This document shows, piece by piece, positions 1 to 29,794 of a stretch of DNA of 29,794 nucleotides; the stretch's first letter is position 1, and every line of letters begins with the position of its first letter. The position numbers were made by a program, and so were the translations under genes. Below the pieces are notes generated by a model. The model was not told where the DNA came from, did not search any database, and was given only the letters and a program-made list of their open reading frames with translations. The DNA comes from a virus: IMG/VR virus record IMGVR_UViG_3300020204_000022, positions 72,555 to 102,348 of that record. One strand, 5' to 3'.

Positions 1-87
1 AACTGAAAAAGATTGGAAAATTTAAACAAAAGAAAAAACAGAATCACAAATCACTAAAATTACAATAAAATTATAATTCATATTTCT

Positions 88-333
88 ATGTCAAACAAAT
101 CCAAAATTTTTACAGCTCTCAAAGAGAGACACAGAATTTATCTTGATCTAAAACAAGAAGTTTTAAGTAGAGATCCTTATTGGAATTTGAATTTTCCATT
201 AAAAGGAGAATTACTTTCCGAGTGGAGACAATATGGAGTTAATTTGATTCGTAGTGAATTTGGATATGACCAGAAAAAAGCAGAAATTGAAATGTCTTAT
301 CTTGAAATGGAATATGGATCTTCTTCCACCTAA
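88..333 (+). CDS. hypothetical protein
   Basis: 81-aa ORF with ATG start, same orientation as and tightly packed with the next gene; no recognisable motif. Confidence 0.75.
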   Translation: MSNKSKIFTALKERHRIYLDLKQEVLSRDPYWNLNFPLKGELLSEWRQYGVNLIRSEFGYDQKKAEIEMSYLEMEYGSSST

Positions 334-345
334 TTAAAATTCAGA

Positions 346-1710
346 ATGATAAAATTAATTATTTTCGATCTTGACGGTGTTCTTTTAAATTCTAAAAAGT
401 TGCACTTCGATACTTTGAACGAGGCCTTGGGTCCTCAATTCTTAATTTCATGGGAAGAACATCTTGCAAAATTTGATGGTTTGAAAACAAATCAAAAATT
501 AGATATTCTAACGCGGGAAAAGAATTTAAATCCTTCTGAACATAAATCAATTTGGGAGAAAAAACAAAAATTGACAGCACAGTACTTAAAGAACCTAAAT
601 CAAGATCATAAATTAATTCATCTTTTCCAATCTCTTTCAAATTCCGATTATAAGATAGCGGTTTGTTCCAACTCAATTCGAAAAACGGTTTTGATCACCA
701 CGTCAAAGTTGGGAATTATAGAATTTCTTGATTTAATTTTATCTAACGAGGATGTTAGAAATAGCAAGCCCCATCCAGAAATTTATTGGTCCGCTATTTC
801 TTCCTTCGGTTTTACCCCAGAAGAAACTTTAATCGTTGAAGATTCGCCGTATGGGTTATTGGCAGCTTCACGTAGCAATTCCAATGTTCTTCGAGTTTCC
901 GGACCAGAAGAAGTAACTTTAAAAAATATACAATCTAACATAGAAAAAATAAATAAATCAAAAAACAAAATCATCCATAAGTGGAAGGAAGAAAAGTTAA
1001 ATGTTTTGATTCCCATGGCTGGAGCGGGAAGTAGATTCCAACAAGCTGGTTACACTTTCCCAAAGCCTCTGATTGAGGTAAATGGGAAACCGATGATTCA
1101 GGTGGTTGTCGAAAATTTAAATTTGGATGCACATTACATTTTTGTTGTTCAAAAATCACACAGGGAAACTTACAATTTGGATTCATTGTTAAAATTGATT
1201 GCACCGGAATGTGATATTGTTGAAACGGAAGGAATTACGGAGGGAGCAGCTTGTACCGCTCTACTGGCCAAATCTTTTATTGATAACGACCAACCTCTCT
1301 TTTTTGCCAACTCTGATCAATTTGTGGAATGGGATTCCATAGAGTTCATGTACAAAATGAACGAAACACAGGCTGATGGCGGAATGGTCACCTTTGAAGC
1401 CACACATCCCAAGTGGTCTTTTGCTAAATTAGATTCTAGTGGATTGGTAACAGAAGTAGCAGAAAAAAACCCAATTTCTAACGTAGCTACTGTAGGATTT
1501 TATTTTTGGAAAAAAGGTTCAGATTTTGTTAAATATGCAGAATCTATGATACAAAAGGAAATTAGAGTCAATGGGGAATTTTATGTTTGCCCTGTTTTCA
1601 ACCAGGCCATAAAAGATGGGAAAAAAATTATTAATTACGAGATTCAAAAAATGTGGGGACTTGGTACTCCTGAAGATTTAAAATTTTTCTTGGAAAATTT
1701 TGGAGATTGA
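346..1710 (+). CDS. HAD-family phosphatase fused to sugar-phosphate nucleotidyltransferase (GT-A/NTP_transferase fold)
   Basis: N-half: FDLDGVL, KPHPEIY, IVEDS HAD motifs; C-half: LIPMAGAGSRF..PKPLIEV, ANSD, EK, GEFYVCP, GLGTPEDL nucleotidyltransferase motifs. Confidence 0.92.
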   Translation: MIKLIIFDLDGVLLNSKKLHFDTLNEALGPQFLISWEEHLAKFDGLKTNQKLDILTREKNLNPSEHKSIWEKKQKLTAQYLKNLNQDHKLIHLFQSLSNSDYKIAVCSNSIRKTVLITTSKLGIIEFLDLILSNEDVRNSKPHPEIYWSAISSFGFTPEETLIVEDSPYGLLAASRSNSNVLRVSGPEEVTLKNIQSNIEKINKSKNKIIHKWKEEKLNVLIPMAGAGSRFQQAGYTFPKPLIEVNGKPMIQVVVENLNLDAHYIFVVQKSHRETYNLDSLLKLIAPECDIVETEGITEGAACTALLAKSFIDNDQPLFFANSDQFVEWDSIEFMYKMNETQADGGMVTFEATHPKWSFAKLDSSGLVTEVAEKNPISNVATVGFYFWKKGSDFVKYAESMIQKEIRVNGEFYVCPVFNQAIKDGKKIINYEIQKMWGLGTPEDLKFFLENFGD

Positions 1711-1719
1711 ATTTCACAT

Positions 1720-1747
1720 GGAACATTTCATCAATTCAAATATATAA
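1720..1747 (+). promoter_or_regulatory. putative phage promoter GGAAC-N18-TATAA
   Basis: Recurrent bipartite intergenic motif; 22 nt upstream of ATG 1770. Confidence 0.55.
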
Positions 1748-1769
1748 TTTGAAACTCAAAACCAAAAAA

Positions 1770-1928
1770 ATGAAAATTTTGTTTTTCTTGCTTGTCTCGG
1801 CTTTTATTCTGAGCTCTTGTTCTACCCCCGCAGAAGAAACTGCTCCTTCCGAGGAGACAACAGTGGATTCTACTGTAGTTGAATCGGCGGACACCACCTC
1901 CGTAGATTCAATCGTTGCGGCCCAGTAA
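1770..1928 (+). CDS. small lipoprotein (52 aa)
   Basis: MKILFFLLVSAFILSSC: basic N-terminus, hydrophobic core and LSSC lipobox, then an acidic S/T-rich tail; start moved from TTG 1707 to ATG 1770. Confidence 0.8.
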   Translation: MKILFFLLVSAFILSSCSTPAEETAPSEETTVDSTVVESADTTSVDSIVAAQ

Positions 1929-1973
1929 TTCCGGACAAGCTTAAAACCCGGCCCAATTCAGGTCGGGTTTTTT
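1923..1973 (+). repeat. 51-bp direct repeat, copy 1
   Basis: cagtaattccggacaagcttaaaacccggcccaattcaggtcgggtttttt is identical to 3047-3097. Confidence 0.97.
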
Positions 1974-1974
1974 T
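1943..1974 (+). terminator. Rho-independent terminator
   Basis: aaaacccggcc-caattca-ggtcgggtttt stem-loop followed by a T run, directly after the lipoprotein gene. Confidence 0.85.
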
Positions 1975-1981
1975 ATATCAT

Positions 1982-2008
1982 AAAACATAGATAGGTTTTT
2001 GTCTATAA
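1982..2008 (+). promoter_or_regulatory. putative phage promoter AAAAC-N17-TATAA
   Basis: Variant of the recurrent motif, just upstream of ATG 2014. Confidence 0.5.
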
Positions 2009-2013
2009 TAATT

Positions 2014-2946
2014 ATGGAAAATATTACTTGTAGTTTGTCTGAATGTAGGACTATTTTAACTTTTCATAATAGTGGTGAAGAGAATTTCTTTTCTAATTTT
2101 GCTATATATGATAATGTTTATAATTTATTTGTAAGTGAAGGATGGGTAAGTGTTCCACCTTACGGATATACTAATTTCGAGATAGGTAATATTTTATCAA
2201 ATGCCTTTGATGATGTAAATTTCAAAGGTATCAGAATTTCTTTATTTAATGATAAAGGAGAAAAAAAAGAATATATCATAGGAGACAATTCTTCGAAAGA
2301 AAAATATTTCTATTATAATTCTTTAAATTCTTTGGAGGGACTATTGAGTTGGAAAAATAATGTATATGATGAGGTTTTTTTGGAAACTGATGTTATATAT
2401 GACTTGGGTGCAAATATCGGTATGTATTCATTATGGGTACTCGAACACACTATATCTAAATGTTATTGTTTTGAACCTGATCCTTATGTATTCAATTGTC
2501 TGGAAAAAAACTTAAAAAAATTCACTAATACGAAATGTTTCAATATTGCTATATCTGATAAAAATGGGTTTTCTGATTTTGGTGTAAGTGGTATTCATGA
2601 CGTAGGAAGCTCATTGAATTATAAAAATAATGTTAAAGAGTGGATTAGTATAGAAACTATAAATCTTGAAGATTGGATAAAAAAAAATGACCATACGCCG
2701 CCTACAATTATCAAATGTGATATAGAGCAAGAAGAATGGAACTTTCTAGATAGCTTATCTGATGATTTTATAAAAAGTTTGAGGTACATAATAGTAGAAT
2801 TTCATTGTTTTACAGATGATAAAAAAGAATTACACAATTATATTATTAGATTCTTAGATTTGAATTTTAGTTGTAGAAATATTCCAGGTTTGCATTATCC
2901 GGGATATCACAAAACCCTAAAATTCGTAAATTTAAACTACAAATGA
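2014..2946 (+). CDS. FkbM-family SAM methyltransferase
   Basis: YDLGANIGMYS, CFEPDP, NIAISD, IKCDIE, IIVEFH motifs; ATG 2014 preferred to TTG 1999. Confidence 0.88.
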   Translation: MENITCSLSECRTILTFHNSGEENFFSNFAIYDNVYNLFVSEGWVSVPPYGYTNFEIGNILSNAFDDVNFKGIRISLFNDKGEKKEYIIGDNSSKEKYFYYNSLNSLEGLLSWKNNVYDEVFLETDVIYDLGANIGMYSLWVLEHTISKCYCFEPDPYVFNCLEKNLKKFTNTKCFNIAISDKNGFSDFGVSGIHDVGSSLNYKNNVKEWISIETINLEDWIKKNDHTPPTIIKCDIEQEEWNFLDSLSDDFIKSLRYIIVEFHCFTDDKKELHNYIIRFLDLNFSCRNIPGLHYPGYHKTLKFVNLNYK

Positions 2947-3003
2947 AATGGACTGGAATATTTCATAAATATCGCCGAGAGTCCAAAACTAAGTATTAAC
3001 TGA
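2943..3003 (+). pseudogene. frameshifted 5' stub resembling a dCMP deaminase N-terminus
   Basis: ATGA overlap with the FkbM stop; removing one G gives MKWTEYFINIAESPKL, like the W..YF..IA start of dCMP deaminases. Confidence 0.4.
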
Positions 3004-3046
3004 AGAATAAACGGAAATAACCTATGTAAATTCAACCCTTTTAGCA

Positions 3047-3097
3047 CAGTAATTCCGGACAAGCTTAAAACCCGGCCCAATTCAGGTCGGGTTTTTT
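3047..3097 (+). repeat. 51-bp direct repeat, copy 2 (contains the same terminator hairpin)
   Basis: Identical to 1923-1973. Confidence 0.97.
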
Positions 3098-3111
3098 GTG
3101 GGCAAAAAATG

Positions 3112-3119
3112 GATATATA
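3112..3119 (+). promoter_or_regulatory. putative late promoter GATATATA
   Basis: Same octamer shortly upstream of ATGs at 3128, 12335, 17897 and 23420. Confidence 0.55.
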
Positions 3120-3127
3120 AATTTAAT

Positions 3128-3565
3128 ATGAATCATTTGGAATCCTTTTTTTCTGTCGTGAAAGAATCTCGAAATTCCACAGACGATGGTGAAAAAATGA
3201 CCTATGATGATTTAATTATTTTTTTTACTGAATTAGGAATTTTTGTTTTTGAGGATCAAATCCAAATGAAAAAATTCGTTGAACAATTCGGAAGAGGCAA
3301 AGATCCCGAGGAATGGGCTGAATATCTTTTTGATTACTATCACAATCCCTATGAATATGATATTGAAGAAGATTCTGAATATTACGAGCAGATCTGTCAA
3401 TTTTACGAGGATTCAGTCGACCCCCACAAGAGGTTTGATTTACATGGATCAGCTATGAGAATAGGACAATACCAGAGATTTGATTTAGATGACATAGAGA
3501 AAACACCAGAATATAAATTGTACAAGGTCATGTCTGAAAAATTAGGTAAAAGAAAAATATCGTAG
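3128..3565 (+). CDS. hypothetical acidic protein, possible internal head protein
   Basis: ORF with start moved to ATG 3128 (MNHLESFFSVVKES) behind GATATATA. Confidence 0.7.
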   Translation: MNHLESFFSVVKESRNSTDDGEKMTYDDLIIFFTELGIFVFEDQIQMKKFVEQFGRGKDPEEWAEYLFDYYHNPYEYDIEEDSEYYEQICQFYEDSVDPHKRFDLHGSAMRIGQYQRFDLDDIEKTPEYKLYKVMSEKLGKRKIS

Positions 3566-3591
3566 AAACTTATAAGTTTCCAAGCATATAA
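3565..3591 (+). promoter_or_regulatory. putative promoter GAAAC-N17-TATAA overlapped by the perfect 16-bp palindrome GAAACTTATAAGTTTC
   Basis: Read directly from sequence; lies ahead of the TS-homologue operon. Confidence 0.6.
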
Positions 3592-3608
3592 TTTCAAAAT
3601 TCATCCAA

Positions 3609-4385
3609 TTGAAAACATTTCAAAAGCCCTCACAAGCCATAAAGTGGGCTAAGGAAAAATTGATTGACTACGGGTATGTTGTACAGACAGAAAGATGGCA
3701 GGGTATATCTTCCCCCGACGACATGTGGGAAACATTAAATACTTCTTTCTCTATGTTTGTCCCTCACACACTCGAAGGACTACGTGATGAGGTCAGACCT
3801 AATCTTCCCTGGGCGGACGATCACTTTGAAGAAAGAATCGGGGGCCAGCCGCTGAATCCACCCCCTTCTAACGAATGGTGGCCTTTCAACCAAAAGAAAA
3901 ATGCCCAATTCAAAACAGAGGAGAAATTTTCTCACACCTATCCGGAAAGACTTTGGCCGAAATATGCTTCAGATGTTCCAAATTCCATCATGGGAGGAAT
4001 TAGATATCAGTACGGGGACTTTGGAGACGTTATCAATTTGTTGCAAAAAGAGCCTTTTACCAGACAAGCTTTTCTCCCAATGTGGTTTCCTGAGGATACT
4101 GGATCTGTCCACGGGGAAAGAGTTCCTTGCACAATCGGCTATCATTTTATGAGAAGGTCCAATTACCTTCACATTGTGTATTACATCAGGTCCTGTGATT
4201 ATCTTCGCCACTTTAGGGACGATATCTATATGGCATGTCGGAAAGTTTTTTGGGTTCTAGAAAAATTAAGGGAAAAAAATCCCGAATCTTGGGGCGAGGT
4301 TAAACCTGGTTTTTTTACCATGCACATCACTTCTTTGCATTGTTTCAATAAGGAGAAAGAAGTGCTGAAACAAAACAATAAATGA
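3609..4385 (+). CDS. thymidylate synthase-superfamily protein, probable dCMP-modifying enzyme (hydroxymethylase/methylase/hydroxylase type)
   Basis: TRQA, RVPCT catalytic Cys, YYIRSCD and SLH motifs; RSCD-x7-D places Asp where ThyA has Asn. Confidence 0.82.
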   Translation: MKTFQKPSQAIKWAKEKLIDYGYVVQTERWQGISSPDDMWETLNTSFSMFVPHTLEGLRDEVRPNLPWADDHFEERIGGQPLNPPPSNEWWPFNQKKNAQFKTEEKFSHTYPERLWPKYASDVPNSIMGGIRYQYGDFGDVINLLQKEPFTRQAFLPMWFPEDTGSVHGERVPCTIGYHFMRRSNYLHIVYYIRSCDYLRHFRDDIYMACRKVFWVLEKLREKNPESWGEVKPGFFTMHITSLHCFNKEKEVLKQNNK

Positions 4386-5461
4386 AAAAATTTTGTGTTA
4401 TAATTGACGCATATCCACAATCAGAGGAGGATCAGAAAATTCTATTGGATAATCTTTTGATTTTCAAAAAGAATAACATAGACGTTCTACTTACAAGTCA
4501 CCATCCGTGTACTCCCGAGATTATTGAAAACACTACTTATTTTATTTTTGAAAAGAAAAACAATTATCATTTCTTAGATTCTGACGTTTTGAATTACAAT
4601 TTGGATGGTGTAGAAAATCCAGTTTATTTGAGTTATCTTCAAATAGGAAACGAAATGTTTAGAGACCATATAGTTGTAGCTGGTTGGTCAGTTTCTATTG
4701 TTTCTCAATTTGTCAATTCAATTAAATTTTTGTGGTCGAAGGAATATGAATTTGCCTTTTATTTTGTTGGAGATTTTAAATGTCCGGGGAATATTCAACA
4801 AAAATTCTCTGAAATTTTTTCAAATTTGGGAGATCACAAAAATTTCTTTATAAAAAATAATCCAAATTTCAGTAGCTGGTATTGTCCACATCTTTTTGGA
4901 TTCACTTTGGAAGAAAGTTTGATTAAAAAAATTCCAAATTTTGATTTTTCTGATAATTCGAATTTTCAAAAGCTTTTTCCAAATTGTTCTCTTGAAGATG
5001 TGATGCTAAAACTTTTTGGTGAAAATAAAAATCTAGTCTATGAACATTCTGAGATGGATAAATTTTTCGGATCTGGAAATTGGAATAAAGTAAGTTCTAT
5101 TATAAAACCTGGACCAAGCGCTTTACATTTCAACACAACTTCTTCTCTATTCTGGAAGGAAGATCTATCAGATTGTTATTTACTTTTTAATGTTCAACAT
5201 GAATGTCCCTTTGACAACGTCAGGTTTATAGTTGATATTGTAAACCAAAGTTCGAAATCAATTTTTAGTCGGGATATGATTCTTGGAAGGGGTGGATGGT
5301 ACAAAGAGAAATTGAATAACTTATTTTCCGATGGAGAAAGGGTAATATTTAATAAGAAAATACAAGATGTAGAAGAAACTTGTTTCTTTTCAGATTCTAT
5401 AAATATAAGAAATACAAGTTTAAAAAAATATACATCTTTGAAAAACTATTATGAAATTTAA
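4382..5461 (+). CDS. hypothetical protein of the glycan cluster (possibly glycosyltransferase-like)
   Basis: 359-aa ORF with ATGA overlap to the TS homologue; alpha/beta N-terminus (CVIIDAYP..DVLLTSH); no clear DxD. Confidence 0.6.
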   Translation: MKKFCVIIDAYPQSEEDQKILLDNLLIFKKNNIDVLLTSHHPCTPEIIENTTYFIFEKKNNYHFLDSDVLNYNLDGVENPVYLSYLQIGNEMFRDHIVVAGWSVSIVSQFVNSIKFLWSKEYEFAFYFVGDFKCPGNIQQKFSEIFSNLGDHKNFFIKNNPNFSSWYCPHLFGFTLEESLIKKIPNFDFSDNSNFQKLFPNCSLEDVMLKLFGENKNLVYEHSEMDKFFGSGNWNKVSSIIKPGPSALHFNTTSSLFWKEDLSDCYLLFNVQHECPFDNVRFIVDIVNQSSKSIFSRDMILGRGGWYKEKLNNLFSDGERVIFNKKIQDVEETCFFSDSINIRNTSLKKYTSLKNYYEI

Positions 5462-5463
5462 CA

Positions 5464-6105
5464 ATGGATAACTCTTACAACTTAAATTTAGAAGGAATAA
5501 TTGGAGGACATCTTAAAACTCTTTATTGAGGGATTAGAGCGGAAAAATGTCCTTTTGATTATGTTTTATATCAGATGTTGATTAATGAAATTCAGCCAGA
5601 TTTGATTATAGAGATAGGTACTAATTATGGAGGATCATGTCTTTATTTGGGTGATCTTTTAAATTCTATAGGTAAAGGTATGGTTCATACTATTGACATT
5701 CAGGAAGATTCTTTTTTTTCAAATTCAGAAGAAAAGAGAGGTTTAATTACACGTCATCCAAGGATTCAAAGATTTTTGGGAGGTTATCAAGAATATAACT
5801 TAGATTATGCATCTTCCTTTAAAAAAATTATGTTGATTGAAGATGGGTCACACAATTACTCGGACACTTTGGGTGTTATGAACAAATTTAAGGATATAGT
5901 AAACGAAGATTCTTATATGATCATAGAAAATGGAAGTGTTAACTGGATGGGAATTGAGCAGGCTTATGAAGGTGGTCCACTTAAAGCTATTGAAGAATTT
6001 TTGCCGCAAAATCCGCAATTTCAAATAGATAGAAAATGGTGCGATTTTTATGGTTACAATGTTACTTTCAATCCTAACGGTTATCTAAAAAAAATTAAAA
6101 TTTGA
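5464..6105 (+). pseudogene. CmcI/rhamnosyl O-methyltransferase-like gene interrupted by an in-frame TGA at 5527-5529
   Basis: ATG 5464 is in frame with 5575: TLY*GIRAEKCPFDYVLYQMLINEIQPDLIIEIGT..IEDGSH..GGPLKAIEEFL..TFNPNGYLK. Confidence 0.75.
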
Positions 6106-6115
6106 AATTATTTTC

Positions 6116-6763
6116 ATGATAGTTGTAGCAACTCACGATTCAATAAAATTTCTTCACCTTTCAATTAATAACATGAGAAAAGTGAATTTAAATGGACATC
6201 GGGTTTTGTTCATTGATACTAATTCTAAAGATATTGAATTTAAGAAAGAATTTGAAATAGCTAAAAATAATAATCCCGAATTTTTATTCGAAAGTCTGGA
6301 CTATACTTGCTGGGACAGCGGGGCATATATTTATGCTTTTGAAAAATATAAAGCGGATTCTTATATTTTTTTACAAGATTCTTTAGAAATACTTGATAAA
6401 GATTACATTTGTTGTTTTGATGATCAACTAAAAAATTTTGATGTAATTGGGCATTTCCCCTTTGATTATTTTTACGATAATGAAGAACAAAAGATTTGGG
6501 TGGAAAGCGATATTAAATTCGATTCATATCCAAAACATGGGATTTTTGGACCAATTTTTGCCGCGACTAGTAATATTTTAGAAAGATTGCCGAAAGAATG
6601 TATAAAATACCCAACGAATAAAAATCAAGGATGTGGTATGGAAAGAAGATGGTCTCTTATGTTTCATTCTATAGGGGCAACTAAAACATATTTGGAAAAT
6701 GATGATTTGTGGAAAAAATTTTCCGAAAAATATATTCACAAACATTTCCCAACGAGACTATAA
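6116..6763 (+). CDS. putative glycosyltransferase (GT-A-like)
   Basis: IVVATH, FIDTNS, WDSGAY, IFLQDS and ERRW pattern; cluster context. Confidence 0.55.
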   Translation: MIVVATHDSIKFLHLSINNMRKVNLNGHRVLFIDTNSKDIEFKKEFEIAKNNNPEFLFESLDYTCWDSGAYIYAFEKYKADSYIFLQDSLEILDKDYICCFDDQLKNFDVIGHFPFDYFYDNEEQKIWVESDIKFDSYPKHGIFGPIFAATSNILERLPKECIKYPTNKNQGCGMERRWSLMFHSIGATKTYLENDDLWKKFSEKYIHKHFPTRL

Positions 6764-6779
6764 ATTGTAAATTTCAACG

Positions 6780-6833
6780 ATGAAAAAATTAGTTCTAATT
6801 AGTTCTCATTGTGATTCTGAAGCTAAACAATAA
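6780..6833 (+). pseudogene. 17-codon gene stub (MKKLVLISSHCDSEAKQ)
   Basis: Good ATG context; resembles the start of the 4382 protein (MKKFCVIIDAYPQSEEDQ) and stops just before a promoter. Confidence 0.35.
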
Positions 6834-6852
6834 AAAATTAAAAAATTTCCAG

Positions 6853-6879
6853 GAAACATCATAACAAAAAAATCTATAA
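6853..6879 (+). promoter_or_regulatory. putative promoter GAAAC-N17-TATAA
   Basis: Recurrent motif ahead of ATG 6906. Confidence 0.6.
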
Positions 6880-6905
6880 TCATTTCATAAGACAGGATTT
6901 ACAAA

Positions 6906-7577
6906 ATGAAAAAAAACATTTTCGAATATTATAATATGGATGAAAATCTTGGTGGTTTATATCCATATCGTCAACATTTTATAAAAAGTTGGTCAACTGA
7001 TATACCATACATAAAAAAATACATAGAAGAAAAATTTACGGATAACCAAATTGGAAGAACAATAGTTGAAATAGGAGTTCAGGGGGGTGGTAGTTTACTT
7101 AAGACTTTTGACCTCATAGAAAATAAAAACGTTAAGCTTTTTGGTATAGACGTTTGGGAAAATGGAGGTGGTGGTTGTAACGGTCAGCCGATGGATTTTT
7201 TCACAGAAGAAAGCCTCGATACGATTGACCAATTGCTGAAAGAGTGCAGAACCAATCTACTGGATATTCTTTCCATATATGACCATAAAAACCAAGTGGA
7301 ATTAATTCACGGATCATCTAGGGACCAAAATGTAATATCCAGATTTGATGATAGGTCTATTGATCTGATTTACATTGATGGGGATCATAGTTTCCAAGGA
7401 TGTTATCTAGATTTAGTTAATTGGTACCAAAAAGTTAAAATTGGTGGTTGTATCATAAATGATGATTACGCAGACGAAAGATTCGAAGTTAAAAAAGCTG
7501 TTGATCAATTTTTGGAAGATATAGGTCAGAAAGATTTATTTTTCAATGGTTGGCAATCTTGTTTCATAAAGAAATGA
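6906..7577 (+). CDS. class I SAM methyltransferase (Methyltransf_24-like)
   Basis: VEIGVQGGGS, GIDVW, IDLIYIDGDHS, KVKIGGCIINDDY, VKKAVD. Confidence 0.88.
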   Translation: MKKNIFEYYNMDENLGGLYPYRQHFIKSWSTDIPYIKKYIEEKFTDNQIGRTIVEIGVQGGGSLLKTFDLIENKNVKLFGIDVWENGGGGCNGQPMDFFTEESLDTIDQLLKECRTNLLDILSIYDHKNQVELIHGSSRDQNVISRFDDRSIDLIYIDGDHSFQGCYLDLVNWYQKVKIGGCIINDDYADERFEVKKAVDQFLEDIGQKDLFFNGWQSCFIKK

Positions 7578-7598
7578 GGAACTTTTCAAATCGATAAT

Positions 7599-8258
7599 AT
7601 GGCAAACGGAGTTTATAAAATTACCGAGGATTTCGAAAAATCATTATCGGATTACACGGGTGCACCCTATGTGATATGCCTTGATAACCAAAGTAATGGC
7701 CTTTTTCTTTCTCTATATTACGAACATTATGTTTGTAAAACTTTAACTAGGGATACAATAACAATACCATCGAGGACTTACCCATCAGTTCCTTGTGAAA
7801 TAATACACGCTGGTCTCAAAGTTCAATTTGAAAAAGTTAAGGGTAAAACTCTAAAAGGTGCCTATAACCTTATAGGTAGTAGAGTTTGGGACTCGGCCCT
7901 TAGATTTACTGCAGATATGTATATCCCCAATACATTTATGTGTGTTTCTTTCACTGGACCATATAAACACTTCAAACTTTCCAAAGGTGGAGCCATTTTG
8001 ACTGATGATTATGATGCTTATTTGTGGTTTAAAAGAGCAAGATATTCAGGAAGAAGAGAATGTTCTTATCACGACGACCACTTTGATATGATTGGATGGA
8101 ATTTTTATATGATCCCCGAATTGTCAACAAGAGGTTTACTTCTAATGGGACAATTTTACAACTCAGATGGTAGAAAAAAAAATAATCCAGACCTAGAATT
8201 ACCTTATCCGGATCTTTCTAAATTCGGAATTTACACATCTCATAATACTCAATCGTGA
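7599..8258 (+). CDS. short DegT/DnrJ/EryC1/StrS-like PLP-dependent sugar aminotransferase
   Basis: FEKSLSDYTGA, TIPSRTYPSV..IIHAG, DSA, SF...K..GGAILTDD, IGWNFYM; only 219 aa. Confidence 0.78.
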   Translation: MANGVYKITEDFEKSLSDYTGAPYVICLDNQSNGLFLSLYYEHYVCKTLTRDTITIPSRTYPSVPCEIIHAGLKVQFEKVKGKTLKGAYNLIGSRVWDSALRFTADMYIPNTFMCVSFTGPYKHFKLSKGGAILTDDYDAYLWFKRARYSGRRECSYHDDHFDMIGWNFYMIPELSTRGLLLMGQFYNSDGRKKNNPDLELPYPDLSKFGIYTSHNTQS

Positions 8259-9511
8259 AACTTAAAATATTAGTTTTTCCTTGTGGTAGTGAAATTGGAT
8301 TAGAAATTTTCAATTCGTTGAATTCCATCAAAAACATAGAATTGTTTGGAGCTAGTAGTGTTGATGATAATGGAAAATTTGTTTTCCAAAATTATTTTGG
8401 AAATATTCCAATGCTTCATGAAAAAAATTTCATAGATTCAATTAAAAATTTAGTTTCTAAAAATAAAATAGATTACATTTATCCTTGTATGGATATAGCT
8501 ATTTTGAAATTAAAACAACACGAAAAAGAAATTGGATGCAAAATAATAAGCTCCCCTATTGAGACTGTCATAATTGCTTCAAGAAAAAGTTTAACGTATT
8601 CTAAATTAAAAAATATTATAAGAACACCAAAAATTTTATCTCCGGAAAAACCAGAATTCCCCATGTTTTCTAAACCAGATGTGGGGTCAAGCAGTAGAAA
8701 CACTCTTAAAGTTAATGATCCATTGGATCTTCAATATTCTCGCAAATTATATCCAGAGAATCTTCTTTTAGAATTTCTTCCGGGGGAAGAGTTTACTGTG
8801 GATTGCTTTACCGACAGAAATAGAAAACTTTTGTTCATTGGACCAAGAAAAAGAAAAAGAATTTCAAATGGAATCAGTGTTGGAACCGAAGAAATTGTGG
8901 ACATAAAAATAACGGAAATTGCACACAAGATAAATAATTCCATGATATTCAGTGGGTCTTGGTTTTTCCAGTTAAAAAAGGATAAAAATGAAGAATATTG
9001 TCTTTTAGAAATTGCGTGCAGATTTGGTGGATCTTCCGTTCTTAACAGAATTAAGGGAGTGAATTTTTCACATCTTAGCTTATTGAATGAATTTCAAAAT
9101 GTTCAAATTTTAAAAAATAATTATGATGTAGAAATTGGAAGAAGTCTGGATATTAAATGTAAAAGCAAATTAGAATATTCTAAAGTTTATATTGATTTCG
9201 ATGATACAATCATTATAAATAATGAAGTTAACCTGGATGCAATAAGATTTTTATATGACTGTTTCAACCGAGGGGTAAAGATTATCTTGATAACTAAACA
9301 TAAATATCCAATTAAAGAAACTTTGAAAAAATTCAAAATTCACGAAAGTTTATTTCATAGCATAATACAAATTCAACACTCGGATTCAAAATTCAATTAT
9401 ATAGAAAGTCAAGAATCAATATTCATCGACGATTCTTTCAAAGAATTGATGGATGTAAATAAAAATTTAAATATTCCAGTCATTTCAGTAGAAAACATAA
9501 AACATCTATGA
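8255..9511 (+). CDS. ATP-grasp ligase with C-terminal HAD-like domain
   Basis: KPDVGSSS, EFLPGEEFTVD, LLEIACRFGG; C-terminal IDFDDT..ILITK..IFIDDS. Confidence 0.82.
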   Translation: MKLKILVFPCGSEIGLEIFNSLNSIKNIELFGASSVDDNGKFVFQNYFGNIPMLHEKNFIDSIKNLVSKNKIDYIYPCMDIAILKLKQHEKEIGCKIISSPIETVIIASRKSLTYSKLKNIIRTPKILSPEKPEFPMFSKPDVGSSSRNTLKVNDPLDLQYSRKLYPENLLLEFLPGEEFTVDCFTDRNRKLLFIGPRKRKRISNGISVGTEEIVDIKITEIAHKINNSMIFSGSWFFQLKKDKNEEYCLLEIACRFGGSSVLNRIKGVNFSHLSLLNEFQNVQILKNNYDVEIGRSLDIKCKSKLEYSKVYIDFDDTIIINNEVNLDAIRFLYDCFNRGVKIILITKHKYPIKETLKKFKIHESLFHSIIQIQHSDSKFNYIESQESIFIDDSFKELMDVNKNLNIPVISVENIKHL

Positions 9512-10047
9512 ATAAAAAAATTGTTAGTGAATTAGATAACAAAAATCTTTTAATCATTAGGGAAAATGTTTCTAATTTCATTCGTGATCTCAGCTTAAAT
9601 CACGACCTCAAGGAAAATCGGGTTTTAGATATTGCTCCACAGAAATATTTAGGAGTAAAAGAATTTTTCAAAAATTCAAAAGTTTCCACTTTAGATATAG
9701 ACCCAAATTCTGGAGCTGATTATATATGTGATATTTGTGAAAGTAATCATCATTTAATACCAGATGAAACCTTTGATTTGGTTGTTTGTACAGAAGTTTT
9801 AGAACACGTCAATAACCCATTTCTTGCGGTTCAAGAACTACATAGAATCACAAAAAAAGGAGGTTTTGTTGGATCTTCTACCCCATTTAATTTCAGAATA
9901 CACGGACCACTCCCGGATAATTGGAGATTTACAGTTCACGGTTTGAATATTTTGTTTCAGAATTTTGAAAAGGTTGAAATTTCGGGAGTAGAAGATCCAG
10001 AAAGAAATTTGATGCCTATTCATTATACCATTTGTGCAATAAAATAA
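9508..10047 (+). CDS. class I SAM methyltransferase
   Basis: VLDIAP, TLDID, FDLVVCTEVLEHV..P, KKGG, D.WRFT. Confidence 0.88.
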   Translation: MNKKIVSELDNKNLLIIRENVSNFIRDLSLNHDLKENRVLDIAPQKYLGVKEFFKNSKVSTLDIDPNSGADYICDICESNHHLIPDETFDLVVCTEVLEHVNNPFLAVQELHRITKKGGFVGSSTPFNFRIHGPLPDNWRFTVHGLNILFQNFEKVEISGVEDPERNLMPIHYTICAIK

Positions 10048-10049
10048 AA

Positions 10050-11042
10050 ATGACAAAAAGAGCATATATAACCCACGTTACTGAGGAATATCTACCAGTT
10101 GCAAGAAATCTGGGGAAATCTTTAAAACTTTTTTCCGATTTAAATCTTTTGATTTATGTTCTAAATGCAAAAGAAAAATCCGATCAATTTTTTTCGGATT
10201 TGGAAAATGTTAAAATCAGAAATATTAATTTAAATTTAGAAAATTCATCTTCGAACGATTACACTTTTAATCCTTCTGGTAATTTTTACATCGATAGATC
10301 GAGATCTAGAATTTATAAAATTCTTTGTGCTAAAACTTTGGCTATGGAAATGGCTTTAGAAGAAGGATATGAAGAAATTTGCTACTTAGATTCTGATTGT
10401 ATTGCTACCCCTGTGGTGGATGAACTTTTCAACTGGATGAATTTAGTTACAGATTATCCCATTGGTACTGCAGGAATTCACGAGTACATGATAATCATAG
10501 AATCTAATGGATATCAAAGGGGGAATCCATTCGAAAATACCTGGCCTGAGGCAGATCACAAAAAAACTTTAGAATGGCCTTTGATGGAATTTTTACAAAT
10601 GCCAGAAGGATCTAGAGGAAACTACAGAACCACCGGGATTATGCTTATGAACAAAAATTGTTTACCTTTCATTAAAATTTGGAGCGAATTTTGTTTTATT
10701 CTGCCAAAACTAAATTTGAATTTAAACCATCTTGCAGCTTATCACGAAGAAACTATTTACAACGTTCTATCCTGGAAAAAAACAAATATAGGGTTTCCTC
10801 TCTGTTACATAAACTTGAGAGAAGGTTTGACCACAACAAAACACTTTTACGAAGAAGGACAACCTGGATTTTCTACCTGGATGACCGAAGAAAACCCAGA
10901 TTATTCTTTAAATTTTTATTCTATACCACCAGAAAAAAGAAATGTGAAAGTTCTCCATGGGGAAAAGAGGTCAGATGAAGCTGACCTAATTTTACAATAT
11001 CTCACAAAATTGAAAGATGCCAGATTCTTTGAAAGCTTCTAA
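10050..11042 (+). CDS. putative glycosyltransferase (GT-A, GT8-like)
   Basis: CYLDSD DxD motif, TGIMLMNK, EETIYN, LHGEK; paralogous in pattern to 21991-22842. Confidence 0.7.
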   Translation: MTKRAYITHVTEEYLPVARNLGKSLKLFSDLNLLIYVLNAKEKSDQFFSDLENVKIRNINLNLENSSSNDYTFNPSGNFYIDRSRSRIYKILCAKTLAMEMALEEGYEEICYLDSDCIATPVVDELFNWMNLVTDYPIGTAGIHEYMIIIESNGYQRGNPFENTWPEADHKKTLEWPLMEFLQMPEGSRGNYRTTGIMLMNKNCLPFIKIWSEFCFILPKLNLNLNHLAAYHEETIYNVLSWKKTNIGFPLCYINLREGLTTTKHFYEEGQPGFSTWMTEENPDYSLNFYSIPPEKRNVKVLHGEKRSDEADLILQYLTKLKDARFFESF

Positions 11043-11775
11043 TTTAGATTTATCTCTGTTAGTTCACACCTGTGATGCTTATCAAAAATTTTGGGGCGGG
11101 ATGTTATATTCACTCGATTTTAATTGGGACTATGATTTTGTCCCTGTTTTTTGGGCTAGTGAAGAAATCAACATTCACGAAATAGAAATGGATTGTCGGG
11201 GTTTACGTTATGAACCAAATAAAAAAATCACGACCATATTGACCGGAAAAACTGATAAAAATGGGTTTTCTAACAGGATGAAAATTGCCTTAGAAAAAAT
11301 TCATTCCAAATGGGTTATTTACATTCAGGAAGATATGTGGCTAATTTCCTATCCAGGAAATGAAATTCTACAGAAGTTGGTCAATTTTGCAGAAAATCAA
11401 AATGCAGATGGGATAAAAATTCACACAAAGTTACATTATTATGATGGATATGTTTTAGAATACACCCCATTCAAAATTGGGGGAGTTGATATTCTAAAAT
11501 ACTCACCAGGTGAAAATTATTTACACACCCACAATGCAACAATTTGGAATCGAGAATATTTAATTCAAAATCTTGTTGACGGAGAAGATCCCTGGACTAA
11601 TGAGATAAACGGTTCGAAAAGGATGTGTCAAAAACCACACAACCATTTTCATTATAATATACATTGGTATTCTCAACCTGGAATTTGTGAGATGGGTCAA
11701 GAATCCAGAGATTTTTTCACTTTAGCCCCTATTTTGGATGATAGAATGTCCTTGAAATTGAAATTCAAAAAATAG
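11017..11775 (+). CDS. putative glycosyltransferase-like protein
   Basis: LLVHTCDAY, VIYIQED, ATIWNRE, PWTNE pattern; cluster context. Confidence 0.55.
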   Translation: MPDSLKASNLDLSLLVHTCDAYQKFWGGMLYSLDFNWDYDFVPVFWASEEINIHEIEMDCRGLRYEPNKKITTILTGKTDKNGFSNRMKIALEKIHSKWVIYIQEDMWLISYPGNEILQKLVNFAENQNADGIKIHTKLHYYDGYVLEYTPFKIGGVDILKYSPGENYLHTHNATIWNREYLIQNLVDGEDPWTNEINGSKRMCQKPHNHFHYNIHWYSQPGICEMGQESRDFFTLAPILDDRMSLKLKFKK

Positions 11776-11824
11776 GGGAAATAAATACATGCAAGAACAA
11801 TAAAAAGTTTACAAAATTAAAACC

Positions 11825-12091
11825 ATGGTGAAAATTTTCAGAGAGATTAAAAAACCCACGGATTCTTTGTTGTTGCACTACCAGGATCAATTCATCAGAA
11901 ATCAAAACAAGTGGATTAGAAAATCTAAATTGACCCCAGAACATTTGCATCACGAATTCAAGATGGGTAAAACAAAATACAATCTTCGTGGGAGTTTAAA
12001 TCCAACAGAATTTATTCTTGAAGAAGTTGGTACCGGAAAATTTTTTATCGTAGATTCTCATCAGGTCGATTCTTGTATTTTGAAATCCTAA
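11825..12091 (+). CDS. hypothetical protein
   Basis: 88-aa ORF, ATG start, packed. Confidence 0.65.
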   Translation: MVKIFREIKKPTDSLLLHYQDQFIRNQNKWIRKSKLTPEHLHHEFKMGKTKYNLRGSLNPTEFILEEVGTGKFFIVDSHQVDSCILKS

Positions 12092-12095
12092 TATA

Positions 12096-12299
12096 ATGGT
12101 AACAACAGTTAAAACGAAGACACCAAAATCTCACTTGGAAGTTTGTACCCTAATAAATATGCACAGTTCCCTTATTATAGAATCAAAAATTCTTGGTGAA
12201 GAATTTTACGGTGTGTTTGTGATTGACACAGATCCAGAAACGGTGGATTCTTTTATTATTGCATCTGAAACAGATGTGTGCTGGGATTCTAATTTTTAA
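12096..12299 (+). CDS. hypothetical protein
   Basis: 67-aa ORF, ATG start, packed. Confidence 0.6.
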   Translation: MVTTVKTKTPKSHLEVCTLINMHSSLIIESKILGEEFYGVFVIDTDPETVDSFIIASETDVCWDSNF

Positions 12300-12318
12300 A
12301 AAAATCGGGTTTGTGTTG

Positions 12319-12326
12319 GATATATA
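12319..12326 (+). promoter_or_regulatory. putative late promoter GATATATA
   Basis: 8 nt upstream of ATG 12335. Confidence 0.55.
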
Positions 12327-12334
12327 GTCCAACT

Positions 12335-12730
12335 ATGGAACCTAACCCACTCGCCGATACCATACGTGCTATTTTGCACGAAGAACTTTCTCTTACTAGA
12401 ACAGTCCCTTCCAGCGATCTTAGAATTATTCAGATTGCTATGGAAGATCTTAAAAACTCTCAGGCAGAAATGAAAAGAGAGCTATCAGATATTAAGAGAA
12501 AATTGCTTGATCCAGATGATGGGGTTATAGTCAAGGTGAACGAAAACACCAGATTTCGAGCCGAATTTGAAAGAAGGCAAGAACGTGAAGACATTGCTTA
12601 TCAAAAGATGCTCTTAGAACACTCTGATCTTGTGAAATGGAAATCCGGGGTAAATAAAGCACTTTGGATTTTCTTCACCACACTAGTTGGTATTCTTGCA
12701 AAAATATTTTTCCTATCGGAAACACCTTAA
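12335..12730 (+). CDS. coiled-coil protein with C-terminal transmembrane helix (holin/XhlA-like topology)
   Basis: Heptad-like MEDLKNSQAEMKRELSDIK; hydrophobic ALWIFFTTLVGILAKIFFL tail; start moved to ATG 12335. Confidence 0.6.
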   Translation: MEPNPLADTIRAILHEELSLTRTVPSSDLRIIQIAMEDLKNSQAEMKRELSDIKRKLLDPDDGVIVKVNENTRFRAEFERRQEREDIAYQKMLLEHSDLVKWKSGVNKALWIFFTTLVGILAKIFFLSETP

Positions 12731-12733
12731 ATT

Positions 12734-12910
12734 ATGAAAACAGTTACACCACAATCAAAATATACCACACCCGATAATTTCATCAAGTGGTACGACCAAA
12801 AGATTTTTGGAACCAAAAAAGGGTCACTGGGATTGAAACATTCTACAGTGGGAAAATTGATGGGGTTTGAAGATTTTAAGAAAACTTTCACTGGTTTACA
12901 ATCTAAATAA
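12734..12910 (+). CDS. 58-aa peptide with DNFxKW motif (absent from the ORF track)
   Basis: MKTVTPQSKYTTPDNFIKWYDQKIFGTKKGSLGLKHSTVGKLMGFEDFKKTFTGLQSK; taaattATG context; fills the gap exactly. Confidence 0.75.
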   Translation: MKTVTPQSKYTTPDNFIKWYDQKIFGTKKGSLGLKHSTVGKLMGFEDFKKTFTGLQSK

Positions 12911-12927
12911 TTTCAATCCTCTTTTTG

Positions 12928-12965
12928 GAAATTTTTTTGACATTTGATGTATAAACAACATCAAA
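12928..12965 (+). promoter_or_regulatory. putative promoter GAAAT-N17-TATAA with inverted repeat TTTGATGT-N7-ACATCAAA
   Basis: Read directly upstream of the glutamine synthetase ATG. Confidence 0.5.
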
Positions 12966-12978
12966 ATTAAAATTTCTT

Positions 12979-14037
12979 ATGAAAATAAAATTGGAATATG
13001 TATGGCTTGATGGATATGAACCAGAGCCTAATTTGAGATCTAAAATAAAAATTTTAGATATTCCATTCGAGGGAGAAAGTTCATTTTCTCCAATGCACTG
13101 GGCAAGAAATAATTTTTCTAAAATTCCAGAATGGAATTTCGACGGTAGTTCTACCAGACAGGCAGAAGGAAAACTTTCCGATTGTATCCTAAAACCGGTT
13201 AAGATTTATCCAGACCCGCTCAAATCGGGATTTTCATTTCTTGTGTTATGCGAAGTTTTAAATTCGGATTATTCCCCCCACATATCAAATACTAGGGCAA
13301 AAATTTCAAATGACAATCAAGATGTGTGGTTTGGATTCGAACAGGAATATGTTTTGAGAAAGTTCGATAAAGGAAGAAGTCTTCCCTTGGGATTTGAAAG
13401 CTTCGAATTTCCGGAAGAACAAGGAAGATATTACTGTTCAGTAGGACATCCATATTCTTCTGGAGGAGGAATCCCAGAACAACATCTAGAAGCTTGTTTG
13501 GCTTGCGGAATCAATATTACCGGAATTAATGCAGAGGTGATGCTCGGACAATGGGAATATCAAATTTTTGGAACTGGGGAAAAAACAGCGGCAGACGACC
13601 TTTGGATATCTAGATTTCTTTTGCTTCGAATTGCAGAGTCTTGCAAAATAAAAGTTGATTTTCACCCAAAACCCATGCAAATAGGGGATTGGAATGGTTC
13701 TGGAATGCACACCAACTTTTCAACACACGGTATGAGGGAAACCGGCGGAAAAGAACTTTTTGATAAAATATGTGGAGAACTAGAAAAGTCACACGAAACA
13801 GCAATTGGATTTTATGGATCTGATAATCATCTGAGATTAACAGGAAACCACGAAACACAAGACATCGAAAAATTCAGCTGGGGGGTTAGCGATAGAGGTG
13901 CTTCAATTAGAATTCCCTTATCTACCTCTCAATCGTGGAAAGGATATTTGGAAGACCGGAGGCCAGGATCAAATGCAGACCCATACAAAGTCACCAATTA
14001 TCTTTGTGGAGTCCTGGAGTCAATTTCTGAAAAATAA
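12979..14037 (+). CDS. glnA: glutamine synthetase type II
   Basis: EYVWLDG, WNFDGSST.QA.G, GFEQEY, GINAEVM.GQWEYQ, DWNGSG.HTNFST, HET, RGASIRIP, YLEDRRP.SN.DPY; 352 aa is GSII size. Confidence 0.96.
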   Translation: MKIKLEYVWLDGYEPEPNLRSKIKILDIPFEGESSFSPMHWARNNFSKIPEWNFDGSSTRQAEGKLSDCILKPVKIYPDPLKSGFSFLVLCEVLNSDYSPHISNTRAKISNDNQDVWFGFEQEYVLRKFDKGRSLPLGFESFEFPEEQGRYYCSVGHPYSSGGGIPEQHLEACLACGINITGINAEVMLGQWEYQIFGTGEKTAADDLWISRFLLLRIAESCKIKVDFHPKPMQIGDWNGSGMHTNFSTHGMRETGGKELFDKICGELEKSHETAIGFYGSDNHLRLTGNHETQDIEKFSWGVSDRGASIRIPLSTSQSWKGYLEDRRPGSNADPYKVTNYLCGVLESISEK

Positions 14038-14042
14038 AAGAT

Positions 14043-14348
14043 ATGAAGACGAATTTTTCTTTCAGTGATGATCTTTCTTTTGAAGAGAAGGATAAATTTT
14101 GGTCGATAATCTATGCCCAGGTTTCAAAAGCAATCACAAAAAAACATGATTACACAATCATTTTTCAAATAGATGATAAAGAGGTTGGTGGCGAGGGTTA
14201 CTCCATCATTATTGAAAAACAAAATTTTGAACTTTTTCTTAAAAACTTTCTTCTTTGGTGCGAAGAATTAGAACGTTATGAAATTTGCTCAGAGGTAAAA
14301 AAACAAATACAAAAATTAAAAAAATGGAACATAAAGACTACAAGCTAG
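14043..14348 (+). CDS. hypothetical protein with UVR-like motif
   Basis: C-terminal EELERYEICSEVKKQI. Confidence 0.7.
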   Translation: MKTNFSFSDDLSFEEKDKFWSIIYAQVSKAITKKHDYTIIFQIDDKEVGGEGYSIIIEKQNFELFLKNFLLWCEELERYEICSEVKKQIQKLKKWNIKTTS

Positions 14349-14548
14349 CCAACTCAGCCTACGTTCAGGGGATGAGGGTTGAAAAAGGTGATATTCTGAG
14401 AGAATTATCAACCAGAAAAACTGTTAAGGTTTTGAACGTATACAAAAATTCACAGGATCAGACCCTTTTACAAGTGGAATATAATGCACCTGGTGACTTT
14501 GGTCTACCATTTCAAAAAACAGTTGATTCTTTTCAATTTTTGACCTGA
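14324..14548 (+). CDS. hypothetical protein
   Basis: ORF; start moved to ATG 14324. Confidence 0.65.
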   Translation: MEHKDYKLANSAYVQGMRVEKGDILRELSTRKTVKVLNVYKNSQDQTLLQVEYNAPGDFGLPFQKTVDSFQFLT

Positions 14549-14581
14549 TTCATCTGTTGTTATGAATATATAAGTGAGAAA

Positions 14582-14791
14582 ATGATTTTACTTATGTCTC
14601 AACCTAAATCAATCGAAGATCTAAATTGGGCTCTAGGAATTTATGCAGAACTTATAAAGAATGGAGAAAGAAGTTCTGCCTGGAAAGAAAATGAATCTTG
14701 TTTGGAAATTTTGGAATCATTTGAGGAATACGAAAAGTGCGAAGAATTATATCGGGTTCTAACCAAAAGGAAAGATCCAAGGAATAAATAA
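14582..14791 (+). CDS. hypothetical protein with UVR-like motif
   Basis: ESFEEYEKCEELYRVL; AATATATA box upstream. Confidence 0.7.
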   Translation: MILLMSQPKSIEDLNWALGIYAELIKNGERSSAWKENESCLEILESFEEYEKCEELYRVLTKRKDPRNK

Positions 14792-14802
14792 AAATAAAAA
14801 AA

Positions 14803-15063
14803 TTGGAAAACGAGCCAAAACTGGATCGAAATATTTATGAGAGTGCCCTTCAGAGAATGGAAAAAATGGGTTCTCGGGCTTTGATGCACCCACACCTGAT
14901 TCAAAGAAGGGAAATCATCAAAGCTTCCTTGTTATTGTACTACGAGTCAACGGAGGAATACGAGAAATGTAAATATGTAACCGAATTCTTTTTAAAATTA
15001 GAAAAGGATCTTCTCATTGAATCCATAGTGAAGTCAGCAGAGAAAAAAAATTTAGAATCTTAA
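14803..15063 (+). CDS. hypothetical protein with UVR-like motif
   Basis: YYESTEEYEKCKYV; TTG start after an A-rich leader. Confidence 0.7.
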   Translation: MENEPKLDRNIYESALQRMEKMGSRALMHPHLIQRREIIKASLLLYYESTEEYEKCKYVTEFFLKLEKDLLIESIVKSAEKKNLES

Positions 15064-15145
15064 AATTAATTTTTTCGAATTCGAAATTTTTCTTTTCAAC
15101 TTAAGTATATAGCAAAACCCGTTCGGGACAAAATATAAACAACCC

Positions 15146-16681
15146 ATGAGTTCATTTTCACTGAGAGATCTAGTTTTAAAGTATGAAGAAGAAATCCGAC
15201 AGTTACACCAGAACGGTCTAAGTAAAACTGATATTGCAAAAAAAATTGTAGAGGACAAACACATAACTTTAGGCTCTGCCCAATTGGATTCATTTCGTAG
15301 AGCAATTTCTTCTCGTTTAGCAGAGCCAGATTCGGAATCAGAAGTTGCAGAACACATACAGGAAAAATTTAAACACGAAGAGGTAGAGGATGAAGATTTA
15401 GAAAAAATGATTCAGGAAGAAGAATCTGCAGCTAGATCAGCATTTAAAAAGTACAAACATAGCACCGATTATTATTACGACGAATCCAAAGATTTATACA
15501 TCGTCTATATCAAAAATAAGGCATACAAATTTACTGGCACAATTATTCGTGACATGAAAAGCAGGTATTCTGCTTTAACCGGATCATCTGAATCTATAAA
15601 CGAGATTTGTAGAAATTTTGAAATTCCTCGAAACATCTTTGTTGCTTTGAAGACAATTTTGGGATGGACCCACGATTCTGAGCCTTTTACCGACGAGGAG
15701 ATGTTCATGAGAGGAGAGGAGGAAATGGTGGCAGATGCCTTGCAAAAAAGAAAATTTTCTTTCTTCCAGAAATATACGAGAGAAGAGGAAAAAATGATCA
15801 AAGAGGCGGCAAGCAATTGGTGGGCATTTAGGGGTTTAATCATCAATCCTTTAGTTGAAAAACTTTCCCAGGTTTTTGCCAAATATGAAGTACCCAAATT
15901 GAAATTACCTGAAGGAGATCCCCATTCATTAGTGATCTCCCCCTTCGATCTTCATTATGGAAAATATTCATGGTCTGGGGAAGTTAGGGAGGCATACAGT
16001 AGACAAACTGCTAAAGACCTTTTGATGGCAAAGACCGCAGAAATTTTGGCCGACGTTATCCATTACAATGTGGAAAAAATTGTAGTTCCTGTTGGATCTG
16101 ATTTTTTCCATGTCGATACTCTTGGTGGTACAACCACCAAAGGTACCCCACAAGATTGCGATGGAACCTTCATTCAAATTATGGTTGAAGGACAACAGCT
16201 CATGGTTGAATTCATTGACACTCTAAGACAGATAGCTCCTGTTGAAATTCTTTTAACCGCAGGAAATCACGATTTCAAACTTTCTCACGTTCTTTTACAA
16301 TATCTAGGTGCATATTATCGGAATTGCACTGATGTCAATGTTATCCGTTGTCACAAGTTCAGACAGTATTTTGAGTATGGTGAGAATCTGCTGGGCTTCA
16401 CACACGGAGATGGTACAAAGCTCCAAGAACTTCCCTATCTTATGGCTAACGAAGCACAAGAGGCTTGGGCCAGAACCAAACACAGGAGTTTTTTCACCGG
16501 ACACCTCCATCACGAAATGGTGAAAGATTATAAGGGGGTTAAAGTATTTCAAATGCCAAGTCTTTCGGGATCGGATAGGTGGCACCACAACCACGGATAT
16601 GAAGGATCTACCCGAGCATTACATGGTTATCTAATTCATCCTTCTAAGGGTTTGAAGGTTACCCTTATGGCCAATGTATAA
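15146..16681 (+). CDS. calcineurin-like metallophosphoesterase with N-terminal HTH-like regions
   Basis: DLHYG, GSDFFH, AGNHD, THGD, GHLHH; N-terminal GLSKTDIAKKI and SINEICRNFEI. Confidence 0.85.
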   Translation: MSSFSLRDLVLKYEEEIRQLHQNGLSKTDIAKKIVEDKHITLGSAQLDSFRRAISSRLAEPDSESEVAEHIQEKFKHEEVEDEDLEKMIQEEESAARSAFKKYKHSTDYYYDESKDLYIVYIKNKAYKFTGTIIRDMKSRYSALTGSSESINEICRNFEIPRNIFVALKTILGWTHDSEPFTDEEMFMRGEEEMVADALQKRKFSFFQKYTREEEKMIKEAASNWWAFRGLIINPLVEKLSQVFAKYEVPKLKLPEGDPHSLVISPFDLHYGKYSWSGEVREAYSRQTAKDLLMAKTAEILADVIHYNVEKIVVPVGSDFFHVDTLGGTTTKGTPQDCDGTFIQIMVEGQQLMVEFIDTLRQIAPVEILLTAGNHDFKLSHVLLQYLGAYYRNCTDVNVIRCHKFRQYFEYGENLLGFTHGDGTKLQELPYLMANEAQEAWARTKHRSFFTGHLHHEMVKDYKGVKVFQMPSLSGSDRWHHNHGYEGSTRALHGYLIHPSKGLKVTLMANV

Positions 16682-17098
16682 ATGAAATTCAATAATATGT
16701 CAGAATACGGTTCTTTTCAAATCGATCTTATAACATCAGAAAAAGCAGAAAAAGAAAAACTAGAATTTCTTCAATCGGAAATTTTGAAATTAAATTTCGA
16801 AAAAAATTTATTGGAAAAAATTTCGGACAGCATCGAGATAGGGAAAACTGGGTTTTGGGAAATTTTCTTGGAGGAGGATGGAATTGAAATCCTAGATGAT
16901 GAAGATTTCTCGAATTTGATCTTTACCCTAGAATCTATCTTTGGTGGATTTGACCAGGGATCAAATTATTCATATACAGTAGATCTTCCATATTCTTCCA
17001 AAGTTTGGAAGAAAGAATCTGACGGGTGGGATTTAATTTTTGAAGAGGAAAATCCATACGAAGAAGAAGAAGGTTTCAATCACTGGGACGATGAATGA
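16682..17098 (+). CDS. hypothetical acidic protein
   Basis: 138-aa ORF abutting the previous stop. Confidence 0.7.
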   Translation: MKFNNMSEYGSFQIDLITSEKAEKEKLEFLQSEILKLNFEKNLLEKISDSIEIGKTGFWEIFLEEDGIEILDDEDFSNLIFTLESIFGGFDQGSNYSYTVDLPYSSKVWKKESDGWDLIFEEENPYEEEEGFNHWDDE

Positions 17099-17867
17099 TC
17101 CTTTACGTTCTTATGGAGGTCCCGGATATTTTAGAGCCATTTCCAAAAGCAACAAGGAAGAAAATTTATCAAGGATTAAAGAATCTTCGAATTCTGGAGA
17201 ATCATTCGGAACAAATCCTAGCCGATTCCCCACCAAAGCCTTCGTTATTAATTTAGATAGAAGATTGGATCGCTGGGATGAATTCAAATCCAGAAATTTA
17301 GATTTATTCGATAATTTTAATGTTACTAGGTTTTCGGCTGTTGAGAAAGAAGACAGACAGTCTGCAATTTTCGAATCCCATTTTTCGTGTTTAAAACAGG
17401 GACTATCCAAAGAAGAATGTGTTATTATAATGGAAGACGACTCTTATTTGGTTCCTGGAGCTTTGTCGAAGTTGAAATCCGCATTTGACGATTTGCCATC
17501 TGATTGGGATTGTCTGATTGGCAATCATTATTTTTTTGGTGAAATTCAAGTTTTAACACATAACCTTGCCAAACCTTTATCGTATGCATCAACGATCAAC
17601 TTTGTGGTTTACAGAAACACAATTATTTCAAAAATTGCAGAAAATCTTGAATTTGCAAATGAATTTCCGGACTTCGACCACTTTATCACGTCAGAAAAAG
17701 TTCCAATCCAAAATTACACCATTTGGCCTATGATTTCTAGAGAATTTCTATCTTTTTCGGATCACAAACAAAAGGTTAGGAATATGGAAATTAGAGTTGC
17801 CGAAAATTCAAATTTGTTTCAATTCATCGATTCTGATTCTTATTATCCATCTATTCCAAACTGGTGA
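17091..17867 (+). CDS. glycosyltransferase family 25-like protein
   Basis: FVINLDRRLDRW..F, RFSAV, SH, IIMEDD, LPSDWD; start moved to ATG 17091. Confidence 0.82.
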   Translation: MNDPLRSYGGPGYFRAISKSNKEENLSRIKESSNSGESFGTNPSRFPTKAFVINLDRRLDRWDEFKSRNLDLFDNFNVTRFSAVEKEDRQSAIFESHFSCLKQGLSKEECVIIMEDDSYLVPGALSKLKSAFDDLPSDWDCLIGNHYFFGEIQVLTHNLAKPLSYASTINFVVYRNTIISKIAENLEFANEFPDFDHFITSEKVPIQNYTIWPMISREFLSFSDHKQKVRNMEIRVAENSNLFQFIDSDSYYPSIPNW

Positions 17868-17871
17868 GGGT

Positions 17872-17879
17872 GATATATA
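17872..17879 (+). promoter_or_regulatory. putative late promoter GATATATA
   Basis: 17 nt upstream of ATG 17897. Confidence 0.55.
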
Positions 17880-17896
17880 CTTAAAAACATTAAATT

Positions 17897-18793
17897 ATGA
17901 GTGGATATTCAAACGAACTTTCCGGAGTAGATAATTTTCAAAAGTGGTTGGTGAAACAAAGAAAAGATTCATTTGGGATTGGTGATGAACAGTCAGTAAA
18001 AAATTTCGGGTCATCATCTGAGATATCTAGAGCTTTGGATGCAAAATCTATTTCTCCCGTTTCCGGCCAAATTGATTTGAGTTCTTCTCCCGTTGATAAA
18101 AAGAAAGCAATGGAATCTATCATGGCTTCTCTAAAAAAAGTCGGGATAACAAATCCCTATGTTCAGGCCGGGGTTCTTGGTGTTTGCCATAAAGAAGGGG
18201 GATTCAATATACAAGGGGGGGAAATGTCCTATAAAAATACACCAGCAACTAGAATTCGGGAAGTTTTCGGCAAACGTGTGAGTGGACTATCGAACTCAGA
18301 AATAGATACACTGAAAAAAAACGACGTGGCATTTTGGGATCGGGTTTATGGGGTAGACGACCCAACTGGAATGGGGAAAAAACTCGGTAACACCTCCCCG
18401 GGCGATGGTTTGAAGTATAGAGGGAGAGGTTACAATGGGATAACATTTAAAACTGGCTATCAAAAATACACCGATATGCTTAGAAAAATGAATCCCCCTA
18501 CGAACGTAGATTTGGTTGCAAACCCGGATATTTTAGAAAAAGATTTACAAGTAGCAGCTGATGTTGCCGCTTTGTATTTTTTGGAGGGTTTGAACAATCC
18601 CATAATCAAACGTAAATATAGAAACAAAGACCACAACGATTTTAAAGACCTTAAAACAGCAACAGAAGCTGTTTCGAATGCAAATGCAGGGCCAGGGAAC
18701 AATGTTTACGCTGGTATAATAGGTGATGGGACGAGAAAGGCAATTGCTTTCGCCCAAAATTTAGATTTGGGAAATTTATCACAAACTGCGTAA
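17897..18793 (+). CDS. glycoside hydrolase family 19 (chitinase/lysozyme-like lysin) with N-terminal DNFxKW leader
   Basis: HKEGGF catalytic Glu region, LGN..PGDG.KYRGRG, IT, DLVANPD, AALYF. Confidence 0.88.
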   Translation: MSGYSNELSGVDNFQKWLVKQRKDSFGIGDEQSVKNFGSSSEISRALDAKSISPVSGQIDLSSSPVDKKKAMESIMASLKKVGITNPYVQAGVLGVCHKEGGFNIQGGEMSYKNTPATRIREVFGKRVSGLSNSEIDTLKKNDVAFWDRVYGVDDPTGMGKKLGNTSPGDGLKYRGRGYNGITFKTGYQKYTDMLRKMNPPTNVDLVANPDILEKDLQVAADVAALYFLEGLNNPIIKRKYRNKDHNDFKDLKTATEAVSNANAGPGNNVYAGIIGDGTRKAIAFAQNLDLGNLSQTA

Positions 18794-18832
18794 ATTTCCC
18801 CCATTTTATTTTTATTTGTGGAAATCTTTTCG

Positions 18833-18840
18833 TAATTTTG
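18833..18840 (+). promoter_or_regulatory. Bacteroidota-type -7 promoter box TAATTTTG
   Basis: Matches TAnnTTTG; intergenic, with TTTG at 18815-18818; 18 nt before ATG 18859. Confidence 0.55.
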
Positions 18841-18858
18841 GATATTAAACTTATCCAA

Positions 18859-19296
18859 ATGAAAAACATAGCACCATCCAATTTTCACGTATGGCGAAGG
18901 AGAATCCAAAAAATCTACATTTGGATTGTCAGAAAATTCGACATAGACTATTCTAACAGGTCAGAACTACTACCCCACGAGGGGGATTGTGTAGTTTTAT
19001 GCAAAAAACTCGTTAAAATGAGAGACTCGGTCATTTTAATGACCCCCCTCACAGACAAGAGGTACATTAAAAATCAAAGACTTCAGATTTATGTGATCAT
19101 GCAAAACCAGCACGTTCAAATTATAAATAACGTCCATTCTTACTCAGTTTCCCTAAACCAACGGAGTTGGAAAAGACTAATTGATTTTTACAATCTTGAA
19201 ATGGAAGAACGTCGGTTAGGATTCGAATTGGAAATAACCTCCAACATCAAGCACTCGCTTAAAACAATTTTGAATGAACTCGAACAAAAATCCTAG
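18859..19296 (+). CDS. hypothetical protein
   Basis: ORF; start moved to ATG 18859. Confidence 0.7.
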   Translation: MKNIAPSNFHVWRRRIQKIYIWIVRKFDIDYSNRSELLPHEGDCVVLCKKLVKMRDSVILMTPLTDKRYIKNQRLQIYVIMQNQHVQIINNVHSYSVSLNQRSWKRLIDFYNLEMEERRLGFELEITSNIKHSLKTILNELEQKS

Positions 19297-19603
19297 AAAT
19301 TACGGGTTTCAAATTGCCTTTTGGGCCGGCTTGCTTGTGACTCTGTTTACCTGTATCCTAATCCTAGGATTGGTTTTTCAAATTTTCGATCCTCTTCAAA
19401 AATTAATTTATTTACAAATCAAGTCGATAAAAACTGAGCTTTCCTCTCCAAAAGACGAAGTACAACCAAGGGAAATTGCAGAGGATTCACCCCGAAAAGA
19501 CACAATCGTTGTAATAGAAAAAATTTCGCAGGCGTGTAACAGAAACCATTGTGACCCAGATTCTTTGCCCCCTTTATCTTCCCCTTCCGCAGATTCAAAT
19601 TAA
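19274..19603 (+). CDS. single-pass membrane protein
   Basis: Hydrophobic IAFWAGLLVTLFTCILILGLVF; KDTIVV. Confidence 0.7.
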   Translation: MNSNKNPRNYGFQIAFWAGLLVTLFTCILILGLVFQIFDPLQKLIYLQIKSIKTELSSPKDEVQPREIAEDSPRKDTIVVIEKISQACNRNHCDPDSLPPLSSPSADSN

Positions 19604-19610
19604 ATTAAAT

Positions 19611-19727
19611 ATGTCAACCAGAAATTTAAATCCAATCTTTTCCTTTATCTCCAATCTAATTTTATTTGTCATTTTGGTTTTTTTCCTTTATGGGATGTAC
19701 ATTTTAATTAAAGATATTCTTTTATAA
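19611..19727 (+). CDS. 38-aa membrane peptide (absent from the ORF track)
   Basis: MSTRNLNPIFSFISNLILFVILVFFLYGMYILIKDILL; fills the intergenic gap. Confidence 0.55.
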   Translation: MSTRNLNPIFSFISNLILFVILVFFLYGMYILIKDILL

Positions 19728-19738
19728 AATTAAGAAAA

Positions 19739-20350
19739 ATGGAAAAAATTAAATTTTTTCGGGTCGAGGACAATCGTCCTTCTGTAGATAGAGTCAAAGA
19801 CTTTGGAAAATCCCTTCTATTTTGGAAAGGTAGAAAAAAAGGGATGATTCATACTCGTGATTTGAAGTGGGACGATATTCGTTTTATATTCTTTCCCAAA
19901 AACTTTGCCGAAAAATATGGTTATTTGGGATCCATCCCTGATTACAAATACTATGACCAAGCTATGGTTCCATTGGTTTTGGCTATGGATTATGAGGCAA
20001 AACCATGGTGGTGCCCACGTTGGTTTCTTAGATTCCTTCAAGTATTTGGTAATGATAGTTCTATTGTAAGGGTTCGTAACCGAAAGTTACATAATCTACA
20101 TAATAGATTAACTAAAGGAATTACATTCTATGATTATAAGACAAAGTGGGAGTGGTATGATTTAAGAATTTCAGTTGCGGGGCCAGAATACATTCAAGAT
20201 TTGGCGGATGCTATTGAAGATCATTATTACAAAGTTGGTAAAAGAAAAGATACTATTAAACAAATTAAGACATTCGAGCCTGAGTTTGATAAAACATATA
20301 TGAATACAAAGGATCTTGATGATTATTTAGAAACCTTATACGCTAAATAA
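19739..20350 (+). CDS. hypothetical protein
   Basis: 203-aa ORF, W-rich (KPWWCPRWFLRFL, KTKWEWYDLRI). Confidence 0.75.
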   Translation: MEKIKFFRVEDNRPSVDRVKDFGKSLLFWKGRKKGMIHTRDLKWDDIRFIFFPKNFAEKYGYLGSIPDYKYYDQAMVPLVLAMDYEAKPWWCPRWFLRFLQVFGNDSSIVRVRNRKLHNLHNRLTKGITFYDYKTKWEWYDLRISVAGPEYIQDLADAIEDHYYKVGKRKDTIKQIKTFEPEFDKTYMNTKDLDDYLETLYAK

Positions 20351-20373
20351 GAAATTATTTTGTATATTTAAGT

Positions 20374-21093
20374 ATGAAAACAATATTCATTGGAGATATC
20401 CATGGCCGTTCAATTTGGAAGGACATTGTAGCAAAAGAAAACGCTGATAGGGTTATCTTTATTGGAGATTACTTTGATTCTTTCGATATACCTGGCATAG
20501 ACCAAATTCATAATTTCAAAGAAATAATTGAATGCAAAAAAACAAGCGGTAAAGAAGTTATCCTATTAGTAGGTAATCACGACTTTCATTATATGAATGT
20601 TGGTGAAACCTATTCAGGTTTTCAACCCACTCTTAAATTTGATATTGAAATGGTGTTGAAAGAAAATATGGAACATCTTCAAATGGCATATTCCTTTGAT
20701 AAGTTCCTATGTACACACGCCGGTGTATCTTCAGTATTTATGGATAGGTGGTTTAGAAATATGTGGAATTGTGATAATTTGGTTGAGAAATTAAATGAAA
20801 CATTTATATACAGCCCATCTATTTTTAAATTTACAGGATGGGACCCCTATGGTGATGATGTAAACCAATCACCAATTTGGATTCGTCCACGATCTTTGTT
20901 ATGGTCAAATAAAAAAAGAGGAAAAGATTCTATCAAAGGTAGATTTATTCAAATTGTAGGCCACACTGGGGTCAGCTCTATTGATATCAAAGCAACAGAT
21001 AAATCAATGGGGGGTAAATACTATATGATTGATGCTTTACCTTCAAAAGAATATTTAATATATGATGGTGAACTTAAAGTTGGAAAATTATGA
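20374..21093 (+). CDS. calcineurin-like metallophosphoesterase
   Basis: GDIHG, GDYFD, GNHD, THAG, WIR, VGHT, ID motifs; TATATTTA box at 20363-20370. Confidence 0.92.
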   Translation: MKTIFIGDIHGRSIWKDIVAKENADRVIFIGDYFDSFDIPGIDQIHNFKEIIECKKTSGKEVILLVGNHDFHYMNVGETYSGFQPTLKFDIEMVLKENMEHLQMAYSFDKFLCTHAGVSSVFMDRWFRNMWNCDNLVEKLNETFIYSPSIFKFTGWDPYGDDVNQSPIWIRPRSLLWSNKKRGKDSIKGRFIQIVGHTGVSSIDIKATDKSMGGKYYMIDALPSKEYLIYDGELKVGKL

Positions 21094-21368
21094 TGAACGC
21101 AACAACAAAAGAACAAGAAGCAATTAGGGAATGTTATAGGAAACTATATAAGGCATCCACCCCATCAGCTGATTTTGATGAATTAATTAATAAAGCACCC
21201 ATAGATGAAAATGGGCAAAAGGTAATTGATTTTATGGCATATGAAATTTGTGAAAACGAATTTTCTCAAATTGTAGATGAAGTTATTAAAAAATATAAAA
21301 TTAAAACCCGCAGAGTAACACCATTTAAAAACTCTATCTACCTTGGTTGTAGTCCTAAATTTAAGTAA
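21090..21368 (+). CDS. hypothetical protein
   Basis: 92-aa ORF, ATGA overlap. Confidence 0.7.
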   Translation: MMNATTKEQEAIRECYRKLYKASTPSADFDELINKAPIDENGQKVIDFMAYEICENEFSQIVDEVIKKYKIKTRRVTPFKNSIYLGCSPKFK

Positions 21369-21376
21369 TAGAGAAA

Positions 21377-21826
21377 ATGAAAAAACAAATTTATCTAGAT
21401 GACGTTAGAACCCCCAAAGAAGATATTTGGGTGGTGGTTAGAAATTATGGTGAGTTCGTGGAAACGGTAACGAATATAGGATTGAAGAACATAGATGTAA
21501 TTTCCTTGGATCATGATTTAGGTGATACAGCTATGACAGAGTATTTCACCAACGTCAGTCCTAACTACAAACTAGATTACTCAAACATTCTTGAAAAGAC
21601 TGGAATGGATTGCGCTAAGTGGCTGGTCAATCATTATCTTGACAATTATATTACTCAAGAGAGTAGGTCAGAAAAAAAATCATCTGGTATTGTTTTTCCA
21701 CAAGTGTATACTCATTCGGCAAATCCGATCGGATCTGCCAACATTATGGGATATATCAATAATTTTTGGAAGAATGAGGGCCAACCTCAATCTTGTGTTC
21801 GTGTGAATATTCCACACTTTGTTTGA
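21377..21826 (+). CDS. divergent receiver-domain protein (cyclic-phosphate-processing REC type)
   Basis: IYLDDVRTP, VVRNY.EF, ISLDHDLG, KTG.DCAKWL, HSANPIG. Confidence 0.8.
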   Translation: MKKQIYLDDVRTPKEDIWVVVRNYGEFVETVTNIGLKNIDVISLDHDLGDTAMTEYFTNVSPNYKLDYSNILEKTGMDCAKWLVNHYLDNYITQESRSEKKSSGIVFPQVYTHSANPIGSANIMGYINNFWKNEGQPQSCVRVNIPHFV

Positions 21827-21836
21827 TATTTTGTTG

Positions 21837-21844
21837 TATATTTG
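21837..21844 (+). promoter_or_regulatory. Bacteroidota-type -7 promoter box TATATTTG
   Basis: TAnnTTTG, 12 nt before ATG 21857. Confidence 0.6.
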
Positions 21845-21856
21845 TAAAAAAATAAT

Positions 21857-21910
21857 ATGAAAAAATTCACAATTTTGGGGAAAAATTCGTTCAAAATTCG
21901 AAATAAATAG
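21857..21910 (+). pseudogene. 5' stub of a disrupted metallophosphoesterase
   Basis: MKKFTILG then unrelated sequence; compare MKTIFIG-DIHG at 20374. Confidence 0.45.
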
Positions 21911-21917
21911 GAACAGT

Positions 21918-21945
21918 GAAACATGTTCTGGCCCAGATTATATAA
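21918..21945 (+). promoter_or_regulatory. putative promoter GAAAC-N18-TATAA
   Basis: Recurrent motif ahead of ATG 21991. Confidence 0.55.
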
Positions 21946-21990
21946 TTCAAATATAAAGAAAATGATAAATAAAGTTTTCAATTTATAAAA

Positions 21991-22842
21991 ATGAAAAAAG
22001 CATTTGTTTCATTCTATGTTGGGTATGAATATGAAAGAATGACTAATCTTCTCAAAGAAAGTATTGAAACTTTTTCTGATAAACCCTTGATTGTTTTCAC
22101 CCCTAAAGATTTTGACTTAGAATTCCTCCCTGAGAATTGGAAACCTGGTTATATTTATATTTATAAAATTTTATCTTGTTTAAAATTATTGGAAGAGTTT
22201 GATGAAGTGGTTTGGCTAGATTCTGATTGTTTAGTTACCCACAACATTGAAAAAATTCGGGATTACAAAATTGATAAATTTCCTTTATTGCCTAGGGCTA
22301 GGTTTTATAATTTTGTAAATTGGCCAATGCCTTTTTTTGAATGTAGAAGCCCCCATTTCATGGGTGCTGCAAAACAAAAGGTTGAATGTTTTGACCTAGA
22401 TTTCCCCGATGTTTATCTTCAGGCCTGTTGTATGTTTATAAATAAAGATTGTGAACCTTTTTTAAGGGAAGTATTATCTTTTTTCGAAGATTTCGACGGG
22501 GAAAGTTTCTTTTTTGGTGATGAATCTATTATCAATTCTCTTTTTTGGAAATATAAAAATTCAAAAAACCTAGGTGATGTTTTTTTGTGTTCTCATTATT
22601 TTAGTTCTTACATATTCGATTCATTTATTACACTCCAGAAAGCTGAAGATTTTCCAAAATTGTTTGATCCTTCTTACGATGGTATATTTCCAATTGGTAC
22701 ACACCCTAACATTGAACTTAATACACATAACCGTTTAAAATTAATTCATAATAATTTTGAAAATATTTTGTTTTTTCATGGTACTAAAAGTTATGATAAG
22801 CATGAAAATTATCTTGATTCTTTAAAAATTTATAGAAAATAA
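21991..22842 (+). CDS. putative glycosyltransferase (GT-A, GT8-like)
   Basis: YKI, VVWLDSD, ACCMFINK, DESIIN, FFHGTK. Confidence 0.72.
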   Translation: MKKAFVSFYVGYEYERMTNLLKESIETFSDKPLIVFTPKDFDLEFLPENWKPGYIYIYKILSCLKLLEEFDEVVWLDSDCLVTHNIEKIRDYKIDKFPLLPRARFYNFVNWPMPFFECRSPHFMGAAKQKVECFDLDFPDVYLQACCMFINKDCEPFLREVLSFFEDFDGESFFFGDESIINSLFWKYKNSKNLGDVFLCSHYFSSYIFDSFITLQKAEDFPKLFDPSYDGIFPIGTHPNIELNTHNRLKLIHNNFENILFFHGTKSYDKHENYLDSLKIYRK

Positions 22843-22914
22843 ATTGATGCCTTGGAAATTGGTAAATTTCTCATCGATATTGATGGCAAACTTTCCGTAG
22901 GAGAAATTTCTTAA
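22843..22914 (+). pseudogene. 3' stub of a disrupted metallophosphoesterase
   Basis: IDALEIGKFLIDIDGKLSVGEIS* aligns with IDALPSKEYLIYDGELKVGKL*, the C-terminus of 20374-21093. Confidence 0.6.
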
Positions 22915-22926
22915 TTAAAAAATCTA

Positions 22927-23337
22927 ATGATTTCAAATTCACAAATACAACAGATTTCTTTTTTATTTTCTAAATTTTTGTATCCGCCTAAAAAAAATTA
23001 CGATCTAGAGGAACTCGGTAACAAAATAGGTGTAGCAGTTGCTAGATCTGTTTCAACTCTGAACCCAGACCAGATACAAGAATTCATATCCGGATTTATT
23101 CATGGGGTAAATCTAAATTTGGAAAATACAAAAGAAAAAGAAATTGAGAAAAAGAAATTCGATATTGATCTTGTTTATCAAAATTATTACAATTCCTGGA
23201 TGATGACAACGAACGACCCACTTCCGAAATCTGACTTCATTGCCCGGGTAATAGAAGACAAAGATTTTGCAAAAATATGGGGTGCAATCCCCCCAGATCC
23301 GCAATCGGGTTCAATCAGAGAAAGAAACGACGACTGA
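22927..23337 (+). CDS. hypothetical protein
   Basis: 136-aa ORF. Confidence 0.7.
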   Translation: MISNSQIQQISFLFSKFLYPPKKNYDLEELGNKIGVAVARSVSTLNPDQIQEFISGFIHGVNLNLENTKEKEIEKKKFDIDLVYQNYYNSWMMTTNDPLPKSDFIARVIEDKDFAKIWGAIPPDPQSGSIRERNDD

Positions 23338-23397
23338 AAAAACAGACGTTTGGATAAGATGTGATACAAGAAAACCACATAAATACTTTAGATAAAT

Positions 23398-23405
23398 GAT
23401 ATATA
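23398..23405 (+). promoter_or_regulatory. putative late promoter GATATATA
   Basis: 14 nt upstream of ATG 23420. Confidence 0.55.
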
Positions 23406-23419
23406 GAAAAAAAATAATT

Positions 23420-23821
23420 ATGAAAAATCTTATTCATTTTGAATCTTTTGATCAAATTGGAGCTCACAATATAAACGAGGAGACATCGAATATATCTTTA
23501 AAAAAATTGGATTCTATGTCAGATACACAACTCTACGATTATTTTTATAAATTAGTTAAAGAAAATCCCGATTCTTATATAAAATATCTCAAAAGCATGG
23601 GATTCAACCCAGTTACCGCTTCCAAATTATATCAGGTAGATTCTAATATGTTGATTCAATTTCTCGAATCCGTTAAGAAGGGGAAACCCCTAGGGTCAGA
23701 TAGTCCTAAAGAAAAAGAATATATGGGGAAGAGATTCAAAGCTGCTTTGTATATCTTATCTGGATTGATCTTGATGGGGGCAGGAACCGAGGGTGAAGTA
23801 TTGGTAAATGGAAAAAAATAG
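23420..23821 (+). CDS. hypothetical protein, possible internal head protein
   Basis: MKNLIHFESF...INEE N-terminus; hydrophobic stretch near the C-terminus; start moved to ATG 23420. Confidence 0.7.
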   Translation: MKNLIHFESFDQIGAHNINEETSNISLKKLDSMSDTQLYDYFYKLVKENPDSYIKYLKSMGFNPVTASKLYQVDSNMLIQFLESVKKGKPLGSDSPKEKEYMGKRFKAALYILSGLILMGAGTEGEVLVNGKK

Positions 23822-23833
23822 ACCCCTTAAATT

Positions 23834-24838
23834 ATGTCAAACCCAAATTTTTTTATCAATGAATTTTCTGGAGTAGATAACTTCGAAAAATGGCTGATTA
23901 AACAAAGAGAAGAAGCTTTTGGAAAATACAAACAAGATTCTTTGGGTGTAAATTCGGATGGAACCCAAAATGGAGTTAACAAAATAGATTCTTCTGGTGT
24001 AAATTCGAATCAAAACCCATCACAACAAACAAATTTAACAATCAATACAGAAGGAAAAAACAATAAATGTTCAGACTGGATATCAAGCTCAAATTATTGG
24101 CAAACTTCTGACGGTAAGAATTTGCAACAATTGGCTTCACCGTTAGTATTATCAAAAAATACAGGCTTGGGTGGAAACTACAACCCTAAAGTTTTCGAAG
24201 AAAACGTCCAAAATCCGAAAGTTTGGTGGTCAGTTTTTGATATAAACAACAATCGGTTTTTAGCAGAAAGTAAAGATTCTAATAAAAACGTTTATGGTGC
24301 TTCTGTTCCTAAAGTATGTGTAGCTTCGGCAGCATTATCTGTGAATAACGGAACACTCCCAACAGACAAAGATTTGAATTCGCTTATAAAACTTTTGGTG
24401 AAAAGTGATAACAATGTTTGGGATAAAATTTCTGAACTAGGTGGAGGCACCTCTGGAGTAAACGAATGGTCAAAAGCTTTGGGTTTTAAAATGACCCCAG
24501 CAAGAAGAGGAGGAAATAATTGCAATGCACACGATTTGGCTTTGTTTTGGAATTTAATTTGTAAAAATCAAATCCCGGGTTCAGAAAAAATTTTTAAAAT
24601 AACTTCTGCTTGTGATACAAGTAAGTCTAGATCAAGATTATATATGCCTAAAGATGTTTTAATAGGGGGTAAAACCGGATCTTATATGAAATCAAATCAC
24701 GATTCTTGTTGGTTAAAAAATAGCAAAGGTTTTTTTTCTATCACAGTACTCACAGAATTAGGTTCCGGTCCAGGTAGTAAAGGTAGTAATATTATTGCAA
24801 ACCTTTTCCGGGGTCTTTATAATCAATATTGTGATTAG
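23834..24838 (+). CDS. serine beta-lactamase/PBP-fold hydrolase with N-terminal DNFxKW leader
   Basis: ASVPK (SxxK), KSDN (SxN) and GKTG (KTG) in canonical order. Confidence 0.85.
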   Translation: MSNPNFFINEFSGVDNFEKWLIKQREEAFGKYKQDSLGVNSDGTQNGVNKIDSSGVNSNQNPSQQTNLTINTEGKNNKCSDWISSSNYWQTSDGKNLQQLASPLVLSKNTGLGGNYNPKVFEENVQNPKVWWSVFDINNNRFLAESKDSNKNVYGASVPKVCVASAALSVNNGTLPTDKDLNSLIKLLVKSDNNVWDKISELGGGTSGVNEWSKALGFKMTPARRGGNNCNAHDLALFWNLICKNQIPGSEKIFKITSACDTSKSRSRLYMPKDVLIGGKTGSYMKSNHDSCWLKNSKGFFSITVLTELGSGPGSKGSNIIANLFRGLYNQYCD

Positions 24839-24891
24839 AAAATTTTATAAATTTGGAATTTGTAAAATATATATAAATAAAAAAGATTATC

Positions 24892-25352
24892 ATGGAACAT
24901 TTATTAGAATACGATAATTTTTTGAATGAAATGACACCTCAGAATAATAATCTAGGTTACACTTTCGAAAATTGGAAAAAAAAGATCCTAAAACACGCAT
25001 AATGAAAGTTATAAAACAACCTGACTTCAAATCTTGGAATTTCTTGGCGCATGCCGAAAAGAACAAATGGTCTGTAGGAATTTCGGTTGTTGAAGATGCA
25101 GGTGATCCAAATGTATCAATAAAAGTCTCTCATGTAGACGGAAAACCAACAAAAGAATACGATATTATACAAAAATTAGCGATGGAACATTTATTCAAAT
25201 TAAAAGGGGCTTCAAAAAATATTTCTTCTGGTAGTAGGTATTTCGATGTTAAAGTTCCTAAAAATGGAAATATTGGACCAATAGCAGATTTTGTTGAAAA
25301 ATGCTATAATATGTGTTGGAATGAAAAGACATTACCAAGGAATATTTATTAG
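24892..25352 (+). CDS. hypothetical protein split over two frames at an A8 run (24976-24983)
   Basis: ATG 24892 frame MEHLLEYDNFLNE..NWKKKILKHA* (stop 25000-25002); the -1 frame stays open to 25352; AATATATATAAATA upstream. Confidence 0.55.
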
Positions 25353-25392
25353 TTGGGTTGAAGTCATAAATTAACCTAAATAATACAAAAAT

Positions 25393-25424
25393 AAACCCCA
25401 ATTTTAAGGGGTTTTTTATTTTTT
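25393..25424 (+). terminator. Rho-independent terminator
   Basis: aaacccc-aattttaa-ggggttt followed by a T-rich tract. Confidence 0.7.
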
Positions 25425-25440
25425 ATCGAATTCTTTTTCG

Positions 25441-25448
25441 TATATTTG
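25441..25448 (+). promoter_or_regulatory. Bacteroidota-type -7 promoter box TATATTTG
   Basis: TAnnTTTG right after the terminator, 16 nt before ATG 25465. Confidence 0.65.
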
Positions 25449-25464
25449 CTACAGCTTAAGGCAA

Positions 25465-26112
25465 ATGATTGACAATTTTCATCTAATCAAACCACTCCTT
25501 AATTTTGAGAATCAAGGGGATTTTTACATGTTGTATGTTTTCAAAAGGAAGAAGGACCAACCAGAGGGGGAAAGAGATAACCACCAATCAGTCAGAACAA
25601 TTAAGACCTACTGTGTCGAAAGTGTAGACTACCTGGAACAGAGATATGACGAGATAAAACAACTGTGTGAGATGTTCAAAGCCAGATCATACATCCACGT
25701 ACAAAAACAAAACCACTCCGATATTTCTCTGAATATGATGGTGGCTTTGGCAGAAAGAATTCGAAATGGTCAACCGAATCAAAAAAATCTTTTCGACTCT
25801 GTTGTTGGCCAAATTCAAACCCACGAGAAAAGATGGATCATAGACGTTGATGGAACTCAAACTCCCTCCCCTCTAATGATGGCACATATTGAGTACTCAT
25901 GTGAACCCGTTACCGTGGTCGATTTTGATAAAATCGGAATTCCTATAGGCCACAAAGTTGGTCCGAAGATAGAGGCGATCATTCCAACCAAAAATGGACA
26001 CCATTTAATAACAAAGAAGTTTAATGTCATGGAATTTAGAAAAAAATATCCGGACATAGACATTCAAAAAAAGAACCCAACCCTTTTGTATCTTCCAAAT
26101 TCTCTTTCTTAA
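25465..26112 (+). CDS. AEP (archaeo-eukaryotic primase) superfamily-like protein
   Basis: WIIDVD (hhhDxD) and IPTKNGHHLIT (T..G.H) motifs; RKKD, RSYI. Confidence 0.55.
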   Translation: MIDNFHLIKPLLNFENQGDFYMLYVFKRKKDQPEGERDNHQSVRTIKTYCVESVDYLEQRYDEIKQLCEMFKARSYIHVQKQNHSDISLNMMVALAERIRNGQPNQKNLFDSVVGQIQTHEKRWIIDVDGTQTPSPLMMAHIEYSCEPVTVVDFDKIGIPIGHKVGPKIEAIIPTKNGHHLITKKFNVMEFRKKYPDIDIQKKNPTLLYLPNSLS

Positions 26113-26120
26113 TTCAATAA

Positions 26121-26693
26121 ATGAAATTTTTACAAATTGGCTCATCTACGGCAGAAGATCATTTACCACAATTGACAAAAGATAGCTCTGCCGAATTGGT
26201 TGTTTTAGTAGAACCTTTAAAAATCCACCACAATAAAATTTCTGATGCTTATTTTGGAATTCCACATGTTATTTTAGACTGTGCTGTGGTACCAGATCCA
26301 ATTTCAGCGGGAAAAATTCCTTTCTTTTTTCATATGGATGATGGACCAAACTATCCCTTATCTTCTATTTCGGAGGATCATTTTTTCCAGCCGAGGCACG
26401 GATCCTTACAAAAAGAAAAGGTTGTTGAAATTTCCGTTCCTGCTAGAACTCTTTCTTCTATTTTGGAAGAATTTAATTTGTATCGTTTAGATTATTTAAT
26501 GTTAGATGCCGAAGGGATTGACGATCGAATTTTATACAGTTTGGATTGGAGAAAATTTGACATCAAACAAATTTATTACGAGGCGGTTCACATAAACAAT
26601 TTGAAATTAATTTCATTTCTCGAACCCCTAGGATTCTCTGTTACTTACGGTCTGGGACCTTGGGGTTTTGATTGTTTAGCCATTCGACCATAA
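26121..26693 (+). CDS. FkbM-family methyltransferase
   Basis: FLQIGS, VLVEP, V.ARTL..IL, LDYLMLDAEGID, IYYE. Confidence 0.78.
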   Translation: MKFLQIGSSTAEDHLPQLTKDSSAELVVLVEPLKIHHNKISDAYFGIPHVILDCAVVPDPISAGKIPFFFHMDDGPNYPLSSISEDHFFQPRHGSLQKEKVVEISVPARTLSSILEEFNLYRLDYLMLDAEGIDDRILYSLDWRKFDIKQIYYEAVHINNLKLISFLEPLGFSVTYGLGPWGFDCLAIRP

Positions 26694-26713
26694 TAATCCA
26701 TAACTTACGCGAA

Positions 26714-27436
26714 ATGTACCATTCGAAGTTGGACCTTTTAATTTTCGAACACTATGTTAAGGAGATCCAAAGAATTTTTGGATTTAGTCTCGACGAAATC
26801 AAAACCATAAAAAAAACAAGACATCTGGTTGCGGCAAGGCACCTTCTTATGTACGTTTTGAAAGAAAAATTTGGACACATATTTTCTTTCGCTAAAATTG
26901 GAACTTTAATCGACCGAGATCATTCAACTGTTATCCATGGTGTCAATGCCGTTAAACAGGGTTTGAAGTACAAAGAAAAAATTTTCTTTCCTTACTCAGA
27001 ATTTCACCATTTGGATATTCAACCTATAATCCAAGAGATGGAAAAAAATATGTTTTCCCCTAAGATTAATTTCGATGTTTTCAAAGAAATTATTGAAAAA
27101 CTCGAATCCTCACAAGAAAGATGTCGTGCTATAAATCATCATGGAATTGACTTGACAAATTTTGAGGATGAACTTCAAAGTGTTATTTCCATGTTAATTG
27201 GAAGCATATACGGAAAGGAAGGTCTAGAAACTTTTGAGTGGTGGTGTTACGAAAAGGATTGGGGAAAAAGAAAAGAAACACATATGTCTGATTCTGATGG
27301 TAATCTTTTGTGTGAAACCATAAAAGATTTACACGAATGGCTAGAGGAAAATTCGACACCAGATTACGAACTTCCCCGAAAAATGAAAGAAGAAGAAAGA
27401 AAAATTTTGTTGTCTAATTGGATTGGGCAAAAATAA
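26714..27436 (+). CDS. DnaA C-terminal (domain IV) HTH fused to an unrelated C-terminal domain
   Basis: R.LVAARHLLMYV, SFAKIG, RDHSTVIHG; no AAA+ domain; start moved to ATG 26714. Confidence 0.78.
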   Translation: MYHSKLDLLIFEHYVKEIQRIFGFSLDEIKTIKKTRHLVAARHLLMYVLKEKFGHIFSFAKIGTLIDRDHSTVIHGVNAVKQGLKYKEKIFFPYSEFHHLDIQPIIQEMEKNMFSPKINFDVFKEIIEKLESSQERCRAINHHGIDLTNFEDELQSVISMLIGSIYGKEGLETFEWWCYEKDWGKRKETHMSDSDGNLLCETIKDLHEWLEENSTPDYELPRKMKEEERKILLSNWIGQK

Positions 27437-27459
27437 TACCACAAAAAATAATTTATTTC

Positions 27460-27488
27460 GGAACAATTTTACGATTGTTCTAATATAA
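27460..27488 (+). promoter_or_regulatory. putative promoter GGAAC-N19-TATAA with inverted repeat GAACAAT-N6-ATTGTTC
   Basis: Intergenic, upstream of rpiB. Confidence 0.45.
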
Positions 27489-27513
27489 GAATGGAAAATT
27501 TCATTCTTGCCCG

Positions 27514-27951
27514 ATGTCAAATCACACCCAAACCATCGTAATAGGATCAGATCATGTTGGTTTTGAATTGAAAACAAAAATCATCGATTGGTTTTCTAAA
27601 AACAATTACGAGGTGATTGATGTCGGTACTTATCATCAGGATTCAACGGATTATCCGGATTTTTCTCACCGTGTATCAGGATTGGTGGATCAAGACAGAG
27701 TTGGAATTTTGGTTTGCGGATCGGGAAACGGTGTTGCAATAACAGCAAACAAGTGGAATAATATAAGAGCAGCTCTGTGTTGGAACTCTGACGTGGCTTC
27801 CCTCGCCAGAAAGCACAATGATGCAAACGTACTGTGTTTGCCTGCTAGATTTATGTCGACAGTTGAGGCAATAAAATCAATAAAAATTTTTTTAGAAACA
27901 GATTTTGAAGGAGGAAGACACTTAAATAGAATAAAAAAAATTCCCATTTGA
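27514..27951 (+). CDS. rpiB: ribose-5-phosphate isomerase B (RpiB/LacA/LacB family)
   Basis: GSDHVG, DYPD, GILVCGSGNG, ANK, RKHNDANVL, FEGGRH..RI. Confidence 0.95.
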   Translation: MSNHTQTIVIGSDHVGFELKTKIIDWFSKNNYEVIDVGTYHQDSTDYPDFSHRVSGLVDQDRVGILVCGSGNGVAITANKWNNIRAALCWNSDVASLARKHNDANVLCLPARFMSTVEAIKSIKIFLETDFEGGRHLNRIKKIPI

Positions 27952-28203
27952 ATGTGGTTCGATTTAATGCCGGGCGAAATTTATTTGTTGGGGCCAAAGT
28001 CTGAAACAAACGAAGAGATTCAATTTTTTTCTTCGACTAAAAAAATCAAGGTCATAGAAAAGACGCTAACAACAATTCTTGTTGAGGAATTAGATTCCCA
28101 AAAATTGGAAAATTGCAGTAGGCATTTAAAAGATTCATTTATTCAAAATTGGAGAATTTTGAAGAAAATTTCTTCCAATACAAAAGAAACCAAATTTGAA
28201 TAA
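27952..28203 (+). CDS. hypothetical protein
   Basis: 83-aa ORF abutting rpiB. Confidence 0.65.
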   Translation: MWFDLMPGEIYLLGPKSETNEEIQFFSSTKKIKVIEKTLTTILVEELDSQKLENCSRHLKDSFIQNWRILKKISSNTKETKFE

Positions 28204-28207
28204 AATC

Positions 28208-28235
28208 GAAACTATTGAATTTTGGATTTCTATAA
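28208..28235 (+). promoter_or_regulatory. putative promoter GAAAC-N18-TATAA
   Basis: Recurrent motif ahead of ATG 28266. Confidence 0.55.
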
Positions 28236-28265
28236 AATTTGTTTTTGATTCAAAATCAATAGATT

Positions 28266-28550
28266 ATGTTCAAATGGAAATATAAACCCTGCGGGCTCTG
28301 CCCAGTACAGGCAGAAGGATGGTTTTTAGGATTTTATTTTTATTTTAGAGCTAGGGGCTCATTTGTCACAATAGATTTTTCAAAAACTGAAGAAAGGTGG
28401 GTTGATGGTAACAACAGAAAATCCTTTGTGCTCCTGGAAGTTGATTGGCCAGAAGCTGGATATTTGTCTTTTTGGAAATCCCAACTTTTGGTTTACTGGG
28501 GATGTTTACTTTTTTTACTTACATTTTCTTTTTTACCACAGCAACCATGA
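28266..28550 (+). CDS. hypothetical protein
   Basis: G.CPVQAEG..G..FYFRARG; hydrophobic C-terminus. Confidence 0.7.
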   Translation: MFKWKYKPCGLCPVQAEGWFLGFYFYFRARGSFVTIDFSKTEERWVDGNNRKSFVLLEVDWPEAGYLSFWKSQLLVYWGCLLFLLTFSFLPQQP

Positions 28551-28786
28551 AATTTCTGGTTCGTCTTTATCAGGAATTTCGAATAAAAAATCCGGACTCC
28601 AATTTAAATTTTGTTGAATGGAGAAAGACGATTTCTATCCCTTCACATGATATCACTGATGATTTTCAAATTGGTCCGGATGGATCTTTTTTTTGTGGGG
28701 AATTTTTTCCGGAGGATGAAATATATTTAAAAAAAATTAATAAATTAGAAATACACGAAGACACTGACGATCCAGACGATGTTTAA
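28547..28786 (+). CDS. hypothetical protein
   Basis: ATGA overlap with the previous stop; DDFQIGPDG. Confidence 0.65.
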   Translation: MKFLVRLYQEFRIKNPDSNLNFVEWRKTISIPSHDITDDFQIGPDGSFFCGEFFPEDEIYLKKINKLEIHEDTDDPDDV

Positions 28787-28985
28787 TGCCACAATAATGC
28801 CAACTTTAAGAACACAATACCTAAACTTTATTCAGGAGTCTAAAAAGAATGGAGATTTCAAAAGCGAAGAGGAAGTTCCTAGCTTTGAATCTTGGATTGA
28901 AAACAAATTCAAAGACTCACCGAAATTAGATTCGGAATTTTACGATTGGGATGTAACTTTGTTAGATGGTATCGAAGAAGATTGA
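28779..28985 (+). CDS. hypothetical protein
   Basis: 68-aa ORF ending DWDVTLLDGIEED. Confidence 0.65.
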   Translation: MFNATIMPTLRTQYLNFIQESKKNGDFKSEEEVPSFESWIENKFKDSPKLDSEFYDWDVTLLDGIEED

Positions 28986-29017
28986 TTGTTTTAAATTTCA
29001 TTTATTAAAAATAAATT

Positions 29018-29338
29018 ATGGTAGCATTGATAATTTTCGGCTTAACCCTAGTAATAGCTATTCTTTGGGCCAGGGGAATACACAGAATGAGTAAGGAACA
29101 CCCATTTTATAAAGGTGAAGATCTTTTTTCTGAAAAATTACCCGGAACTCACCCAGATTCTTCTGTCATGTACACAAGGTATTGTGAATTTGCATTGTCC
29201 TTAGAAGAGATTGATTATGATTATCTAGTTAACGATCCACATCAAAATTGTACCAGAATTATGACAGAAAACGAATTTTGGGAAAGAGTAAGCAAAGATT
29301 CTTCATTTGCACAAAAATTCAACTGGATAGAAATTTAA
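29018..29338 (+). CDS. hypothetical protein with N-terminal membrane anchor
   Basis: MVALIIFGLTLVIAILW; HPFYKGEDLF. Confidence 0.7.
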   Translation: MVALIIFGLTLVIAILWARGIHRMSKEHPFYKGEDLFSEKLPGTHPDSSVMYTRYCEFALSLEEIDYDYLVNDPHQNCTRIMTENEFWERVSKDSSFAQKFNWIEI

Positions 29339-29349
29339 ATTTCTAAAAA

Positions 29350-29736
29350 ATGAACAGAATATTTCTTATTGATATTGATGGAACTATATGCGAAGATATT
29401 TCAAATGACGATTCACATTTGTACTCTAGCGCAAAACCTTTTATGGACGCACAAAAAATTATAAATAAATGGTATGACGAAGGTAATCTAATCACATTTT
29501 TTACCGCTCGTGAATCCAAAGACAGATTTGAGACTGAACAGTGGCTGAAATTAAACGGATTTAAATATCATGGATTGATTATGGATAAACCAACAATTAA
29601 AGATGGCCAAGAATATGTTTGGATTGATAATCGAAAAGCCAGAGCCGTAACTTATTTGGGAACCTGGTCTGAATTAAAAGAGGTGGATGCAAAAATACAA
29701 ACATTCGATATCTCAAACAAACAAACTTATGAATAG
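29350..29736 (+). CDS. small capless HAD phosphatase (capsule-biosynthesis phosphatase type)
   Basis: IDIDGTI, FFTAR, T..WL, MDKP, WIDN. Confidence 0.85.
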   Translation: MNRIFLIDIDGTICEDISNDDSHLYSSAKPFMDAQKIINKWYDEGNLITFFTARESKDRFETEQWLKLNGFKYHGLIMDKPTIKDGQEYVWIDNRKARAVTYLGTWSELKEVDAKIQTFDISNKQTYE

Positions 29737-29794
29737 AGAAAATAAACCAGAAGATATACTTTTGTTGATGGGAATAGTAGGGATTGTTGGTATG
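29729..29794 (+). CDS. partial ORF running off the window, hydrophobic
   Basis: MNRENKPEDILLLMGIVGIVGM... Confidence 0.5.
   Translation, partial: MNRENKPEDILLLMGIVGIVGM

What the first reader, a model, noticed from the sequence alone, without database searches (positions are those of the whole stretch)
3609..11775. dCMP-type thymidylate-synthase homologue heading a glycosyl/methyl/amino-transferase operon: possible new cytosine hypermodification
Seen: PCT and RSCDYLRHFRDD. ThyA has PCH and RSxD-x7-N, whereas T4 gp42 dCMP hydroxymethylase has CT and RSxD-x7-D (FRND); that Asp is the established dCMP-specificity determinant. The gene is translationally coupled (ATGA) to a run of GT-like genes, three methyltransferases, an aminotransferase and an ATP-grasp ligase. 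Inference: the phage makes a 5-modified dCMP that may carry a complex methylated or aminoacylated sugar. Alternative: the sugar genes act on virion proteins or the host surface and the TS homologue is independent.
Basis: partly seen in the sequence, partly recalled or inferred. Interest (0 to 1): 0.75.

Follow-up and report, generated by a model that had tools for sequence, protein, structure and literature searches.

The report
Cytosine-modifying enzyme beside variable sugar island
A large uncultured lake phage carries a thymidylate-synthase-like enzyme tuned for dCMP, plus a T4-type dCTPase elsewhere in its genome, so it probably replaces cytosine in its DNA; the sugar- and methyl-transferase genes next to it are a swappable island that related phages gain, lose or keep without that enzyme.

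Summary
Gene 3609-4385 encodes a 258-aa thymidylate-synthase (TS)-fold protein with PCT and RSCD-x7-D, which line up with T4 gp42 (MCT, RSND-x7-D) and with E. coli ThyA (PCH, RSCD-x7-N). An ATGA overlap joins it to the next gene.

It belongs to a very large, virus-borne, uncharacterised TS subfamily (more than 4900 proteins, including mycobacteriophage Muddy gp46). The subfamily scores below Pfam's cut-off, and the Asp is invariant or nearly so.

This phage also has a T4 gp56-like dCTPase and an adenylate-kinase-family (ADK) nucleotide kinase. Its near-complete relatives also carry a canonical ThyA (PCH...N). That is the T4-style kit for replacing dC with a 5-substituted dC. I favour 5-hydroxymethyl; 5-methyl is not excluded.

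The "operon" claim fails:
- The 7.4-kb block 4382-11775 holds two GT-A glycosyltransferases, three methyltransferases, a short DegT-like protein and an ATP-grasp ligase. It is a hypervariable island with its own promoter-like motifs.
- Most relatives lack it. Two complete genomes keep the TS-like gene and the dCTPase without it.
- Its GT8-like gene occurs in viruses that lack the TS-like gene.

Sugar decoration of cytosine is therefore possible (about 0.2) but unsupported. This scan has flagged the same TS subfamily on other genomes.

The parts
3565..3591 (+). Promoter-like motif GAAAC-N17-TATAA, 18 nt before the TS-like start codon
   Evidence: 7 matches in the window against 0.83 expected; 10 in the 102-kb contig against about 3 expected, 7 of them in this window
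3609..4385 (+). Divergent TS-fold enzyme (258 aa, TTG start) with a cytosine-type active site: C174, T175, R194-S-C-D197, D205. Predicted 5-substituted-dCMP synthase.
4382..5461 (+). GT-A-fold glycosyltransferase with a C-terminal beta-sandwich (359 aa). ATGA-coupled to the TS-like gene in this phage only.
   Evidence: pLDDT 89; Foldseek hits TarS, BoGT6a, GnT-I, glycogenin, E about 1e-5. In L005 and L007 an FkbM gene lies between it and the TS gene.
5375..5402 (+). Second GAAAC-N18-TATAA motif, inside the 3' end of 4382-5461 and 173 nt before 5575
5575..6105 (+). CmcI / rhamnosyl O-methyltransferase-like SAM methyltransferase (176 aa)
   Evidence: PF04989, 4e-24
6116..6763 (+). 215-aa protein, unassigned. 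A GT-A fold is suspected by eye only.
   Evidence: no significant match
6853..6879 (+). Third GAAAC-N17-TATAA motif, 27 nt before 6906
6906..7577 (+). Methyltransf_24 / TylF-like methyltransferase (223 aa)
   Evidence: Homologues lie beside the GT8-like gene in 9 other viral loci.
7599..8258 (+). Short DegT/DnrJ/EryC1-family protein (219 aa), conserved at 77-81% identity as a short form in other viruses
8255..9511 (+). ATP-grasp ligase (418 aa; ATPgrasp_Ter / PRK12767 type)
9508..10047 (+). Methyltransf_11 class I SAM methyltransferase (179 aa)
10032..11042 (+). GT8-like retaining GT-A glycosyltransferase (336 aa) with an invariant LDSDC (DxD) motif. Homologues are often fused to GT2 or Methyltransf_24 domains.
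   Evidence: pLDDT 90.5; LgtC, LARGE1, glycogenin, E about 1e-8
11017..11775 (+). 252-aa protein, unassigned. It travels with the GT8-like gene in 6 of the 21 GT8-like loci.
11825..12730 (+). Three small backbone genes (88, 67 and 139 aa). In relatives without the island they follow the TS-like gene, so they mark the right edge of the island.
346..1710 (+). HAD-phosphatase / sugar-1-phosphate nucleotidyltransferase fusion (454 aa), a likely sugar-activation enzyme of the glycan toolkit. It lies outside the reported span.
1881..3097 (+). FkbM methyltransferase cassette bracketed by a direct repeat that ends in a terminator-like hairpin plus T-run by my reading, so read-through into the TS gene is unlikely

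Best explanation
There are two separable things here. (1) Gene 3609-4385 encodes a member of a large, virus-specific, biochemically uncharacterised branch of the thymidylate-synthase fold. It uses the conserved Cys to attack C6 of dCMP, not dUMP, and transfers a one-carbon unit to C5. I infer that the product is most likely 5-hydroxymethyl-dCMP, with 5-methyl-dCMP as the second choice. The phage also has a gp56-like dCTPase, which would remove dCTP and supply dCMP. It has an ADK/UMP-CMP-kinase-family nucleotide kinase and ribonucleotide reductase. Its relatives add a canonical ThyA and a dCMP deaminase. Together these would let the phage build DNA in which cytosine is replaced before replication, as T4 does. 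(2) The 7.4 kb downstream (4382-11775) is a hypervariable glycan-building island inserted between the TS-like gene and the backbone genes 11825-12730. It holds at least two GT-A glycosyltransferases, three methyltransferases, a DegT-like protein and an ATP-grasp ligase, and has its own promoter-like motifs. It belongs to the phage's wider sugar toolkit: the HAD-nucleotidyltransferase at 346, FkbM genes at 1999 and 26121, a GT25-like gene at 17040, and RpiB at 27514. It most likely builds a methylated, amino-modified glycan on an acceptor other than DNA (virion or cell-surface), and it is not functionally tied to the TS-like enzyme. Shown: the active-site signature, the gene kit, the synteny and the double dissociation. 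Inferred: the substrate, the product and the acceptor.
For: Signature: searches show C146, H147T, D169 kept and N177D. The N177D and position-147 discriminators are described in PMC8670742 and PMC13326640. The enzyme is a second TS: relatives G001-G005 each also have a ThyA scoring 210-325 bits, and the two I read in full have PCH...LPFN. No ThyX was found. dCTPase: T4 gp56 homologues (E 7e-20 to 1e-26, 30-40% identity, essentially full length) are in all six genomes, including G000:46941-47396. That gene lies next to RNR and 4 kb from an ADK-family kinase. A dCMP deaminase is present in G003 and G004. In small phages (Serratia Opt-155, Streptomyces Zuko, Muddy) the same subfamily sits in the order kinase, NTP pyrophosphatase, hypothetical protein, TS-like, deaminase, PolA. 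That is the module reported for C-replacing phages such as Xp12 (bioRxiv 10.1101/2024.12.05.627091). Hydroxymethyl lean: hhalign aligns the family with gp42 over 189 columns but with ThyA over only 63. Only 12 residues follow the SLH motif, against 55 in ThyA and 28 in gp42, so the C-terminal lid that closes ThyA for hydride transfer is missing. Island independence: synteny; the promoter motif; different tailoring genes at the same site in L005, L007 and L016, including full-length DegT, GNAT, PglD-like, PhyH, GT2 and an FkbM-GT34 fusion; complete genomes G004 and G005 lack both GT families; the GT8-like gene occurs without the TS-like gene; GT-MT and GT-GT fusions occur among its homologues.
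Against: There is no biochemical evidence for any member of this subfamily. Position 143 is a conserved Arg, not the Asp/Glu described for hydroxymethylases, so the product is open. gp56 homologues also hydrolyse dUTP, and no other dUTPase was found, so this one may simply be the phage's dUTPase. No T4 gp1-type dNMP kinase was found. A GT8-like gene lies on the 3' side of the TS-like gene in three sub-lineages (this phage with L005, L006 and L036; L007; and L016 with L018). T4 likewise places beta-gt next to gene 42. GT8-like GT-A enzymes are reported to extend glycans on 5hmC in DNA. A link between the island and the modified base therefore remains possible. The TS-like gene shares the GAAAC...TATAA motif with the sugar cassettes and not with the dCTPase or RNR genes.
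Confidence: 0.55

Rival explanations
1. The TS-like enzyme makes 5-hydroxymethyl-dCMP (or another hydroxylated dCMP). After replication the island's glycosyltransferases attach a sugar to it, and the methyltransferases, DegT-like protein and ATP-grasp ligase then tailor that sugar. The result would be a new methylated or amino-acylated glycosyl-cytosine in DNA. The island's variability would reflect an arms race with modification-dependent restriction.
For: The TS-like gene and the first GT are ATGA-coupled. A GT8-like gene lies just 3' of the TS-like gene in three sub-lineages. T4 places beta-gt beside gene 42. RB69 and DLP3 cluster a TS homologue with NDP-sugar synthesis genes and GTs. This window likewise has a HAD-nucleotidyltransferase, RpiB and a HAD phosphatase. 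GT8-like GT-A phage enzymes add secondary sugars on 5hmC. The TS-like gene and the sugar cassettes share a promoter motif.
Against: There is a double dissociation. Complete relatives have the TS-like gene and the dCTPase without either GT family. The GT8-like gene, with the same partner genes, occurs in viruses that lack the TS-like gene, one of them 97% complete. In L005 and L007 an FkbM gene separates the TS gene from the GT, and in G017 the GT-A homologue lies about 20 kb away. No T4-type GT-B DNA glucosyltransferase was identified in the island. The product may be 5-methyl, which has no hydroxyl to glycosylate, and no Tet/JBP oxygenase was found (though that search had no positive control). 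Sugar genes are scattered over the whole 30 kb and not only beside the TS gene. Methylated or acylated sugars on DNA have no precedent in the papers I read.
Confidence: 0.2
2. The TS-like enzyme is a dCMP methyltransferase (5-methyl-dCMP synthase), as in Xanthomonas phage Xp12. The DNA would then carry 5-methylcytosine, which cannot be glycosylated without a further oxidation step.
For: In small phages the subfamily occupies the same slot as the Xp12 enzyme, between a MazG-type pyrophosphatase and a dCMP-deaminase-family gene, and those genomes have no second TS. Five of seven deaminase-linked Asp177 TS homologues tested in bioRxiv 10.1101/2024.12.05.627091 made 5mdCMP. Position 143 is Arg, not Asp/Glu. 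The best NCBIfam match is the short methanogen-type thymidylate synthase, TIGR03283, so a short C-terminus need not prevent methyl transfer.
Against: The Xp12 enzyme is a canonical-length TS (138 bits to PF00303, a tail of about 60 residues, VPCP) and sits on the ThyA side of the tree. The present family groups weakly with gp42 and RB69 gp48 and shares their PCT. It lacks the C-terminal lid. I do not know whether any tested enzyme belonged to this subfamily.
Confidence: 0.3
3. The protein is simply a divergent thymidylate synthase or dUMP-modifying enzyme, as public phage records annotate it, and the DNA has normal cytosine.
For: Homologues are annotated 'thymidylate synthase' in 100+ phage records. 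In the small phages I checked it is the only TS-fold gene and sits with a thymidylate kinase, a dUTPase and a dCMP deaminase.
Against: Asp replaces Asn177 across the family, and Asn-to-Asp switches TS from dUMP to dCMP (literature cited). His147 is also replaced. The jumbo-phage relatives already have a canonical ThyA. dUMP hydroxymethylases (SPO1 gp29, phiW-14) keep an Asn and have PCN.
Confidence: 0.05
4. The TS-like enzyme and the island together make a free cytosine-containing glycosylated small molecule, like the MilA-initiated mildiomycin and blasticidin-type peptidyl nucleosides, and not modified DNA.
For: The gene types resemble such clusters: a TS-like CMP hydroxymethylase, a GT, an aminotransferase, an ATP-grasp ligase and methyltransferases. 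This resemblance is from my own knowledge. MilA appears among weak PDB hits (E 0.3).
Against: The TS-like gene is a backbone gene that co-occurs with the dCTPase, RNR and ThyA, not with the island. No CMP-hydrolase-type partner was noticed. The family occurs in more than 4900 mostly viral proteins and sits next to DNA polymerase genes.
Confidence: 0.02

Closest known systems
Phage T4 hydroxymethylcytosine pathway: gp42 dCMP hydroxymethylase, gp56 dCTPase, td thymidylate synthase, cd deaminase, gp1 kinase, alpha/beta-glucosyltransferases
   Same: A second TS-fold enzyme with Cys-Thr and Asp at the Asn177 position, and an FRxD context like gp42's FRND. A gp56 homologue at 30-40% identity. A separate canonical ThyA in relatives, in one case split by an endonuclease-like ORF as T4 td is by its intron. 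A dCMP deaminase in relatives. A GT gene beside the TS-like gene.
   Different: The similarity to gp42 is only at profile level (hhalign 83%, E 9e-6, 22% identity). The family is a separate long-branched clade. Arg replaces Asp at the position-143 equivalent. No gp1-type kinase was found. The neighbouring GTs are GT-A and not the GT-B fold of T4 alpha/beta-GT, and they are dispensable in relatives.
Xanthomonas phage Xp12-type 5-methyl-dCMP synthase module with a 5mC-selective deaminase (bioRxiv 10.1101/2024.12.05.627091)
   Same: Asp at position 177. In small phages the present subfamily occupies the same place, between a MazG-type pyrophosphatase and a dCMP-deaminase-family gene next to PolA.
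   Different: The Xp12 enzyme is a canonical-length TS (138 bits to PF00303, against 20.9 here), with VPCP and a long C-terminal tail. The jumbo phages studied here lack MazG/PRA-PH and have a gp56-type enzyme and a ThyA instead.
RB69 / DLP3 5-hydroxy-dCMP synthase with the arabinosylation gene cluster (PMC13326640)
   Same: A TS homologue with PCT and Asp177, clustered with sugar-nucleotide synthesis genes and GTs. This is the precedent for 'glycodiverse' cytosines.
   Different: The diagnostic D169N change is absent here (RSCD, against RSQN in RB69 gp48). The GTs there are GT-B-like, and the cluster there is syntenic across families, whereas here it is variable.
Multi-domain GT/methyltransferase enzymes that build methylated virion glycans, e.g. 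chlorovirus PBCV-1 A064R (recalled from the literature; its capsid GT is mentioned in the passage read)
   Same: Homologues of 10032-11042 occur fused to a second GT (GT2) or to a Methyltransf_24 domain. The island is rich in O-methyltransferase families (CmcI, TylF, FkbM).
   Different: No sequence or structural match to A064R was obtained here. The acceptor in this phage is unknown.
MilA CMP 5-hydroxymethylase (PDB 5B6D/5JNH; PMC5175136)
   Same: A TS-fold enzyme acting on a cytosine nucleotide with Asp at the 177 position. It is a weak PDB hit.
   Different: E-value 0.3 only. MilA acts on the ribonucleotide in an antibiotic pathway, whereas the context here is DNA-precursor metabolism.

Membership tests
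Thymidylate synthase superfamily (Pfam PF00303) | Score at or above the Pfam gathering threshold (24.3 bits) | tested here: not met
   20.9 bits, E 2e-4, over residues 138-199 only. The six-frame search gives 19.6 bits. Some relatives (Serratia, Zuko) just pass at 27.6-28.2 bits.
Thymidylate synthase superfamily (PF00303) | Catalytic Cys in a P-C motif and the R-S-x-D phosphate/folate motif, with the fold homologous to TS | tested here: met
   VPC174 and R194-S-C-D197, invariant in the family. hhalign to E. coli ThyA 91% and to gp42 83% over 189 columns. phrog_160 'thymidylate synthase' 2e-26. PDB phmmer best hits are L. casei TS.
T4 gp42-type dCMP hydroxymethylase | Asp at the ThyA Asn177 position (dCMP selection) | tested here: met
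   D205, invariant in 26 diverse members and at least 90% conserved in 76. Also present in Muddy, Serratia and Zuko homologues.
T4 gp42-type dCMP hydroxymethylase | Non-His residue (Thr) after the catalytic Cys | tested here: met
   PCT here, MCT in gp42, PCT in RB69 gp48, PCH in ThyA.
T4 gp42-type dCMP hydroxymethylase | Acidic residue at the ThyA Leu143 position, proposed to admit or activate water (PMC13326640) | tested here: not met
   A conserved Arg (R171) occupies C-3. gp42 has Asp and RB69 gp48 has Glu. Xp12, a known methylase, has Asn there by my alignment, so the rule is not strict.
T4 gp42-type dCMP hydroxymethylase | Belongs to the gp42 clade in a tree | tested here: inconclusive
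   The family is one clade (100/99) on a branch of length 8.1. It joins gp42 and RB69 gp48 with 82/63 support, and the program warns of long-branch attraction.
T4 gp42-type dCMP hydroxymethylase | Catalytic activity: dCMP + CH2-THF + H2O gives 5hm-dCMP | not testable with these tools
   An enzyme or in vivo assay is needed.
5-hydroxy-dCMP synthase (RB69 gp48 / DLP3 gp80) | Asn replacing ThyA Asp169 (D169N), the diagnostic residue in PMC13326640 | tested here: not met
   RSCD retains the Asp and it is invariant in the family. RB69 gp48 has RSQN.
Xp12-type 5-methyl-dCMP synthase | Canonical-length TS with the C-terminal lid, plus Asp177 | tested here: not met
   Asp177 is present, but only 12 residues follow the SLH motif, against about 55-60 in ThyA and Xp12. 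The family is on the opposite side of the tree from Xp12.
T4-like dC-replacement kit | A dCTPase (gp56 homologue) in the same genome | tested here: met
   G000:C1:46941-47396, E 6.6e-20, 31% identity over residues 4-168 of 171. Also found in all 5 relatives. Whether it prefers dCTP or dUTP was not tested.
T4-like dC-replacement kit | A dNMP kinase able to take the modified dCMP (gp1 type) | tested here: not met
   No gp1 homologue, though that search had no positive control. An ADK-family kinase at G000:51622-52341 is a candidate substitute.
T4-like dC-replacement kit | A separate dUMP-type thymidylate synthase | tested here: met
   Found in relatives G001-G005. It is not on this 37%-complete contig.
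CAZy GT8-like retaining GT-A glycosyltransferase (gene 10032-11042) | GT-A fold with a DxD motif and structural match to GT8 members | tested here: met
   Model pLDDT 90.5. Foldseek hits LgtC, LARGE1 and glycogenin at 1e-8 to 1e-7, prob 1.0. Invariant L-D-S-D-C. Pfam GT8 gives only E 0.079, below threshold.

The most novel reading that the evidence does not exclude
The island's enzymes build an O-methylated, amino- or amino-acyl-modified oligosaccharide on 5-hydroxymethylcytosine in the phage DNA. The cassette-like turnover of tailoring genes at this one site would then be O-antigen-style diversification of a DNA glycan under pressure from modification-dependent restriction. That would be a kind of DNA hypermodification (tailored, methylated sugars on a base) not reported in the papers I could search.
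Probability: 0.18. Interest if true: 0.85.

Novelty: new variant of a known kind. Interest (0 to 1): 0.45.

Why it matters
If the TS-like subfamily does act on dCMP, a very large and mostly mis-annotated enzyme family predicts modified cytosine in many phages. The family has more than 4900 clustered proteins and is labelled 'thymidylate synthase' in 100+ cultured phage genomes, including the therapeutic mycobacteriophage Muddy. Modified cytosine would affect restriction evasion, sequencing and cloning behaviour, and phage engineering. Because the family scores below or near Pfam's cut-off, Pfam-based screens such as those in the cited studies would under-count it.

The sugar island matters in a different way. 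It is a clear example of a fixed-site, hypervariable glycan-gene hot spot in jumbo lake phages. The double dissociation shown here warns against inferring DNA glycosylation from adjacency alone.

Tried and rejected
I obtained contexts with the search for related loci and the genome search instead.
- Megablast of 25 kb against cultured phages found nothing.
- PDB sequence searches with 4382-5461, 10032-11042 and 7599-8258, and with profiles A1 and A2, found nothing useful.
- hhalign of the two unassigned proteins (6116-6763 and 11017-11775) against the GT alignments was not significant, so they stay unassigned.
- The sigma-70 and terminator scan was at chance level.
- MazG, PRA-PH, trimeric dUTPase, Tet/JBP and ThyX were not found in this phage or its relatives. 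The Tet/JBP and gp1 searches had no positive control.
- A literature search for DNA-modification data on cultured phages that carry this subfamily (PMBT14, Serbin, GTE2, Muddy) gave nothing relevant.
- I considered and rejected 5-hydroxy-dCMP synthase (D169 is retained) and a MilA-like small-molecule pathway (the context is DNA-precursor metabolism).
- I did not model the TS-like protein itself, because both structure predictions went to the GTs. The profile search of 1.84 billion representatives was not used.

Full report
**Setting.** The window is the last 29.8 kb of a 102-kb IMG/VR virus contig (G+C 36%; CheckV completeness 37%). Its closest relatives are 150-320-kb jumbo-phage contigs. Nearly all genes are on the + strand.

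**Observation.** Gene 3609-4385 (TTG start, 258 aa) contains ERVPCTIGY and IRSCDYLRHFRDDIYM.
- The match to Pfam Thymidylat_synt is weak: 20.9 bits, below the 24.3-bit cut-off, over the core only.
- The match to phrog_160 'thymidylate synthase' is good (2e-26). There is a distant match to the short methanogen-type TS, TIGR03283.
- The best PDB sequence hits are L. casei TS, with T4 TS (1TIS) and MilA lower down.
- In a MAFFT alignment with 75 viral homologues, T4 gp42 and E. coli ThyA, the Cys aligns with C146/C148 and Thr with H147/T149. RSCD aligns with R166-D169, and the final Asp with N177/D179.
- That Asp, the Thr, the RSCD Asp and an Arg three residues before the Cys are invariant in a 26-sequence sample reaching 43% identity.
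- The stop codon overlaps the next start as ATGA.

**What the TS-like protein is.**
- The family is very large: 4902 clustered proteins at E<=1e-5.
- It is found on 79 IMG/VR loci from contigs of 6 to 320 kb and on 133 cultured-phage records. These include Gordonia, Mycobacterium (Muddy, FF47), Serratia, Streptomyces, Pseudomonas, Brevundimonas and, more distantly, Clostridium phages. Most are annotated 'thymidylate synthase'.
- In the small phages the gene sits in a fixed module: thymidylate kinase, then a MazG/dUTPase-type pyrophosphatase, a conserved 260-350-aa hypothetical protein, the TS-like gene, a dCMP-deaminase-family gene and a UDG-fused family-A polymerase.
- This is the neighbourhood described for phages that replace C by 5mC or 5hmC. 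There, Asp177 TS homologues are linked to 5mC-selective deaminases, and five of seven tested enzymes made 5mdCMP (bioRxiv 10.1101/2024.12.05.627091).
- The reference enzyme of that work, Xp12, is a different, canonical-length TS: 138 bits to PF00303, VPCP, RSSD, LPYD and a long C-terminus.
- In a maximum-likelihood tree the present family is a single long-branched clade (100/99). It joins gp42 and RB69 gp48 only weakly (82/63, with a long-branch warning). ThyA, Xp12 and the dUMP hydroxymethylases of SPO1 and phiW-14 fall on the other side.
- hhalign aligns the family with gp42 across 189 columns (83%, E 9e-6) but with ThyA across only the 63-column core.

**Published diagnostic residues.**
- Asn177 to Asp selects dCMP, and position 147 co-varies with modification (PMC8670742).
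- Leu143 to Asp/Glu marks hydroxymethylases, and Asp169 to Asn marks 5-hydroxy-dCMP synthases (PMC13326640).
- Here 177 is Asp and 147 is Thr, which is cytosine-type. Position 169 is Asp, so this is not a 5-hydroxy synthase. Position 143 is Arg, which fits neither pattern.
- Only 12 residues follow the conserved SLH motif, against 55 in ThyA and 28 in gp42. From established TS enzymology, the C-terminal residues close the ternary complex for hydride transfer, so I lean towards a hydroxymethyl product.
- The short methanogen TS match and the Xp12-like module context keep 5-methyl open.

**Genomic kit.**
- The contig has no canonical ThyA or ThyX, but it is only 37% complete.
- All five larger relatives (74-100% complete) carry both the TS-like gene and a canonical ThyA scoring 210-325 bits. 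No ThyX was found. The two ThyA genes I read in full (G004, G002) have PCH...RSVD/RSQD...PFN. In G001 and G003 the ThyA hit is in two pieces, and in G003 a 323-aa ORF lies between them, which I read as endonuclease-like without testing it.
- A T4 gp56 dCTPase/dUTPase query finds an essentially full-length homologue in all six genomes, here at G000:46941-47396 (E 7e-20).
- That gene lies beside a PolB fragment, an HhH-GPD glycosylase-like protein and nrdB/nrdA (with an intein), and 4 kb upstream of an ADK-family nucleotide kinase.
- A dCMP deaminase is present in G003 and G004.
- MazG, PRA-PH, trimeric dUTPase, Tet/JBP and a T4 gp1 kinase were not found.
- The set mirrors T4's td + gene 42 + gene 56 + cd arrangement. 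I cannot distinguish dCTPase from dUTPase activity in silico.

**The downstream block.**
- Pfam assigns 5575-6105 (CmcI/rhamnosyl-O-MT-like), 6906-7577 (Methyltransf_24/TylF), 7599-8258 (a short DegT-like protein), 8255-9511 (ATP-grasp) and 9508-10047 (Methyltransf_11).
- AlphaFold2 models built on alignments of homologues show that 4382-5461 is a GT-A-fold transferase with a C-terminal beta-sandwich. The model has pLDDT 89, and Foldseek finds TarS, BoGT6a, GnT-I and glycogenin.
- The same approach shows 10032-11042 to be a GT8-like retaining GT with an invariant LDSDC motif. The model has pLDDT 90.5, and Foldseek finds LgtC, LARGE1, glycogenin and UGGT at about 1e-8.
- Homologues of 10032-11042 are frequently fused to a GT2 or a Methyltransf_24 domain. 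I take such fusions to be glycan-assembly enzymes.
- Genes 6116-6763 and 11017-11775 remain unassigned.

**Is it one operon with the TS gene?** Four lines of evidence say no.
1. It occurs 7 times in the window against 0.83 expected. Copies lie 18 nt before the TS gene, 173 nt before 5575 and 27 nt before 6906.
2. In L008, L009, L013, L014, L015, L020 and L022 the TS-like gene is followed, directly or after one or two short ORFs, by homologues of 11825, 12096 and 12311. Only L005, L006, L036 and L007 share parts of the block, with an FkbM gene between the TS gene and the GT. They also carry different tailoring genes: a full-length DegT, GNAT, a PglD-like acetyltransferase, a PhyH dioxygenase and GT2. 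L016 and L018 have an FkbM-GT34 fusion plus the GT8-like gene. The block is therefore a hypervariable island at a fixed site.
3. Complete genomes G004 and G005 have the TS-like gene, the dCTPase and ThyA but neither GT family. G001 served as the positive control. In G017 the GT-A homologue is about 20 kb away from the TS gene.
4. Of 21 viral loci with the GT8-like gene, 17 lack the TS-like gene within 10 kb. These loci often carry homologues of 6906, 7599, 1999 and 11017. Nine such records lack the TS-like gene altogether, including one that is 97% complete and whose only TS has Asn at position 177.

**What still favours a link.**
- ATGA coupling in this phage.
- Recurrence of a GT8-like gene on the 3' side of the TS gene in three sub-lineages.
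- The T4 precedent of beta-gt beside gene 42.
- The RB69/DLP3 clusters, which combine a TS homologue, NDP-sugar synthesis genes and GTs.
- The report that GT8-like GT-A phage enzymes add secondary sugars to 5hmC glycans.
- The promoter motif shared by the TS gene and the sugar cassettes.

I put this reading at about 0.2.

**Verdict.** The TS homologue is a real, cytosine-type, second TS-fold enzyme of an uncharacterised viral subfamily, embedded in a T4-like dC-replacement kit. The transferase genes are an independent, swappable glycan island and not an operon headed by it. Earlier notes of this scan flagged the same RSCD-x7-D subfamily, with a gp56-like dCTPase and a canonical ThyA, on about 18 other genomes. 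One follow-up reached a similar 'may decorate, may be general toolkit' conclusion. I treated these as leads only.

Noticed in passing
L098:4072-6198 (relative G003, 220-222 kb): The canonical ThyA of relative G003 is split into two ORFs (105 and 266 aa) by a 323-aa ORF that I read as homing-endonuclease-like, untested. G001's ThyA hit is also in two pieces. This recalls the intron-interrupted td gene of T4.
   Followed up: partly
G000:C1:48457-51473 (outside the window; L003:10457-13473): The ribonucleotide reductase large subunit is interrupted by a Hint/intein module, and the reading frame is called as two ORFs (395 and 598 aa).
   Followed up: no
L135:4941-5714 (Mycobacterium phage Muddy gp46) and L135:3042-6253: The therapeutic phage Muddy carries the same cytosine-type TS-like enzyme (VPCT, RSCD-x7-D), annotated as thymidylate synthase. 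It sits in the order kinase, dUTPase, hypothetical protein, TS-like, hypothetical protein, PolA. This predicts modified cytosine or an unusual dTMP route. I found no paper addressing it.
   Followed up: partly
Cluster 7, e.g. L072:439-1221, Serratia OPT155_50, Zuko gp75, Muddy gp47: A conserved 260-350-aa protein with no Pfam match always lies immediately upstream of the TS-like gene in the small phages (21 loci). It may be a partner enzyme of the pathway. It is absent from the jumbo-phage clade.
   Followed up: no
window:1881-1973 and 3005-3097: The FkbM methyltransferase gene (1999-2946) is bracketed by a 93-nt direct repeat (84% identity, with the last 51 nt identical). The repeat ends in what I read as a terminator-like hairpin plus T-run, which suggests a cassette insertion.
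   Followed up: partly
L124 (record G006, 476 kb, 97% complete, flagged provirus): This record carries the GT8-like gene but no cytosine-type TS. Its only TS has HPCA...RSND-x7-N, meaning His147 is replaced while Asn177 is kept. The enzyme is unusual and its product is unknown; a dUMP hydroxymethylase is one possibility.
   Followed up: no
window:12979-14037: A glutamine-synthetase-fold protein (352 aa) is a conserved backbone gene just downstream of the TS region in several relatives (62-70% identity in the ORF comparison). Its role is unknown; it could be an amide ligase.
   Followed up: no
G000:C1:44646-45047 (outside the window): A 133-aa HhH-GPD glycosylase-like protein lies next to the PolB fragment and the gp56-like dCTPase. 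Other notes of this scan call similar proteins MBD4-like and link them to modified-cytosine genomes.
   Followed up: no

Follow-up and report, generated by a model that had tools for sequence, protein, structure and literature searches.

A GH19-type lysin (protein A) and a class-A beta-lactamase/PBP-fold serine hydrolase (protein B), two enzymes of unrelated fold encoded by one large uncultured phage, begin with the same short segment, which is homologous between them and selected as a peptide. Alignments of lysin sequences indicate that this segment is the version, in this lineage, of a conserved helix that fronts a large family of uncultured-phage GH19 lysins. The explanation that we favour, with moderate confidence, is that an ancestral lysin helix was recombined once onto protein B and that it probably has a docking or regulatory role. 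The window, that is the whole stretch of 29,794 nucleotides analysed here, is part of a 102,348-bp contig. Both enzyme genes are present in it where the initial annotation had placed them, and their N-terminal regions are organized as follows.

17897-18793, + strand: GH19-type lysin, 298 aa (protein A), identified by PHROG 181 endolysin, PDB 4ok7 and AF2 with Foldseek
17918-17977, + strand: lysin leader helix (residues 8-27) with DNFxKW; identified by AF2, clade conservation and an independent family HMM
17978-18091, + strand: variable S-rich linker, then a conserved short beta-hairpin element (residues 28-65) leading into the catalytic domain
23834-24838, + strand: putative class-A beta-lactamase/PBP-fold serine hydrolase, 334 aa (protein B), identified by PF13354 and PDB 5tfq
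23864-23923, + strand: leader helix of protein B, residues 11-30, after FFINE; identified by BLASTP against the lysin and the independent family HMM

The two proteins have an N-terminal segment of 24 residues in common, with 16 identical and 22 positive positions (BLASTP E 2e-9), so that the 16 identities over 22 positions counted initially are reproduced. At the DNA level, 53 of 72 nucleotides are identical, with pS 0.70 and pN 0.165, in agreement with the synonymous divergence noticed at the outset. Outside these 24 shared codons, identity drops to random on either side. The synonymous sites of the two leaders are near saturation and dN/dS is ~0.09, which argues for selection on the leader peptide itself. 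When the whole contig is translated in six frames, the hexapeptide DNFxKW is found at just three places, each of them 12-15 residues from an ORF start. An RNA-level element was rejected, given that conservation is at the protein level. Nor was the start context, TTAAATT, retained as the sign of a DNA module common to both genes: genes of this genome commonly start in such an A/T-rich context, to which TTAAATT adds three bases, and the lysin orthologues do not keep it, which again places conservation at the protein level.

The segment had not been recognised initially as a named domain, and indeed no Pfam, NCBIfam or PHROG match covers it. Known cell-wall-binding domains (PG_binding_1/3, LysM, SPOR, SH3) gave no Pfam or NCBIfam match over residues 1-65 of the lysin or 1-85 of protein B. 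The S/N/Q-rich linkers were confirmed, residues 27-39 of the lysin being disordered in the AF2 model. The absence of a signal peptide was confirmed as well, with no hydrophobic run within the first 60 residues. The idea of one short module on two enzymes of unrelated fold is supported, the module behaving as a selected, independently tethered unit.

The origin of the segment appears when the lysin is compared with its relatives. More than 100 lysin clusters were found at 44-64% identity, and in those that cover the N-terminus of the window's lysin (at least 97% of its length) the position of the helix is the same. Both leaders are recovered by an HMM from which the window proteins had been left out, that of the lysin with E 2.7e-7 and that of protein B with E 9.2e-6. 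Conservation of the helix versus the linker is 0.64 versus 0.33 within the clade and 0.36 versus 0.13 across the family. In the AF2 model, the helix spans residues 8-25 between two segments of pLDDT <50 (residues 1-7 and 27-39); the model thus predicts an isolated, independent structural unit. Most family members carry, ahead of the helix, a separate T4-capsid-tag-like leader of the M-K-x-h-K-x-F-x-x-F...N-E type, similar to the T4 capsid targeting sequence with its cut site. The lysin clade of the window has lost this upstream leader and kept the helix; FFINE, which precedes the helix of protein B, is a remnant of it. Some members of the same lysin family carry PF01471.

As initially proposed, the lysin has a GH19-type catalytic domain: PHROG 181 endolysin is matched with E 1.5e-18 and PDB 4ok7 by sequence, and the AF2 model (mean pLDDT 86.9) has a GH19 fold whose top Foldseek matches are phage GH19 endolysins (4ok7, 8p8e, 9eoi). 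Across 30 lysin homologues, E100 and E109, nine residues apart, are invariant, giving the paired Glu of a GH19 fold, which are presumably catalytic. The lysin has the following surroundings.

17872-17879, + strand: GATATATA box, candidate late-type promoter element, 17 nt 5' of the lysin start codon
18859-19727, + strand: post-lysin genes (from the ORF list) encoding a 145-aa protein, a 109-aa protein with one predicted N-terminal TM segment and a predicted TM peptide of ~38 aa

The block made up of the lysin, 145-aa and 109-aa genes is conserved in relatives, and the genes downstream of the lysin are possible lysis partners. The same GATATATA box is kept 5' of the lysin in G001, a relative of 219 kb; over the 102-kb contig, the box occurs 16 times in the forward and 3 times in the reverse orientation.

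Protein B belongs to an accessory cassette.

23396-25352, + strand: three-gene accessory cassette encoding a TM protein, protein B and a 116-aa protein; absent from G001
23398-23405, + strand: GATATATA box heading the cassette
23420-23821, + strand: first cassette gene, 133 aa; N-terminus T4-capsid-tag-like, TM segment at the C-terminus; no Pfam match

The fold proposed earlier for protein B holds. PF13354 is matched with 34.7 bits (cut-off 22; E 1.5e-8), the SxxK, SDN and KTG motifs are present, and PDB 5tfq is aligned with E 1e-4 through SDN and KTG; this fold is deduced from sequence profiles alone, the AF2 model having a pLDDT of 28. The residue aligned to the omega-loop Glu of 5tfq (the Glu166 general base) is not Glu, and the NCBIfam model bla_class_A gives 24.7 bits versus a cut-off of 200. 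Thus, protein B has a beta-lactamase/PBP fold and is only putative as a true beta-lactamase; it may act on peptidoglycan. G001 lacks the cassette: the two genes that border it in the genome of the window are only ~215 bp apart there. No homologue of protein B is found in five related records (G001, G002-G005), and the third cassette gene is missing in one strain. The cassette is optional, with its own candidate promoter box.

The distribution of the leader was searched for in 1.84 billion representative proteins, IMG/VR, JGI metagenomes, cultured phages and six whole related phage records. Among the 1.84 billion representatives, true matches are limited to protein B and a pair of short fragments, of which one resembles protein B and the other the lysin, and a word-indexed search of 5.8 billion proteins with the protein B leader returned only protein B. 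IMG/VR contains no relatives of the whole lysin or of whole protein B, and a pattern for the commonest basic spelling of the helix has no match there. By tblastn, 50,697 cultured phages give no match for protein B or for its leader. Several candidates proved to be chance matches: the first DNA-pattern matches in IMG/VR, which lie inside unrelated ORFs, the third DNA-pattern match in G001, a 49-codon frame without start codon, and the single match of a genome-contig scan, in an Acidobacteriaceae MAG. With the leader HMM, each related genome has one carrier, and only the genome of the window has two. The initial annotation had seen in the segment a portable tag loading interchangeable peptidoglycan-active effectors. 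This is not what the searches return: the module is on one lysin family throughout and on a second enzyme in one lineage only, a distribution close to that of a single enzyme family. From these sequence searches, portability appears minimal, restricted to these lysins and to protein B of one lineage. The broad family-level helix profile was run on 1.4 Mb of fetched loci and the six phage records, and the billion-protein library with a narrow two-sequence profile; other cargo with diverged helix spellings could therefore exist.

The third occurrence of DNFxKW is in a small protein, which had been taken for a stand-alone copy of the leader.

12319-12730, + strand: GATATATA box and 131-aa coiled-coil protein with a C-terminal TM segment, directly 5' of the 58-aa gene
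12734-12910, + strand: conserved small basic protein of 58 aa (protein C), DNFxKW at residues 14-19; gene supported by synonymous bias and orthologues, probably no leader copy

The box stands directly before the lysin only; for protein B and protein C it fronts the preceding gene, so that the initial placement of all three genes downstream of boxes is only partly right. A repeated two-gene unit made up of a TM gene and a DNFxKW gene was rejected, the TM proteins 5' of protein B and of the 58-aa gene not being homologous. Protein C is a real gene product, with 22 synonymous versus 3 non-synonymous differences to G001 (dN/dS ~0.02), a cluster of 17 members nearly all of 58 aa, and orthologues at 65% identity in three further phage records. 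In the model proposed initially, it would be the tag in free form, competing with the tagged enzymes or bridging them. Consistent with such an adaptor, DNFxKW lies at a similar distance from the N-terminus, within the N-terminal half the residues around it are those that do not vary, even at 65% identity, five related records have the gene at ~5 kb from that of the lysin, and protein C has the best leader-like score when the N-terminal 40 residues of all ORFs are compared. However, unrelated ORFs outscore it when ORFs are scored at full length, and homology to the leader is not detectable: the hexapeptide is there, but the leader HMMs score the protein as noise (E ~1), hhalign gives a probability of 0.3% and the shuffle p of 0.009 obtained by Smith-Waterman is not significant over 115 ORFs. 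Moreover, the F-G that follows the motif is not conserved in the 65%-identical orthologues. In G002-G004, the lysin leader differs from that of the window at most positions while the protein C motif is unchanged, so that there is no co-variation. The adaptor model is thus very unlikely, and protein C is probably a separate, strongly constrained gene that, judging from these alignments, has the hexapeptide in common by chance or convergence.

Another possibility is that the helix serves to load the virion. Together with the preceding residues ending in N-E, it would constitute a T4-type capsid-targeting propeptide, and both enzymes would be packed in the head and delivered to the next host. Indeed, the leader ahead of the helix in most family members is similar to the T4 capsid targeting sequence (CTS), borne by the internal proteins IPI-III and Alt (PMC3012670). 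The same leader type opens about a dozen unrelated proteins in the genome of the window, several of them behind GATATATA boxes, as well as a run of adjacent G001 genes including a GH24 lysozyme, and protein B retains its remnant. As with the CTS, a short N-terminal peptide is found in one large phage genome on proteins of unrelated fold, with late expression and divergent cargo after it. However, the CTS is made of ~10 residues at the extreme N-terminus, whereas here the conserved helix comes after 7-10 variable residues and, family-wide, lies downstream of a separate CTS-like leader that the window's lysin clade has lost while keeping the helix. There is no conserved (L/I)-x-E cut site; protein B has I-N-E and the lysin S-N-E, and close lysin orthologues do not conserve a Glu just before the helix. 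On neither side of the helix is a protease cut site conserved, and there are only two cargo types. The gp21-type prohead protease (PF03420) and gp23 (PF07068) were undetected in G000 (37% complete) and G001 (88% complete), a search of low power that was also blank in the control genomes. Finally, small TM proteins follow the lysin, as in a lysis cassette. Overall, we consider virion loading unlikely.

It is also conceivable that the 5' end of a lysin gene was duplicated and received a hydrolase domain of foreign origin, the leader hitch-hiking as a mere supplier of start codon and translation context, devoid of any role of its own. Homology limited to the first ~30 codons, the identical 7-nt start context and the accessory nature of protein B, present in one lineage only, are what would be expected. 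Against this, the peptide has been conserved despite near-saturated synonymous sites, only ~4 positions vary in the protein B leader across 15 population variants, all conservatively, and the start context is not shared by lysin orthologues, which makes the event as such quite unlikely to account for the leader. Cationic amphipathic helices are present on some Gram-negative endolysins, and alignments show a strongly basic version of the helix in many family members; the segment might thus act on membranes or the envelope, as a tether to the inner membrane or an aid to outer-membrane passage. This is highly improbable, because the hydrophobic moment is only ~0.31, the mean Eisenberg hydrophobicity is negative and the net charge, +2 in the lysin, is -1 in protein B. 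With these values, the helix does not look like a membrane anchor, and the hydrophobic N-terminal stretch of a signal peptide or SAR domain is not found. A last and quite improbable extension would make the helix a second-tier address code, separate from the T4-like capsid tag usually found ahead of it. As a docking peptide, it would let a dedicated phage partner gather wall-active enzymes of different folds into a delivery or lysis complex, with the strongly conserved protein C presenting a convergent F-x-K-W contact motif.

The explanation that we prefer, an ancestral helix recombined once, is as follows. The helix is a short soluble N-terminal module, joined by a flexible linker to the catalytic domain, in a large GH19 lysin family of uncultured freshwater phages of ~150-250 kb. 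In the lineage of the window, recombination would have copied it once, in front of an unrelated class-A beta-lactamase/PBP-fold hydrolase that is encoded by the optional, self-promoted cassette. As purifying selection keeps the peptide strongly on folds that differ, it most likely works independently of the catalytic domain. It would probably be a protein-docking or regulatory helix, subjecting the two wall-directed enzymes to one common partner from the phage or the host. The comparisons made here show that the two leaders are homologous, that the peptide is selected, that the helix comes from the lysin family, that the cassette is an indel and that the distribution is narrow; the docking role is inferred.

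Such an organization has counterparts in known lysins. As in modular Gram-negative phage endolysins (PG_binding_1 plus a catalytic domain), whose modules are swapped by recombination, an N-terminal accessory module and a flexible linker precede a C-terminal muralytic domain. In contrast, the module here is a single helix of ~20 residues, too small for a folded wall-binding domain and without a Pfam, NCBIfam or PHROG model. SAR endolysins (P1 Lyz, phage 21 R) have weakly hydrophobic TM-like N-terminal segments. As in these enzymes, an N-terminal element on a lysin devoid of cleavable signal peptide could govern site and timing, even if the helix described here is hydrophilic. The SPN1S endolysin (4ok7) and KTN6 gp46 (8p8e) have the same GH19 catalytic fold as the lysin; however, these solved enzymes lack the N-terminal helix and linker, and alignment begins at about residue 70.

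At present, the gain is mainly one of annotation: a conserved, previously unannotated N-terminal module is defined for a large metagenomic lysin family, with one clean case in which a lysin module was transferred to a second enzyme, encoded on the optional cassette of a large uncultured lake phage. If the helix is a docking peptide, it would open a way to study the routing or timing of wall-degrading enzymes in large uncultured phages, probably of Bacteroidota, and it would provide a compact natural tag for cargo targeting in these phages.

The window, with a GC content of 35.8%, takes up the last 29.8 kb of a viral contig of 102,348 bp. Nearly all of its genes lie on one strand, and the regions upstream of the genes are A/T-rich and devoid of Shine-Dalgarno sequences. 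The encoded proteins include tail-fibre and virion proteins, a DNA polymerase, a primase, a helicase, a Lon-like protease and many glycosyltransferases. Since CheckV gives a completeness of 37% and the syntenic IMG/VR relatives measure 150-230 kb, the contig covers only part of the genome of a large uncultured phage. Proteins identical or near-identical to those of the contig come from lake and other metagenomes. Two tandem pairs of paralogues with near-identical N-termini are also found, of 342 and 337 aa (L013:16128-18190) and of 547 and 552 aa (L014:54-3377).

Two proteins of the window share an N-terminal DNFxKW segment:

17897-18793, A, GH19-type lysin
23834-24838, B, beta-lactamase-fold protein

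The catalytic domains had been correctly assigned in the initial annotation. A is a GH19-type lysin. B matches PF13354 and carries the SxxK, SDN and KTG motifs; the omega-loop Glu is absent, and its score is far under the class-A beta-lactamase equivalog cut-off. From its sequence, B is best described as a beta-lactamase/PBP-fold serine hydrolase whose substrate is unproven. The common N-terminal segment, also part of that annotation, is recovered by BLASTP (16/24 identical, 22/24 positive, E 2e-9), and no other region of the two proteins can be aligned. In six frames of the whole contig, DNFxKW occurs three times, each near the start of an ORF. Across the 24 common codons of A and B, 53 of the 72 nucleotides are identical, with changes at 9.3 of 13.3 synonymous and 9.7 of 58.7 non-synonymous sites (dN/dS ~0.09), and the flanks are at background identity (60 nt upstream, 72 nt downstream). 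The two copies are thus old, and it is the peptide, not the DNA, that is conserved.

A search with the whole lysin A returned more than 100 homologue clusters at 44-64% identity. In the clusters that span the N-terminus of the window's lysin, a common plan can be read. A short M-K-x-h-K-x-F-x-x-F...N-E leader, resembling the capsid targeting sequence (CTS) of T4 internal proteins, is followed by a polar spacer and then by a helix. The latter has a Phe that hardly varies, an aromatic residue three positions later, a Leu, a branched residue and a basic Q/K-R-R/K stretch closing in Gly. After it come a linker of variable sequence, a conserved small hairpin and, last, the GH19 domain. The first leader has been lost in the clade of the window's lysin, and B retains a five-residue remnant of it. 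Of the contig's 115 ORFs, a helix HMM from which A and its near variant had been left out matches just two, A (E 2.7e-7) and B (E 9.2e-6). Conservation of the helix is well over that of the linker, and AF2 models an isolated helix at residues 8-25 of A (pLDDT ~74) with disordered stretches on either side. The DNFxKW leader of the initial annotation is this lysin-family helix in its local spelling. The lysin itself is only 57-65% identical to those of five related loci (L019, L020, L022, L024 and L026), with flanking genes at 71-96%, and is probably diversifying, or being swapped by alleles, faster than its neighbourhood.

The initial annotation saw in DNFxKW a portable tag for interchangeable effectors. 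This view is not supported by the searches, in which the helix was found on one lysin family plus B in a single lineage. When 1.84 billion representative proteins were searched with a profile of the two leaders, the matches were B, two fragments (one B-like, of 38 aa; one lysin-like, of 43 aa) and three repeat proteins, which are spurious. With a degenerate DNA pattern, the JGI metagenomes gave only B-type and lysin-type genes, besides chance matches, and the sole match in IMG/VR was the lysin of a 219-kb relative. The family HMM, run in six frames over 1.4 Mb of fetched loci, found lysins and B only, and a 22-column leader model applied to six whole phage records found a single lysin in each related genome, the present contig being the only one with two matching proteins. 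Homologues of B are absent from the five other records, and the genes flanking its cassette lie ~215 bp apart in the 219-kb relative, which makes B an accessory gene of one lineage, bearing the helix of the lysin family. The three-gene cassette (23396-25352) has its own GATATATA box at its start and is an insertion/deletion difference between otherwise syntenic phages; strain L021 is devoid of its third gene. This pattern fits a moron-like, self-promoted cassette. On a JGI contig of 8,853 bp, a 38-aa ORF (P0002) has a near-exact copy of the leader of B and stops just past the helix, for which truncation of the gene, a frameshift or another kind of fusion may be the reason.

The third DNFxKW carrier, a 58-aa ORF (12734-12910), is a genuine gene. 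Purifying selection on its tiny, basic product is very strong (dN/dS ~0.02); the protein is kept in five related phage records and belongs to a cluster of 17 members, nearly all of 58 aa; 22 synonymous and 3 non-synonymous changes separate it from the gene of the 219-kb relative, and in three further records orthologues at 65% identity are located ~5 kb from the lysin in every case. No family matches it. Its proposed status as a free copy of the leader is not supported: HMM scores are at noise level, the hhalign probability is 0.3%, the alignment score (shuffle p 0.009) is exceeded by unrelated ORFs, and the F-G aligned in the initial annotation is not kept in the orthologues. In diverged relatives, the lysin leader differs from that of the window at most positions and the motif of the 58-aa protein is unchanged. 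The protein has an invariant D-N-F-x-K-W-Y-D-Q core, of which F-x-K-W is common to every examined lysin leader of this phage group; this residual likeness would be due to chance or to convergence. Directly after the gene comes a glutamine-synthetase-like gene (PF00120, PF03951; 12979-14037), conserved in the 219-kb relative.

The CTS-like leader has a much wider distribution. It opens about 12 unrelated proteins (whole contig and L111:3146-6018), for example:

L012:13080-13559, L013:2605-3987, L013:16128-17153 and L014:54-1694, carriers in the whole contig
3128-3562 and 23420-23821, carriers in the window

Several of these genes start 15-30 nt downstream of a GATATATA box, and the 219-kb relative has a series of neighbouring genes, a GH24 lysozyme among them, that all open with such a leader. 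It is this leader, and not the DNFxKW helix, that is the truly portable N-terminal tag of the phage group. An enzyme that processes or recognizes N-terminal leaders is conceivable in the Lon-like protease:

L014:5353-7782, minus strand, 810-aa ATP-dependent Lon-like protease (PHROG 4871, E 1.6e-199)

As to the role of the helix, its overall hydrophilicity, its modest hydrophobic moment and a net charge that differs between A and B speak against a role as membrane anchor or as a cationic peptide active on the envelope. A wall-binding domain is disfavoured as well, the helix being too short and matching no such domain. The main rival explanation is that A and B would be loaded into the capsid. 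It draws on the CTS-like leader (CTS: PMC3012670), which most relatives have in front of the helix and with which many further proteins open, both in this contig and in the 219-kb phage, the GH24 lysozyme included. However, the window's lysin has lost it, no cut site is conserved and the genes after the lysin resemble a lysis cassette. The same peptide has been selected in front of two different folds, with a flexible linker behind it, which is compatible with a docking or regulatory helix acting in trans; this is our preferred reading, and we give it an even chance.
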